From: Escherichia coli
GTDB lineage: Bacteria > Pseudomonadota > Gammaproteobacteria > Enterobacterales > Enterobacteriaceae
NCBI RefSeq assembly: GCF_003019035.1
Contig: NZ_CP027448.1
Reading direction: 5' to 3' (one strand)
DNA: 64,000 nt
Shown: positions 1 through 64,000 of the stretch, one piece after another
Layout of the letters: the number at the start of each line of letters is the position of its first letter
Position numbering within the stretch: position 1 is the first letter of the stretch
The notes under the pieces: generated by a model
What the model saw: the letters and a program-made list of their open reading frames with translations, nothing else
The model's database searches: none
What the model was told of the DNA's origin: nothing
Translations under genes and position numbers: made by a program

Positions 1-539
1 CGCTGTCTGTTTTCCCATTCAACACGACTGCGGCGCGCAGCAACCACTGCATCCTCAGACACATCAAGGGCGGCAAATAGCGCCGGTGTGAACGTGATAT
101 TGGTCGGAATGTAGCACCCGATAAGCGGATCATATTCCGTCTGGTAGGTAATCAGTCCCAGCTCTGCAAGGAACGTCAAGGCTCGGGTGGCCCGGGTGAT
201 GGAGAGTTTTCCGGCAGCAGACTCCGTCGCCAGTCCGCACTCAATGGCCAGCGTAGTGATGGAGCACTGGACGCGGTTGGCCAGCGGGTCATAGTGAAAA
301 CACAGCCCCTGCAGCAGCGCATCAATAGCCCGGCGACGCAGTACCGGTGGCATGCGCCGACGCAGTCCCTTCGAACGGGCATGTGCCACATGAATGGCGA
401 AATCAAAACGGGAGGTGAAGTCCACCGCCTTTTCCATCAGTTTTTCGCAGAACTTCAGCGTTCCGGCACCTTCACGGGGTGTGAATACCGGATTCGGGTT
501 CTTTACCTGGCGGTAATACGTTTGTTGAAGATCAGTCAC
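1..539 (-). CDS. repA1: RepA1 replication initiator, 5' part only (gene continues beyond window start)
   Basis: Manual minus-strand translation from a GTG at 539..537 gives [39 protein letters not shown]..., recognisable as IncFII RepA1; position downstream of copB/copA fits. Confidence 0.75.
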
Positions 540-606
540 ACCATCCTGCACTTACAATGCGCAGAAGGAGTGAGCACAGAAAGAAGTCTTGAACTTTTCC
601 GGGCAT
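532..606 (-). CDS. tap: Tap-like 24-aa leader peptide translationally coupled to repA1
   Basis: Minus-strand [27 protein letters not shown] whose stop overlaps the repA1 GTG; expected position in a RepFIIA control region. Confidence 0.5.
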
Positions 607-611
607 ATAAC

Positions 612-708
612 TATACTCCCCGCATAGCTGAATTGTTGGCTATACGGTTTTTAGATGGCCCCGGTAATCTTTCATGTCGCCAAACTTGAAGAAGATTATC
701 GGGGTTTT
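612..708 (+). ncRNA. copA: CopA-like antisense RNA (replication copy-number control)
   Basis: Two stem-loops on the plus strand (about 620..648 and 658..704) followed by a T-run at 705..708, antisense to the repA leader; ends approximate. Confidence 0.5.
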
Positions 709-822
709 CACTTTTCTGGCTCCTGTAAATCCACATCAGAACCGGTTCCCTGCCACCTTATGGCGTGGCCAGCCACAAAATTCCTTAAACGATCAGCAAT
801 CTATCACTCACGCCTGAGATAA

Positions 823-850
823 GCAATAATGTGAATATTCACATTATTGC
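823..850. promoter_or_regulatory. 28-bp perfect palindrome spanning the copB stop; candidate CopB operator at the repA promoter
   Basis: gcaataatgtgaat|attcacattattgc read directly; functional assignment is inference from RepFIIA biology. Confidence 0.4.
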
Positions 851-1096
851 TCTGCGTTTCAGCTCTGATTCAATCAGTTTTTCAAGCATCTGCGCCTGGG
901 TAATACCTTCCTCATCTGCCAGTTCACTCAGCCTGTCTTTTAAACGGGCCTGGATAACCGCATGAAAAGCCTTATGAGTGTTGCTTCTGCGAGCCAGAGA
1001 AGCCCTTTGCCTCTCTCTGGCCGGAACAGGGTTACCTTTCCGGTATGCACGCTTGTTACCTGATGAGGAAGTCACTGCATTTTCTGTCTGCGACAT
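839..1096 (-). CDS. copB: CopB/RepA2 replication regulatory protein
   Basis: 85-aa [16 protein letters not shown]...[19 protein letters not shown], recognisable as IncFII CopB; upstream of copA/repA1 as expected. Confidence 0.85.
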
Positions 1097-1335
1097 CTCG
1101 CCTCCTCAATACTTAAACAGGGATCATTTCGCAGAGGATACTACAGTTTTTTGAAATCAGCGACTTGAGAATTGTGACAAAGATCTGTGTTGGCGCACAA
1201 ATCAACGGGGATTACTGTCGTTTAATGTGATTTAAACTGTGAAATAGTATGGTTTTCAGTTATGGAAACGCCGGGAGCGGAGAAAACTTGCTTTTTCCCG
1301 TTTCCGGGGTTGGACAACTGAGCAACGCGAAGGCG

Positions 1336-1926
1336 TCAGCTACGATGTTCAGGTGGCTGCTGATCAGCCCCTGTTGTATTCAGCCATTCGCCGGTCATCT
1401 GCAGCAGTTTTCTGGCATCGTGGCTTCTGAGCAACGGTATACCAGCCTGCCTCATAACCTCTTCCAGAAGAATATCCCGGCGTCTGCGTTCCGGTCGTAA
1501 ATGGCTGGCATCATCCAGCTCTACTGCTGCAACAATACTGAACGAACGCCGCTCAACGATAACCACATCAACATGCCACTGGGACACCATCCTGAATAAC
1601 TGCCACCACTGACGTGATCGTGGCCGGATATTCCCGTTCAGCTGGACGATATCAGCGCCCCGTACCTGCGGGCACAGATACCACCGCTTCATATCCACAA
1701 TCCTGAACAACCCTTTCATGAAACTGACCTCTCTTTCTGTCAGCAACGTTTTCTGACGCTGCCAGTATTCACCGCTGACCAGTATTCGCTCAGCTTCACT
1801 GGGGCGTATGCCTGCTGCATGTAACCGTATCAGTGCGGGAGGACAGTTTTTACTCCTCCGGAATATTATCCGGACAGACAAAACAGCTATAATAATAACG
1901 ACTACAATGAAAATAATTAAATTCAT
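1336..1926 (-). CDS. Membrane-anchored hypothetical protein, possibly DUF2726/NERD-like nuclease fold
   Basis: ORF with N-terminal hydrophobic helix (MNLIIFIVVVIIIAVL) and motif HVDVVIVER...AAVELDD; likely start at 1926 rather than the track start 1995. Confidence 0.5.
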   Translation of the reverse strand: MNLIIFIVVVIIIAVLSVRIIFRRSKNCPPALIRLHAAGIRPSEAERILVSGEYWQRQKTLLTEREVSFMKGLFRIVDMKRWYLCPQVRGADIVQLNGNIRPRSRQWWQLFRMVSQWHVDVVIVERRSFSIVAAVELDDASHLRPERRRRDILLEEVMRQAGIPLLRSHDARKLLQMTGEWLNTTGADQQPPEHRS

Positions 1927-2077
1927 TATTATGTCCTTAATTACATATGAGTCCAGATGAACGAATGTAGTTTTCACCCGAAGTAAGACTCGCAATATTT
2001 ATCCCATGAATTACCTGAACGTTATCAGAAATACGACAAACCAGATCCGCAACAGATAATTCTGTTGTGATAAGGGG

Positions 2078-2740
2078 TCACCGCCTCGTTAACCAGACAA
2101 TTTTATCAGCCTGGATTTTAATTACCCCACGACGAACCAACTCACTACGTATACTAACAGCCCGTTCTTTATGCCATTCTCCTCGCATATGCGATTTTAA
2201 ATAATTATTAAACCCCTCCACTGACACCGGTAAATTCCGCACATCACTTCCGGATGCCTGCTGCATTCTGTTAGCCCACCGGATAATAACATCCCCCTCA
2301 GGGACAATCAGGTGAGATACCGGCAAATGACTCTCAGCGTGCTCTGGCGCAATACGTTCGCAACGAAAACCCCGTTTTTGCAGAGTATGAATTATTCCAT
2401 CATAGCCTTTATCGTTTGAAATAATATGCCAGGTGTTGTTTCCGGCACTGCAGCACGTCATCCTGCCGAGCTCCATAACAAGGTGAAAGTCAACATTATT
2501 CTTCGAAATGTTATCTATCTGTCTGATACTCACTCTGATATTATCTGGCCAGGTATCAGCAGGTAAGACCACTGTTTGCTGAAGAGGACCAGCAAATAAA
2601 ATCAAATCGGTATAATCAGCAAGCGATATATTTCTCAGATTGCAACAGTTTTCATAATCAATGAGCGCAATGCGTAATGCTTCATTTCTCATCATGTTTT
2701 CCATTATATATTCACCATAATAAAACAGAATAAACTGCAA
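2078..2740 (-). CDS. Hypothetical protein (possible NYN/PIN-like N-terminus)
   Basis: 220-aa ORF; N-terminal LIDYENCCN resembles a nuclease-like acidic motif; start may be an internal Met (MENMM). Confidence 0.5.
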   Translation of the reverse strand: MQFILFYYGEYIMENMMRNEALRIALIDYENCCNLRNISLADYTDLILFAGPLQQTVVLPADTWPDNIRVSIRQIDNISKNNVDFHLVMELGRMTCCSAGNNTWHIISNDKGYDGIIHTLQKRGFRCERIAPEHAESHLPVSHLIVPEGDVIIRWANRMQQASGSDVRNLPVSVEGFNNYLKSHMRGEWHKERAVSIRSELVRRGVIKIQADKIVWLTRR

Positions 2741-3115
2741 ACCCGACGCAGTGTATCTACCGGTCTGGTTAAGTTTTCATTATCGGAATATAAAATATTG
2801 TCTGCCGCCAGTCAGGCAGCCCGGAGTTCCGTGAGTGATATAACAAATCAATAAACCACCACTTAATTCATAAACATCCTTGTGTCACTATAAGCCGGTC
2901 GGTTATCCGGTGCGCCATGAGTAATCCGTTCTGAAGAACGGAAATACAGAGTGCCAGGTTGTCTCTCATAATACAAAAGCAAATTTCATGCATCATTCAG
3001 CCTCCTTACCCTGGAGAAACGGAGGCTGTTTTTTTATATTCCTGAAACACCATCCGCAATGATTCATCGCTGGTGAGTTTTATGAATTTAATCTCAAATA
3101 TGCCAGCCTCTTTAT

Positions 3116-3325
3116 TTATTCCTTCCGTCCATATTTCCGGCATCGTTCTGCGCGTAGCCGGGCAAATCGTCGCCAGTCCGCCCGGGGAGCAATTCCGGCG
3201 GCCTGACACCACGCCTCAGCAGCCTCCATCCAGAATCCACGGATTTCCAGATTAACAGCCCTGTGTCCGGTACGCTGCCAGCGCCAGACCTGGCCGTTTC
3301 GTGAACTGTTTCTGAATCCATTCAT
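3116..3325 (-). CDS. Small Arg/Trp-rich hypothetical protein
   Basis: 69-aa ORF preceded on the minus strand by AAAGGGGGACAGGAAA-ATG (good Shine-Dalgarno); no family recognised. Confidence 0.35.
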   Translation of the reverse strand: MNGFRNSSRNGQVWRWQRTGHRAVNLEIRGFWMEAAEAWCQAAGIAPRADWRRFARLRAERCRKYGRKE

Positions 3326-3429
3326 TTTCCTGTCCCCCTTTAGTTGTCAGTATTATTGTGATAAATAATTCAGTGGACTAGTTTTCTTTCGGGTACGGAA
3401 GTTATTTCCTTTTAAGCCTTATTTCCCTG

Positions 3430-3456
3430 CCTCCTCTCTCTGAGGGAGGCTTTTTT
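3430..3456 (+). terminator. Hairpin plus T-run (plus-strand orientation), role unclear
   Basis: gcctcc-loop-ggaggc followed by tttttt immediately before the finO stop region. Confidence 0.3.
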
Positions 3457-4016
3457 CATTTCTCATCAAGCACGGCCTGAAGTTCTGCCTTTATCCGGTT
3501 CTGGCGGCGGATTTTATCCAGACGCGTTGCCGCATACGCTTCCTCCTCCTGAGAAATATGCTCCGTCACATACCCTTCCGTGTCATACCGGCAGGCACCG
3601 GCTTTCATGGCACACAGATAGCTTTCTGAACGGGTGATGGCCTTCAGCGCCCTGCGCAGTTTTTTATGCGAGAGTGGGATATTCCGCTGCGCCACGTCTT
3701 CCATTAACACGTCCCGGATACCACAGGCCAGAAGCCGGGGTGTGTCACCGTCAAACAATCCCGGCCACCAGGGCTTCAGGGTGTTCACGGCCTCATCCAG
3801 CGTGGGCAGGTTCAGATAAATGGACAGCGCCTGTCTGGCCTGCGCTTTTTTTGCCGCCAGCTCCGCTTCCCGGGCTGCTTTCTCGGCCAGCTTCTGCTTT
3901 TTCACCTTCCATTTTGGTGGCGTGGTGACATTGATGATGGTTTTCCGGCTGCGGACAGGCGTCTCTCCTTCCGTTTTCCGCTTCAGTGTCAGTACAGGTC
4001 GTTTTTGCTCTGCCAT
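3456..4016 (-). CDS. finO: FinO fertility inhibition protein (RNA chaperone for FinP)
   Basis: ORF contains [40 protein letters not shown]..., near-identical to F/R100 FinO; start set at the internal Met, track ORF starts at 4091. Confidence 0.9.
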
Positions 4017-4118
4017 GCTTACTCTGACCTTCGTGAAAATATGCCCTGCAGGCCGTTGAAACAACTCATCGTAACAGGAAGTTAATTTCAACGACCTTTA
4101 ACGTATAAATACTGACAA

Positions 4119-4978
4119 TTAAAGATATTGTTTAAACCATTGTGTCTGCACAGCTACTACACGTTCAAAAAACGCGCCCTCATAAATATCATAATGGCAT
4201 GCATCAGCTTCCTCGTATAATTCCTTAGTACCAGAAGCAACAGCATCATATAATGCTCTTCCCTGTTCCGGTGGATTAACGCTATCCTGGCCGGCAATAA
4301 CAACCAAAACTGGGCACTGGACGCTGGCTGCACTCTCTGCCGGTTTATATTGCAACGTTTCCATGACCGTAAGGAAAGGTATTTTTATATCCATTTCGGG
4401 ATGCCGGGCTTTGATTTTCTCGAAGAATACCTTCGATTCATTATCACTTAGTACCCGTGTAACCCCCACAAACATCTCTTTCCCGGTGTTTTTCTTCTTC
4501 TCTGCCATTTTATTCAGCGTGGATAGAAAAGACGCTCTCTCCGATTCATTCATCTCTCCGGTAACCAGAACATCACCGTCAGCAAAAGCCAGCTGGCTGA
4601 CAATACATTTTACGCGTTGGTCCTGCGCAGCTGCACTGAAGACATGCCCCCTCCCAGCGATGTTCCCCATAACCCAATACGCTGATTATCAATACATTCC
4701 TGCTTTTCTGCCCAATTGATAACTGAAATAATATCTTCGGTCTGCATTGCAGGAACCAGACGCCCTCGTTCTCCATCACTCTCACCGAATCCTCGATAAT
4801 CAAAAGTAATCGTTGCGAATCCTGCTTCTGTGAAGGCATTCGCAAAGCAAGGGAGCAGAACATTCCTGATACCGCAAAACCCATGGCATAAGATAATCAA
4901 CGGATGTTTTATATTTCCTTCAGGAACACGAAATGTCAGGGCAATACCTTCAGAGAGTTTGTGATCCGTAATTTTCAT
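4119..4978 (-). pseudogene. Frameshifted alpha/beta-hydrolase (dienelactone-hydrolase-like) gene
   Basis: Two overlapping ORFs in different frames (4610..4978 with GxSxG elbow GLWGTSLGGG, and 4119..4670 continuing ...GHVFSAAAQDQRVK...) that read as one hydrolase if a 1-nt shift near 4620..4660 is corrected. Confidence 0.6.
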
Positions 4979-5036
4979 AAATATCCTGTGTTATGTTGTT
5001 TATTAATAATCAGAATCAGCGTCAGTATCATACCAG

Positions 5037-5783
5037 TCACAACGCCAGAATGCCCAGCACAGCCAGATGACAGGCATAGAACGTCGGGAAAAAATCCCCG
5101 GGCCAGAAACGGGGTAATGATTTCCCTGCACACGACACCAGACCAACGGTCAGCACCGTCATCACAAGACCAGCTACAGCCGCCACATCACTGATAGTAA
5201 GGTTAAGAGCAGGAATAACAGCCAGCAGGCATGTAACCAGAACCAGACTCTCCGCTCTGTATTCCGCCCGGTATACCCGGTAGCTGGCCGCTAACATCAA
5301 CACCCCGACAATACCGTAACTGGTACCGGACAAAGGCAGCCATACTGCCAGAAGCGACATAGTCCCTGCGGAACGCCACAGGCTGCGCGTTTCACACCAT
5401 GTCAGCACCTGTGCCGCAACGGCAAAGGCAAACAGGATATTCCCCTCATACCAGGGAAAGCCGGCCAGATAATATGCGAACTGGGCAATCACTGCCCATC
5501 CCCACAACCGGTTAATGGCCTCCTGCCGGATATGCGTATGACGGGACAGATTCAGCCCCCACACCAGGGCAAAAAGCGGAAAGGCTCCTCGACCGGCCAG
5601 AAACATCCACGTCTTGTCCAGATGCAGAATGCGGTTTGCATGGTCCAGTACCATCAGCACCAGTGCCACCGTTTTGATGATATCCCGCTGTCCGGGTGAC
5701 CAGACCAGCAACGACTGCAACCAGGTATCGGTCCGGGCAGCCAGTGAATCGTTACGTGTCGTGTTCGTGTTATCCGTTGTCAT
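5037..5783 (-). CDS. traX: TraX pilin N-acetylase
   Basis: ORF contains MTTDNTNTTRNDSLAARTDTWLQSLLVWSPGQRDI..., matching F TraX; start set at the internal Met. Confidence 0.9.
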   Translation of the reverse strand: MTTDNTNTTRNDSLAARTDTWLQSLLVWSPGQRDIIKTVALVLMVLDHANRILHLDKTWMFLAGRGAFPLFALVWGLNLSRHTHIRQEAINRLWGWAVIAQFAYYLAGFPWYEGNILFAFAVAAQVLTWCETRSLWRSAGTMSLLAVWLPLSGTSYGIVGVLMLAASYRVYRAEYRAESLVLVTCLLAVIPALNLTISDVAAVAGLVMTVLTVGLVSCAGKSLPRFWPGDFFPTFYACHLAVLGILAL

Positions 5784-5802
5784 CAGTGTTTGTCTTCCTG
5801 TA

Positions 5803-8800
5803 TCAGTCTCCGCCCAGGGTTTTCTCTTTCTGCAGGTCACGAACCATATCCCGCTCCATCTGCTGCAGACGCTCCTGCAGCAGATTTTCCCGGGCAACCT
5901 CCCGGACCGCTTCCCGCTCCCGTTGTGATTCACGCAGCACACTATCCGGCAGCGCGGCTTCCCGTTCAGTTATGGCAGCCCGGTCACGCTCCTGCCCGGC
6001 AATTTCCCTGACAGCCAGCTCTGTTTTGCCATCCGGCAGGTCAGGTTTGTTCTCTGCCATTTTACGGACAATTTCATCTGCGCGGCGTTCCGTTTCACGG
6101 CGGATGGCCTCTTCAGCCTGCCTCTGTGCCAGCACCTCTGCCGTGACCGGTTCGCCATTTCCGGCTCCCGGCTGGACGCTGTTGTCCGGGATATCCCCCC
6201 ACACGCGGCCACCGGTTATGGCACCGGGATTCCACGGACGGCCTTCACCGGCGATTCTTACCACCACACCACTGTCAGGATTATCACGGGCAATCCGGAC
6301 ACCATCCTGCATATTATCAGCCAGCAGGCTTTCTCCGTTACGGCTGCCCTGCAGGGCCACAAACTGTGCATCTTCACTGCCCTTCACCCGGCCTTCACCA
6401 CTGAATCCCCGCAGCCCGTTTCCGTCATCCGTGGTCAGCGGGTTCAGCCAGATACCGGCAGACTTGCCGTTACGGTCAAAAGCCGGCAGTGCCACATACG
6501 GCTGTGGGTATTTGCGCCCCGGAGCAATAAACCGTGCAGGACTGTCTCCCCCGGCCAGCCCCGCCTGACGAAGAACGGCTCGGCCTGCCGCCACGTCCCG
6601 CAGCTCCCGCGCCGTACTGAACAGCCGCTCTGCATTCATGACCTCCCGGTCCGATTTCGGCTCAAACACATCGTGGGCAGTTCCTTTCTGTTCGGCATTG
6701 TTAATGGCATCCGTCCAGCCCTGACGGTTATCGGTGTACACCTGCACATGCTGCTTCATACGCGACAGGGCCACGTAGGCTGACTCAAAGCCGGCCATCT
6801 GTTTCCGGCTGCCTTCCGTGCCTTCAAGCGCAATGGCAAAGGTTTCACTTGCCCCCTGCGCACCGTGGGCGGTGATGGCATAGGCCAGGTCAATATGTTG
6901 CTCTGCCCGCTCCTGACCGGGGCGAATCACCCGGGTCTGCTGTCCGCCCGACAGCGTGACACTGTCACCGGAAACCGCTGTCACCGTCCAGACGCTGTTG
7001 GCCACATAGCCGCGCTCCCGGTCACTCTTCGTGAAGCGCATCCGGTCACCGGTCCCCACCCGGATGGTGTCCGGGGTGTACAGTGTGACACCTTCAGCCA
7101 CCGCCTCCCGGGGCGAAATCAGCCGCGTGTTACCTTCCGCATCCTGCAGGGTTATCAGCCCGTCACCCTTACTGATACCGGCAATCCGGTGATACACATT
7201 ATCCACCAGGACAAGTGCGTCCCGATGTGTCTCCCAGGTGGAGAGACGACGCAACTCCCCGTCGCGTATATTCGCTGTGTTCAGGACAGGCACCATGACC
7301 TGCTCTTTCCCCAGCTCACCGGCCTTTTCCCGTGCATCATGAATCATGCTGTTCAGTACGCGCCGGTCCTCATTCAGGTGCGTGACAATAAGCGTCTGCT
7401 CCCGTGCTTCCGGCGTCCTGCCGGTATAGTCGCGGACAATGGCTTCATACAGTGTCATGGGGACATCCGGAAAAGCCTCGCCGTTCTGCATCGCCTTCTG
7501 CTGCGCTTCTGCCAGTTTCGCTTCCTGGCTGTGACTGAACTCCGTCACAGAGTGCTCCGGTACCCATGCGCCCTCCTGACGTGGCACCTGAGACGGTTTC
7601 ACACTCTCAAGCCCGGACAATGCCCTTTCCACATCCCGGTTAATCAGGCTGTATACCGCCTCCCGCAGTTCCGGCGTCTGACGCACAATCTCCTTCATGA
7701 TGGCCACATCGGCAGCGCTGCGCGTCTGCTGGAGACGGAAAGGCTGACCGGGCGCGATGGCCTGCAGCTGGTCCGTGTCACCGCTGGCCACTGCACGACC
7801 ACCACCGGCCGCAATCAGGGCATATGCCCGTGCCATGTCGGTATTGCCCACCATTGAGCTCTCATCGAGCAGGAACAGCGTGTTGCTGAAATCCGGCGTT
7901 TCTCCGCTGCGCAGCTGCAGCTGCGTGCCATGCAGAAAGGACGCCAGTGTCTGTGCATCCACGCCGGCGCTGCGCATCTCCCCGACCGCACGGTGCGTGG
8001 GCCCCAGCCCCACGACACGGGGACGCTCACTCTCCGGCAGCATGTTCACGGCTGACATCACCGCCCGGAACTGTGTGGTCTTACCCACACCGGCATAGCC
8101 CTGCACCACCGTGAAACGGTCGGACGTTTCCAGTATCATGCGGGTGGCGGCACGCTGTCCTGATGTCAGACTCTCCATGACTCCGCCAGGGACTCTCTCC
8201 ATCAGCGGCGTGACCGCCTCCTTACCTTCGAGAATATGGCGAAGAATGCTCTTTTCTGCCTCATACGACGCACGGGAAACCAGCAGGCCTGTGCCATAGC
8301 CTTTTGCCACATCCACATACAGTAAATCACCGCGTTTTATCTGCGCATTGATTTCCCCTCCCAGTTCAGTAAAACTGGTTCCTTCTGCAGCAAACGACTT
8401 CGCCTCTGTCAGCAGGTCCACCATGCTGAAGGCCAGGTTTTTACTTTCCAGCACAGGAAGGGCCAGATGAATGGCCTGCTGTGCCGGCGTGTGAAGCCCG
8501 GCTTTCTGCAGACTGATAGCGGTTTCCAGCAATGTCTCACCGGCACGCGCCTTTATCTGCTCAGAAACCACCGTAAAGGAGGGATGGCGGGCAAGGTTTT
8601 CCGCCGTACGGGTTTCATCCAGCGAGGAATACAGCCGGACATCACGACCGCTGCGGGCCAGACCGTTCAGGGTGGCGTTGTCCATTGCCATCTGTGTGAC
8701 GGAGGCAAAAACCTTCGCACTGTCGCTGACGGAATGCCCGGGCGTTTCCACCCAGCCGTTCTCCAGCTTCAGTGCCGTGAACGGTGAATCGCTCACAGGC

Positions 8801-11094
8801 AGGGAGGCCGGTTCAGCCCGCCCCGGCACAACAACCGTCATCGAATCTTCACTGACGGATGCCACCTGCAGGCGGTCACCGCCGGAGACGCGGAGTCCGG
8901 GAATTTTCCCTGTCACCCTCAGACGCTCGCCGTCTGCCACCGGCATTTTTTCCGGCCGGAACAGCGACCAGCTGCTGTCCAGGGAGGAAATACGCACCAC
9001 CTGCGTTTCGCCCTGCGCATCCCGCAGGGTCAGGCTGTGACTCTGCGCCGTCACCCGATCGATAACATAGAGGTCATGACTGCGTGTCTCCGGGTTCCAC
9101 TGCTCCATCACCATCCCCGGACGGTACATATCCCGCAGATAACGGCTCCGGCTGTCCAGCCAGACCGGTGACAGAGCGGTCATGGTCACCTCCGGGTGTC
9201 CGAGCACGCCCTGTGTTTTCAGCTCACTGCGAACGGCCTGTGTCAGTATGGCCTGTTCCCGTACCCCGCTGACCTGTGCCACGCTCTCTTCTCCGGCTTT
9301 CACGCTGGCCGCAAAATCTCCGGCCAGCCGGGCATAGCGGACATTACGGTCCGGTTCACTGATGATGGTGGCCGGTCGCTGTTCTCCCCCCTGCCAGCGA
9401 TATGTGTTCACCCCGGCATCTTTCATGGCCATCAGTGCACTGCCTGTACCGGTTCGCTGCCCGCTGTCGGTTATCAGGACCTGTACGTTATGACGTGCGG
9501 CACCGTCCAGCAGGGTTAACGTCTCTTTCAGGGAGAGTTTTTCGCCCTGGTCAACGATAACAGTACTGCCCAGCGTGAAGGCCATGCCTTCCAGCAGCTG
9601 ACGACGTCCGGTTATCAGCTCACCGGACAGCCGTTCATCCTGCTTCAGGTTCATCTGCGAGCGACGGTCAGCAGCGATAATCTGCACTTCCCGCCCCTGC
9701 TCCCGGGCCATCATGACCAGTTCAGCCACCCGCTCACGCTGCCCGGCTGCACCGCCCTGCCCGGACACAATGGCCAGCGACGGACGGTCCTGTGCCAGAA
9801 CACTGACGGCATCGCTGTAGCCGGCCGTCCGGGGGACACTTTTCTCCGGATGTACGGTCACCCGGTTCTGTTTCATGATATCGCGACTGAGTGCCCGGAC
9901 TGACAGTTCATCGAGCACATGAATCCCGGACGTGAACAGCCCCTTCTCACGGTCAAGGGGGATGAGTTGCTCACGGCTGATGGCCTCATCGATACCGGCG
10001 CGTGCCCGTTCAATCACACCATTTTCCGGCGGCAGTATACCGACCGTTCTGGCCAGCACGTCCGTGTACGTAAACTGCACTTTTCGTTCACTTAATCCGG
10101 CAATCGCCTGTGTCACCGCCTGCTGCACATCCGGCCCCTCCTGTGAAACAGCCCCGGGCGCCTGCGTGCGGGTCTCCGCACGCTGATCCGCCGCGTCACG
10201 ATATGCCCGGATGTCGAACCCGGTTTCCTTCAGCGTCTGCATCCATTCAGCCATTCTGACTTCAGGATCGACGTGCTGTTTGGATTTTCGCGTATCCAGT
10301 GCCGCCACATCCCGGGATTTCAGCGAGGCGTCCTCCCCGACGGCCTCCCGGATAGTCTGCGAGCGTCCAGAAAAGGCCTCCACCGGTATGCCCAGCATTT
10401 CCCACATACCGTGCTGACCCACCACTTCGGTTTCATAGCCCAGCGCCTCAACCTGCTCTTTCAGTTTTTCCCGGTAGAGCCTGCCAAAGGCAATCTGATT
10501 AGCGTACACATTCTCAATGAACCCCGTTTTCCCCACTTTGTCACTGCTCAGTGTCTTCCATTCGCCGTTATGCTGCGTGACATTAGCCACCACCGCATGC
10601 GTGTGTAACTGTGGTTCCTGATCGCGACTGGTGTCGTGGTTAAACAGTGCCATCACCAGATTACCGGTCAGCACCGTTTCTGACTGTCCGTCCGTCATCA
10701 CCCGTGTGGAGGCCAGCGCCTCCACCTGACGGACAGCAAAATCCACGGCCTGGTTATGTGCTTCAATAAGACGTTTGTCCCCCCCGAGCATGGCCATCAT
10801 GGAGACACTTTTGGGAGCGGAAAAGGTCAGGTCGTAGCCGGGACGATGCCTGTTACGGCCATCCTGCATGCGGCTTAAATCCGCCCCGTCTGGCAACCTG
10901 CCCTCCAGAAGGCGGGTAAAGACATCCTTATCGACACTGCCCTGCAGCCCCAGTTGTTCAGCCCCCTGGCCGGCCCAGCGTTCTCCCATGCTGCCCAGCA
11001 CATAGTAATTATCCTTGTCGGTATAATAGTTCCCGGCACTTCCGGCCGATCTGACCTGCGCAATACTCATCATAAACGTATATCCCTTTGACAT
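5803..11094 (-). CDS. traI: TraI relaxase/helicase
   Basis: 1763-aa ORF ...MMSIAQVRSAGSAGNYYTDKDNYYVLGSMGERWAGQGAEQLGLQG..., essentially F TraI; start may be a few codons inside the ORF. Confidence 0.97.
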   Translation of the reverse strand: MSKGYTFMMSIAQVRSAGSAGNYYTDKDNYYVLGSMGERWAGQGAEQLGLQGSVDKDVFTRLLEGRLPDGADLSRMQDGRNRHRPGYDLTFSAPKSVSMMAMLGGDKRLIEAHNQAVDFAVRQVEALASTRVMTDGQSETVLTGNLVMALFNHDTSRDQEPQLHTHAVVANVTQHNGEWKTLSSDKVGKTGFIENVYANQIAFGRLYREKLKEQVEALGYETEVVGQHGMWEMLGIPVEAFSGRSQTIREAVGEDASLKSRDVAALDTRKSKQHVDPEVRMAEWMQTLKETGFDIRAYRDAADQRAETRTQAPGAVSQEGPDVQQAVTQAIAGLSERKVQFTYTDVLARTVGILPPENGVIERARAGIDEAISREQLIPLDREKGLFTSGIHVLDELSVRALSRDIMKQNRVTVHPEKSVPRTAGYSDAVSVLAQDRPSLAIVSGQGGAAGQRERVAELVMMAREQGREVQIIAADRRSQMNLKQDERLSGELITGRRQLLEGMAFTLGSTVIVDQGEKLSLKETLTLLDGAARHNVQVLITDSGQRTGTGSALMAMKDAGVNTYRWQGGEQRPATIISEPDRNVRYARLAGDFAASVKAGEESVAQVSGVREQAILTQAVRSELKTQGVLGHPEVTMTALSPVWLDSRSRYLRDMYRPGMVMEQWNPETRSHDLYVIDRVTAQSHSLTLRDAQGETQVVRISSLDSSWSLFRPEKMPVADGERLRVTGKIPGLRVSGGDRLQVASVSEDSMTVVVPGRAEPASLPVSDSPFTALKLENGWVETPGHSVSDSAKVFASVTQMAMDNATLNGLARSGRDVRLYSSLDETRTAENLARHPSFTVVSEQIKARAGETLLETAISLQKAGLHTPAQQAIHLALPVLESKNLAFSMVDLLTEAKSFAAEGTSFTELGGEINAQIKRGDLLYVDVAKGYGTGLLVSRASYEAEKSILRHILEGKEAVTPLMERVPGGVMESLTSGQRAATRMILETSDRFTVVQGYAGVGKTTQFRAVMSAVNMLPESERPRVVGLGPTHRAVGEMRSAGVDAQTLASFLHGTQLQLRSGETPDFSNTLFLLDESSMVGNTDMARAYALIAAGGGRAVASGDTDQLQAIAPGQPFRLQQTRSAADVAIMKEIVRQTPELREAVYSLINRDVERALSGLESVKPSQVPRQEGAWVPEHSVTEFSHSQEAKLAEAQQKAMQNGEAFPDVPMTLYEAIVRDYTGRTPEAREQTLIVTHLNEDRRVLNSMIHDAREKAGELGKEQVMVPVLNTANIRDGELRRLSTWETHRDALVLVDNVYHRIAGISKGDGLITLQDAEGNTRLISPREAVAEGVTLYTPDTIRVGTGDRMRFTKSDRERGYVANSVWTVTAVSGDSVTLSGGQQTRVIRPGQERAEQHIDLAYAITAHGAQGASETFAIALEGTEGSRKQMAGFESAYVALSRMKQHVQVYTDNRQGWTDAINNAEQKGTAHDVFEPKSDREVMNAERLFSTARELRDVAAGRAVLRQAGLAGGDSPARFIAPGRKYPQPYVALPAFDRNGKSAGIWLNPLTTDDGNGLRGFSGEGRVKGSEDAQFVALQGSRNGESLLADNMQDGVRIARDNPDSGVVVRIAGEGRPWNPGAITGGRVWGDIPDNSVQPGAGNGEPVTAEVLAQRQAEEAIRRETERRADEIVRKMAENKPDLPDGKTELAVREIAGQERDRAAITEREAALPDSVLRESQREREAVREVARENLLQERLQQMERDMVRDLQKEKTLGGD

Positions 11095-11154
11095 ATCCCG
11101 GCATCAATCCCACAATGGATATACACAAGACATATCCACATAAGGAGGCAAATA

Positions 11155-11382
11155 ATGGAAACCACCGTATTTCTCAGCAACCGCAGCCAGGCGGTCAGAC
11201 TGCCAAAAGCGGTTGCATTGCCGGAAAACGTAAAACGCGTTGAAGTGATTGCTGTCGGACGAACCCGAATCATTACGCCTGCCGGAGAGACATGGGACGA
11301 ATGGTTCGACGGAAACAGTGTCAGCGCTGATTTTATGGATAACAGGGAACAGCCTGGTATGCAGGAAAGGGAGTCATTCTGA
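11155..11382 (+). CDS. vapB: VapB/VagC-type antitoxin (AbrB/SpoVT-like)
   Basis: 75-aa ORF immediately upstream of and overlapping a PIN-domain ORF; typical vagCD arrangement. Confidence 0.75.
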   Translation: METTVFLSNRSQAVRLPKAVALPENVKRVEVIAVGRTRIITPAGETWDEWFDGNSVSADFMDNREQPGMQERESF

Positions 11383-11780
11383 TGCTGAAGTTTATGCTCA
11401 ATACCAACATCTGCATTTTTACGATAAAGAACAAACCCGCCAGTGTCAGGGAACGTTTTAACCTGAACCAGGGGAGAATGTGCATCAGTTCGGTCACTCT
11501 GATGGAGCTGATATATGGTGCAGAAAAAAGCCAGATGCCTGAACGTAATCTCGCTGTGATCGAGGGATTTGTTTCCCGCATTGACGTTCTGGATTACGAC
11601 GCTGCTGCTGCCACACACACCGGCCAGATAAGAGCAGAACTTGCCCGTCAGGGACGCCCTGTCGGGCCATTTGATCAAATGATCGCAGGTCATGCCCGCA
11701 GTCGGGGACTGATTATTGTGACTAATAACACCCGGGAATTTGAACGTGTGGGCGGCCTGAGAATTGAAGACTGGAGTTGA
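11382..11780 (+). CDS. vapC: VapC/VagD PIN-domain toxin
   Basis: 132-aa ORF with PIN-like pattern (MLNTNICIF..., ...LIIVTNNTREFERV), start overlaps the antitoxin stop. Confidence 0.8.
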   Translation: MLKFMLNTNICIFTIKNKPASVRERFNLNQGRMCISSVTLMELIYGAEKSQMPERNLAVIEGFVSRIDVLDYDAAAATHTGQIRAELARQGRPVGPFDQMIAGHARSRGLIIVTNNTREFERVGGLRIEDWS

Positions 11781-11788
11781 CCTGTTCA

Positions 11789-13942
11789 TCAGAAATCATC
11801 TCCCGGCTCAACATCCTCCCCGCGCTCCCGGTGCACATTAATGTTCACCTCTTCACGACGCTGCATCTGCTGCTGGATGTCCGGATGATTTTCCTGTTGC
11901 CATGCCTCATAAGCGGCCATATCCACCACTTCACCGGATTCACTGATCCCGGGTGGCAGTTGCTGTTCCATCTCTTCTTCCGGTTTCATTTTCAGCTCCT
12001 GCTCGATCCCCCCTACCGGAACATTCACACCTGAATCTGACTTCTTATCGTTGATGGCAGGAGACACCGGCTGTTGCGGCTGTTCAGCCTGAGTCACGTC
12101 TTCTCCGGAAACAACCTCCGGGACATCCGGTTCGAAGAGGCTGGCCATCTGACGACCTTCTGCTTCCCTTGCGGCAAGTACGGCACTCAGACGGTTCTCC
12201 ATTTCCGGGTTGATGTCACGCGGAATAAACTCCGGAGCGACCTTCGGTCGTGTCTGATATTTCAGAGAGAGTTTTACTGCCGGATACGGTCCGGGCAGGG
12301 TGACATAACAGGTCAGATCCGGCAGAGACTGAATGTCGGAATAACTGACCAGCGTCTGGCGCTCCATATCCTTACCGGTCGATACCCCGTCACGTACCGG
12401 ATCAGCACCGTAGGAATACTGCTCGCTGGCTTTCAGGTGCTCTTTCTCACCAATTTCACCGGCAGCGAACTCTGCAATCTTATGGCTGGGAGAACGGAAA
12501 AAGGCACGGGTGTTCATGACGTCAAACAGCGAGGCAGCCGCTTTCTCACCGTAGATATCTTCCAGCTGGGCATAGGACTGGATACCAAACACATAACAGC
12601 CACCGAACTTACGGGCTTCCGGCAGGATCTCCACCAGGTCCGGCAGTTTGTGTAACGTGGGTAACTCATCACAGAAAAACCACACACGACGGTTACGGTT
12701 TTCTCCCATTGCCAGCAGACCACGAATGGCAATGGACAGCCACATGGAGATCACCGGCTTCAGGGAGGCATGGGTGTCGGCATTCGACGAAATAAACAGC
12801 CAGCCGTTTTTCTGATCTTCCCGGACACCACGCATCCAGTCACGGATGGTAAAAGACTCACCGTTATGCTCAATCCCCTGCAGGTAACGGATGGCTTTCA
12901 CGTAGTTGGTCAGCACAGCACGGATGGAAATCGCCGTTTTCTCAATTTTCTCTTCCACCAGGTTGGCCGCCGGTGAATTACGCAGGAAGGTACGCAGTTT
13001 TTCGATTTTGATGGAAAGCAGTGTGTCCACCAGTTTGCTGTAGCTGCGGTTGGGGTCATTACGCATCAGGTACGCCGCTTCCGCAAAAATGGTACGTCCT
13101 GACCCCTGCCAGAACGGGTCCTCTTTTGTGCCCATCGGGATCAGCGTGTTCGCGGTATTATCAAAATCCGGCTGTGTCAGGCACTCCTTCCACAAATCCC
13201 AGGCGGCACAGCGGGCATCCAGCGGATTCAGGATTTTATCGATGGAGGGATCATAGTAACTTTTAACAAATTCCCCTGAACGGTCATAAATCACCACCAT
13301 ATCTCCACGCTGACGGGCGTAGTTGGCCAGACGACGGATAACTTCCGACTTACCGGCCCCGACCGTGCCGTGCAGACAGAAGTTCTGGATTTCGGAATCC
13401 CGGATAATCGGCAGGTCGCCAATCCGTATATCGGAGTCCTTGCCGTCTTTTTTCAGCATCCGGGCAACGTCTTTCGGATTGTCTGTCAGCTGACGACCAC
13501 CTGTGACTTCATTTTCGCTCTGTTGTTTACCCTGACGCCCCAGAATCCAGGAGACAACAAAGAAGGTAATCAGGCAAATAACCAGTGCCACAACTGTGGC
13601 CAGAACGAATGCGGACCATAGCTGCTCTCCGCACCAGATCATATATTTATCATGCAGTACCTGAGCAGCATTCATCCGGAAGGTTTTGCCGTAATACTGG
13701 ATCTCATATACCGGCTGGGACTTGATTAAATCCCGCATGCCTTCCAGCGTGGTACACCACCAGTAAATACAGCCGTTCACAAACGTCTGCCAGCTTATTT
13801 TTACCCATAAAACCAGACCAACGAGTATCCAGAAAAAAATAAACAGGCAGTAAAGCATGATATTGGCGATCTGGCTGAACATGCGGATACGCATGGACGC
13901 AATCTGACCGCCCTGGGTCATATCCTTTGCGTTAAAACTCAT
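11789..13942 (-). CDS. traD: TraD type IV coupling protein
   Basis: 717-aa ORF with N-terminal TM segments, Walker A GTVGAGKS and Q/P-rich C-terminus; matches F TraD and gene order. Confidence 0.95.
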
Positions 13943-14193
13943 GATGATATTCCGAAGAAAAAAGTCAGTCGGACTGATTATTAATGATGAAAAGATTAAT
14001 AACCGTTAAATTCCGGCTTCGCCGGCAACACTTCACGGTCGCACAAAGAATTTGCACAACCGCTCAGTGTTTTCATATTTATTTCGGAAACGCCGGGGAG
14101 AAATAAAATTTATTTTATTTCTTTCCGGGGTTGGACAACGAGCAAAGCGAGGCGTCAGTCAGGAGGCCGGTCAGACCAGCCTCCGGAAGATAA

Positions 14194-14925
14194 TCAGAGA
14201 ATATTTGCGATTGATTTGGCCAGCTGGTCTTCGAGAACAGGCTTCGCCTCTTCAAATTTCAGGTTAACCTTGTTCGCACTGGAGACCACACGGGTCTGAT
14301 ATTTATGCTGGTTACCTGTTTCAGTACTGGTCTGAATTTTCGCACCTGAAGTGCCCTGACGCAGGGCGGCAACATTATCTGTTGTCACCGTTGTCTTAGT
14401 ACGCTCTGCAATCTGCACATCCGTGATCATGGTATAGTTCACATCTTCCACCATCGCATCTGCAGCCATACCCACCAGACCAGCAGCAAGGCCCACACCG
14501 AGTGTGGCACCGGCAGAATTGGAATTATATCCGGTAATACCGGCACCTAACGCTGCACCAACAGCTGCGCCTTCATAACCACGGTTCAGCCATCCCTGAG
14601 ACTCCCGCAGATCCATCTTATCGGCCTTCAGCACATTCGCCTGAATCCAGTAGTAGGCTTTATCCGGAGAAGTCACCACCTGATACCCTTTTGCTTTCAC
14701 AGCATCAGCAATTTTGCCCTGCAGCCCACTCATGTCTTTATCAGACGTGTTTTTGATCTGCAGAAATACCGTGCGTTCGCTGGCGGGTTCAAGCCAGATG
14801 GTCTCACTCATCTGGGTCTTCACCTCAAGGTTACGCTTCTTGATTGCTGTGCTCATCGCACCACACCCTGAAAGGGCCAGAGTGGAACTGACCAGTGCAA
14901 CCATCATCAATTTTTTTGTTTTCAT
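14194..14925 (-). CDS. traT: TraT surface exclusion lipoprotein
   Basis: 243-aa [50 protein letters not shown]..., matching F TraT. Confidence 0.95.
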
Positions 14926-14938
14926 CCAAAATATCCTT

Positions 14939-15448
14939 TTAACTAACAGACTCTTTTTTGAACAGCCCTATTACTGAGGCTATAGCTGAGAGATTATAAC
15001 GATTTATGTCTATAGCATAAATAAAGAAAAAGATTATAAACAAAGCAATTAATAAAAACTCATATAAGAGTGTATGGGCAAATGAAACCATTGAAAAAGC
15101 AATCAAAAATGACAAGATATAAGTTTTGTTCTTATCATACATAAAAGATATAACTTTCGACTCATCTCTGAATTTTTCAGGGATAGCAAGATACAACATC
15201 ATTCCATTAGTAATGGCAACAAAAAGGATAAAACCCATTACGCCACTAAAACATATATCAAATCCGGCATCTCGGATATCAATTTTATCTGCCAGCAAAC
15301 GAAGAAATGTTGGCCATAATAAAACCCATAAAAACACATACCCCCCTGGCTTTATGACCTGTAATAATGGCGGGATATTAACCCCGTCTACAGAGAGTAC
15401 ATCCTTTAGTTTCTGTGTCTCCATTTTTATATCATAGTGAGTGATCAT
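14939..15448 (-). CDS. traS: TraS entry exclusion protein
   Basis: Hydrophobic 169-aa ORF between traG and traT, the conserved position of traS. Confidence 0.65.
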
Positions 15449-18270
15449 AATGGCCCCTTCAGTCGTTCCTTTTTACCATCAATCATTTTTTTCACAGCCT
15501 CTCCTGATGGCTCAGGTATTATCTTTTGACTTTCTCGCTCTTCATTATATTTATTATTCTGAGATAATGCTTCTGTTTTATGGTGATTCTGCAGTTCAGA
15601 ATACTGTCCTCTTACAATATTTTCCTCGCCATGTATGCTGTTCTGAGTATCACCTATATTCCCTTTATATTCTGTGACCATATTATCAACCTGATGTTTT
15701 ACATCATTACGGATATTACTGTCCTGTGTTCTTTGATCAATAATGGCCTGATGCCCCTGATGGTCAGCAATAATATTCTGGCTGCCACCACCCGAAGGTA
15801 CGCTCTCCATTCCTTTACCAATATCGCCACGGGATTCACGCCAGGCATTATCAACACCAGGTTGTACCTGTTCTTGCACAAAAGACCATGCCATCGCCCG
15901 ACGGCGTTCTGCAATCTCCGGTGAACTGGTGTTTGTCAGAATAGCTTCTGCATACTGCGGCGCGTGTTTCATCACATACTGTGCAAACTGTTGCGACAGG
16001 TCTTCACTCATCTGCCCACTCATGCTTTCAGTACGGGATGCCATTTCAGCATATTCATGGCTGCGGGTCATATTCGTCGTGTACTGGTCGTAACTCTGTT
16101 TCGCTGAGTTCAGGGCTGCAGACAACTGGTCCACGCGGGAATCGGCATTATTGTCAGTATGGCTTCCGGATTCACTGACTTTGCGACTGGTAAAGTAATC
16201 GCTGGCCTCTTTAAAGTCCTTACTGGCTCTAGCGTCAATATCATGGCGAGCATCATGGGAAGCCCTGCTGCCACTACTGGCTTCATGTGAGTCCAGATCA
16301 CTACCGTCAATACTGGCTCGCCCACCAACCTTAGCGCCAACATCAACACGCACACCAAAAAGGCTGGGCTTTGCATCTAATCCGGCATGAGCATCACCAT
16401 ACAATCCAGCTGATGCAGTCGTACTTCTCGATGCCAGTTCTCTTGTCGCCTGCTCATTACTGATATTATGCGCCTTCGCATAGCTTTCCACTGCACTGCG
16501 CATACGGCTGGCCATCATGGAGTCCTGAGCACTCATCGTGCTGTCAGCACCACCGGTGACAGAATCACTGCTCCCCCGGTTAGAACCAAACTGACTGAGC
16601 GTGTTCCAGGCACTGGCAATACTGCTGCTGAACCCATGCAGGGCACTTTCTGCTCTGTTCGATGCTTCCCGGGCCATTTCCTGTTGTGCCGCCGCAATCT
16701 GACGCGTTGCATTGATGCCGACCGGTAACCGGGACATCGCTCCGCTTGCATCCATCACCATATTACCATCACGGGTCTGTGTGGCGGTTGCGCCACTGCC
16801 GGTCTGGTACATCATCTGACCAAACGACGTGGTGCTGTTGGTGCTCCAGCTGAAGCCGTTCACGTTCTCCGTCTGCATGTTGCCGTAGGAGTAATTACCG
16901 TCAACCACACTGCCTGCTGCACTGGCGGTCGGGCTGATAGCAGAGGAAGCGAAATGGCTGTACACACTGGAAAATCCTGCCCCGAGCCCCCTGACCATCA
17001 TCCAGGATAATGGCGGGATCATCATGGAAAGATACCCGGCAGTGGAAGCCAGATCGGAGTATTTCAGCTGTATCTGTGAAATTTCCGAGAGCACCACCGG
17101 TGCACCATTCTGCTTCGCATAAAATGTCATGGCGCTGTTCAGAATGGCGTACAACATTGGCCATGACTGCAACCACATCAGGGCAAACACATAGCCTTTC
17201 AGGACGGACAGCGTCAGTTTGTTGAAGACAGCCGCCAGTACCAGGAGCGGGAAAATACCGATGGCGATCCCCGTCAGGATGGTCTGCGTCATGGGCAGTG
17301 TCCGCATCGCCACATGACCGATGGAGACATGTGCCAGACGTTGCTTCTCCATCGATGATGTGGTGGCCAGATTCACCAGGCTGGCCGAATCACCATTACG
17401 TGCGGCATAACTGGTGATCCCCTCCTTCAGCGCATTGATGGTGACATTCTGGCGGATGATCTGGCTGGCTGATTTACTTGAGCCATAGAAGTAACTGTAA
17501 CTGTCGCCAATCAGCGTACTGAACAACAGGTTCGGATCAGGGCGTCCACCAAATAGCTGCTGGGCATAATAATGCCATGTTTTTCCGCCACTCTGTGTGT
17601 CCAGATTCAGCTTGTCTTTCAGCGAAACCGACGCGTCCTTACAGGTCACGAAATTATTATTGCTGTCATAAACGCCCCGCAGCGGACTGGGGCGGGAAAA
17701 AATCAGCGTGTAAGGATCAGCGGAGGCCATCAGTTCCTCCAGCGTGTATTTGTGGTTCAGGTAAATATCCCCCATCACGCAGTTCTGCACATAATCCTGG
17801 AAAAGATTGGCGATTTCCGGATTACGGGACAAAAAGTCGGTGCTTTTTGATACCAGTTCTGCGCCAAACAGCATCCCCGTTTTGCTGTAGGTGACACTGT
17901 CCGGTTGCGTGAAGATCATCTCGTAACTGGCCACCATTGCATGCCCGATACGGGTCGTCAGTGAAAGTGGCATCGCCAGTCCGACCGGCACATTATCCAC
18001 CCGGTGAATTTTGACCAGGTCACTGTTATCAATAATCTGCACCGATGTGCGGACATTAACCAGCAGGCTGATAAGCACAAACACGGCCACCCAGCCCAGC
18101 AAATCCATCACGTTGTGCCGCTGTACCCACATTACGGCCACCGCTAGAACAGACAATGTGAGCGCAATTTTTTCAATGGAATCCCACGTCCGGGTCCCCA
18201 TAAAGGCGGCAATGGCATTCAGGTTATTCCGCAACCACTCACCACCGGCAATCACATAAACTTCATTCAC
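15445..18270 (-). CDS. traG: TraG mating-pair stabilisation protein
   Basis: 941-aa ORF, size and position as F TraG. Confidence 0.9.
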   Translation of the reverse strand: MNEVYVIAGGEWLRNNLNAIAAFMGTRTWDSIEKIALTLSVLAVAVMWVQRHNVMDLLGWVAVFVLISLLVNVRTSVQIIDNSDLVKIHRVDNVPVGLAMPLSLTTRIGHAMVASYEMIFTQPDSVTYSKTGMLFGAELVSKSTDFLSRNPEIANLFQDYVQNCVMGDIYLNHKYTLEELMASADPYTLIFSRPSPLRGVYDSNNNFVTCKDASVSLKDKLNLDTQSGGKTWHYYAQQLFGGRPDPNLLFSTLIGDSYSYFYGSSKSASQIIRQNVTINALKEGITSYAARNGDSASLVNLATTSSMEKQRLAHVSIGHVAMRTLPMTQTILTGIAIGIFPLLVLAAVFNKLTLSVLKGYVFALMWLQSWPMLYAILNSAMTFYAKQNGAPVVLSEISQIQLKYSDLASTAGYLSMMIPPLSWMMVRGLGAGFSSVYSHFASSAISPTASAAGSVVDGNYSYGNMQTENVNGFSWSTNSTTSFGQMMYQTGSGATATQTRDGNMVMDASGAMSRLPVGINATRQIAAAQQEMAREASNRAESALHGFSSSIASAWNTLSQFGSNRGSSDSVTGGADSTMSAQDSMMASRMRSAVESYAKAHNISNEQATRELASRSTTASAGLYGDAHAGLDAKPSLFGVRVDVGAKVGGRASIDGSDLDSHEASSGSRASHDARHDIDARASKDFKEASDYFTSRKVSESGSHTDNNADSRVDQLSAALNSAKQSYDQYTTNMTRSHEYAEMASRTESMSGQMSEDLSQQFAQYVMKHAPQYAEAILTNTSSPEIAERRRAMAWSFVQEQVQPGVDNAWRESRGDIGKGMESVPSGGGSQNIIADHQGHQAIIDQRTQDSNIRNDVKHQVDNMVTEYKGNIGDTQNSIHGEENIVRGQYSELQNHHKTEALSQNNKYNEERESQKIIPEPSGEAVKKMIDGKKERLKGPL

Positions 18271-19643
18271 AGTGTGCTCCCTCCGAAGTGATAGTTGTTC
18301 TGGTAACGACTGAGCATGCGGGCGGAAAGCTGCTGACGCATGTAGCTCATCTGACGATCGACAACCAGCAGCGCATCCTGCTGTACCTGCACCTGTGACT
18401 GAAACGCCGCAATCTGCCGGGTGGCATCATTCATGTTGTCGTTAATATGCTCGATAACCGCTTCGTCATAATTTCCCGTGGCCACCATCGCCCGGGCCTG
18501 CTGTATCAGCTCCTGAATGTACTGCAGCAGGATGTCGTAACCGATATAGTCCGTCAGCTGGTAAATCATGCTGTTGGAAACGCCGAGCATCTGCGGGTCA
18601 ACCAGATATTTGAAGACGGGGATGGTGGTACTGGAAATAAAACCTTTTTCCTTGTCATCCAGAGGCGTGTCACTGACCGCTTTGTTCTGAATGCTGGCCA
18701 GAAGTTTAGTAATCTGAGACTTCAGTGCATTATCCCGGCTGATGGTCACCGGTGTGTCAGCCACCACTTTCAGGCATTTATCAGAATCGTTGCAGTGATA
18801 AATTTTTGCTGTGCCGCCTTCCATCATGGCCCGGATAATTGAGCGGTCAGAGGTTCTGGCTGACAGCGGTGTGATTTCGCCGTTGGGACCAAACACCAGT
18901 GAGCCGGTCAGCGTCATCACAAATTCTTTCAGCTCTTTGTTGCCGTCAAACATTCTGTTTTTGGAAAGCGCATTCCACATGATGTTGATGTTTTTGGTCA
19001 CCCGCTCCTTATCCTTGTCGCTGGCTTTATCCCTGACACTGTCAGATTTCCCGCCAACGGTACATCCCTGCCGGGAAGCCGCCCAGTCAGCAAAAATATT
19101 GCTCTCACCGGCAATGTCCTGACAGACTTTCTGCTGGGACACCTGCGTCCGGGGGAAAAGCCCGCCGATAATCCCCTGTGCAGCCTGGCAGGAACTGAGG
19201 TTCATACTGTTAATGTCGCTTGCCATTTTCTGCACGAAGTCTTTTGCGGTTTTTATTTCCGGCACCGTTGTCTGCAGGGCAAGGTCAAAAAAGTAACCGG
19301 CAGCATTGCTCATAATCTGCTTAACAAAACGCTGCAACTGCTCACCATTAATAAAACTGAACGAGCCGAGATAGGCGTCGATGCCGCCACATCCAGCATT
19401 GATATCCGGCAGCGTCATGGAAATTAGCTGAACATTTTTGACCTGAGTACGGGCATACAGGGAGCCACCGTAAGCATAGCCGGCGGCCTGCCCCTGCCAG
19501 ACGCCCGGCTGTGTGGTATTGGAAGCAAATCCCAGCTTATTAAAGAACTGATTCATGTCGCTGTTCACATCCGCTGACGCTGCAGGCGTCACCGTCAGTA
19601 AGGCGGCACAAAGAACCAGAAGAGGTTTAATGCGTGGCATCAT
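18267..19643 (-). CDS. traH: TraH pilus assembly protein
   Basis: 458-aa ORF with signal peptide, position between trbF and traG. Confidence 0.9.
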   Translation of the reverse strand: MMPRIKPLLVLCAALLTVTPAASADVNSDMNQFFNKLGFASNTTQPGVWQGQAAGYAYGGSLYARTQVKNVQLISMTLPDINAGCGGIDAYLGSFSFINGEQLQRFVKQIMSNAAGYFFDLALQTTVPEIKTAKDFVQKMASDINSMNLSSCQAAQGIIGGLFPRTQVSQQKVCQDIAGESNIFADWAASRQGCTVGGKSDSVRDKASDKDKERVTKNINIMWNALSKNRMFDGNKELKEFVMTLTGSLVFGPNGEITPLSARTSDRSIIRAMMEGGTAKIYHCNDSDKCLKVVADTPVTISRDNALKSQITKLLASIQNKAVSDTPLDDKEKGFISSTTIPVFKYLVDPQMLGVSNSMIYQLTDYIGYDILLQYIQELIQQARAMVATGNYDEAVIEHINDNMNDATRQIAAFQSQVQVQQDALLVVDRQMSYMRQQLSARMLSRYQNNYHFGGSTL

Positions 19644-20053
19644 TCTTGCCCTCCCTTAATGTGTTCTCCCGGTGCATACGACATTTCAGCAGGAATATCT
19701 TGATATTTCCGTATATTAATTCGTACATTGGGGACAGAAAAAAATGTAACAAGAAACCCGGCTGCAAGCGCATATAACGTATACGGAATGGCATATATCA
19801 GGATATTCCACATATAACTCGAATTATTTAATTCCGGGTCCGCTTTCCACGAATCAATACAGGCATCAAAAATAATATCCATAACTGTCCATAAAACAAT
19901 TCTGGCAGTCAGGAATACCAGAGACAACCCAGCATACCTGCCAGTAATTCTGGAAATGTATTTATAATCTCGTTCTGTACTTCTGATTTTGAGTTCAGGA
20001 TTACTTTTATTTTCTCTCATTATAAGCCCCCTCTGATATTTCCGATAATTCAT
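19640..20053 (-). CDS. trbF: TrbF
   Basis: Small membrane ORF directly upstream of traH; assigned by F gene order. Confidence 0.6.
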   Translation of the reverse strand: MNYRKYQRGLIMRENKSNPELKIRSTERDYKYISRITGRYAGLSLVFLTARIVLWTVMDIIFDACIDSWKADPELNNSSYMWNILIYAIPYTLYALAAGFLVTFFSVPNVRINIRKYQDIPAEMSYAPGEHIKGGQE

Positions 20054-20288
20054 TCAGACCGGTCATGCGGCTGTAATATATTTCAGACACCGAAATCCAT
20101 CCCACAATTGCCCCCACAAAAAACACAACAGAAACAGAAAAGGTAAGACTCAGAGAAACGACAATTTCTACAGGGCTGGCGGGATAAAAAAGCCCCTGAC
20201 GGATAAAGGGGATATTCAGGCTGACGATTATTCCCGTCACGATGCCGGATATTCCGGCAATGAGTAACACCACCTGCTTATTTCGCAC
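20007..20288 (-). CDS. trbJ: TrbJ
   Basis: 93-aa hydrophobic ORF between trbB and trbF; assigned by F gene order. Confidence 0.6.
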   Translation of the reverse strand: MRNKQVVLLIAGISGIVTGIIVSLNIPFIRQGLFYPASPVEIVVSLSLTFSVSVVFFVGAIVGWISVSEIYYSRMTGLNELSEISEGAYNERK

Positions 20289-20823
20289 CTTTTTTTCCTC
20301 CGTACATCTGCAAAACGGTATTCACCCGCGCCATAAAACCGGCGGCATCCGTTGCCCCCTGTAAAAGCGGTAATGCCTCAAGCGTGTTGACGTTGACCAG
20401 GAAGGTGGTCGGTGTGGCCACCGGGATATTCGGGAAGAAGGTCTGCATCACCTCCGGTGGCACCGGTAATGCTTCAGGAAAGGCCGTATCCCCCTGACCA
20501 TCCAGGGTGTAGGAAAAAACGGAAAAGCCGTACTGCTGTGCCAGCTGTTTCAGTACCGGGTCAAACTGGTGACAGTAAGGGCAATGCCCCTGCATAAACA
20601 GCACCACCTTCCAGTCGGCCAGGTTAACCTGCCTGCCATTACTGAGGCGGAACCAGCGGGGAGTCGGCTTTGCTGTCCTGGCTGACGTGCCTGCTGCCGG
20701 TTGTGCAGGCTGCGTAGCCATACCCTGCGGATTCCAGAGTCGCTCTATTTCATCCCGGGTGGAGGCCTGCACAGCAGCGGCGCTCAGCAACAGGGTGAAC
20801 AGCAGTGATTTAGTGAGAGACAT
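20278..20823 (-). CDS. trbB: TrbB periplasmic thiol-disulfide isomerase-like protein
   Basis: 181-aa ORF with signal peptide and CPYC thioredoxin motif; F order. Confidence 0.85.
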   Translation of the reverse strand: MSLTKSLLFTLLLSAAAVQASTRDEIERLWNPQGMATQPAQPAAGTSARTAKPTPRWFRLSNGRQVNLADWKVVLFMQGHCPYCHQFDPVLKQLAQQYGFSVFSYTLDGQGDTAFPEALPVPPEVMQTFFPNIPVATPTTFLVNVNTLEALPLLQGATDAAGFMARVNTVLQMYGGKKGAK

Positions 20824-21094
20824 GTCCGCCCTCCTGCTGCCCTTCCATCATGGCCTGTTGCCTGGCTTCCAGTGCCTCACGCTCTTCCCGGCTGACACGG
20901 GCAATCCATGCATCCAGCACCTGGTATGCGCCGAACAGTACGAGAATGGCCGCAATCAGCTCCGCCAGAAAAAAAGCCATCCAGGGTTTGCTGTAAACAA
21001 GACGGGCGACGATATGAAACCAGACACCCAGGGAAAATACCCACATTCCCGTAATATCAAGCCGGGGTAAAGAGAATCTGCGTTTACTTATCAT
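20810..21094 (-). CDS. traQ: TraQ pilin chaperone
   Basis: 94-aa membrane ORF at the F traQ position. Confidence 0.75.
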   Translation of the reverse strand: MISKRRFSLPRLDITGMWVFSLGVWFHIVARLVYSKPWMAFFLAELIAAILVLFGAYQVLDAWIARVSREEREALEARQQAMMEGQQEGGHVSH

Positions 21095-21174
21095 GTTAAA
21101 CTCCGGTTATTATTTACATGAGAGTATTCATGTCTGTAATATTCGCGTTTGTGTGATATTAATCAGAGGTACAA

Positions 21175-21489
21175 ATGGAAAAGCGATCTTTTAAAGAAAA
21201 ACTGGAAATAATCAGAAACATAATAAGAGAGTCGTTACTGGGAAATGCGGCAATTATTGCGCTGATATATGCAGCATCACATTCATTACCGGTCAATGCC
21301 TTCCCTGACTATCTTGTAATAACTTTATTAAGTATCGCAGCAGGCATCGTTGTATTATGGTTATTTTCAATTATCTATATTTATTTTTGTGAGCTATTCA
21401 GAAGCCACTGGATTGCGGTATGGTTTATCATATGGTCTTCAGTAATCAACCTCATTATTTTGTATGGTTTTTATGACCGTTTTATATGA
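21175..21489 (+). CDS. artA: ArtA-like ORF on the anti-tra strand
   Basis: 104-aa hydrophobic ORF on the strand opposite the tra operon between traQ and trbA, same size and location as F artA. Confidence 0.55.
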   Translation: MEKRSFKEKLEIIRNIIRESLLGNAAIIALIYAASHSLPVNAFPDYLVITLLSIAAGIVVLWLFSIIYIYFCELFRSHWIAVWFIIWSSVINLIILYGFYDRFI

Positions 21490-21490
21490 C

Positions 21491-21838
21491 TTAGCCTGTC
21501 ATAAGCCCCCTTATAAAAAACCACATCACTCCGGACCATACCGATGACAACACAATACAGATAAATATTCTTCTGAACCTGTCGAAGTTCGTAACGTCCG
21601 GTAATGCGGCCGCAACTATTGAAACAACCAGTGCTGCGCCCTGACTCATAATTGCACCACACAGAGACCAGAGACTGGCGGTAAGCACATATAAACACGC
21701 GATATTAATAACAAGGAAAACCAGTGAGCTCAAGAGAAACATTTTCCTGTCATTACGCTCAGAAAAGAAATAACCGGCAATAATGACAAATATTAACAGA
21801 ACAACACCTGTAAACATTTTCAAATAATCTTCACTCAT
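21491..21838 (-). CDS. trbA: TrbA
   Basis: 115-aa membrane ORF between traF and traQ; F order. Confidence 0.65.
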   Translation of the reverse strand: MSEDYLKMFTGVVLLIFVIIAGYFFSERNDRKMFLLSSLVFLVINIACLYVLTASLWSLCGAIMSQGAALVVSIVAAALPDVTNFDRFRRIFICIVLSSVWSGVMWFFIRGLMTG

Positions 21839-21853
21839 AAATCAAATCCGCGA

Positions 21854-22627
21854 TTAAAAATTGGGTTTAAAATCTTCAGAAACGTTCAGGAACTGTTTTG
21901 CCAGGTCGTCCTGCGAAATAAAGCCGTATGATAACGGGCGAACACTGCCCTGTTTCGGGTCAACCAGCATCATGGCCGGGAAATATTTCACGCCGAGGCG
22001 CTGCGCCTGCCCCTGGTCAGTCCGGGAATCCGGCAACAGCGGATTAATCACGCCATCCACGGAAACGGGAATAACACTCAGACCATACGTATCCCGGAAG
22101 CCATTAATGACCTGCGCCAGTTGCCCGTCGATGGGGTCCTGCCCCCGGTAAAAAAACATGATGCCGTAGTGTTCAGCCAGTTTCGCAATGGCCTGTCGCT
22201 GCTGCGCCTGGTCTGCTGCCAGCTGGTTCCGTACCGTGCCGTTGTAATGGCTGTACTGCAGGTTATAGTCCAGTTCAGGATGTGCCAGCATGGCCTTTCT
22301 GGCGCTCATGGTGAAAAGCCCGGCCTGCTGAGTCCAGTAATTTTGCAGCCGGAAATATTTCACAAAATTATCCACGCCGGGATACAGAATGGCTTCGTAC
22401 AGCGCCCGCTTTGTTGCCGTCTGCAGTGCGGCCAGTTTCTGCATAATATCCGGTTCCTGACGGGGGGCTGCAGGTACAGGTTTATTTTCTTTTTCCTTCG
22501 GATTTATTTTCTCGTTATACCACTGCCAGCCTGCATCTTTTCCTGACGCCGGAAAAATAAAGCAGCAGAGTAACAGTGGCAGTAATGCTTTATTCATCTT
22601 CATTCCTTTCATCACTTTTTCTTTCAT
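21854..22627 (-). CDS. traF: TraF pilus assembly (thioredoxin-fold) protein
   Basis: 257-aa ORF with signal peptide; size and position of F TraF. Confidence 0.9.
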   Translation of the reverse strand: MKEKVMKGMKMNKALLPLLLCCFIFPASGKDAGWQWYNEKINPKEKENKPVPAAPRQEPDIMQKLAALQTATKRALYEAILYPGVDNFVKYFRLQNYWTQQAGLFTMSARKAMLAHPELDYNLQYSHYNGTVRNQLAADQAQQRQAIAKLAEHYGIMFFYRGQDPIDGQLAQVINGFRDTYGLSVIPVSVDGVINPLLPDSRTDQGQAQRLGVKYFPAMMLVDPKQGSVRPLSYGFISQDDLAKQFLNVSEDFKPNF

Positions 22628-22850
22628 CAGGTTTCTGCAGGTCAGTCAGGGCAGAAAAACAAAAATACAGAATAAACAGGAGCACACCGGAGTAAAGGAT
22701 AACGAAAGCAGCGGCAAGCATCCCGTCTGCCGTGGTTTCTTTTACCGTATCCCACGACCAGATAATTACCGGAGAAATGACAATCGCTGTAATCAAAAGC
22801 CGGATAAGAAAATCAATAAAACGGTTCGACGTGAATATGACTTTCATCAT
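22590..22850 (-). CDS. trbE: TrbE
   Basis: 86-aa membrane ORF between traN and traF; F order. Confidence 0.6.
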   Translation of the reverse strand: MMKVIFTSNRFIDFLIRLLITAIVISPVIIWSWDTVKETTADGMLAAAFVILYSGVLLFILYFCFSALTDLQKPDERKSDERNEDE

Positions 22851-22873
22851 TTCCCCCGGTTATTTCCCATACC

Positions 22874-24682
22874 TTACTGTCCTGCCTGTTTCAGCTGGTC
22901 AGCAATCTGCTCTTTCACTTTCTGCGTCAGAACGCCACTGTCCGGGATTTTCTGGTTATTCATCAGGTCTTCGTAGAAGTTAGTGAAATCCAGTCTGTTG
23001 AACTGAATTTTCTGCAGCTCATCAACCGTAATCCCCCGACAGTCAGGATGCTTCGCTCTGCCAAAACTGATACGCAACTGACCGTTGCGCCCCTGCTGCT
23101 GGACTATCTGCGCCAGCTTCGAATCAAACTGACAGTAGCTGCGTTTTTTCTCCAGACAGACGCCCAGCACTTTCTTCGAACAGAACTCCCCGACGCTGAC
23201 GGTCAGTTTGTTTGATTTTGCTTTAGCCAGGGCTTTTTCATCACTGCTGCATTTGGCCAGCCCGATATCCTGTCCCCAGCCGCTGTCCTTACAGCAGTTG
23301 CTGTATCCGGCTGCAGCCTTCTTACAAAATTTCGCCTGACCGGTGAAAGCACGGACATCCACCCCGTTCAGCGCCGCAACATCCTTACCTGCAGCGGCCA
23401 GTGCTGCCAGCTGAGAAACAGCTTCAGCAAAATCATTACTCTTCCCGCCCTGAGCCTTATCGCATTCGCCATCGAGACAGAAGACGTCTCCCCCACAGAC
23501 CATCACTTTCCCTGATGTTTTTGACTCGCAGGAGTAGGTGGCATATTCATGCAGACAGGCACCTTCTTCGGAGTAAAAGGCGCACTGGTGTGACACCAGG
23601 GTACAGGCAGGATTGTCGGTGTAGGTCTGACAAGTTCCCTTGTCTGCTGACTGCGTGACATACGTGTCCCGGTATGCCCAGCAGCTCTGGTACATGCTGT
23701 ATGACTGACCATCTTTCACCAGCGTCCTGTTCCCGCCAGCCTCCGTACATTCTGTTTTTGTCAGTTTCCCCAGCTCCTTGCTGAACGGGCAGCTTTCAGA
23801 CCAGACAACATACGGGGTGTACGAGGCTTTTTTTACCCTGACAACCAGACGCAGCTTCATTGCCGTATGACGTTTGAATTTTGTATTCCCGACCCGGACG
23901 GGGTGAGATGACGTAAAAGCCACACCGGCAGTCAGTGTTTTCTGTACTGGTGTAAATGAGGCATCTGCTGAGTATTTGGCATTCCAGCTCAGTGGGGTTC
24001 CCAGTACTGTAATTGTCATAGGTACACTCTTCTGCAAGTAAGTACGACTCCAGCTGTAATGCGCATCGACAATTTCACCGGTAACGGGAGAGGTAATGGA
24101 GACAACATACTGACCATTCACTTCACGTGCAGGTAGCTGACTCATTTCATACTCCAGCGTCCGGGTTTCCCATGTGGTACTCCCCTGCAGCTTCATACGG
24201 GCAGTTCGTGTGCAGTACTGCTCCACCTGTAAATCCCGCTCACAGGTGTAATTCGTGTATTCACTCCTGCTAATCTCCTGCGCACTGCACTGCTGCCCGG
24301 TGTTTCCCACAATGCTGTCAGCCCGGTTCACCACATCCCTGCCGGTCTGGATAAACGGTGCATCCGGTGAAAGAATGTCTTTCGGCTTGTTCATGAATGA
24401 TTCTGTAATGGTTTTTCCGGTTTCACCGGTCGCCCATTCCGTGGTGCCGTCATTTTTCAGGCCGCCATCCCCGCCGGCAGTCACGCCACCGTAATATTTT
24501 GTCTCGTCCGGATTCGCGTTATAGCCGGGGATACTCTCCTGTGGCTTAAAGCCCTGAATACTGCTGCTTCCCTGCCCTTTGATCTGGTGAGCAAAATCAG
24601 AACCGGCCCGGTAATCACTGTTGCTGTCAGCCTGTGCCATGCCGGCAACCAGAGCCAGTATCAGAGGTAAAATACGTTTCAT
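22874..24682 (-). CDS. traN: TraN mating-pair stabilisation outer-membrane protein
   Basis: 602-aa Cys-rich ORF with signal peptide, as F TraN. Confidence 0.95.
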   Translation of the reverse strand: MKRILPLILALVAGMAQADSNSDYRAGSDFAHQIKGQGSSSIQGFKPQESIPGYNANPDETKYYGGVTAGGDGGLKNDGTTEWATGETGKTITESFMNKPKDILSPDAPFIQTGRDVVNRADSIVGNTGQQCSAQEISRSEYTNYTCERDLQVEQYCTRTARMKLQGSTTWETRTLEYEMSQLPAREVNGQYVVSITSPVTGEIVDAHYSWSRTYLQKSVPMTITVLGTPLSWNAKYSADASFTPVQKTLTAGVAFTSSHPVRVGNTKFKRHTAMKLRLVVRVKKASYTPYVVWSESCPFSKELGKLTKTECTEAGGNRTLVKDGQSYSMYQSCWAYRDTYVTQSADKGTCQTYTDNPACTLVSHQCAFYSEEGACLHEYATYSCESKTSGKVMVCGGDVFCLDGECDKAQGGKSNDFAEAVSQLAALAAAGKDVAALNGVDVRAFTGQAKFCKKAAAGYSNCCKDSGWGQDIGLAKCSSDEKALAKAKSNKLTVSVGEFCSKKVLGVCLEKKRSYCQFDSKLAQIVQQQGRNGQLRISFGRAKHPDCRGITVDELQKIQFNRLDFTNFYEDLMNNQKIPDSGVLTQKVKEQIADQLKQAGQ

Positions 24683-25320
24683 TTCCCGGCATCTCCTTTC
24701 CCTGCCAGTAAATCATGAGCCACCTGCCGGCAGTCACCCGTGGCGGCCACTTTCTCCAGCGCCTGGCCGACCCGCAGGTTTCCCCGGATGATGTCGTATC
24801 CCTGACTGCAGAACACCACCAGTGCCGGTACAGTGCGAATGCCGTACTGTGAAAACAGCGTCGGGTCGATCTGAACACCATCAGTCGCGCCGTCTTTCAC
24901 CAGGGACAACACAGCTTCAGCGGTGGTCTTCAGGTCATTGTTCACCATGCCCCGCAGTGTGGCCGGAATACCGTAGTGCCGGGTTTCGCCCAGCATTCGT
25001 TTCAGCCCCTCTTCGGGAATGGAAAACGACACAAAATACAGAGCACCCTGCCGGGGTTTCCCGTCCTGCGAAGCCTGCTGTTTACGAACCAGCTCATCCA
25101 GGAAATGGTTATCTGAACGCTGAAGGGGGTTTTCCAGCACCTGTTTCTCCGCCCAGGCTTTCAGCTGATGGTCAGGTTTTTCACGCAGTTGTCTGCTTAA
25201 ATTTTCCTGCTGCTTCAGGAACTGGCGGTTTTCAGGAGTGTTCACGTTTTCTGACGCCATAACCGCCCCGTTCAGCATCATCAGCAGTGCTGCCAGAGAT
25301 TTCATACTCAGCTTCATCAT
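24679..25320 (-). CDS. trbC: TrbC pilus assembly protein
   Basis: 213-aa ORF with signal peptide between traU and traN. Confidence 0.9.
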   Translation of the reverse strand: MMKLSMKSLAALLMMLNGAVMASENVNTPENRQFLKQQENLSRQLREKPDHQLKAWAEKQVLENPLQRSDNHFLDELVRKQQASQDGKPRQGALYFVSFSIPEEGLKRMLGETRHYGIPATLRGMVNNDLKTTAEAVLSLVKDGATDGVQIDPTLFSQYGIRTVPALVVFCSQGYDIIRGNLRVGQALEKVAATGDCRQVAHDLLAGKGDAGK

Positions 25321-25325
25321 TCACC

Positions 25326-26318
25326 TCACAGGAAGACACAGTTACGTTTACGCCACATCAGGTAGCCGAAGTTTTTCTTTGTGTTGGGCGGATTTTTCCC
25401 GGTTTCCCAGCGGGTCACGCTGCGCCCGAACGGGTGGCACTGCCCGCTGTCCGGATACATATTCACCATCTGGTAACGCCAGCGTTCTTTGGGCAGGATT
25501 GGGGACGGATATTCATTACAGACGGCGTTATTTTTCCCGATGGTTTCCATAATCATGCCCTGACGGTGCAGCTTGAACGCCATGCGTTCACTGACCAGCA
25601 GGGAGGACTGCAACGGACTGGACTCATTACTCACCCAGCCATTGAACGGGTACATACTTCCCTGCGAACCGGCACACCAGAACAGAACATCGAGAGGCAT
25701 ATTAAAGGCGCTGGCAATCGCATCTGCTGCGCAGGCTCCCTGTGCTATCGGATTGGCAAAGATGACAGCTTCCGGATTGAGAATGGTGGTCAGGCTGCTG
25801 TCCGTCCAGGTGGGGTCAATTTCAGAAAGATAAGCGATATCCAGGTCACCACCTTCCAGACAGCCCAGCGATGTGATGATGTTCAGCCAGTACGTCAGCG
25901 GGTATTTGTACCAGTGAACGTGATAGAACGCCCCATTTACCTGCTTCTCATCCTTTTTCGCCGTTCCCTGTGCCGTTTTACCAAAAGCCGGCAGGCTGAA
26001 GCCCAGGTTCACCATGCATCCCGGTGACCGGGTGACGTCCGTCAACGCCATCGGCTCCCAGTAACCAATGGCCAGCCCGATACGCCTGAACAGCGGCGGC
26101 GGTGCCGGACAAATCTGAATGGGCATCGACGGGTTCGCCGTGTCGGGGACCTTACCCTGACTGACTTTGATACTGCCCAGCGAGAGCGGGAAAATACAGC
26201 TCCAGCAGATATCTGTGATCGGGTTTACAAAACGCCCCTCACAGGCAGAATCCGCAGACGCCGCAGGGACATGACCGGCGAAAAGGAATAACATCAGCAG
26301 CCACAGCCTTCGCTTCAT
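25326..26318 (-). CDS. traU: TraU pilus assembly protein
   Basis: 330-aa ORF with signal peptide; F order and size. Confidence 0.95.
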   Translation of the reverse strand: MKRRLWLLMLFLFAGHVPAASADSACEGRFVNPITDICWSCIFPLSLGSIKVSQGKVPDTANPSMPIQICPAPPPLFRRIGLAIGYWEPMALTDVTRSPGCMVNLGFSLPAFGKTAQGTAKKDEKQVNGAFYHVHWYKYPLTYWLNIITSLGCLEGGDLDIAYLSEIDPTWTDSSLTTILNPEAVIFANPIAQGACAADAIASAFNMPLDVLFWCAGSQGSMYPFNGWVSNESSPLQSSLLVSERMAFKLHRQGMIMETIGKNNAVCNEYPSPILPKERWRYQMVNMYPDSGQCHPFGRSVTRWETGKNPPNTKKNFGYLMWRKRNCVFL

Positions 26319-26947
26319 TTTCTGCCCTCCTCTGCCGGAATAAATTCCACCTTCAGGAAGCGATCGCCGGGAACGGCGTTCACCCGTGCCGGGACCTGAT
26401 CAATGCCGAGGCGCTGGCAGAGCACACCGTTCTGGTCAAAGTAAACACGGCTGTCCAGAGACTTCTGCATCTCCGGGATACTGCCCTGCACGAGGATAAT
26501 TTTGCTCTCCAGTGTGGGCGGCGTCTGGCGTTTCATCCAGGCCACCTGCGCCGGATCATCGCCATTGATGAAATACAGCGTCTGGTTAAAAGGAACATAC
26601 TGCAGCGGATTCATCACTTCACCCTGACGGGCAAACACCCGCCCTTCGTTATCCCGGATATCCGCAGCCAGTCTGACGGACGGGTCAAACAACCGGCTGC
26701 CGTATTTCTCCGTGCGTCCGATACCGGGCACGGCAGGGGGCCGCAGACTGTTGCGGATCACCCGCTCCTTAAAGGCATCCATTTTCCGGCCCATCTCACC
26801 GGACTGCTCCAGTGCCGTCAGGCGCTGCATGATCACCGTCAGCATGTCCGGCTCCTTTACCGGCCACAGATCGCCCCAGGTACCAAGATCGGCGGCGGCC
26901 ACACTCTGCCCCCATATCAGCAGGGCAATCAACCCCCGGCATCTCAT
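26315..26947 (-). CDS. traW: TraW pilus assembly protein
   Basis: ORF 26315..27061; likely start at the internal Met (MRCRGLIALLIWG, signal peptide) giving about 210 aa as in F. Confidence 0.85.
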   Translation of the reverse strand: MRCRGLIALLIWGQSVAAADLGTWGDLWPVKEPDMLTVIMQRLTALEQSGEMGRKMDAFKERVIRNSLRPPAVPGIGRTEKYGSRLFDPSVRLAADIRDNEGRVFARQGEVMNPLQYVPFNQTLYFINGDDPAQVAWMKRQTPPTLESKIILVQGSIPEMQKSLDSRVYFDQNGVLCQRLGIDQVPARVNAVPGDRFLKVEFIPAEEGRK

Positions 26948-27330
26948 GGTTCCGCCCTCATTCGCCGGGCAATATCCTGCTGGATTTCCCGGGTGATATC
27001 CGGTGCCCCCTGTACCACAGCAGGCGACACCAGAATGACCGCGTGGTGTTTCTGCTGCCACGCCTGCAGGCTGGCTTCCAGTGCCGTGTTAAAACGCGCT
27101 GAAAGAGCTTTTGACTGCGCTTCTGACAGTTGTTTCTGACTGGCGCTGTCAAAAAACGCATCCACGGTCTGTTTCATGTTGAAGGCGACAGTCACCGGTG
27201 CGTTCAGTCTGACAATGCCGTAACTGACGGCTGCGTTCAGTAACACCATTGCCAGGCATCCCGGCACCGTCCACCACCAGTGGCTGCGTCGTTCTGCCGT
27301 GACGTCGGCGGGTTTCTGCGTTGAACTCAT
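26944..27330 (-). CDS. trbI: TrbI
   Basis: 128-aa ORF between traC and traW; F order. Confidence 0.8.
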   Translation of the reverse strand: MSSTQKPADVTAERRSHWWWTVPGCLAMVLLNAAVSYGIVRLNAPVTVAFNMKQTVDAFFDSASQKQLSEAQSKALSARFNTALEASLQAWQQKHHAVILVSPAVVQGAPDITREIQQDIARRMRAEP

Positions 27331-29954
27331 GCCACACTCCTGTATTTCTCATGTTCTTCCAGCCAGGCTTCCAGCGAAGCCATTTCCGGCCCTGACTTCT
27401 TCCACGCCAGCTGCCACACTGCCTCATGAATACTCAGCCCCTCTTTACGCTTCTGCTGCACAAACTCAAAATCCGGGCCGTCAGAGCTGTACATGGCGCG
27501 GCTTAACGGGTCCACAAACAGACGGTGCCAGGAGGAATGGTTTTCCACCTGCAGCAGGAAGGAACTGAACCACTGGTCTTTGGCCGCACCAAACTTACCA
27601 ATCATGTCACGCTGCAGTGGCAGGAACTGGTCCGGATACAGTTGGTTGTATTTCGCGAACTCCTTCGCACTCTGTTTGAGGATAATTTTGTAGGAGGAGT
27701 TACCCCATGCCGCGCGGGCAGCACTGGAGGCCTTATCAGAGTCAAAGTCGACGATGTTCTGTGTGATGGTGATATAGGCACCGGTATGACGGCGGGCCGT
27801 ACGGTAGCCTTTCTCAATAAATTCACCGACCTTGTGATTTTTGAAGTCCAGCAGACGCCAGCCTTCATCAATAACGTTCAGTTTCTTGAGGTTACGCGGC
27901 GTGCGGTACATCCTGTTCTCGATGTAGATAATCAGGGAGAACATCACCGCAACCAGCAGTGACGGACGGTCTTCCAGTCCGCCCAGCTCCAGCACCACCA
28001 TTTTTGCGTCATCCCTCAGGGACGGCTCATCAGAGTTAAAATACTGGCCGTAAGTGCCGTTGGCAGTGTACTGGTCAAGCAGCACAATCATTTCGTCCAG
28101 ACGGCTGCGTATAGTTGGTGACTCGGCATACTGCTCGCTGTCACTGGCGTTTTTCAGGAAATCCACCACGTCATCAATACGTGCTCTGTTCTCTTTGGCC
28201 AGCCAGGAGGCTCTGACCGCCTGCAACAGCAGACCTTCATGCACTTCATCCAGGTTACCGTTGGGGCTGGCCATCACTGACAACTGGTCACGGACACGCT
28301 CCGCTGACTGGTCAATATCGGTGATGTTCGCAAACGGGTTAAAACGCAGGGTTTCACCGTCCAGATACACCCCGCCCATGTTCTCACACAGGGACTTGTA
28401 TCCATCCCCCATGTCGAACACCACGGCAAAGCCTCCGGAGTCCAGCACGCTGCGGATAAGTGGCTGTATCAGCCCGGTTTTACCGGCCCCGGAGGTGCCA
28501 CAGACCGCCATGTTGTAGTTGGTGTTATTCATCCCCCGGAAGAAAATATCGATAAACGCCAGCTGGTTACGGTAGGTGGGTGCCAGCAGACCTGCCGGTG
28601 TCAGGGGGTTATCCGCCACTAACGGCATCAGGTTGGCAACATTAAAGCTCTCTGCGCGCTGAACCACTCCGGCCTCTTTCAGCTGTTTAAACAGCCCTTT
28701 CCCGGCCATAAAGGGCAGGCAGGTCAGGAAATTGCGCATGTGGTTAAAGCGCGGTGAAATCAGCTCAAAACCGTTTTTACGAAAGCTGTTCAGGATGTCC
28801 TGCTCCACTTCCAGCGCCGTTTCATTATTGTCCTTGCAGAATGCTGTGATGTTGAGGAAGTAGGACACCACGGAGGACTGACCGGAGCCCAGCCGCTGAC
28901 GCAGTTCCCCCCACTCCTTCGCCTCTTTCTCCACGGACGGAAACCATTTGGCATAGGAGGTCTTCGACTTTTTCTCCAGGTCCATGTACTTCAGGTTGGC
29001 TTCGCTGTGGGTTTTCACCTGGTCTTCCACCACCAGAGTCAGCGTCAGGATGAACGGACAGGAGATGGACAGTTCCGGGTTCAGCAGGTTGCTGTAGTTG
29101 TCGGCCATGTTCCACAGGAAAGCGATTTCCGGGTTACGGGCCAGATGGAAATTCAGGATGCGGGCCGTGCTGTTCCTGCCGTTCTCACGCAGGCCCAGCG
29201 TCAGGTAATCAGCCCGGACTTTCAGATCAAAACTGTCCTCCACACACTGATAATTCAGATCAGAATACGGGTCCAGCTGACGTCTTTTCGGGTACAGGGA
29301 GTCCGGGTTATGGTTAATCATCTCCCCGACAATATCGATAAAGACCTGTGCATCCACCGTCTGTGTGGTGATACTGGCCCCCTGTAACGACGCCCGGATG
29401 ATTTTCACCAGGTTTTCCATTTCCAGAATGTCGGCCCGGCTTTTTTTCTTCGAAGGAGAACAGTACGAGATAAACACCCGGTAATGGCGCAGGGTCAGGG
29501 GCAGATTCATCCCCTCCGGCAGCGGAAACTGTGTCGCTGCCGCTTTCATATAATAGGCCCGGGTAATGGCGTTAAACCGTTCAGCCTGTTCACCTGACCA
29601 GGAGAACTCACGCAGCCCGTATTCAATCCTGTCACCAACCAGCTGACTGGACATCAGATGGATACACAACGGAATACCGCGCGGCAGTTTGGTGCGCAGC
29701 ATGTGATCGAGGGCCTCCACAATGGACTCATTCGCCCCATTGATGGGAATGGCTTCCAGCATAAAGCCCATCGTGGTGTCATTCATGAACAGACCGGATT
29801 CCTGGTTGTAATCACGGTACGGCAGCAGACGGCTGAACTGCGGGAAGCTCATTTCGCCCAGAACTTCATTGGCCTTTGCGGATTCGTCAGGCAGTTTCAG
29901 TGCTGTGACGAGGGAGTTAACCGCCTGAGTGACGGCCTCAAGTGGGTTATTCAC
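27327..29954 (-). CDS. traC: TraC VirB4-like conjugation ATPase
   Basis: 875-aa ORF with Walker A GTSGAGKTG; size and position of F TraC. Confidence 0.97.
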   Translation of the reverse strand: MNNPLEAVTQAVNSLVTALKLPDESAKANEVLGEMSFPQFSRLLPYRDYNQESGLFMNDTTMGFMLEAIPINGANESIVEALDHMLRTKLPRGIPLCIHLMSSQLVGDRIEYGLREFSWSGEQAERFNAITRAYYMKAAATQFPLPEGMNLPLTLRHYRVFISYCSPSKKKSRADILEMENLVKIIRASLQGASITTQTVDAQVFIDIVGEMINHNPDSLYPKRRQLDPYSDLNYQCVEDSFDLKVRADYLTLGLRENGRNSTARILNFHLARNPEIAFLWNMADNYSNLLNPELSISCPFILTLTLVVEDQVKTHSEANLKYMDLEKKSKTSYAKWFPSVEKEAKEWGELRQRLGSGQSSVVSYFLNITAFCKDNNETALEVEQDILNSFRKNGFELISPRFNHMRNFLTCLPFMAGKGLFKQLKEAGVVQRAESFNVANLMPLVADNPLTPAGLLAPTYRNQLAFIDIFFRGMNNTNYNMAVCGTSGAGKTGLIQPLIRSVLDSGGFAVVFDMGDGYKSLCENMGGVYLDGETLRFNPFANITDIDQSAERVRDQLSVMASPNGNLDEVHEGLLLQAVRASWLAKENRARIDDVVDFLKNASDSEQYAESPTIRSRLDEMIVLLDQYTANGTYGQYFNSDEPSLRDDAKMVVLELGGLEDRPSLLVAVMFSLIIYIENRMYRTPRNLKKLNVIDEGWRLLDFKNHKVGEFIEKGYRTARRHTGAYITITQNIVDFDSDKASSAARAAWGNSSYKIILKQSAKEFAKYNQLYPDQFLPLQRDMIGKFGAAKDQWFSSFLLQVENHSSWHRLFVDPLSRAMYSSDGPDFEFVQQKRKEGLSIHEAVWQLAWKKSGPEMASLEAWLEEHEKYRSVA

Positions 29955-30113
29955 ATGAATTCCTTAGTTGAAAAATAAAGCGAGAAATGCGGTAGCCATG
30001 AAGGGAATACCTGTAATTAACGCACCATTTCCCGGCGCATATACAAAGATTTCTGTTTTCTGAATATCCACTCATGTTCATCCGGAATTAAATCACTATG
30101 TTCTGCGACTGAC

Positions 30114-30335
30114 TTATGCATAATGTTTTCTCTGTCTTTCCTGATACGCCTGACATTCAACGCACAACGTCACACCGGGAAATATTTTCCGCCGGGCTTC
30201 CGGAATAGGATTTCCGCATGCTTCACAGAGATAAACAGGAATACCATGAGCATTTATTTTCTGGCGTATCCGGTTTATTCCTGTCATGCTCAGTTGTTCT
30301 GTCACTGAATATGCTTCATCGGCTTCATCACTCAC
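30114..30335 (-). CDS. traR: TraR (DksA/TraR-family C4 zinc finger)
   Basis: 73-aa ORF with CEACGNPIPEARRKIFPGVTLCVECQ zinc-finger pattern. Confidence 0.85.
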   Translation of the reverse strand: MSDEADEAYSVTEQLSMTGINRIRQKINAHGIPVYLCEACGNPIPEARRKIFPGVTLCVECQAYQERQRKHYA

Positions 30336-30469
30336 GGAATATTCCTCCCGACATGTTCTGACACGCTACCGCCCATCCCTTTTCACGCACAGGGCACTCG
30401 TTTTACAGGCAGATTTTGAATACAGAAAGCCCGCCGGCATTGCCGGCTGATATACAACTTCAGGGCCAG

Positions 30470-30985
30470 TTAATTAATACGTGGTTTTCCCCATGCAGAC
30501 GGTTTAATAACAAAAAACACACTGGATGGCTGATGATAAACATCCTGATTATCAATATAAGGCGCTATCCATAATGCAGCCGTCTGCTCACCTGTTCTTA
30601 GCGGACGGGGAGGTGTTACCGGCGCAACTGAACTGACCGGAACAACCGTTTTCACTTCCCGGGCAGCGGTAAACAGCGGGCGTGGTGCCAGCAGTTTCTG
30701 CTCCGGATGAGCAGTCACTACAGGCCCGCTGCCGGATGGACTGGCCGTGCTGGCGGCCCGCACCGTGGTTGTCCGGAAGTTCCCTTCAGCCAGGCGCGGC
30801 AGTGATGCCGCAGCCGGCTTTGCATCTGCAGGCTGTTCCAGCTTTTTGGCCTTCTCGTTGGCCTGCTCCATCGTCATACAGGTATCGGATGTGGTGGCGT
30901 TACACTCAAATTCCGTACTGGTTCCGGCACAGCCGGAAAGTAATAAGGTCCCCAGCAGAGGAATAAATAAAGAAATCTGTTTCAT
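30470..30985 (-). CDS. traV: TraV lipoprotein (outer-membrane core complex)
   Basis: 171-aa ORF with lipobox LLSGCAG; F order. Confidence 0.9.
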   Translation of the reverse strand: MKQISLFIPLLGTLLLSGCAGTSTEFECNATTSDTCMTMEQANEKAKKLEQPADAKPAAASLPRLAEGNFRTTTVRAASTASPSGSGPVVTAHPEQKLLAPRPLFTAAREVKTVVPVSSVAPVTPPRPLRTGEQTAALWIAPYIDNQDVYHQPSSVFFVIKPSAWGKPRIN

Positions 30986-31233
30986 TGTCCCTCACCTTTC
31001 TCATCGCAGTTCACAAAATCCTTCTTCAAATCCCTGACCGTACAGGTTTTTACAATGTCAGGATTTTCAAAAACCGTACTCCGTGATGATTTATAAACAT
31101 ATGCCACAATGCGTTTTCCCCCCGCATCAGGTTCTGGTGCACTGACTTCACATAACGGAGGTGTTATTCCGGACTCATACAGCACCGGATAATTTATTTT
31201 TTTGACGCTGCCATCAGAAACCAGCTTATTCAT
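30982..31233 (-). CDS. trbG: TrbG
   Basis: 83-aa ORF upstream of traV; F order and size. Confidence 0.55.
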   Translation of the reverse strand: MNKLVSDGSVKKINYPVLYESGITPPLCEVSAPEPDAGGKRIVAYVYKSSRSTVFENPDIVKTCTVRDLKKDFVNCDEKGEGQ

Positions 31234-31244
31234 CGAAGGGTTCC

Positions 31245-31475
31245 TTATATTTCTGAATTCTTCATCACACCGACAGCAGTCATATTAAAATTGTCCGGCA
31301 ATGACTCAGAACCGAATTTCTCCGGTGCAGGAAGTACGATTCTTGTGGCGCAGTTACTGAGAACAGCATGCATAAAATCATCTGACACGGTTTTACCCGG
31401 CACAGAGAGGGCTGTAATAACATTAATATTACGCATGTTCATTTTTATCTCCGTTGTTTCTGTTTGTTCTGTCAT
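31245..31475 (-). CDS. trbD: TrbD
   Basis: 76-aa ORF between traP and trbG; F order. Confidence 0.55.
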   Translation of the reverse strand: MTEQTETTEIKMNMRNINVITALSVPGKTVSDDFMHAVLSNCATRIVLPAPEKFGSESLPDNFNMTAVGVMKNSEI

Positions 31476-32019
31476 CAGGAAGATAAACAGGGCATTTCCT
31501 GATTTTTCCCGGCAGGGAAGCGTCTTCCGTATAAACTTCCTTCAGATGTTCATCTGCGGTTACCCCCCGGATACATTTCATTTTTCCGGGTCGCACCGGA
31601 TATTTCCCGGTGATCGCTGCCAGCGAGACATACATCAGTGCCAGTGTTGCCCATAATGCGGTGACCAGTTGCATCAGTGACCGGTCAGTCTCCCTGACAT
31701 AATCTGCAGCATCAGCCGCACGGTAATGGCAGATATCCTGTATTTCTGATCTGCCTGAAGAATCAGAGGAAGAAAACCAGCATTCACTGACCGGGAACTG
31801 TCCGGCAGGTGCTGTTTGTCTTACGAAGTTAATCTCCTTAACCAGTAATTTCCCCGGCGTGGTGTTGTCCTTCCATAAAACAAACAGAGCCATCAGGGCC
31901 ATTGTGGCCAGTGGCAGAATGACTGTGTACTTCAGACACCAGAACAGTCCTCGCAGAACCCGGGCGACAACATACCGAGCGGCATGGCACGCCTGACGGG
32001 ACGACATATTATTTGCCAT
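31429..32019 (-). CDS. traP: TraP
   Basis: 196-aa membrane ORF downstream of traB; F order and size. Confidence 0.7.
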   Translation of the reverse strand: MANNMSSRQACHAARYVVARVLRGLFWCLKYTVILPLATMALMALFVLWKDNTTPGKLLVKEINFVRQTAPAGQFPVSECWFSSSDSSGRSEIQDICHYRAADAADYVRETDRSLMQLVTALWATLALMYVSLAAITGKYPVRPGKMKCIRGVTADEHLKEVYTEDASLPGKIRKCPVYLPDDRTNRNNGDKNEHA

Positions 32020-33436
32020 CGTTGCCCCCTCCCTGGCTGCCGGACATAAACTGCTGCGGATTCAGGTTGCCCAGCTGCTTCAGCATCTGGTCAGTATTAA
32101 AGCCGTTAAGATGACTTTCAGCCGATGGCGGAACAGGAACCGGACTTTCCGGATTGTCTTCTTCCGCTCTGCTCTGCGTGCGTTCCAGCGCCATCTCTTC
32201 CACGGTTTTCAGCTGGAAGCCGTCCTGGAACACCACGGTCACTTCGTTGCCCGCACCAATCGGTATCACCGGGTGATACTGTTCGGCACGTTTGATGTAG
32301 TAGTCACTGAGCGTCTGTGCGGCTTTCGATGCGCCGCCACCGATACCCATTTTCAGGACATCACCAGCCCCGTAAGCGGCTGTGGCACCCAGCCCGACAG
32401 CCGGCTGGGAGGCGCGCTCCATTCCCTGACCGATACCGTCAACAAATCCCGCGCCCCATGCCCAGCCGAGGATTTTGCCGTTACGCATCACCACTTCGCC
32501 CTTGATACCGTTTTTACCCCGGAAGCTGACATGCCCCTTAATCGGCATATCAATAGTTTTGCCGTCCTTCAGGCAACTGATATTGCGGGTGCGTACAATG
32601 GCACGCTCACTGGACACATCCCCCCAGGCTTCCAGACCCACAAAACATCCCGTTGCGTCATACGTCTTGCTGTTCGGCATTTCCACCAGGCCGGTGATAC
32701 GCAGCTGCATCGGCACCGTGGATTCATTACCGGTGACAGAGGCATTGGCATCCGCCCCTTCAATCAGCATGGCTTTCGCAAAACTTCCTGACGGAATGTA
32801 CGGCAGTGATGGTCCCTGTTTTCCCTCATTACGGGTAAACACCTTACGCTGTATCCGGTTAGGCACCGGCACAGACTGGTACGTCACCTGTGGTGGTGGC
32901 GTGACACCATTCCCGGGATAAAACGCCGTCGGCGGTGGAACAGCAACGCTGCCCTGCGGCGGGAAGGATACGGGGCTGTTTCCTGGCTGTGGTTCGCCTT
33001 CCGGGCCGGGCGGTGAGGCTGGCATCTGCGGTACTGGCTCACCGGTCGCCGTGACAGGATTAGCACCTAGGGCTTTCACCTGCTCTGCCAGGGCGGCATT
33101 GTCCTGTCCCAGCTTTTCAATACGACGCTGGTCATCACCGCGCTGTTTGTTCAGGACATCCAGCTCGCGACGGATTTCCTCATACTGCTTCTGCATCTGC
33201 GCTGCCGTCACCTGCATCTCTGTGGTGGCATGCTGACGCACCTTGTCATCAAAGGTCGTATCCACCACACCGGTCATATCCGGCACGGGTTCCTGTTCAG
33301 CCACGGCCTCACCGTTACCGGACATGTCCACATCAGACAGATACAGTGCACCACCAATCGCGGAGGCTGTACCGACAACCACAATCCCCAGCCACAGGTA
33401 CTGCTTGCGTTTCACAATGGTATTGATACTGGCCAT
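32009..33436 (-). CDS. traB: TraB (VirB10-like) inner-membrane core protein
   Basis: 475-aa ORF with proline-rich region; F order. Confidence 0.95.
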   Translation of the reverse strand: MASINTIVKRKQYLWLGIVVVGTASAIGGALYLSDVDMSGNGEAVAEQEPVPDMTGVVDTTFDDKVRQHATTEMQVTAAQMQKQYEEIRRELDVLNKQRGDDQRRIEKLGQDNAALAEQVKALGANPVTATGEPVPQMPASPPGPEGEPQPGNSPVSFPPQGSVAVPPPTAFYPGNGVTPPPQVTYQSVPVPNRIQRKVFTRNEGKQGPSLPYIPSGSFAKAMLIEGADANASVTGNESTVPMQLRITGLVEMPNSKTYDATGCFVGLEAWGDVSSERAIVRTRNISCLKDGKTIDMPIKGHVSFRGKNGIKGEVVMRNGKILGWAWGAGFVDGIGQGMERASQPAVGLGATAAYGAGDVLKMGIGGGASKAAQTLSDYYIKRAEQYHPVIPIGAGNEVTVVFQDGFQLKTVEEMALERTQSRAEEDNPESPVPVPPSAESHLNGFNTDQMLKQLGNLNPQQFMSGSQGGGNDGK

Positions 33437-34164
33437 CAGTTGCCCTCCCCGTCACGGATGACATACACATCCATGCGCGCACCTGCCAGTAACTGGCTGG
33501 CAGGCTGGCTGAACATCACGGCACGGGTTCCCGGCTGCCAGAAGTCACTTTCCCGGATATTCAGGGCAGACAGCGTTTTATTTTCCACGGCAAAGCGGAC
33601 CATCTTCAGGTGATTCCCCGTCCATACGGCATCTGCCACTGAAGACAGCCCCGCTGGGGCCTGCAGGGTTTCCTTTGTCACCGGGACCTGATACCAGCCT
33701 GCGGGTAATTTTCCGCCACGGACGGCCTGGCTGATGGTCACAAGCAGGGATTCGTAAGGCGTGGACGTTTCCCACGCACCGGCTTCTTCTCCGGTTCCGC
33801 GCAGGTCACTGACCAGCTGAATGGTACGCCCCGCGCCTTCACGGGGAACGGCCTGAATGGAAAGATTCAGACCACGTTCTGTTTCCAGAATGAACGTAAA
33901 GGGCTTTTTGTTGACGGTGGCAACCACCACACCGCCGGAGGCGGTCTGCTCATTATTGGTCAGGGCACCATCCAGACTGTTCACGGCGATAATCCGGTCA
34001 CCGGGAACGGTAAACAGATTCGGACTGGTATTGCTGATGGCAATACTGGCCTGACCACCGTTCACCATTGGCACCACGGTGGGGGCCAGCGTACCGTTTG
34101 CGGCCATCACGCTGCAGGAAAAAAACAGGCTGCCGAATATTATTGCCGTATTATTTTTTCTCAT
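33436..34164 (-). CDS. traK: TraK (secretin-like/VirB9-like)
   Basis: 242-aa ORF with signal peptide; F order. Confidence 0.9.
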
Positions 34165-34717
34165 CGTCTGTTTCCCCGAAATTATCCAGCCAGGTCACCC
34201 CGTTTTCCCGCTTCAGAATAAGGATGTAATGTTTGATATCAGTGAAAGGTTTTGAATCACCAATCCAGGTTTTAAGCACACCACGAATTTCCACACGGCC
34301 ATACTGAGGCCAGACACGAACACTGGTCTGGAAAAAGGCTGAGTTCACGTTATCGTTTTTAATACGCTTAGCTTCTTCAGCCAGAATAACTTTCATCTGG
34401 TTCTGTGCGCCCGGGCGGATATATTGCAGAAGCGCCTGATGTGAGGCATCGACGGTTTCTGATGAAACATTCAGACGGAGGGCAATAAATGACAGCGCCA
34501 TCTGCTGTAAATAAGAGGCGTCGGCACTGTTCTGTGACACGGCAAAGGGGGCATTAAATGCCATTGGCGTCACGGCAGTGCGTTGCTCATTCTGAAGACG
34601 GTAGTTATTCACCCCCTGAATGACGTTAACAGAGAGGCTGAGAACAATAAGCACTGACATAAATATAAAGGCGATGGCCATTACACGACTGGTACTTAAA
34701 CGGGCACCGTGTTCCAT
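34151..34717 (-). CDS. traE: TraE (VirB5/VirB8-like pilus assembly)
   Basis: 188-aa ORF with N-terminal TM; F order. Confidence 0.9.
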
Positions 34718-34738
34718 ATAACAATCCTGGTATCAGTT

Positions 34739-35050
34739 CTATTTAATCCACTGCCGGAAACACGAATCGGGAACATTATGAAAAATACCGCGCAGCAGGG
34801 CTGTTGGCATATACCAGTAAATCAGGTCTCGTAACCAGGAACTGCCCCGCCCTTTTTTCAGTTTTTTAATCCCGAAATAAACCAGAACCGCTGCACCAAT
34901 ACCGAACAGATATTTCGATGTTGTGATACCCCAGCCAATACAGATTGCTGCGGGGATCAGTTCATCCAGTGGCAGGCCAAACCAGCGGCTCTGGTTGGTC
35001 AGTGTTTCCGGGAAACGATATTTCTTAAGTTTATTCTCGTCTCCCGACAT
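34739..35050 (-). CDS. traL: TraL (VirB3-like)
   Basis: 103-aa membrane ORF between traA and traE. Confidence 0.85.
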
Positions 35051-35064
35051 CGTTTTATTTCCTG

Positions 35065-35430
35065 TCAGAGGCCAACGACGGCCATACCCACAGCAATAAA
35101 TACAGAGATGATGGCAAAACCGGCCAGGAACTTGACGTTTTTGGTCATCATGTACATGACAGCACCGACCAGAACTTCAGCCAGAACAACCCATTTAACA
35201 ACACTGGAGTCCTTACCGAAGGTCGCCTTAACCGTGGTGTTACCGCTTGCCATCAGGTCCTGACCACTGCTACCGGCGGCCATCGCCAGCTGCGGGAAGA
35301 ACATCATCAGAACAGCAGCCGGGATCACAGCGCGAGCCAGGCGAAGTATATTCAGACGAGTGAATTTGGAAAAAAACGATTTCTTTTTGACGGGCGAAGA
35401 AGCACCCTGAACACTTAAAACGGCGTCCAT
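35065..35430 (-). CDS. traA: TraA propilin (F-pilin)
   Basis: 121-aa [85 protein letters not shown]..., matching F-type propilin. Confidence 0.95.
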
Positions 35431-35463
35431 ATGATTCCTCTGTTTAATATTGATAGATAAAAA

Positions 35464-35691
35464 CTAAAGTTCTTTAAATGTTGACTCGCTCTCTTCGGTC
35501 ACCTCCCTGAATATTTCTTCGTTATAGAAATCAGGAAACCGTTTCAGATGATCTCTGAGACGGATCTGGACTTCTATCGTTTTACTTCTTCCACTACGAT
35601 CTTTGGCCTTAATAAGTCGGTTATTTGTATCCTCATCGAGATACACCGAGACCGTTCTGCTTATACCGCCTCTCGCGTTACGCCTCCTCAC
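35464..35691 (-). CDS. traY: TraY relaxosome accessory protein (ribbon-helix-helix)
   Basis: R100-type TraY sequence RRRNARGGISRTVSVYLDEDTNNRLIKAKDRSGRSKTIEVQIRLRDHLKRF...; probable GTG start at 35691, track ORF extends to 35784. Confidence 0.75.
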   Translation of the reverse strand: MRRRNARGGISRTVSVYLDEDTNNRLIKAKDRSGRSKTIEVQIRLRDHLKRFPDFYNEEIFREVTEESESTFKEL

Positions 35692-35784
35692 TAAATTCAC
35701 CTCTGTTTCCCGACTAATAAAATTATGATTGCACAGAAATCGGCGAAAAAAAACACGCCAAAATTGGCGTGTCTTATTTAACAT

Positions 35785-36471
35785 TTATTTAACACCATAA
35801 AATTCACGAATTATACTTAATAGCGAATCTATTTCTCCTTTATATATACATGACACTCTGAATAAATCAAAGTGTTCAAAAAACTCTTTTATTTTCCGTT
35901 TAACTGGTTTAATTCGATCCTCAGATGCTCTGTCTGTAATACCCAATTCTCTGGCAATTGTTGCGTGACCAACACCCAGCATATAAAAAGAGAAAACAAC
36001 CAATGTTCCTGGAGAAAGATCATTCCATATCGTTAATTGACCAGAAGTATTTGTATTACTTACACTCTGATTTAACGCAAAAAATGGATAATCAGGAAAC
36101 GGATTAATTTGCCATAAAACAACAGATTCGTCATTATAAAAAGAAACATTCTCCATCCTTATCTGATAGATTTCGCCATGAAAATTAAAACGACGACAAA
36201 ATGCAGAGCCATGTCCAAGAGCCTGGCATTCCAGTTCAAGTGATGAAAGAAAAATTTCAACCTGCAGACGTATATAACTCTCTCCGGATAAAGGTTTATC
36301 TTCTCTGGAAAAGAGTTCAATAAAAGCCCCATTGGCATAAAGGATTTTCCGGTTTTTGTTACGGACACAAACCGGAACGGGAGAATTTCTGTAGATATTC
36401 TGAACGTTAAGGATGTATTTATTTACAGATTGACTGTTTAGTGGCCTTTCTCTACGATCCAGCGCACACAT
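35785..36471 (-). CDS. traJ: TraJ transfer-operon transcriptional activator
   Basis: ORF contains [38 protein letters not shown]..., which I recognise as an R100-type TraJ allele; GGAGG Shine-Dalgarno before the ATG at 36471. Confidence 0.8.
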
Positions 36472-36540
36472 AGGAACCTCCAGTAAGGATTCTATGGACA
36501 GTCGATGCAGGGAGTTACAGCTCCCTGCATCGGCGATTTT
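36466..36540 (+). ncRNA. finP: FinP antisense RNA
   Basis: Plus-strand sequence antisense to the traJ RBS and start, with stem-loop gatgcagggag-ttacag-ctccctgcatc followed by ggcgatttt; ends approximate. Confidence 0.55.
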
Positions 36541-36660
36541 CAGTTTCAATTTTTAACGTGGTATTAACCACATAATTAATATACTAATTATCTGACGTAT
36601 TGTCATCTTTTTGAATCATAAAAATTCTTATATTTGAACCAACTCAAACTTCATTTTCAT

Positions 36661-37044
36661 TTATTCATCATCATTTTTTGGGAAAAACCGGTCCATCTCA
36701 ACAGACACTTTCTCTCTGATATCGTCAACCATACTGGCATATTCAAACTTCGGGTTTCCGGAGACATGAGGACTGAGAGACTCAATACCTAAAATTTTCG
36801 CTACTGATGATTGTGTTTTTACAACGCATTCAAGAAGTAATTTATTAAACTCAGTCTGATTAAATGCAGACTCTTTACGCTCCATCTGAGCGTCATATAC
36901 ACGGAGCCCTAATTCAAGAAGCATTGAAGCAGTTCCTGAAAGGCTTATATCTTTATCTCTTGCTCCCTCCTGACGACGCTTTTCAACAATCATGTTAATT
37001 TTTTCATGAACCTCATTACTGATATACAGATTTACTCTGGCCAT
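36661..37044 (-). CDS. traM: TraM relaxosome protein
   Basis: 127-aa ORF MARVNLYISNEVHEKINMIVEKRRQEGARDKDISLSGTASMLLELGLRVY..., matching F-like TraM. Confidence 0.9.
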   Translation of the reverse strand: MARVNLYISNEVHEKINMIVEKRRQEGARDKDISLSGTASMLLELGLRVYDAQMERKESAFNQTEFNKLLLECVVKTQSSVAKILGIESLSPHVSGNPKFEYASMVDDIREKVSVEMDRFFPKNDDE

Positions 37045-37120
37045 AAGACAGTACCTTTTAGATTCTGAAATAAGAGTTTTATTTCATCTACTCATAGTAT
37101 GGTCTGAAAAAATAAGAGCA

Positions 37121-37176
37121 CCCCTAGCAGCGCCCCTAGGGGCATACTATAAAAAAACGCACGGCGCTGCTAGGGG
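37121..37176. promoter_or_regulatory. 14-bp inverted repeat pair flanking a palindromic core upstream of traM; candidate TraM autoregulatory/relaxosome binding sites
   Basis: cccctagcagcgcc (37121..37134) and its exact reverse complement ggcgctgctagggg (37163..37176), with cccctagggg at 37133..37142. Confidence 0.4.
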
Positions 37177-37220
37177 CGGCCCTAATATATCCAAATGTTT
37201 TTCATGAAAATTGTCAAAAC

Positions 37221-37272
37221 TGACCCTAACAAGGGTCGTCATAGGGTCGTTATAGGGTCGTCAACGACCCTA
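37221..37272. promoter_or_regulatory. Three phased direct repeats (agggtcgt at 11-bp spacing) plus an inverted copy; candidate accessory-protein binding sites in oriT
   Basis: agggtcgt at 37232, 37243 and 37254, followed by caacgaccct; spacing of one helical turn. Confidence 0.4.
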
Positions 37273-37344
37273 TTTAATAATGTAAAATAAATTAAAATAC
37301 ATTATTTAGAACATAAACTAATGATTTAAAAAACAAATCAGCAA

Positions 37345-37400
37345 AAACTTGTTTTTGCGTGGGGTGTGGTGCTTTTGGTGGTGAGAATCACCAACCTGTT
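37345..37400 (+). other. oriT: oriT nic region (F-type relaxase site)
   Basis: tttgcgtggggtgt|ggtgcttttggtggtgag matches the F-family nic motif as I remember it, with the adjacent inverted repeat ggtggtga/tcaccaacc; lies between traM and gene X. Confidence 0.8.
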
Positions 37401-37458
37401 GAGCCTTTTTGTGGAGTTGGTTAAATTATTTACGGATAAAGTCACCAGAGGTGGAAAA

Positions 37459-37968
37459 ATGAAAAAATGGATGTTAGCCATCTGCTTGATGTTTATAAAT
37501 GAGATCTGCCATGCCACTGATTGCTTTGATCTTGCAGGCTGGGATTACAAAATAGATCCTGATTTACTGAGAGCAATATCATGGAAAGAATCCCGTTACC
37601 GGGTTAATGCCATCGGTATTAATCCGGTAACGGGATATGGCAGCGGACTGATGCAGGTAGATTCCCAGCATTTTAACGAACTGGCCCGCTACGGAATTAA
37701 GCCAGAACATCTGACAACAGATCCCTGCATGAACATTTATACCGGTGCTTATTATCTGGCAATAGCATTTAAAAAATGGGGCGTCACCTGGGAGGCCGTT
37801 GGTGCATACAATGCAGGATTCAGGAAATCCGAACGCCAGAACCAGAGACGTCTTGCCTACGCATCAGAGGTTTACCGGATTTATACCGGGATAAAAAGCA
37901 GTAAAGGTATCCGGCTTCCGGCCACGAAGAAATCACTTCCGGAAATTAACAGCGTGCAGAACAATTAA
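37459..37968 (+). CDS. Gene X / Orf169 lytic transglycosylase
   Basis: ORF contains [57 protein letters not shown]..., matching F orf169; start set at the internal Met, track ORF starts at 37366. Confidence 0.9.
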
Positions 37969-38220
37969 TCTTACAGATATTGTCAGATACCGGTTATGCC
38001 GCAAAAGCGGCATGGAAGGCCACACACAAAAATATCATATGAGTGACAATACTGACTGGCCGAAGCCCCGCGAAGAGGTAACCCATCTTATATATACCCG
38101 GTAACTGCGCAGCCTCCTGCCAGACCATTTTTCGCGGGCACAATATTTACAGACAACCGGAAATCCGGTCGATGAAATTGAGGTATATCAGACGACACAG
38201 CAATGCCGAAAAATGATAAT

Positions 38221-38260
38221 ATAAGTAAAGCCCCGAAAAATTTTTCGGGGCTTTACTTAT
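38221..38260. terminator. 40-bp perfect palindrome, candidate bidirectional terminator between convergent genes
   Basis: ataagtaaagccccgaaaaa|tttttcggggctttacttat; GC stem with A/T runs on both sides. Confidence 0.6.
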
Positions 38261-38378
38261 ATTATCATGACTTCCACTTTCTGAACTGTTCGGCAATCAC
38301 CCATAACGCCTTGTTGATTCTTATATCACCATCAATACCTGTAATGGCTCTTGTCCTGGTATTTTTCCCGGAGGCACT

Positions 38379-39167
38379 TCACCCCGATAATCCACCTTTT
38401 ATCATATTCTCCTGAACCCGCTGCCAGGTTGTCCAGAGATCGTTCTGTTTGTCTTCCCGACGACGGGGAGTAATTATCTGTTCAGGTGTCACTGGCGTTT
38501 TATTTTCATCTTCATACCTGACCATCAGTGCAGCTCTGCCAAATAAATGTTGCTCGTCACTGTTAAGATGAATTTCTTTCATCGCCTCCATATTATCAGT
38601 GACCTTATCAAAGACACCGAGCACTTCATACGCTCCCTCGATAACCTGCCCGACAATATCACCTTTATGTGGAACGCGGATTTCGCCAAAATTATTTCCG
38701 CACACCAGGCCATTTGTGCAGACAAAACGAAAAATTCCGGGGATCATCTGATAACTGGATGAACCATCATGTGAATTAAGCAGGATAATTTCAGGAGCTT
38801 CCTGTCCGTTAATATGCCCTTCCCTGCGAAGACGTAACATATGTTTACTGTATTCGCGACGTCCCAAATCACGAACCCGACTCTGACAGGCAAAGAATGG
38901 CTGGAAACCTTCATCACGTAACTTATTGATGATATTGATTGTTGGAATATACGTATAACGTTCACTCCGGGACTCATGTTTATCACCGGAAAATACCGAA
39001 GGCACGAACTGCATTAATTCATCATCCGTTAAAGGACGTTCACGGCGGATGGAATTATACCGACCAAAACGGGAAGCTAATCGCATAACAGCTACTCCTT
39101 TATGAAAGAATAAATTTAATAAAAAATTTTTCCGCTTAATATCATCCCCCCTGATCTCCATTAACAA
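38379..39167 (-). CDS. Leading-region protein, DUF932-like
   Basis: 262-aa ORF convergent with gene X, the position of F orf273; family assignment from memory only. Confidence 0.6.
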   Translation of the reverse strand: MLMEIRGDDIKRKNFLLNLFFHKGVAVMRLASRFGRYNSIRRERPLTDDELMQFVPSVFSGDKHESRSERYTYIPTINIINKLRDEGFQPFFACQSRVRDLGRREYSKHMLRLRREGHINGQEAPEIILLNSHDGSSSYQMIPGIFRFVCTNGLVCGNNFGEIRVPHKGDIVGQVIEGAYEVLGVFDKVTDNMEAMKEIHLNSDEQHLFGRAALMVRYEDENKTPVTPEQIITPRRREDKQNDLWTTWQRVQENMIKGGLSG

Positions 39168-39204
39168 GATTGCAACAATCAGGAGGGATATTCATCACAT
39201 CCGG

Positions 39205-39492
39205 TCAGCAGATCGCCCGGATATCGAGGCCGGCACGCTTAATCTGACGCAGGAACTGTTTGAAGTGATCGGCTTCCGCAATGTTGATATGGCGGAACTG
39301 CTTATCCACACCCTGACTGAGCGCGTAGCTATAACTGAAGGCCATCTTTTCCGGGTGGCTTTTGCGATATTTTTTCAGCTCAGTCAGGCTGCTGAATTCC
39401 AGGACGTCCCACTCTTCCCTGGTGTTTTTTTTCTTCCCGGCAACAAGAAGCGTGTACGACGCGGTGTTAACGTGGATATTTCGGGTACTCAT
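39205..39492 (-). CDS. Leading-region protein, DUF905-like
   Basis: 95-aa ORF directly downstream of repeat copy 1, with GGAG Shine-Dalgarno; family assignment from memory only. Confidence 0.55.
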   Translation of the reverse strand: MSTRNIHVNTASYTLLVAGKKKNTREEWDVLEFSSLTELKKYRKSHPEKMAFSYSYALSQGVDKQFRHINIAEADHFKQFLRQIKRAGLDIRAIC

Positions 39493-39514
39493 CCTGCTTT
39501 CTCCTCTCTCTGGT

Positions 39515-40142
39515 TTTCAGCCCCCATCATCTTTTGAGTTTCGGGAGCCGCGGTTTTGACGTTTTGCGGGGACCTGCCTTTTGTTCCCTCCGGTATTCAC
39601 CATCACCTTTTTGAGAACCTTCGCCGCAAGGGGCATCACTGCCACGGACGGAAACGACTGTCCGGGGGCAGACCGCAAAAGTTTTTGCCTGCTTTTGAGC
39701 AAAAAGTTTTGCGGGATGTACATTTCACCCCTGGACTGGCGGAGACGGTTGTGGCTGTATCAGCCCCCGGCGACAGGGGCTTAAACAGGTGAATGGCACC
39801 GGACAGAACAACGGGCAGGGACCCGCCGCAACGACGTGAAGCGCGGTTTGCGAAACGGCGTTGCCCCTTACATCCCGGCGGCCTTTTGCCGGGATGCCGG
39901 GAGCGCAGGCCACGGCGCGACAGAGGCGGCGCGACCGGAACGGTCGCTGCAAGCCCGGGGTTTTCACGCATCGGACCGTAGCGACAGCCCGAAACCGCGC
40001 CAGCGGGTTCGGCGGAGACTGGCAGGTGCGCCAGCAGCTGCCTGTCGGAGTCGGGCCTGACGACCGGATGCCGCCAAGCAGCCGGGAGCCGAAGGTGCGC
40101 CCGGCAGATAGGACAACACTGCAGTAGTCAGAATCAGAGCAG
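39515..40142 (-). repeat. Frpo/ssi-like structured repeat, copy 1
   Basis: About 620-bp GC-rich block shared with 44936..45565 and 48265..48880, each directly upstream of a minus-strand gene set. Confidence 0.7.
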
Positions 40143-40413
40143 AAAGAAAAAGAGAATAATCACAGGGAAGGTGATGTGATTTCTGACAGGCCATAACCAG
40201 AGAAGGCGGGGGAAAAGAACGGGCGCCGCAGGCGCGCGTTCATCCCCGTTCCTGAAGGGAAACGACCTTCCTGAAGTCAGGTTGTTCATGCCCGTACAAC
40301 ATCAGCAAGGAGAAAGGGGCTACCGGCGAACCAGCAGCCCCTTTATAAAGGCGCTTCAGTAGTCAGACCAGCATCAGTCCTGAAAAGGCGGGCCTGCGCC
40401 CGCCTCCAGGTTG

Positions 40414-40572
40414 CTACTTACCGGATTCGTAAGCCATGAAAGCCGCCACCTCCCTGTGTCCGTCTCTGTAACGAATCTCGCACAGCGATTTTCGTGTCAG
40501 ATAAGTGAATATCAACAGTGTGAGACACACGATCAACACACACCAGACAAGGGAACTTCGTGGTAGTTTCAT
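40414..40572 (-). CDS. hok: Hok-family membrane toxin
   Basis: Manual minus-strand translation gives [52 protein letters not shown]. Confidence 0.9.
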
Positions 40573-40630
40573 GGCCTTCTTCTCCTTGCGCAAAGCGCGG
40601 TAAGAGGCTATCCTGATGTGGACTAGACAT
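40418..40630 (-). CDS. mok: Mok (modulation of killing) overlapping reading frame
   Basis: 70-aa ORF overlapping hok in another frame, the canonical hok/mok arrangement. Confidence 0.65.
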
Positions 40631-40670
40631 AGGGATGCCTCGTGGTGGTTAATGAAAATTAACTTACTAC
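40600..40670 (+). ncRNA. sok: Sok-like antisense RNA (approximate)
   Basis: Inferred from hok/sok architecture, antisense to the mok start region; boundaries not resolved. Confidence 0.3.
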
Positions 40671-40851
40671 GGGGCTATCTTCTTTCTGCCACACAACACG
40701 GCAACAAACCACCTTCACGTCATGAGGCAGAAAGCCTCAAGCGCCGGGCACATCATAGCCCATATACCTGCACGCTGACCACACTCACTTTCCCTGAAAA
40801 TAATCCGCTCATTCAGACCGTTCACGGGAAATCCGTGTGATTGTTGCCGCA

Positions 40852-41571
40852 TCACGCTGCCTCCCGGAGTTTGTTCGGCACCATCCACCGCTCCATCTCA
40901 CGGACAGCGTGACCGGCCTCTCTTGCTGCAAGACTGGCTTCCGCAATAACCTGCCAGAACGGCATATCCTGCCACTGCCAGCGTTCCATTCCGGCCAGTG
41001 ACGGAAAACGCTCGCCCCACTGCCAGAACAGGGTTTCCAGGTCATGCTCTGCCACCCGGTCACTCCAGCGTGCATGCCAGCTTCCGACTGTTTCCGGCGA
41101 ATGGAATGCCAGTTCGATTTCAGCCTGAGCGACCAGCGCCTGGTACGCACGGGCTTTCTGCTCTGCCTCCCTCGCCTGCTGGCGGCTGTACTTCTGCATG
41201 ACCAGCGCGGATTTATGGCGACTGCGTTCCCTGACACGAAACCGCACCGACGGGAACAAGCGCTCTGCTGCATCACCGGGAAGGGGAAGGAGGCAGACCT
41301 CGCCCTGTGTTTCAATCAGCACATCGATGGCATACAGCCACTGAAGACGGTTGCCGTGCAGTTCTTCTGCGGTCAGGGACGGCATGAAAAATCGCAGGTC
41401 AGACAGCGATATCCTGCGGCTTCCGTTCAGACAGCGGAAAAACGCCCCCGCATACGGATATTCAGCCAGCGTGTTACCCTGATGGCGGCGTTTTTCGGTC
41501 TCCGCCACCGCCCGCCATACGGCCTGTTGCTCTGTGCTGAGGGGAACCAGTGCCTGTGAACGTGCGCTCAT
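40852..41571 (-). CDS. psiA: PsiA
   Basis: 239-aa ORF directly downstream of psiB, as in F-like leading regions. Confidence 0.85.
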
Positions 41572-42005
41572 GCCTGACCTCCTTCCGCCATCAGGATATG
41601 GATGATGTCACTGACGCTGTACCCCTGCGCGTCCAGTGACGCCGCCAGTGCCAGTGAATGGCTGACGGCTTCCGGTGCAAACCGCCGCTGTACCTGAACC
41701 ACCGCAAACGGCTCACCACCGGCATTCACCAGAACCAGCACCCAGACCTGAGAGACATCGCCCGGTGAACATAACGCCAGGTGAAAACGTTCGTGGGCAG
41801 GCGTGAAACGGACCTGGACGGGGAAAAATCCGCCAAACTCGCTGCCGTACTCGCCGTTCATCGTCCAGTTGTCCGGCGCATCCAGCTCCCGCATCACGGC
41901 GTGTGTCAGCTCACGGCGTTCATCACTTCCGGCAGCCCGGATATCTTCATATTCCTGTGTGTTCATGGTCTGTAATACATTCAGGGTCAGTTCAGTTTTC
42001 ATCAC
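41568..42005 (-). CDS. psiB: PsiB (inhibitor of RecA/SOS induction)
   Basis: 145-aa [67 protein letters not shown]..., matching PsiB. Confidence 0.9.
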
Positions 42006-42056
42006 GGTATCTCCCTTGCTGCCGCCCCGTCTCCGGCGGGGCGGTGTGGTTGTTCA

Positions 42057-44015
42057 TCAGGCGGCATCAGCCAGGTTATCGGTGCGTTCAGTGGCATCCG
42101 TCTGTGGGCGTGGTGCACACATCCAGCCAGGCACCCAGCGGTTGTCTTTCATATGGTGCTCTGCATGTTCAGCCGCATCGCCTTTCTTCATCTTCTCCGC
42201 GTCCCGTGCAGCACCGGACAGTCCTGCCTCATTCAGGGCTGCGATAATCTGCGGCTTTTTCAGGTGTCCGAAGAAGTTTGCTTTTGTCGGCTGCCACCAG
42301 TCGCGCATGTGAAAGCCGATGGCGCTTTCCAGCGAATCCAGCGGACTGCGTGACGTGTGACCATACTCACGGGTCTGAACACCGTGGATGCTGCATGCAG
42401 TGCAGAAACTGAGCAGGGACAACAGAACCTCCTGGCTGAGTGACAGGAACGTCGTCATATCCCGTGCCCATCCCTCCGGTAACAGGGCTGCAAGACGGGC
42501 TTTTTCTGCCATCATCGCCATGAATGCGGCACCGTCCTTCCCCGATGGCGCATCGCTGGTCAGCGCATAATGCTCACATTCCAGACGAATTTTTGCGGGA
42601 TTGCTGTACGCCCCGCTACCAAACACATTCAGGCAGAGCGTCCATGCCAGCAGTGCCAGGGATTTGTCCGGCTGTTGCATAAGCGCCGCCTGGACTGCCA
42701 GCGTGCGCTCTGAGGACATTTTCGTCAGCAGTGGCAGACTGATTTCCTCCACGGAGGCTTTCTCCTGCACCTGTTCCGTGTGGTCAGCGTCGTCAGCCAC
42801 ATCATCCTCACTGCGTAACTGCACACCACGCTGGACACATACGTTTCCATAACGCCAGGACACCACCACGCCACTTCCGGCACGCATCTCCGGCGTCCAC
42901 GCCCTGACCTTCGCCATGCAGTCAATCAGCTTCATTTCTGCTTCCAGCAGGTCGGATTCCTCACACTGGTTTTCCAGCGCATCGTAACGTGCCATCAGTT
43001 CGTTCAGGCGTTCTTCTTCTGCCTCCGTCAGCACCGCTTCCGGCTCCGGCAGACTGCGGTATGTTCCGGCATCCTCACGGCACTCACCAACGGCCTCCAT
43101 GCGTCCGGCACACCATCCCCAGCCCTCGGCTTCCCGAAGGTGTTCAGCAACAGCCTGGAGTTTTTCCAGCAGGGCAGCATCGAGCGCAACACAGTCCACA
43201 TAGCCACCCTCGTCGTCGCTGAACAAATCGGTGCGCAGTTCATCTGGCGAGAAGGCATCAGCCCCCACAAAGCGGAATTTAGTGTTCCCCACCACCGCCA
43301 CTTCACTTTCGGTCACCAGACGACGAATGGTCTGTACTCCCGGTTTTCCGCCCCATCCCGACTGACAGGCAGCTTCAAACACCTGCACCTGACGCGCGGT
43401 GTCGTTCTCCAGCGCCAGCGCCTGACAGTGCTCTGTGGTGATGCGGTCTTCTGCCAGCGCATCGAGGATGACAGGCGCAAGGTCTGCCAGTTTCAGCATT
43501 CGCTGAACGTGGCGGGGTGAATAGCCCAGCAAATCACCGATTTGTGCAGGCGTTTTGCCTTCCTGCGCCATTGCACGGAATCCGGCAATCTGTTCGGCAG
43601 GGTGCATATCCCGACGATGACCGTTTTCAGTCATTGATGCGGCAGTCGCCAGTTCCTGCGGAATAACCTTCACGCGGACAGGCCAGTCAGCAGGAAGGAT
43701 GTTGCGCTCTGCCAGCATGTTGAGTGCTGCCAGTCGGCGACCGCCTGCGGCGACACCGTAACGGTCACCTGGCAGGGCATGAACAACCAGATTCTGCAGC
43801 AGGCCGACGCCCTTAATGGACTCTGCCAGTTCGCTGACGGACTCCGCAGAATACGGCACCGTGCGCACATTCAGCGGTGACTTAATCAGCGAGGCCAGCG
43901 GCACGCTCACTTCAGCCGTCTCCGCCAGCAGGGCCGACAGGACTGTTTCCTGCGTTTTTGCAGGTTTACGGCTGGATTTACGCTCCGTTTTTACCTTAGA
44001 CTCTGTAACTGACAT
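42057..44015 (-). CDS. ParB-like nuclease-domain protein of the leading region
   Basis: Large ORF with N-terminal ParB-like region (GLLQNLVVHALPGDRYGVAAGGRRLAA); start set at MSVTESKVK, track ORF starts at 44111. Confidence 0.8.
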   Translation of the reverse strand: MSVTESKVKTERKSSRKPAKTQETVLSALLAETAEVSVPLASLIKSPLNVRTVPYSAESVSELAESIKGVGLLQNLVVHALPGDRYGVAAGGRRLAALNMLAERNILPADWPVRVKVIPQELATAASMTENGHRRDMHPAEQIAGFRAMAQEGKTPAQIGDLLGYSPRHVQRMLKLADLAPVILDALAEDRITTEHCQALALENDTARQVQVFEAACQSGWGGKPGVQTIRRLVTESEVAVVGNTKFRFVGADAFSPDELRTDLFSDDEGGYVDCVALDAALLEKLQAVAEHLREAEGWGWCAGRMEAVGECREDAGTYRSLPEPEAVLTEAEEERLNELMARYDALENQCEESDLLEAEMKLIDCMAKVRAWTPEMRAGSGVVVSWRYGNVCVQRGVQLRSEDDVADDADHTEQVQEKASVEEISLPLLTKMSSERTLAVQAALMQQPDKSLALLAWTLCLNVFGSGAYSNPAKIRLECEHYALTSDAPSGKDGAAFMAMMAEKARLAALLPEGWARDMTTFLSLSQEVLLSLLSFCTACSIHGVQTREYGHTSRSPLDSLESAIGFHMRDWWQPTKANFFGHLKKPQIIAALNEAGLSGAARDAEKMKKGDAAEHAEHHMKDNRWVPGWMCAPRPQTDATERTDNLADAA

Positions 44016-44079
44016 ATATTTCTCCTTTGACCGGGGTGGTTGTATGTCTGCCGGACGTGATCCCCGTCCGGCACCTCTC

Positions 44080-45565
<1,486 letters not shown>

Positions 45566-45667
45566 CAGGAAAAAGAAGAACAGTAGCAGTAGCAGTAGCA
45601 GGAACAACAACATCAGTAACAGACAAATGACAGGCATGAAGAAACAGAAGCCCCCATCAGAACGTCC

Positions 45668-45700
45668 GCGTAATGAAAGGGGCGGCGCGTGAGCGCGGCC
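45668..45700. terminator. GC-rich hairpin downstream of the methyltransferase gene
   Basis: gaaaggggcggcgcgtgagcgcggcccctttc inverted repeat. Confidence 0.4.
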
Positions 45701-45777
45701 CCTTTCAGCGCCACCGGCGCGCGGTCTTTTCCCGGCGCGGGCAGACGGGCATTTATCCTCCCGCCTGCCCGGCGTCT

Positions 45778-46341
45778 TCAGGCACGCAGACGAATAATCA
45801 TCGTCGGGACATCGGTATAAGCAAACGTGCCGCGCGGCAGCTCCTCGCGGACGTCAGAAAACGGTAACAGCTTCTCCTGCTGGCGTGGTCCGTTGAGACA
45901 GACGGCGACCAGCACGCCACCCGGACGCAACAGGGAAAAGGCCCGCAGGATATGCCGGATATCCTGCCCGTGGCTGAACGGCGGATTCATGATAACCCGG
46001 CTGTAATACTGCGCCGGCTGCCATTCCATGAAGTCGCCACACTGAACCCTGACACCGTTAAAATTTTCCCGCAGATACCGGACCAGCCCGCTGTTGATTT
46101 CCACCGCATCACACATGGCCCCCGGCGCGGTATCCCGAATCGCCCGCAGTATGGCCCCGGTGCCGGCAGAGGGTTCCAGAATGTGATCACGGTTGCTGAT
46201 CTCCGCCAGCATCACCAGGCGATCACAGACCGGGGCAGGAGTCACAAAAAGCTGAGATTCAGCCCGGATTTCAGCAACCGGCGCGGCGTTATCCAGCCTT
46301 GCGCGCATCAGCCGGATACGTTCTCTTAACTGACTGTGCAT
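45778..46341 (-). CDS. SAM-dependent methyltransferase (NPPF motif)
   Basis: 187-aa ORF with motif I-like EPSAGTGAI and motif IV NPPF. Confidence 0.75.
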   Translation of the reverse strand: MHSQLRERIRLMRARLDNAAPVAEIRAESQLFVTPAPVCDRLVMLAEISNRDHILEPSAGTGAILRAIRDTAPGAMCDAVEINSGLVRYLRENFNGVRVQCGDFMEWQPAQYYSRVIMNPPFSHGQDIRHILRAFSLLRPGGVLVAVCLNGPRQQEKLLPFSDVREELPRGTFAYTDVPTMIIRLRA

Positions 46342-46388
46342 GTCATTATCTCCGTCATCCCCCGGGGATTTTCCCGGGGGGATATACC

Positions 46389-47750
46389 TTATTTCTGTGG
46401 AATTTCCGTGATTTTCATGTCGGTGATATACACATTCACCAGGCGGAAATTATTGTCCATTGTGCGGCGGTAGCGGTATGCCCCGTGGTCTTCTGCTTCT
46501 GCCACACTGCGCACGGCCTTACAGTCCCGGGGCAGGGCGGCCCACTGTGCCTTTGTCATTTCCCGGAAACCTTCCCCCGGATAGTTGACTACCGGCGGAC
46601 GCTTCGCGGCCTGACTGGCGACGGCAGCCTCTTCTGCCGATGGTGCTTTGTAGTCCGTGATGCGATCGGGCGTCACTTTCATCGTGCCGCTGTACCCGAG
46701 AAAACTGTAATTTGGCGTTGTGACTGAACTCACCACCCCGTTGCTTTTGTTCACACGGATGATGGTCAGCCACTCGCCCCGGCTGAAAACCTGTCCGCCC
46801 GGCTCAAAATCCTGTGTCCGGGTAACCACGCCGCCGCTTTCGTCCAGCATGGCACGCTCATAGATCAGGCGGTTCTGATAGTGGTTAACCCAGCGTTGCT
46901 GACGCTGGATCTGCCGTTCATGACAGCGGATCGCAATTTCGCGGGCCTGCTCCGTGGTGATGATGTCATCATCCAGGGCCGACCATAACGATCGACTTCC
47001 TTCATACTGGCTTTTTTCTGCCGGGCGCGGATACGTATCCAGCGGGAAACAGGCGCTAATATGGTCATGACTGCTGATGAGTTTTGCCATATTCAGATCC
47101 AGCGATTCAGCCCGCCACATCGTCAGATATTTCTGCGACTGTGCGATGGTCTTTTCAGCCTTGCGCAAATCAGCTTCGATTTTTTTGATACGACGCCAGC
47201 GAACGTCCGGACGTTCTTTATACTTCGCGTGAAGCAGTGCCGACCGCGCGCGTTCTTCCCAGTATTCCGCACGTTCAAAGAGCATCACGGCACGTTTCAT
47301 GCCGTTTTCAATACGCTGCGCATCACGACGGGCGCGGCGTTCGCTGTGATGCCCCACAAGAATGGGCTGACCGGGCGGGATCATCGCGGCCAGTCTTTCC
47401 ACTTCATCAAGTGCCTGTGCGGATTCACTGGCCCGCTTTCCGCTGTATCCGGTAAACCGCTCCGCCCGTGCTTCCTGACGTTCAGCGAGCGTGCTGTCTT
47501 CATCCTCAATCTCTCCGGCAAGTGAGAGGAGCACGTCTTCCCGGCCCGGTGTCCAGGCTGGCGCGACAAACAGCGCCTGTTTGGGTGCCCAGCGAAAACC
47601 GGCATCATGCACTTTTTTATACGTCTCCGGGTCGAGGCGTGACGCGGCATACAGGCGCAGTTTGTTGTCATCCGGTGAGTAGGTCGCGCGGTACATCTGC
47701 ACAGGGCTGGCGGCTTCCGGGGCGGTCATGGTGATGGCTGCTAATGTCAT
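46389..47750 (-). CDS. Leading-region protein, DUF3560-like
   Basis: 453-aa ORF in the operon between repeat copy 3 and the methyltransferase; family assignment from memory only. Confidence 0.6.
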   Translation of the reverse strand: MTLAAITMTAPEAASPVQMYRATYSPDDNKLRLYAASRLDPETYKKVHDAGFRWAPKQALFVAPAWTPGREDVLLSLAGEIEDEDSTLAERQEARAERFTGYSGKRASESAQALDEVERLAAMIPPGQPILVGHHSERRARRDAQRIENGMKRAVMLFERAEYWEERARSALLHAKYKERPDVRWRRIKKIEADLRKAEKTIAQSQKYLTMWRAESLDLNMAKLISSHDHISACFPLDTYPRPAEKSQYEGSRSLWSALDDDIITTEQAREIAIRCHERQIQRQQRWVNHYQNRLIYERAMLDESGGVVTRTQDFEPGGQVFSRGEWLTIIRVNKSNGVVSSVTTPNYSFLGYSGTMKVTPDRITDYKAPSAEEAAVASQAAKRPPVVNYPGEGFREMTKAQWAALPRDCKAVRSVAEAEDHGAYRYRRTMDNNFRLVNVYITDMKITEIPQK

Positions 47751-47801
47751 AAAATGTTCTCCTTCCGTCTGTTGCCGCCCCTCGCGGGGCGGCTCACCTC
47801 A

Positions 47802-48032
47802 TCAGTTAAAAGCGCGTTTCAGTTCGAGTGTGCGGAGCACCTGCCCGAAGGCCGTGTTTTTCATGGCGGGGATGTGTACACCACGCCCCCGGTGAAAACT
47901 CCGGGCTATGTGTCGCCCGAAGGCTTTCAGCACGGGGTCAATTTCCGGCGCGGGGATGTCTTCGCGTCTGAAACGGGGATGACGGCGGGGCTTTACAGCC
48001 GCTGCGGAAGGTGAAACAATACTTACCGTCAT
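47802..48032 (-). CDS. Small hypothetical protein (76 aa)
   Basis: First ORF downstream of repeat copy 3, co-oriented with the operon; no family recognised. Confidence 0.4.
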   Translation of the reverse strand: MTVSIVSPSAAAVKPRRHPRFRREDIPAPEIDPVLKAFGRHIARSFHRGRGVHIPAMKNTAFGQVLRTLELKRAFN

Positions 48033-48264
48033 AAATGAAACTCCTTATGACTGTTGAATGGAACCGCAGAAACTGCTCGAACAGTTTTTGCGGTGTGGAT
48101 TAAGCAGGTCCTCCCCGGCCTGCTTTTTTCATATCTGCGTCTGACGTTCTCCGGTGTTTTCCTCCTTCTGTTCCTGCGTTCTCATTACCTGCCAGCCGGA
48201 TGACTGACAGAACAAATAAATGCGTATTGCCGGAGCCTGAAATAAATCCTGATTTTTAAAGAAC

Positions 48265-48880
48265 ATCACCCGTTGAGTTTCGGGAGCCGCGGTTTTGACG
48301 TTTCGCGGGAACCTGCTGCTGTATTCCCTGTGGTATGAACTTCACCCGTTTGAGAACCTTCGCCGCAAGGGGCATCACTGCCACGGCCTGACGCACCTGT
48401 CCTGGGCAGAACGCAAAATTTTTTACCGGGTTTGGGGTAAAAAATTTTGTGGGCTGTTCATTTACCCTGGACAGTCAGTGCGGCAGGTTGTGGCTGTATC
48501 AGCCCCCGGCGACAGGGACTCATACGGGTGTGTGGCACCCGGCAGGCAATGAGCAGGGACCCGCCGCAACGACGGAGAGCGCGTGCGCGAAACGGCGTTG
48601 CCCCTTACATCCCGGCGGCCTTTTGCCGGGATGCCAGGAGCGCAGGCCACGGCGCGACAGAGGCGGCGCGACCGGAACGGTCGCTGCAAGCCAGGGGGTT
48701 TCACGCATCGGACCGTAGCGGCAGCCCGAAACCGCGCCAGCGGGTTCGGCGGAGACTGGCAGGTGCGCCAGCAGCTGCCTGTCGGAGTCGGGCCTGACGA
48801 CCGGATGCCGCCAGGCAGCCGGGAGCCGAAGGTGCGCCCGGCAGACAGAACAACACTGCAGTAGTCAGAATCAGAGCAGC
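48265..48880 (-). repeat. Frpo/ssi-like structured repeat, copy 3
   Basis: Third copy of the repeat; 5' end slightly diverged. Confidence 0.7.
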
Positions 48881-49072
48881 AGATAAAGGAACAACAACAA
48901 CATCAGGAACAGTTCCACAACATAAGAAAGAAACACTCCTGAGTCAGACACATCACAGACGGGAAGGGTAACGGGCGACGCGCCAGCGTGGCCCGCTTCC
49001 CTTCCGGCAGGCGTCAGCCTGCCAGGGGTTTTCGCGCGGGCTGACAGGCGGCCTCCACCGCCTGCCCCTGTA

Positions 49073-49264
49073 TCACCTGTTTCTGCTGCCCTGTAAGATG
49101 TAGTGACCGCCCAGGAAAACCGCCTGCTGATTCGCCACAAAATCGCAGATTTCATCAACAATCTGCGCGGTGGTGAGCGGTTTCTGCCCCATTTCACGAC
49201 GCCGCGCATTAATCACGGCCCTGTAATTACGCAGAATTTCGCGGGTTTCTGTGCTGATATTCAT
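49073..49264 (-). CDS. Small hypothetical protein (63 aa), start overlaps upstream gene
   Basis: Start overlaps the stop of the 140-aa ORF upstream (ATGA); no family recognised. Confidence 0.45.
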   Translation of the reverse strand: MNISTETREILRNYRAVINARRREMGQKPLTTAQIVDEICDFVANQQAVFLGGHYILQGSRNR

Positions 49265-49683
49265 GACATCGTCTCCCCGTCCAGCGCCTGTAACACAACG
49301 TCCATTGCTTCGCGTTCCTCCCTGACGAATGCGTCACCGTCGCCCCCGTTCTCACTCCCGACGGCATACAGGCGCTTCATTTCACTGCCTGCCAGCGCCA
49401 TCACTTTTTCCAGCATCACCGCCGGGACTGTCACATGACGGCTGGCGCGCTTTTCTTCCATCAGTTCACGAACAACGTCGTGAACAACGCTGACATCCGC
49501 ACCATGCTCAAAGGCATCGTCCAGCCGCTGCATGACGGTTTCCAGCTCATCGTCTGCCAGACTCCAGTCCTGAGCTATGTGGCGCACATCCCCACGGGTC
49601 AGCACCACGGCAAAAACGCATTCACTGTCCGGCACGTCTGTATCCAGCACTTCGCGGATAATTTCTTTAACAGTACAGTACAT
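49261..49683 (-). CDS. Leading-region acidic protein, possibly DUF1380-like; paralog of 51390..51824
   Basis: 140-aa ORF MYCTVKEIIREVLDTD...VTVPAVMLEKV... sharing the MY.T N-terminus and VTVPA motif with the 144-aa ORF at 51390..51824. Confidence 0.6.
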   Translation of the reverse strand: MYCTVKEIIREVLDTDVPDSECVFAVVLTRGDVRHIAQDWSLADDELETVMQRLDDAFEHGADVSVVHDVVRELMEEKRASRHVTVPAVMLEKVMALAGSEMKRLYAVGSENGGDGDAFVREEREAMDVVLQALDGETMS

Positions 49684-49729
49684 GTTCTCGTCTCCTTTAC
49701 AGGGGCGGCATTGCCGCCCCGTCCGTTAA

Positions 49730-50155
49730 TCAGTCCAGTGCCGCGTAAATCGCGTTACATTCGGGGTGAAATTCGATGTGGCTCCACAACTGCGCATCGC
49801 GCATCCTGTACAGGTGAGTCAGTCCTGCATCACCGCTGTCGTGGTACAGCCACAACTGACGGTTAATCACAAGGGAAGTCACAATGATGCCTGCGGCATC
49901 GGCGCTGACCGTACGGTCAAACCAGTTTTCACCGTTCACCATGTGGAAACGGTCGCCATCCGGCATCATGTAACCGCCACCGTCCGGCAGGCGGATGAAG
50001 TGCCAGAATCCGCCTTCATATTCCGGCATCATTTTTTTCGCCAGCGCGTACACAGATGCCTCGGCATACAGAAAATCATTGCCAAACAGATACAGCAGAA
50101 AGGAGAGACGGTCGCATTCTTCAACATTCAGAGTGACAGGTTTCGCATACTGCAT
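49730..50155 (-). CDS. Putative antirestriction protein (ArdB/KlcA-like)
   Basis: 141-aa ORF from [41 protein letters not shown]... with GGAGG Shine-Dalgarno; family call from memory, moderate certainty. Confidence 0.55.
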
Positions 50156-50567
50156 GGGATTTCCTCCGTTGTTCACATATTCCGCGACACCGGGCGGTGC
50201 CGTGCCTCCATAAAAGCCGGGCGATAAGGCGGGGATGCACAGGGCGCAAGGGAAGCCGCAGCCTGACGCACACGGCTGACGGGAGTTGGAGGGGGAGACC
50301 GCGAAATCTGAGCGGGTGAACGACCGGAAAATCACGGCAGACGGGAAGGAGGGACCGGGTGACCGCAGCGTTCATTTTACCCTTGCATCCCCGCCAGCCC
50401 GGCTAAGATGGAGGCACGGCACAGCCCGCACACGACACGGTGGCCACATAACTGAAAACCCACAAGGCCATGCCTGCATGGCCGGGTAAAGCGGAGCCGG
50501 CGGCGACTTCCTTTGTGCTCTGTCCGGGGACCGGCAGAAAAAAAAGCGGGGATTTTCCCCGCCATCA

Positions 50568-51344
50568 TCAGCCCCTGATTTTTGCCAGGGCATCCGCCAT
50601 GCTGCGGATTTCGGCCCGGGCTTCCCGGACAACTTCCCGCAGAACACCACGGTCAAACCTCTGGCGGGGCGGTTCATCCGGTATACGCAGCACATCGCAG
50701 GCCAGCCCACTGGACAGGATATGTTCAATACAATCGCTGACCAGATACATTTCCACCGCCGAAAAACGTGCGCCCCGGTTCAGGATGGCATCGAGCACCA
50801 CGGGCAGGTTTTCGTCGTCCTCATCGAGCCAGCAGGGGTGATCGCTTTCCTTCACGACCAGGCGAAAGCGGCGCGTCTGGCGGGTCAGTAACGTCTGACC
50901 AGTGGTGGTCAGCGCCGCCCGGATACGCCGCGTATCTTCTGCCACCCGGCAACTGACACTGCGTACCGCATCGCGCACCGCCGCAAGTACAGCCCTGATT
51001 TCGTCTTCGGTCAGCCATTCACCGGCATACGGAAAAGACACCTGCGTTCCGTCTGCCGGAAGTACCGGCAGCGACTGCCACTGACTGCCGGACAGTACAA
51101 GTTCCTCCCCGGTTCCGGTCAGTTTGTGAATGGCGGAGGCCAGGAGCGGCGGCAGTACGCCGCCGTGACGGTTTATAAGTAACGTCGCCAGCTGGGGCGC
51201 ATCCAGCCGCACGTAAATGCTGATCCAACCCGGATAGTTCGGGTTTCGCTGGTCAACATCAGTCTCTTCCGGCCAGCCCTGCGCCAGCAGCAGGTCGCGG
51301 GCGTGACGACAAATCAGTGCATTCAGCGTTGTGTTTTCGTTCAT
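50568..51344 (-). CDS. Hypothetical leading-region protein (258 aa)
   Basis: Long ORF co-oriented with neighbours; no family recognised. Confidence 0.65.
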
Positions 51345-51389
51345 GATTAATCGTTCTCCCTGTATCGCCGCCCGGAGGCGGCGATAACA

Positions 51390-51824
51390 TCAGTCGTTTT
51401 CGTGTGTGTTGTTTTTCAGCAGGCTGCGGGTCTGATTAACCACCGCCTGACGGCGGGTGACGCATTCCGGGACGGCGAGGCCGTTATCACGGGCGGCCCA
51501 TTCACGCTTCCACAGTGCCTGTTCAGCGGTCTGAATCAGGGACGCCAGCAGTTCAGCAGGGACGGTCACCTGGCGGTTTTCACTCACGTTGCTGATAATC
51601 TCCATCGCCGCACAGGAAGAAATACCGGACTCAGTCCGCTGGTCTTCCGGGATGTCCTCCAGCCGCGCCAGGACGGTCCTGATTTCATGATCGGACAGGG
51701 AAATATCCATTCCGTCAGCGAGGGCCTGAGTTTCTTCCGGGGACCAGATAACCAGCATCAGCGGCGTGTCTCCCGGATACTGCGCTGCCAGCTCCCGGCA
51801 CAGCGTTTCGCATGTTCCGTACAT
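51390..51824 (-). CDS. Leading-region acidic protein, possibly DUF1380-like; paralog of 49261..49683
   Basis: 144-aa ORF MYGTCETLCRELAAQYPGDTPLMLVIW...VTVPAELLASL... Confidence 0.6.
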   Translation of the reverse strand: MYGTCETLCRELAAQYPGDTPLMLVIWSPEETQALADGMDISLSDHEIRTVLARLEDIPEDQRTESGISSCAAMEIISNVSENRQVTVPAELLASLIQTAEQALWKREWAARDNGLAVPECVTRRQAVVNQTRSLLKNNTHEND

Positions 51825-51837
51825 TCTCGTCTCCTTC

Positions 51838-52059
51838 TCAATCTTTGAAGCAGGAATCCAGTTCCAGAATTTCGGTATACGCCTCCATAAACAGGCGATT
51901 GGCGCGATACAGCGTCTGGCGTGTCAGGCGTTCAACAAGCACATCGGAATCAAAGCGACAGCGATGCTCCATATCGTTCAGCCTGGCCCGAAGGTCACAC
52001 ATGGTGTTGGCCACCTCCGCCACGTCGGCGCGAAGTTTTTCGTGTCCGGCATAGTTCAT
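51838..52059 (-). CDS. Small hypothetical protein (73 aa)
   Basis: ORF abutting the methyltransferase stop at 52060; no family recognised. Confidence 0.45.
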   Translation of the reverse strand: MNYAGHEKLRADVAEVANTMCDLRARLNDMEHRCRFDSDVLVERLTRQTLYRANRLFMEAYTEILELDSCFKD

Positions 52060-52743
52060 TTACGCAGCCTCCGGTTCAAACCAGTTATCATTCGCGGCCC
52101 CCTGCTGCATGGCCCGTTGCACGGCGGCCATTCGTTGCTGTCCGGCACGGTGATACTGTTCAAGCAGCTCGATACCGATATACCGGCGTCCGGACTGAAG
52201 GGCGACCACGCAGGTTGAGCCGCTGCCTGCAAACGGGTCCAGCACAATCGCGTTCGGATGTGTGAAGCTCTCAATCAGTGGTTGCAGGCTGGTAACGGGC
52301 TTTTCCGTCGGGTGATGGCGGTTGCCTGAATATTTCCAGCCCAGCACGTCCGGCAGCAGGTTTTGTGGCAGACGTGGACGGCCTTTTGCCAGGATGTAGG
52401 CGCATTCGTGGCGATAGCCCACATATGCGGCCTTCGATGTGTAGTTTTTGGTGAAGACCAGGTGCTCGACCACACTGAATCCCGCATTTTTCCAGGCGGC
52501 CATAAAGCGATCGACGCGGTTCCAGCCATAGAGGCTCACCATCAGCGCGTCTTTTTTCAGCACACGGTACATTTCATTACAGGCCGGTTGCAGCCATTCA
52601 TCGGTTTTATCACCCGCGATGGTACGTCCCTGACGGTCACGAAAACCGACGAGGTACGGCGGGTCAGTCAGCATGAAATCAATGGCGTTATCAGGGATAC
52701 GGGCCATAACATCGATGCAGTTACCGAGGACAAAACGGGACAT
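52060..52743 (-). CDS. Orphan DNA methyltransferase (beta-class N6A/N4C type, DPPY motif)
   Basis: 227-aa ORF with DPPY early and FAGSGST later (motif IV before motif I), YhdJ-like order; no adjacent restriction enzyme gene. Confidence 0.85.
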   Translation of the reverse strand: MSRFVLGNCIDVMARIPDNAIDFMLTDPPYLVGFRDRQGRTIAGDKTDEWLQPACNEMYRVLKKDALMVSLYGWNRVDRFMAAWKNAGFSVVEHLVFTKNYTSKAAYVGYRHECAYILAKGRPRLPQNLLPDVLGWKYSGNRHHPTEKPVTSLQPLIESFTHPNAIVLDPFAGSGSTCVVALQSGRRYIGIELLEQYHRAGQQRMAAVQRAMQQGAANDNWFEPEAA

Positions 52744-53126
52744 AACAACGCTCCTTCTTTCACAGAGGGCACCGGGAGGGCCCCCTGTGGTGCCCGTTCC
52801 CCGCTGCCTGTGGGCTGTTCACCGCGTCCGGTAACTGGTCAGGCCGACCGTGGAATACCGCAGCCGTCGTCTTTTTGACGGCAAGGTTATGCCGCGAAAG
52901 CGGCTTGAAGGGCGTTCATCAGAAAAGGGCGACGGGCTGGCGTACACTGTCACCGACGCCAGCCGGGAGCGGTAAAAGCGACCGTTCCGTGCCCGCCGGA
53001 CGCGGGACACTGACCACAGGCAGCGTTCCTGCCGCGCCGCGTCAGCCGGCGCAGTAAAAAGAGGAGCACGGCGACATCCTTTGTCGGAAAAGAAACGGGC
53101 GGTTGCCCGCCCGTCTCCGTCATACT

Positions 53127-54053
53127 TCATCCGCCATAATGCGCCACATTGTCGACTATCCACGCAGGTCCGGTGACCTCCGGCAGCTCATCGTCATCTG
53201 TCGGGGAAGACCATTCCTGTTCCCCCCACAGAACATCAACAAGCTCTCCACGCTCATATCGCTGCCAGCCACAGAAATTGCAGCCCTGTTCGGCATACCA
53301 GTGCTCCAGCGTGCAGCCGAAACGGCGGCTTAATTCTGCAACAACGTCGCTTTCCGGCTGACACCACGGCGTGTCAAAATCCACCTGAATGAAGTTTTCT
53401 CCCTGACGGCCGATATTCAGGTCATACCCACAAGGCCACTTCACGCCATACCGTTCCGTATACCAGTGATATGCAGAAGGAACACCGTTCAGAACACCAC
53501 CGTTAAAGCCGTTCACTTCAACATCCAGGCGGGTCGGCAGAACCGTCAGCAGGTCAAACGGCATGGTTTTTTCCGGCACTACGTTGTCACACAGACGGTT
53601 CCACCACACCGATACATCCTCGTTACTCCAGAAGCCACACCAGTCACCTCTTTTTGCGGTGAAAAGTGCGGTGATGGTATCCCTGACATCGTCCGGTAAT
53701 CCTTCCCAGCGACGCTGTCCAGTACCGCTCTGCAGCCAGAGTTCATGCAGCATCAGGCAGTTTTGCTCATCCAGCAGTACACCGTCCTGCAGATATGTCA
53801 GCCAGCGGGTGAACGCGATATTCTCCGGCGATACAACGCCACGCCCGGCAGCCGTCAGTCCGGGGCATGGTTCAAACCGCACATCTTCAGTGGTCTGCAG
53901 AAGTCCGGCACTTCCGGCCAGAAACAGCTGAATACCTTCATTTGTGGCGCGGCGATAAAGCGGTGTGACTGCGCCGCTGGCCAGTCGTTTAATCTCAGCG
54001 ATCTGTGCCGGTTCACCAGAAAAATACATACGATTCGAGCACCAGTTTGGCAT
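53127..54053 (-). CDS. Leading-region protein, DUF1281-like
   Basis: ORF with likely start MPNWCSNRMYFSG and GGAG Shine-Dalgarno; track ORF starts at 54098; family assignment from memory only. Confidence 0.6.
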   Translation of the reverse strand: MPNWCSNRMYFSGEPAQIAEIKRLASGAVTPLYRRATNEGIQLFLAGSAGLLQTTEDVRFEPCPGLTAAGRGVVSPENIAFTRWLTYLQDGVLLDEQNCLMLHELWLQSGTGQRRWEGLPDDVRDTITALFTAKRGDWCGFWSNEDVSVWWNRLCDNVVPEKTMPFDLLTVLPTRLDVEVNGFNGGVLNGVPSAYHWYTERYGVKWPCGYDLNIGRQGENFIQVDFDTPWCQPESDVVAELSRRFGCTLEHWYAEQGCNFCGWQRYERGELVDVLWGEQEWSSPTDDDELPEVTGPAWIVDNVAHYGG

Positions 54054-54375
54054 GGGAATTCTCCTCTCACATGCGGCCTCCATCAGGCCGTGCCGCACCT
54101 GTAACCGGGCGACCGCATACGAATGCAGGTGCGGCCCCGAAGCCGCAGCGCGTGGAGGAGGAACGACGAAACGTGACCGGGTGAGGAGGCCGGCGACAGC
54201 GACACACTTGCATCGGATGCAGCCCAGTTAACGTGCCGGCACGGCCTGGGTAACCAGGTATTTTGTCCACAGAACCGTGCACAAAATGCTGTGGATAAGC
54301 TGGACACAGCAGCCCACAGCAGGCATACAGCCACACCCTCAGAGAATTGAACGTTTTTTAGCCGCAACAATGACA

Positions 54376-54423
54376 TTTGACTGTATGTGGATTCAGTTAT
54401 TAGAATGCTGTATATGCATACAG
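54376..54423 (+). promoter_or_regulatory. imp promoter with LexA (SOS) box
   Basis: TTGACT (54376..54381), 18-bp spacer, TAGAAT (54400..54405), then CTGTATATGCATACAG (54408..54423), a perfect CTGT-N8-ACAG box; a half-like box CTGTATGTGGATTCAG lies at 54381..54396. Confidence 0.7.
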
Positions 54424-54446
54424 CAAAAGAAAAGAGAGATGAGAAC

Positions 54447-54695
54447 ATGATCCGCATTGAAATTCTTTTCGACCGCCAGAGCACAAAAAACCTCAAATCA
54501 GGCACACTTCAGGCGCTACAGAATGAAATCGAACAACGACTGAAACCACACTACCCGGAAATCTGGCTGCGTATAGACCAGGGCAGCGCCCCGTCTGTAT
54601 CTGTCACAGGAGCCCGCAACGACAAGGATAAAGAACGTATCCTGTCTCTGCTGGAAGAAATCTGGCAGGACGACAGCTGGCTGCCTGCAGCATGA
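54447..54695 (+). CDS. impC: ImpC (DinI-family SOS regulator)
   Basis: MIRIEILFDRQS...ILSLLEEIWQDDSWLP resembles the DinI C-terminus; first gene of an imp/umu-type operon; track ORF starts earlier at 54387. Confidence 0.75.
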   Translation: MIRIEILFDRQSTKNLKSGTLQALQNEIEQRLKPHYPEIWLRIDQGSAPSVSVTGARNDKDKERILSLLEEIWQDDSWLPAA

Positions 54696-55129
54696 GTACC
54701 GTTTATCACCGTCCGGCTGACCCTTCAGGCGATGACAGTTACGTGCGACCGTTGTTTGCCGATCGTTGCCAGGCCGGTTTTCCTTCGCCTGCCACTGATT
54801 ATGCTGAGCAGGAACTGGATCTGAACAGCTATTGCATCAGCAGACCTGCAGCCACCTTCTTTCTGCGCGCCAGCGGTGAATCGATGAACCAGGCTGACGT
54901 GCAGAATGGTGATCTGCTGGTAGTGGACAGGGCCGAAAAACCACAACACGGGGACATCGTTATCGCTGAGATCGACGGTGAGTTCACCGTCAAACGACTG
55001 CTGTTGCGCCCACGCCCGGCACTGGAGCCGGTTTCAGACAGCCCGGAGTTCCGCACACTGTATCCGGAAAACATCTGTATTTTTGGTGTTGTCACTCACG
55101 TGATACACAGGACGCGGGAGTTACGCTGA
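54692..55129 (+). CDS. impA: ImpA (UmuD-like S24 peptidase-domain protein)
   Basis: 145-aa ORF with LexA/UmuD-type Ser-Lys dyad context (ASGESM ... K) and overlap with impB start. Confidence 0.85.
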   Translation: MSTVYHRPADPSGDDSYVRPLFADRCQAGFPSPATDYAEQELDLNSYCISRPAATFFLRASGESMNQADVQNGDLLVVDRAEKPQHGDIVIAEIDGEFTVKRLLLRPRPALEPVSDSPEFRTLYPENICIFGVVTHVIHRTRELR

Positions 55130-55251
55130 TGTTTACACTGGCTGATATCAACAGTTTCTACGCCTCATGTGAAAAAGTTTTCCGCCCGGACCTTCGCAAC
55201 GAACCGGTCATCGTACTCAGCAATAACGATGGCTGTGTGATCGCACGCAGC
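55126..55251 (+). pseudogene. impB: impB (UmuC-like Y-family polymerase), 5' fragment cut by insertion
   Basis: MFTLADINSFYASCEKVFRPDLRNEPVIVLSNNDGCVIARS matches the UmuC N-terminus, then leaves homology and hits a stop at about 55284. Confidence 0.8.
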
Positions 55252-55301
55252 CCAGATTATGTGGAATTGCAAGTAACGTTGTAGTGCTGATGAGGAAAAT
55301 T

Positions 55302-57530
55302 TTATCTGACTACAATATTGATATCGTTTTCCGCAACAATCAGCATCACGGCAGGTAAACCCTCCACACGCATTTTCTGGTGTAATTTTTTGATTAAATT
55401 ATCATCTTCATTACTGGCTTTTGCGGAAAAGCCTTGTGGATGGGAGTGCCATTCGCCAACATAATCGACAACACGAGCGGTCAACTGGTGAACCCGTTCT
55501 AATGCTTCTTGTTGTCCCGCTTCTCCCCGGACAAAGGAGGCTGGAGAGGATTTACTGTCGATAGGTTCAGGGAGCACGTCAACCAGAATAATCGTTTTGT
55601 TCTTAAAATCTGTTATGCCAACAATTGCACCTCCTGTTTCATTAGGCAGTGCCTGTAAGCGGGTGTGCTGCAATTTTTGCGCTAAGCCCTGGTCATATTT
55701 AACAACCCATTCGCCAGAAATTATAGATACCACGGAATAGAGTTCAATTTCATGTGCATCCATCGCGCCTGATATTTCATCAGATACCCAGATACACAAT
55801 CGAGCATTTCCTTTGAGTGCAGTCTGGCGAAGTTGGCGTGAGAGGATACCGGCATGAACATGAATACATTCACTGGACATACGTACAGAAATATCCCGAC
55901 ATCCACCACCGACCCAACGATCGCCATAATTGTGCTGTAGGTGAGTACTTCCCCACTCACTGCTCAAAATTGCCCGATAGTATTGCCCCTCAATTGCATC
56001 AATTCGGCATTGTCTGTCTACATCCTCCATTAACATCACGCTAGACTGACCCGATGGAGTCAGAAACAGGCTAACTATTCTGGGTATATCATCTTTTAAC
56101 ACTAGAGTCCTCGGCACCTCAAAGGTGGTACTGACATCCACAACTAAGTCTGCCTCATTCATTGCCTTAGCAATATCATCATCGTCATCAAGAATACTTT
56201 TATGGATCGCCTGAGGGAGGGGCTCATGCGGATAAATAGATTTGGCAATATGCTGAATAATATGGGGTTTTGAGACTCCAATATGACAATCAAACCCAAT
56301 ATGGCGAGACAAATTATGTGGAAGAAGCCGATCTGGATCAATAAAAGTCCATGTCCCCCACCCCATTCGAATCCAAATATCAGCCAATGTACTACCAAGA
56401 GCGCCAACTCCAGCTAAAATACCTCGAAAAGCTGCACTCTCTGAATCAACAGCAGATATGTCTCTCGCATGTGTGGCCTTCATAGCCGAACGTATTTCAA
56501 CTGGTAAAAGCGGTAATTGTCGCCACTTGGTACTAATTGATCCGCCAAGAAGCCGTACGCGATGCTGTACTCCTCGCTCATTTTTTGGCGCCAGCATATC
56601 TAGTGCAGTGGCAAGTTCACCGAGTGAACTTTGCACAACATAGCCCATCACATCCGTACGTTCTGTTTCTCCGTTTCTTAGACGGGGGATCCAAAGCAGG
56701 ATAAGTAAGCCTTCTCCTTTACCAGACGTTGGGCGGATACCATCACTTGGTATTGCTTCATAAACAGCGTCAGTTAGTGGTTTTAGGAGCTCACTTCCCC
56801 ATTCATTAAGTTGTTCTTCTAATTTTCCCAGATTATCCGGGTATGTAGCCACCGTAGAAACATCGACAGGAGGAACAGCAATAGTTAATAAGCGAAATGG
56901 CTTAACGCTTGAGGTATCTTGTTCTGGTACAGCCCTTAAAATAATCGGTCGCCCCTCACTGACCATCTGGAGACTGAGCTTATTGTCAGTCGCGTGATGA
57001 TAATCGGGGTAATTGGCTGGCAAAATGAGCTGATAGGGACTCAAATAAAAAAGTTGCTCAAGTGGCTGATCTTCTCGATGTAGATGCAGTTCGGCCGATT
57101 CTCTAAGCCACCAAAAAATGCGCTCAAGGAATCTCTCGGGGGTCCAACTGCGCTCAACTGCGCTCCAGGAGGCCTCATATAGGCAAAGAATTCGTGGTGA
57201 GCCAGGTTCTCCAGCATGCTGGTGAGAAAGAACAGGGAAATCTTTCCGCAATGCATGAACCAAGATAGGTATGCTTGATTTGGGATTGACCTCAATAGCC
57301 AATCGTTCTTTACGACGAATACGGGCTTGATTACCAGAAGCCACAGTCCCATCAGCAGCATCAATGATTAGATATTCCGAGCGGTTATCATTTATTTCAG
57401 AAAATCGTAATTCTCTGACTGTGACGTAAGGATGATTCTCGCATGCTTTAAGCAGCGAAATCGTTTGTGGATAAAGGCTATCGCGCCCCGATGAATCGAG
57501 GCGCTCACCCAATTCGAAATATTCGATCAT
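55302..57530 (-). CDS. Fused E2-like / E1-like (ThiF/MoeB) / JAB-MPN peptidase protein
   Basis: 742-aa ORF: N-terminal H...C pattern (HQHAGEPGSPRILCLY, UBC-like); central Rossmann GILAGVGALGSTLADIWIRMGWGTWTFIDPDRLLPHNLSRH (E1 signature); C-terminal JAMM-like EWHSHPQGFSAKASNEDD. Confidence 0.75.
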   Translation of the reverse strand: MIEYFELGERLDSSGRDSLYPQTISLLKACENHPYVTVRELRFSEINDNRSEYLIIDAADGTVASGNQARIRRKERLAIEVNPKSSIPILVHALRKDFPVLSHQHAGEPGSPRILCLYEASWSAVERSWTPERFLERIFWWLRESAELHLHREDQPLEQLFYLSPYQLILPANYPDYHHATDNKLSLQMVSEGRPIILRAVPEQDTSSVKPFRLLTIAVPPVDVSTVATYPDNLGKLEEQLNEWGSELLKPLTDAVYEAIPSDGIRPTSGKGEGLLILLWIPRLRNGETERTDVMGYVVQSSLGELATALDMLAPKNERGVQHRVRLLGGSISTKWRQLPLLPVEIRSAMKATHARDISAVDSESAAFRGILAGVGALGSTLADIWIRMGWGTWTFIDPDRLLPHNLSRHIGFDCHIGVSKPHIIQHIAKSIYPHEPLPQAIHKSILDDDDDIAKAMNEADLVVDVSTTFEVPRTLVLKDDIPRIVSLFLTPSGQSSVMLMEDVDRQCRIDAIEGQYYRAILSSEWGSTHLQHNYGDRWVGGGCRDISVRMSSECIHVHAGILSRQLRQTALKGNARLCIWVSDEISGAMDAHEIELYSVVSIISGEWVVKYDQGLAQKLQHTRLQALPNETGGAIVGITDFKNKTIILVDVLPEPIDSKSSPASFVRGEAGQQEALERVHQLTARVVDYVGEWHSHPQGFSAKASNEDDNLIKKLHQKMRVEGLPAVMLIVAENDINIVVR

Positions 57531-58714
57531 TGGTTTGATACACCTGCCCTAGGAGCGGCGGCCGTAGCAGCACTTACCGCAGCTGAAACAGCACCAACAA
57601 TAGCGGGTATTAACTTCCCGTCTCCAGCCACTTCAAATTCAAGGAACGCTGTATCTTTAAGATCCCCCGTACAGCTAAACCAACCATCAACACTGTCCAG
57701 AATATCCTCATACTCACGCTTAGCCCGGATGCACGGTGGATCATAATCATCATCAAGTATCTGATTGCTACTCGATACAATTGTTGCCCCGGAACGAGCC
57801 TGACCTAAAGCATTACGGGCCGCATCACAAACTTCAGCATTCTCCCCCCATTGTGACCAGCTATCATAGGAAAGTGAATGCCATGAACAATGATGCGGTG
57901 TGAGGAGAAGATCATATTCTAGTGCCTCAGCATTGCTTTTGTAACGATCCCATAATCGCTCCCAGATGAGAACTTCTGCGTCTCCACCTAATAGAAAGTG
58001 CATAGGATTACGGGAATATGCAGAGGGCAGTATTTTCATGTTCATGATGATACTGGATTCGTTTTTAGAAAGAGCTTCTTCCAAATATTCATCATCTTCA
58101 TGTGGTGCGGGCGCCAGAAGCTGTGCGGAGAACACTTCTGAAATTTGCCCGTCAATTCTGGTGAATGTATCTCCAGCTTTGATAAGAATGGCACTCAGAT
58201 CATCTGTTTTGCCATTAATATCTTCACCCATGATAAGGATTCGATTACCGCTAGATGCATAACCATGTTCCCGCCAGTATTTTACTCGGCGCCGTGCTTC
58301 TGTATTAAATGCCTGAGCATCTTCGCAAAGTGTGTGACTTTTGGAACGACGCCGAAAAATCAATGGTGATGACCACAATTCTCGAATAATGATACGCTTT
58401 TCTGAACGTTTCACATCGTCATCTGGATAATCTTCAGGACGGCCCAGCCAGAAATGTTTACGCAGGCCACCGCAATGATCCTGATCGGGATGACTGAGCA
58501 TAAAAACATCAATAAAGGGACGATCTTTTTCATCATACTTCAATCTGCTACGTAATGCCGAGGCAACATCAGGTGTGTCATCATTGGGGTTATCAGCAGC
58601 AGAGCGAATATGTACATCAATCAGAATGGATGTGCCCCGGGTGTCGGCCAAACGTACCAGTGTCATATCACCGTTGCCGACTTGGAAAAAAGTAATTTTG
58701 GCTGCCATCGACAT
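57527..58714 (-). CDS. Metallo-beta-lactamase-fold protein
   Basis: 395-aa ORF with HPDQDHCGG (HxHxDH metal site); stop overlaps the downstream start (ATGA). Confidence 0.8.
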   Translation of the reverse strand: MSMAAKITFFQVGNGDMTLVRLADTRGTSILIDVHIRSAADNPNDDTPDVASALRSRLKYDEKDRPFIDVFMLSHPDQDHCGGLRKHFWLGRPEDYPDDDVKRSEKRIIIRELWSSPLIFRRRSKSHTLCEDAQAFNTEARRRVKYWREHGYASSGNRILIMGEDINGKTDDLSAILIKAGDTFTRIDGQISEVFSAQLLAPAPHEDDEYLEEALSKNESSIIMNMKILPSAYSRNPMHFLLGGDAEVLIWERLWDRYKSNAEALEYDLLLTPHHCSWHSLSYDSWSQWGENAEVCDAARNALGQARSGATIVSSSNQILDDDYDPPCIRAKREYEDILDSVDGWFSCTGDLKDTAFLEFEVAGDGKLIPAIVGAVSAAVSAATAAAPRAGVSNQ

Positions 58715-58767
58715 CTCCTTTAGGGATACGAAAGATTGAGGTTAAGAGCATCTATTGCTAAGATACA

Positions 58768-58796
58768 TCTAGTAATTATACTAGTCTAGTAATTAG
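58768..58796. promoter_or_regulatory. Direct repeats in the divergent promoter region; candidate operator
   Basis: tctagtaatta at 58768..58778 and 58785..58795, in the 128-bp gap between divergent operons. Confidence 0.35.
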
Positions 58797-58842
58797 ACGT
58801 ATATTTTGGACTTAAATTGTAAGTACAGGAAATTATTGATAA

Positions 58843-59697
58843 ATGAGTGATAAAATGGTGAGAACTGGTCATTGGAGCCAAGAAAGACGGCTTGAATTCA
58901 TCGATTTTCGCCTACTGTGGGAAGGTCGGCTTAACCGTGCAGATCTCACGACATTTTTCAGAATTTCAGTTCCGCAAGCCTCATTAGATTTGGCAAAATA
59001 TCAAGAAGTTGCGCCAAACAACATGGTGTATGATCGAACTCAGAAGGCTTACATTACGACTCCTGATTTCAAACCTGTTTTTACAAGCTTTGACAGTAAT
59101 CATTACCTGAATGAACTACTTGGGCGAGAAAATGAAATAGTGGATCCTGATGATAGTTTCATTGGGTGGGTACCCCCGGTAGCCAGCCTTCCTCTCCCTG
59201 CCAGGAAAGTACAACCTGAAATATTGATTGATTTAATTCGAGCCATGCAAAGAAAACAGGCTTTGGTTGTTGATTATCGCTCAATGACTAATGAACCAGC
59301 AATTCGTACGCTATACCCAACAGCATTTGCACATGATGGGCATCGGTGGCATGTTCGTGCTTATTGTTTTAAGTCTACAATGTTTAAAGATTTTGTTCTT
59401 GGTAGGTTTTTTAAAATCGTTGAATTTGTTTCCCCACCGACATCAATTCCACAAGATGTGGACTGGAATACATTTATTGACGTGGTAATAGGTCCAAACC
59501 CTAACTACGATATGAATAAACGGCTATCTATTGAACATGATTATCAAATGGTAAAAGGAGAAGCAAAAATCCACATACGTAAAGCGCAATTATATTATCT
59601 TAATCGTCGATTAAATTTGGATGTAAATAGCGATGGTTCAATAGATGACAAACAGCAGATCATCATGCTCAGAATAGACGAGTCTAAAACCTATTAA
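58843..59697 (+). CDS. wHTH-WYL regulator (BrxR/CapW-like)
   Basis: 284-aa ORF with N-terminal HTH-like region and WYL-like segment LVVDYRSMTNEPAIRTLYPTAFAHDGHRWHVRAYCFKSTMFKDFVLGRF. Confidence 0.65.
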   Translation: MSDKMVRTGHWSQERRLEFIDFRLLWEGRLNRADLTTFFRISVPQASLDLAKYQEVAPNNMVYDRTQKAYITTPDFKPVFTSFDSNHYLNELLGRENEIVDPDDSFIGWVPPVASLPLPARKVQPEILIDLIRAMQRKQALVVDYRSMTNEPAIRTLYPTAFAHDGHRWHVRAYCFKSTMFKDFVLGRFFKIVEFVSPPTSIPQDVDWNTFIDVVIGPNPNYDMNKRLSIEHDYQMVKGEAKIHIRKAQLYYLNRRLNLDVNSDGSIDDKQQIIMLRIDESKTY

Positions 59698-59709
59698 GGG
59701 AATATTTAT

Positions 59710-60228
59710 ATGAATGCGAATGATGTTAACAAACGGAATAAAGAATGGATGATTGTAATCATTATTATCTATCTTTTTATTTTGTTATGTATAGCAACAT
59801 ACGCTATTGGGGCTATGTCTCTAGGTTGGTTACCAACACCTTACGCACCATTAAGGGTGCCACTGATGTGCGGAGCAATTGCCTATATAGGTGGTTGTTT
59901 ATATTGTTTTCGTGCAATTTACCTCAATAAATGTATTAGAAAACAATGGGATCCAGATTGGCATGTATGGTATTTCATTCGCCCACTGACCAGTACAATC
60001 GCAGGTGCTATCAGTTATTTATTCCTTAAGGCGGGGTTGTTAGTTTTGGAGTCTAGTTCCAATGTAGGAGCTAGTGAAATGGGTTTCTTTGCGCTGGCAT
60101 TTATTGCTGGTTTTAACGTCGATAAATTTGTCGCAAAAATCGAGGAAGTTGCAAAGGCTGTCTGGGGTATTGAAAAAACTCGAAGCTCGACTAATAATGA
60201 TGCGAAAAATTCGGAAAAAAAAGAATAG
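59710..60228 (+). CDS. Small multi-pass membrane protein (about 4 TM helices)
   Basis: 172-aa hydrophobic ORF 13 bp downstream of the regulator gene. Confidence 0.6.
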   Translation: MNANDVNKRNKEWMIVIIIIYLFILLCIATYAIGAMSLGWLPTPYAPLRVPLMCGAIAYIGGCLYCFRAIYLNKCIRKQWDPDWHVWYFIRPLTSTIAGAISYLFLKAGLLVLESSSNVGASEMGFFALAFIAGFNVDKFVAKIEEVAKAVWGIEKTRSSTNNDAKNSEKKE

Positions 60229-60274
60229 TCTGGATGTATTTAAATTAAAATGAAATTAGTGCTGAGCTATTTTA

Positions 60275-61594
60275 TTACTTTCTCTTATTTCCTGGGGTCG
60301 CGCCCCCAGTGAGCTTATTCAAAAGTTTGTCCACTGCCTGTATATCGTTTTCTACAGCGGCTTGTTCGTCATCAGTCAAAGGGATTTCCTGCATCAGCTT
60401 GAGTAGATTCTGGCGACCTTCCAAGTATTGTGCTTCAGATGAAGATTTTGGCATATAAAATGAGCATTTTGCACATGCCATCCGATGGGGGCATTGCTCA
60501 AAAAAGTCATAAGTACAGAAACCGTGTCCAAGATCATAATAACGCCATGGCTTCCCGGATGCTACCAGCCCTTCAGCTATCGCGTCTTGATCAATGAGAA
60601 CTGAAACCATGCGGCGATTACATTCAAAGTAACCAGCTTTATCCAGTGATCCTGCCAACCTCGTCGGTGTAATTTCGACATAATGTCGGGTAGATTCAGG
60701 TGAAGAATGCCCCAACCATTTCTGTAGCTCAAAAATATCAAGTGGTTCCCTGGCGTTGTAAAGCTGACTGGCTATAGTGGCTCTTGCCCGATGGCTGGTG
60801 ATTTTACCTCTGGCATCCTGCTCAGGTATACCAGCCTTTCTGCATAGCAAAGGGATTAGCGAATTATTAATATAACTACTGTGTACCCGTTTCCCCCTGT
60901 GCATGAACAAAAAACGGACGCTTTCACCTGTTTTAGAATCTTCCTGGAGGGGGTGGGGGTTACGAACAAGTTCCCATTGTTCGATATATTCCCCGATAAT
61001 AGGGTCAACTGGCTTTGTGAATGCCGCGTAAGTCTTGCTAACGGGTACATCTATCAGACAGATACGGGATACATTATTTTCTTCTGGCTGTTGCCAGCGG
61101 ATACACCCACACTGCATACGTAGAATTTCATCACGTCTGAGGCCTCCAAATAACCAGAGAACGCTGAGTGCTCTGACCATCTCCAGTGGATAAAAATAAG
61201 GATATGCAACACAGTTTGGTAAATCCGACTCCTGCAGGTTCTGTCCGGCGTGAAGTAATTTACACCACATATCATCGGCCACAATACGAGGCTCTGGTCC
61301 AACCAGGGAAGTCAAGCTACGCGGTGCCCTGAAAACTCTTTCTGGGCTGAATCGTACAGGTATCCATCCCCATTCCTGCAAGTCATGAAAGAAAGTTCTA
61401 ATATGACCCAACATCCTGGCTCTCGCTGCAGGCATCATCATTTTGCCACGACGGTCACGATACATGCCCCCAGGGGTTGCCCATTCACCAACTTTCATTC
61501 TACAAGCGGCGGTCACCCAGACGATCGCGGTGTCCCGTGTCCAATCAGATGGTGACAGACAGGTTGGATAGCACTCAGCTAACCAGCTGACCAC
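60275..61594 (-). CDS. Tyrosine recombinase (large, with C-terminal Cys/His cluster)
   Basis: 439-aa ORF with GGLRRDE, HRARAT, LGHSSPESTRHY catalytic-type motifs and CPHRMACAKC cluster. Confidence 0.8.
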   Translation of the reverse strand: MVSWLAECYPTCLSPSDWTRDTAIVWVTAACRMKVGEWATPGGMYRDRRGKMMMPAARARMLGHIRTFFHDLQEWGWIPVRFSPERVFRAPRSLTSLVGPEPRIVADDMWCKLLHAGQNLQESDLPNCVAYPYFYPLEMVRALSVLWLFGGLRRDEILRMQCGCIRWQQPEENNVSRICLIDVPVSKTYAAFTKPVDPIIGEYIEQWELVRNPHPLQEDSKTGESVRFLFMHRGKRVHSSYINNSLIPLLCRKAGIPEQDARGKITSHRARATIASQLYNAREPLDIFELQKWLGHSSPESTRHYVEITPTRLAGSLDKAGYFECNRRMVSVLIDQDAIAEGLVASGKPWRYYDLGHGFCTYDFFEQCPHRMACAKCSFYMPKSSSEAQYLEGRQNLLKLMQEIPLTDDEQAAVENDIQAVDKLLNKLTGGATPGNKRK

Positions 61595-62525
61595 ACTTTA
61601 GCAAAACGTACCAACCGGACAAAATAGATGAAGGGCGAAGTACTGAGGTAGCACGCCACCGTTTGCACCATACCAGCCATTTAGTTGGTACATCAGCTGT
61701 TGCATTATATTCGCGGGGAGGACGGCGACGTTGTGTTATTCGGTAATCAACCCCTTCCTCAATAGTCCCTGATGCAGCCAGTATACGCGATAGAGTAGCT
61801 GAGGCTTCCCGGAGGGAATCCGGGCACGTTGCAGCAATCTGTTGCAACGTGGTCACGGTGATATGGTCTAGTTGAGCATCCCTTTGCAGAAGCATTGCCA
61901 TACACATGGCATTTCTGATGCCGTTGTTCCGACTATCACGAGGCACATATCCCAGAACCTGCATCATATTGTCAAGCTGGCTGACGGCAAAATCGGTGCT
62001 CTGTCGGCCAAAAACCTTAAGACAGAGCCGATATTGATAGAATATGCCACAGTGTTCCAGCCGCTCAAACCCACATAGCAACCATGCTAACGCTATAACA
62101 TATTGCCGACAGTTGCCGCTGGCTCCAAACCGTCGACGAAATTCCCCTTCGCTGTTGCAAATAACTTCTAACCACTCTTCTTGTGTCCAGGCCCAGTATG
62201 TTTTCCGGATGCGCTGCATCTCTAGGACTATATCGTGAATAGATGAATTGTAGGGGGCCTTGGCCGCATGCATTTTTGTTAGCGTGTCGCGTAGTGGTAA
62301 AAGAAGGCGGGAAAGCCGTTTTTGTATATCAGGTGACCAGTTTTTACCTCCTTGCTGGAAGTGGTCGACCAATGTATCCAGTGCCGCAAGCTCGCTTTCA
62401 GAGATCTCCGATCGGGTATCCCAAAGTAGGGCAGGAAGACTGAGTGATGTTGTCGGACAAGGCGCTGTATGTTCAGATTGCATCATGGAGAAGGATCCTG
62501 CTGTTGTAGTACAGTAAGGCGGCAA
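61575..62525 (-). CDS. Recombinase-associated ORF (overlaps both flanking recombinase genes)
   Basis: 316-aa ORF overlapping the upstream gene by 43 nt and the downstream gene by 20 nt; no catalytic motifs seen; could be an accessory protein or the frameshifted N-terminal part of the 439-aa recombinase. Confidence 0.5.
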   Translation of the reverse strand: MPPYCTTTAGSFSMMQSEHTAPCPTTSLSLPALLWDTRSEISESELAALDTLVDHFQQGGKNWSPDIQKRLSRLLLPLRDTLTKMHAAKAPYNSSIHDIVLEMQRIRKTYWAWTQEEWLEVICNSEGEFRRRFGASGNCRQYVIALAWLLCGFERLEHCGIFYQYRLCLKVFGRQSTDFAVSQLDNMMQVLGYVPRDSRNNGIRNAMCMAMLLQRDAQLDHITVTTLQQIAATCPDSLREASATLSRILAASGTIEEGVDYRITQRRRPPREYNATADVPTKWLVWCKRWRATSVLRPSSILSGWYVLLKCGQLVS

Positions 62526-63535
62526 GTATGCAAGGATGCGACCGTGTAATTGAAACGACTACTCAGATCACGTGCGCTGAGATGAATATAGAGCAGAGTT
62601 GACTGGATACGACGGTGGCCAGCGAATGCAGCAATTTCGTGGATGTCCCACCCCACGCGTGCCAGTTCTGTCAGACAAAGATGTCGGAATGTGTGGGTGC
62701 TGATGAGTGGAAGATCAGCCTTAATAGCTAAACCGCGAACTACTTTTGACCAAGTCCAGTTGCTAATAGGTTCTGCCCGATTACGCGGAGAGCGTGAGAG
62801 AAACAACGGACCGCGAGATGAGCTTAGCATACGACGTTCAGTGAGCCATGCTGTGTAGAGTTCCCCCGTCACAGGAGAATAGGGCACAACCCGACCAAAG
62901 CGGTTTTTGGTATGCTCAGCGCGCACAGTGAGCAAGCGTTGAGAAGGGTCAATATCTCCGGTAGCTACTGTGCAAAGTTCTTCTCTGCGTAATCCGCAGT
63001 CGTAGGCCAGTGCCAGCATAAAACGAGTACGGATATCAGCTTGTCCGGCTACCTCAAGAAAGCGCAACCACTCCGCATCATCCGGGATCCACGGTAGCCG
63101 CCGCTGCAACGGCACTATACCAGCTTTTCCTTTCCCTCCGTTTTTCCAGACACCTCGTCTGACAGGATTTCTCTCCCGTATCCCCTCCTCACAAAGCCAA
63201 TAGTTGTACAGTCGTACCACCGTCAGCCGGTGGCGGATAGTGGCAGCTGCCAGCTGGCGACCGGTATGCAGGCTGCGGACATAGAGTGCGACCGTATCAC
63301 GTCCAGCGACAGCAGCCGTCAGGGCAACAGAGTGACAGAAAGCGAGCCAGTCATTGACGCCACGGGCATAGGCATCAATGGTGTTTGGAGCACACAGCAG
63401 GTCCTCCTGCAGGCACACCCACCGGCAAGCTGAAGGATCGGCCGACAGAAAAGGCAGCGCATCCAGCAGTTTCTTGTGCACAGCATCCCCCTTTTCGATA
63501 ACAGAATGTGTTGTATGAAATATAGTCAATTCCAA
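62483..63535 (-). CDS. Tyrosine recombinase (XerC/D-like)
   Basis: 350-aa ORF with GLRREE, HTFRH, GHRRIQSTLLYIHL catalytic-type motifs. Confidence 0.85.
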   Translation of the reverse strand: MELTIFHTTHSVIEKGDAVHKKLLDALPFLSADPSACRWVCLQEDLLCAPNTIDAYARGVNDWLAFCHSVALTAAVAGRDTVALYVRSLHTGRQLAAATIRHRLTVVRLYNYWLCEEGIRERNPVRRGVWKNGGKGKAGIVPLQRRLPWIPDDAEWLRFLEVAGQADIRTRFMLALAYDCGLRREELCTVATGDIDPSQRLLTVRAEHTKNRFGRVVPYSPVTGELYTAWLTERRMLSSSRGPLFLSRSPRNRAEPISNWTWSKVVRGLAIKADLPLISTHTFRHLCLTELARVGWDIHEIAAFAGHRRIQSTLLYIHLSARDLSSRFNYTVASLHTCRLTVLQQQDPSP

Positions 63536-63543
63536 ATAACATA

Positions 63544-64000
63544 GAAGCGAAGCGGCTGGGCATAAAAATGGGAGTACCGTGGTTTCAGCTGAAGTCGGTG
63601 AAATTTCCGGAGCCGGTCATCGCCTTCTCCAGTAATTACGCGCTATACGCATCGATGTCGAACAGGGTTATGTCTCATCTCGAGGAGCTGGCGCCGGGCG
63701 TGGAGCAGTACAGTATTGATGAGATGTTTCTCGACGTGCGGGGTATTGACAGCTGCATCGATTTCGAGGATTTCGGCCGGCAGCTGCGTGAACACGTCAG
63801 GAACGGGACTGGCCTGACTATCGGTGTCGGAATGGGGCTAACCAAAACGCTGGCAAAGTCAGCACAGTGGGCTTCCAAAGAGTGGCCACAGTTTGGTGGC
63901 GTGCTGGCGTTAACGCCAGGCAATATCCGCCGTACGGAAAAACTGCTGTCACTGCAGCCGGTGGAGGAAATCTGGGGGGTAGGCAGCAGGATATCAAAGA
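63544..64000 (+). pseudogene. impB: impB (UmuC-like), 3' portion after the insertion (continues beyond window end)
   Basis: In-frame EAKRLGIKMGVPWFQLKSVKFPEPVIAFSSNYALYASMSNRVMSHLEELAPGVEQYSIDEMFLDVRGID... matches the UmuC region that follows the N-terminal fragment. Confidence 0.8.

Follow-up and report, generated by a model that had tools for sequence, protein, structure and literature searches.

A frameshifted two-recombinase module of a Tn554-like element inserted in the plasmid umuC gene of Escherichia coli

Introduction

Transposon Tn554 targets att554 in the radC gene. The Tn554 family encodes the proteins TnpA (361 aa), TnpB (630 aa), and TnpC (125 aa), and "Tn554-related" pairs of a long and a short recombinase were described as well (Van Houdt et al., 2012; PMC3414803). 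A class of pairs without TnpC was already listed in the same study (Famint41/36, e.g., pRHL2). According to a 2022 preprint, the elements of the Tn554 family lack terminal inverted repeats. Tn7519 is registered as a Tn554-like transposon inserted in umuC; its cargo is copper resistance and its authors could not define its ends (bioRxiv 10.1101/2022.09.12.507718). [quoted passage not shown] The SEs recombine attL with attR to give a circle of one strand, and no empty donor site is left behind. In the SEs, the six base pairs of the target are found by the intA-proximal repeat and the six base pairs of the previous site by the distal repeat (PMC10214605).

In our study, we examined a recombinase region in a window of 64,000 nucleotides of Escherichia coli DNA (contig NZ_CP027448.1). 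The kind of element found there is already known from Tn7519, and the element of the window adds another member to it.

Results

Open reading frames of the recombinase region

Three head-to-tail open reading frames, all on the minus strand, were found at 60275–63535, as a sequence-only reading of the window had described. ORF1 (63535..62483, TTG start) encoded 350 aa, ORF2 (62525..61575, TTG start) 316 aa, and ORF3 (61594..60275, GTG start) 439 aa in the ORF listing of the window. The same reading had taken the first and the third ORFs for tyrosine recombinases, which agreed with their matches to Xer-type NCBIfam families, to Pfam Phage_integrase, and to XerD. The CPHRMACAKC cluster that it had pointed out in the third ORF was found, and the middle ORF, described as being without recognisable catalytic motifs, had no match when ORF2 alone was compared with Pfam and NCBIfam. 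The reported overlaps of 43 and 20 nt were correct for the maximal ORFs but not as overlaps of the likely genes. In the RefSeq annotation of identical plasmids, gene 1 started at GTG 63481 and encoded 332 aa, whereas the TTG at 63535, the maximal start of ORF1, falls within the terminal inverted repeat of the element. In the same annotation, gene 2 started at ATG 62486 and overlapped the end of gene 1, stop codon included, by 4 nt (ATGA). Between ORF2 and ORF3, the 20-nt "overlap" does not mark a gene junction but was left by a frameshift.

A single large recombinase gene broken by one base

ORF2 and ORF3 are one gene for a 736-aa tyrosine recombinase that was broken by one inserted base, and the region contains two genes, not three. 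The inserted base was found at position 61588 (A on the coding strand, which is the minus strand; GGTCGCTGG to GGTCAGCTGG). The in silico deletion of one A gave a 736-aa ORF exactly equal to the intact allele of other E. coli, and the intact alleles in pCEC15 and in three E. coli chromosomes differed at the junction by exactly one missing base. The elements of the window and of pCEC15 were 99.43% identical and differed within 8,295 bp by no coding indel other than the frameshift. At E ≤ 1e-30, 585 representative clusters matched the 736-aa protein; most of the best 150 of these 585 clusters were 720–790 aa long and aligned in a single stretch spanning almost the whole query. Full-length relatives of the large recombinase were found at 45–79% identity. 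One option of the sequence-only reading, that a frameshift divided one large TnpB-like recombinase into the middle and last ORFs, is upheld by the intact single-ORF alleles and by the family norm of about 740 aa.

The extra base was counted by its identical 63-nt junction in independently assembled complete E. coli records; 94 records contained the frameshift and 12 contained the intact allele. The frameshift allele was plasmid-borne in every row inspected, with the same plasmid umuC flank wherever the flank was covered. The intact allele was present on both chromosomes and plasmids among the matches listed, and at least three sites were occupied by it. We consider it very probable that the region is the two-gene module of a Tn554-type site-specific transposon, an 8,289-bp element in umuC whose large gene was frameshifted at 61588 and whose mobility was lost.

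The split might instead be tolerated or exploited, either by +1 ribosomal frameshifting near AGC-TGA or by assembly of the fragments into an active enzyme, and the element would then still be mobile. Skipping of one base at the stop of ORF2 gives a protein of the same length with four different residues, and the GTG start puts the start of ORF3 at residue 298, so no residue would be lost. Large recombinase genes were also found to be broken in Serratia, in Acidobacteriota, and in two Pantoea loci; however, these genes are split at other positions, as decay predicts. No slippery or Shine-Dalgarno-stimulated motif was found at the frameshift site. The one-base insertion is a derived state confined to one lineage; both the sister alleles and all distant homologues are without it. 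The break is predicted to lie inside a helix of the core-binding domain (residues 285–305), which was modelled confidently by AlphaFold. Moreover, the frameshift allele was seen on a plasmid with the same umuC flank in the rows inspected, whereas the intact alleles were spread over several sites. A tolerated split is improbable in our judgement, and programmed +1 frameshifting in particular was rejected because of the sequence context and the derived state of the insertion.

The sequence-only reading had also allowed a three-gene module. In a genuine module of this kind, a non-catalytic middle protein (like Tfp of the SEs, GinC of the GInts, or one RIT member) would work with two flanking recombinases. 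ORF2 contained no catalytic motif and matched no Pfam or NCBIfam family, the gene order recalls intA-tfp-intB of the SEs, of which those bearing tmexCD were reported in umuC (PMC10214605, PMC8547460), and three separate genes were annotated by RefSeq in the identical plasmids. A homologue search with ORF2 only returned 12 relatives, a number that first suggested an orphan gene; however, all 12 continue into ORF3 sequence. The module of three genes was refuted because independent homologues of the middle ORF, although looked for, were not found and all homologues of ORF2 run on into ORF3. Intact alleles with one base different encode one protein, and a single chain of about 740 aa is the norm of the family. 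The SE proteins IntA, Tfp, IntB, and Srap of pHNAH8I-1 matched no better than E ~0.1, and no Tfp-, Srap-, or TnpC-like coding potential was found in any frame. We give a three-gene module next to no probability.

A sequencing or assembly error, under which the real gene would be intact, is hardly credible. Single-base indels are a common assembly error, and the sequence-only reading had left open whether the frameshift was real. The insertion is real, since it is shared by 94 complete E. coli records. The cluster of the 303-aa product (90% identity) contained 289 member sequences on at least 1,000 contigs, that of the 439-aa product contained 708 member sequences, and the site at 61588 is not a homopolymer.

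The two recombinases

The small tyrosine recombinase (TnpA-like; 62483..63481, minus strand, 332 aa) was apparently intact. It matched NCBIfam families of the XerC/XerD type at E ~1e-26, and ORF1 was aligned to XerD (E = 3.6e-13) through the R, H-x-x-R, and H...Y boxes. The small recombinase and the pCEC15 protein were identical at 331 of 333 aligned positions (332 residues and the stop). In 77 of the 80 related loci, which belonged to many phyla, the large gene was immediately preceded by a homologue of the small recombinase. A promoter scan upstream of the small recombinase gene revealed no convincing promoter-like site for the recombinase operon.

The 5′ segment of the large recombinase gene (61575..62486, minus strand) encodes residues 1–299, with an all-helical N-terminal extension, followed by four out-of-frame codons. 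The 3′ segment (60275..61594, minus strand) encodes residues ~298–736, which include part of the core-binding domain, the catalytic domain, the Cys/His cluster, and the C-terminal helices. When ORF3 is read from GTG 61594, the two fragments jointly retain every residue. The large protein thus begins with a helical N-terminal extension, continues with the core-binding and catalytic domains and a CPHxxxCxxC cluster, and closes with helices at the C-terminus. Residues 142–309 of ORF3 matched Pfam Phage_integrase (E = 2.7e-13). The catalytic residues of the large recombinase were R450, K484, H565, R568, H593, and Y602; R450, H565, R568, H593, and Y602 were invariant or nearly so in an alignment of 60 sequences. 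The Cys/His cluster was C657-C665-H667-C671-C674. The AlphaFold model (pLDDT 85.7), in which the break point lies within the helix named above, was matched by Foldseek to XerA, XerH, IntI, Tn1549 Int, lambda Int, and Cre. By the 60-sequence alignment and the XerD alignment, both recombinases of the element carry the catalytic R-H-R-Y residues.

Ends of the element and its insertion in umuC

The element was found to be 8,289 bp long (55257–63545), inside codon 43 of the plasmid umuC gene, with the recombinase pair at one end. Its ends, the umuC target, and its cargo lie beyond the coordinates covered by the sequence-only reading. The 5′ fragment of umuC/impB (55129..55256, plus strand) contained codons 1–42 and 2 nt of codon 43 and is translated to MFTLADINSFYASCEKVFRPDLRNEPVIVLSNNDGCVIARSP; its ORF reads nine codons into the element. 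This fragment was annotated as "protein ImpB, partial" in an identical plasmid (L002) and was colinear with the uninterrupted umuC of another locus (L008). The 3′ part of umuC (63546..64000, plus strand) resumes with ...EAKRLGIKMGVPWFQ and runs off the window; in the annotations of L001 and L002, it is umuC "missing N-terminus".

The element contained 13-bp terminal inverted repeats, of which the recombinase-distal copy was TTATGTGGAATTG (55257..55269, plus strand) and the recombinase-proximal copy was TTATTTGGAATTG on the minus strand (63527..63539). The pattern TTATKTGGAATTG occurred exactly twice in the window, at both ends and inverted, against 0.01 occurrences expected by chance. The 13-bp repeat was conserved at the element ends in Pantoea, Erwinia, Paracoccus, Acidobacteria, and Spirosoma.

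A target-derived hexamer, CCCAGA (55251..55256), adjoins the recombinase-distal end of the element. In every context examined, the hexamer on this side was native umuC sequence (CCCAGA, CCCGGA, CGCTGA, AATTGA, or CCGCGA). An element-borne hexamer, CATAGA (63540..63545; TCTATG on the recombinase strand), was located between the proximal repeat and umuC. It was constant in three different E. coli umuC targets, was also present in the elements of Pantoea eucrina, Pantoea rodasii, and Erwinia sp. S63 at only 72–77% protein identity, and was missing from the empty site. The umuC gene was restored exactly once the element and one hexamer were removed, with no duplication or loss of the target, and the junctions were alike in more than eight contexts. 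For the chromosomal site, the reconstructed empty site was 100% identical to uninterrupted umuC over 240 nt. A comparison by eye of the attB arms with the repeats of the element showed no resemblance.

Cargo

As its cargo, the element carries a 6A-MBL anti-phage system together with genes for a WYL protein and a small membrane protein. The Cap2_3 protein (E1/JAB) of the system (55302..57530, minus strand, 742 aa) matched NCBIfam NF058523 at E = 2e-198 (661 bits against a cut-off of 320), and its MBL-fold protein (57527..58714, minus strand, 395 aa) matched NF058524 at E = 1.4e-127 (426 bits against a cut-off of 220). The WYL-domain protein (58843..59697, plus strand, 284 aa), taken from the RefSeq annotation of identical plasmids, was kept with the same cargo in a Klebsiella element of 60% identity. 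A hydrophobic hypothetical protein of 172 aa (59710..60228, plus strand) was conserved in the E. coli and Klebsiella copies and had no NCBIfam match. This protein was rejected as an analogue of TnpC or Srap: it is encoded on the strand opposite to the recombinases, and six-frame comparison showed no similarity to DUF6262, Srap, or Tfp.

Mobility of the element

The elements of the M3 chromosome and of pCEC15 were 100.000% identical over 8,289 bp in different umuC genes, and strain CEC15 contained one chromosomal and one plasmid copy. The element has moved recently, because its intact copies are 100% identical at chromosomal and plasmid-borne umuC. The split large recombinase would have lost its function and the frameshift allele its mobility, and the element of the window is probably stranded in the plasmid umuC. 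Cargo-less relatives of 3.27 kb with only two genes were also found, and in other relatives, ends of the same type enclosed unrelated cargo. A metagenome scan for the predicted circular joint (13-N6-13) revealed no circular form of this element; its single matching contig was rejected as evidence of a circle, being a 96-bp tandem mini-unit without recombinase.

That the pair serves plasmid housekeeping (Xer-like multimer resolution or an inversion switch) and not a mobile element can be dismissed as extremely unlikely: the best family matches of the small protein are XerC and XerD and partition and replication genes are close to the locus on the IncF plasmids, but the two genes belong to a discrete insertion whose removal restores umuC exactly, identical copies occupy chromosomal and plasmid umuC, and the cargo of the relatives varies between ends of the same type.

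Discussion

The sequence-only reading had pointed to a multi-recombinase, Tn554-like element rather than to a phage-type integrase, and our comparison leads to the same assignment. The module appears Tn554-like by its small and large recombinases and by the CPHxxxCxxC tail that it shares with Tn554-type modules, but is without TnpC; the proteins of Tn554 itself were compared through proxies, which were modules of the same layout from Rhodococcus and Legionella (a small and a large recombinase followed by a DUF6262 protein of 101–126 aa). The small recombinase matched the proxies at E = 1e-17 and the large recombinase at E = 5e-14 and 3e-13, and the tail C-x7-8-CPH-x3-C-x2-C was common to the large recombinase and the proxies. 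As in Tn554, a tyrosine recombinase of ordinary length and an abnormally long one lie side by side in the same orientation at one end of the element, which is inserted site-specifically in a conserved gene without target duplication and with hexamers at the junctions. Unlike in Tn554, the large recombinase has a longer N-terminal extension (736 aa in total), the target is umuC, and the flanking hexamer does not record the previous site but is carried along unchanged by the element. Clear 13-bp terminal inverted repeats are present, in contrast to what the 2022 preprint states for the Tn554 family. No TnpC-like gene was found; the cargo-less relatives contained their two genes only, and six-frame searches for DUF6262 and Srap were empty. 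The missing TnpC excludes strict membership of Tn554 but not of the wider group, because relatives without TnpC were described by Van Houdt et al. (2012). One of these, pRHL2 (NC_008270), was matched in our plasmid search at E = 2e-30.

Compared by description, Tn7519 is the same kind of element in the same target gene, whereas the cargo in the window is the 6A-MBL defence system and not copper resistance. The SEs share with our element imperfect terminal inverted repeats flanked by 6-bp spacers and the absence of target duplication. However, their core genes are intA-tfp-intB-srap, whereas our element has two recombination genes and neither Tfp nor Srap, and the host range of its family is far wider than Gammaproteobacteria. 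The polarity of the hexamers is also opposite to the SEs, the target hexamer being at the recombinase-distal end and the travelling hexamer at the proximal end. Searches with the core of the tmexCD1 SE of pHNAH8I-1 gave nothing below E = 0.2 by BLASTP and phmmer and E ~0.14 by hhalign. An SE, suggested by the order intA-tfp-intB and by umuC, was rejected for want of sequence similarity to the SE core. GInts (ginABCD) and RIT elements (ritABC) are likewise multi-tyrosine-recombinase elements with the recombinase operon at one end, but both need three proteins of the recombinase fold, and the element with its two is set apart by gene content. GInts also need GinD, whereas the recombination genes of our element are the two recombinases only. 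A RIT element was rejected, as the middle ORF encodes no catalytic domain and belongs to the large gene as its N-terminal part.

For an intact element, we propose that both recombinases would bind the terminal repeats and join the element ends. The joined ends would form a circular 13-6-13 site, CAATTCCAAATAA-CATAGA-TTATGTGGAATTG, which may recombine with the conserved umuC sequence in a strand-biased manner, and this bias would return the hexamer of the element always to the recombinase-proximal side. The frameshift allele would now be passively inherited with an IncF plasmid lineage.

A broader reading is possible, and we offer it tentatively. The element may be a decayed copy from a largely uncharacterised, TnpC-less family of two-recombinase transposons of many phyla, with 13-bp ends (TTATKTGGAAT). 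The element-encoded hexamer would always be back at the recombinase-proximal junction, unlike the footprint rule of SEs and Tn554, implying a fixed strand-biased exchange. Two related clades would target different conserved motifs of umuC, at codon 43 and at codon ~75. Together with the sequence-unrelated SEs, they may make plasmid and chromosomal umuC a common landing site by which defence systems (6A-MBL, CBASS, restriction-modification) are shuttled, along with toxin-antitoxin genes and metal resistance.

About 100 E. coli plasmid records list a "hypothetical protein" and a short "integrase" that are the halves of one pseudogenised transposase-like recombinase. The exact ends, the predicted joint, and the target are now defined for a type of element whose limits had been described as difficult to locate. 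For elements with anti-phage systems, umuC offers a reusable site of insertion on both conjugative plasmids and chromosomes. The intact allele (CEC15, M3) looks recently active, and the mechanism is therefore directly testable, with the frameshift allele as a natural negative control. The insertion also inactivates the error-prone polymerase gene of the plasmid.

The recombinase genes

Three overlapping reading frames were found on the minus strand of the window, ORF1 (63535..62483, 350 aa), ORF2 (62525..61575, 316 aa), and ORF3 (61594..60275, 439 aa), with the overlaps of 43 and 20 nt that the sequence-only reading had listed. The outer two were confirmed as tyrosine recombinases, ORF1 by XerC/XerD-type matches and ORF3 by a match to Pfam Phage_integrase (E=2.7e-13). 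ORF2 had no match in Pfam or NCBIfam, and a search with ORF2 alone found only 12 relatives. The longer relatives, from Serratia (373 aa), a metagenome (435 aa), and an Acidobacteriota genome (480 aa), run from the end of ORF2 directly into the start of ORF3. The relatives contained LLKCGRWLA..SPADWTR whereas the window contained LLKCGQLVS followed by a stop codon, with VVSWLAECYPTCLSPSDWTRD in the other frame. Removal of one A from GGTCAGCTGG (window 61588) gave an unbroken reading frame of 736 aa. The resulting sequence was identical to GGTCGCTGG, that of the E. coli plasmid pCEC15 and three E. coli chromosomes, and these intact alleles are annotated as a single 736-aa recombinase. Homologues of the large recombinase formed 585 representative clusters at E<=1e-30; most of the best 150 clusters were 720–790 aa long and aligned in a single stretch covering nearly the entire query. 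Further full-length relatives were found at 45–79% identity. Judged by these sequences, a single chain is the rule for the large recombinase. ORF2 and ORF3 are one gene, and the earlier proposal of one large recombinase split by a frameshift was borne out by the intact alleles, the read-through relatives, and the single-chain homologues. In identical plasmids, RefSeq assigns later start codons to both genes, GTG at 63481 for gene 1 (the small recombinase) and ATG at 62486 for gene 2 (the large one); therefore, the true junction of the two genes is a 4-nt ATGA overlap.

In an alignment of 60 sequences, the catalytic residues R450, K484, H565, R568, H593, and Y602 of the large recombinase were conserved, and likewise the C657/C665/H667/C671/C674 cluster, which is the CPHRMACAKC motif noticed earlier. 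The AlphaFold model (pLDDT 85.7) contained a helical N-terminal extension (residues about 1–240), a helical core-binding region (268–415), and a catalytic domain (434–617), followed by the Cys/His region and terminal helices. Foldseek matched the model to XerA, XerH, IntI, Tn1549 Int, lambda Int, and Cre.

The frameshift

A 63-nt junction query was compared with complete E. coli records. The insertion allele was present at 100% identity in 94 records, with a plasmid in all matches listed; the intact allele was present in 12, with both chromosomes and plasmids among the matches listed. The question of a real frameshift or a sequencing error was settled by the identical junction in the 94 records: the frameshift is real and clonal. 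Its context was neither a homopolymer nor a slippery site, and it breaks a helix confidently modelled by AlphaFold. The allele was plasmid-borne in every row inspected, with the same plasmid umuC flank wherever the flank was covered; SE11 and an APEC ColV plasmid are examples of carriers of this allele alone. The window element was 99.43% identical to that of pCEC15 over 8,295 bp with two indels, the base at 61588 and one at element position 4744 (about window 58802), which is intergenic, between the MBL and WYL genes. Relatives from Serratia, Acidobacteriota, and two Pantoea species were broken at other positions, as expected when resident copies decay. The window locus is a decayed copy, most likely made immobile by the split in its large recombinase.

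E. coli p98889 (15486–22022) contained a derived form of this frameshifted element, in which the defence cargo has given way to IS3 and IS66 elements along with fragments of tra genes. Its recombinase region was 2 bases longer than that of the window, which indicates further decay.

Ends, target, and cargo

RefSeq annotation and sequence showed that the insertion interrupts the plasmid umuC gene. Across the 64 kb of the window the TTATKTGGAATTG pattern had exactly two occurrences (0.01 expected by chance), a distal terminal repeat (55257–55269, plus strand) and a proximal one (63527–63539, minus strand), the latter nearer to the recombinase genes. The hexamer CATAGA (63540–63545) lies outside the proximal repeat, and the hexamer CCCAGA outside the distal repeat is native umuC sequence. 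The distal hexamer was local umuC sequence throughout, in E. coli F-type plasmids, pCEC15, the E. coli chromosome, Klebsiella, and Acidobacteriota. The proximal hexamer was invariant in every E. coli copy and in Pantoea/Erwinia elements of only 72–77% protein identity, and slightly variable in more distant lineages. At the chromosomal site, the left flank, distal hexamer, and right flank together gave an uninterrupted umuC (100% over 240 nt). Hence the insertion consists precisely of the segment running from one repeat to the other together with the proximal hexamer, 8,289 bp in all, without duplication or loss. No identical empty site was found for the umuC variant of the window plasmid, the nearest uninterrupted gene (L008) diverging just beyond the junction; the reading frame of the window plasmid umuC was continuous across the junction (ARSP|EAKRLG).

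As cargo, the element carries a 6A-MBL anti-phage system, for which the NCBIfam equivalog scores were well above their cut-offs, together with a WYL protein and a hydrophobic protein of 172 aa. A chimeric 51-aa reading frame (55129–55284) contained the first 42 UmuC residues and 9 from the element. The umuD gene upstream was intact, so the plasmid retains UmuD without a functional UmuC.

Mobility

The strains CEC15 and M3 each contained one chromosomal and one plasmid copy. The M3 chromosomal element and the pCEC15 element were 100.000% identical over 8,289 bp, and these copies are inserted in separate umuC genes and differ in their distal hexamer. The element has a two-recombinase module, defined ends, and precise site-specific insertion, and its intact copies have moved recently. 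By analogy with Tn554, SEs (strand-biased circularizing integrative elements), and GInts, the ends would join to a circular 13-6-13 site, with the predicted joint CAATTCCAAATAA-NNNNNN-TTATGTGGAATTG, which would then recombine with umuC. In five contexts where both ends are known, and in several others where one end is, the element hexamer was invariably found at the proximal junction; thus, there must be a strand bias in the exchange or in its resolution. Both arrangements would be expected from a symmetric exchange with a 6-bp stagger and subsequent replication.

Comparison with known systems

The tmexCD1 SE core of pHNAH8I-1 (11570–17063), annotated 'int-int-hp-hp', encodes IntA (429 aa), Tfp (576 aa), IntB (679 aa), and Srap (140 aa). 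It had no similarity to either recombinase of the element, and identity as an SE was rejected. No coding potential for Tfp, Srap, or TnpC was found in the element, and its hexamer polarity was the reverse of that in the published SE rule (PMC10214605). The umuC gene is a reported SE hotspot; since SEs have no sequence relationship with the element, unrelated recombinase systems seem to have converged on umuC.

Distant matches were found in Rhodococcus and Legionella plasmids with the Tn554 layout, a small recombinase, a large recombinase, and then a 101–126-aa DUF6262 protein. The matches were specific (small protein E=1e-17; large E=5e-14 and 3e-13), and the CPHxxxCxxC tail was common to both. 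In a plasmid search the large recombinase also matched pRHL2, an example of the TnpC-less class among the 'Tn554-related' long-plus-short pairs (Van Houdt et al., 2012; PMC3414803). Tn7519, a copper-resistance region with a Tn554-like transposase, was described in a 2022 preprint as 'inserted precisely within umuC'. In Rhodococcus pyridinivorans pRJH2 (3375–5296), the large recombinase of a Tn554-layout module was likewise annotated as separate fragments of 138 aa and 475 aa, and such long genes may often be annotated in split form.

The wider family

Among species-representative genomes, 258 relatives were detected. Of these, 80 loci were retained, from Proteobacteria, Acidobacteria, Chloroflexi, Cyanobacteria, Actinobacteria, Bacteroidota, Myxococcota, and other groups. 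In 77 of them, the gene immediately upstream of the large one encoded a homologue of the small recombinase. Flanks of umuC were confined to relatives from Erwiniaceae, Paracoccus, Rhodobacter, and Acidobacteria, apart from a weak match at one Streptomyces locus. Elements of 3.27 kb without cargo exist, one of them in Pantoea rodasii umuC; in Erwinia sp. S63 the cargo-free element was the entire 3,279-bp contig. A clade of about 35% identity on Pantoea, Enterobacter, and Klebsiella plasmids (L013, L014, and L015; end sequence TAGTAAGTTAAGTGGAATGC) uses another umuC motif, with insertion after SSNYxL at about codon 75 and in the opposite orientation. Its cargo was cad/ars metal resistance, a type II restriction-modification system, or CBASS with an ATPase/TOPRIM pair. 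Conserved ends, a fixed hexamer, two umuC sites, and defence cargo are regularities of the family.

In Pantoea eucrina (NZ_MAYN01000006.1, about 2490–9003), two different elements apparently lie back to back in one umuC, a 77%-identity relative at the codon-43 site and an oppositely oriented member of the 35%-identity clade, with just umuC codons 43–76 between them. An Acidobacteriota locus (L004/L005, 6963–11073) contained a decayed relative inside a umuC-like gene adjoining umuD, with both recombinase genes fragmented and only a ParDE toxin-antitoxin pair as cargo. Many contigs of 3.3–3.9 kb in draft genomes (L021, L058, L064, L067, L078, L096, and others) were the two recombinase genes alone. 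Some carried a high coverage in the contig name, e.g., cov 306 in Mycobacterium helveticum, which points to minimal elements in multiple copies, particularly in Actinobacteria. A 5.5-kb metagenome contig (WNGD01021823.1), on which no recombinase gene was found, contained at 5330–5491 a tandem unit of ~96 bp with both repeat types and the TATACG hexamer. The unit was arranged as TATACG-TTATTTGGAATTT...CAATTCCACATAA-TATACG-..., with an internal site AATTGCCAAATAA-CGTGTA-TTATGTGGACTTG, and could represent a non-autonomous miniature derivative or else a site of recombination.
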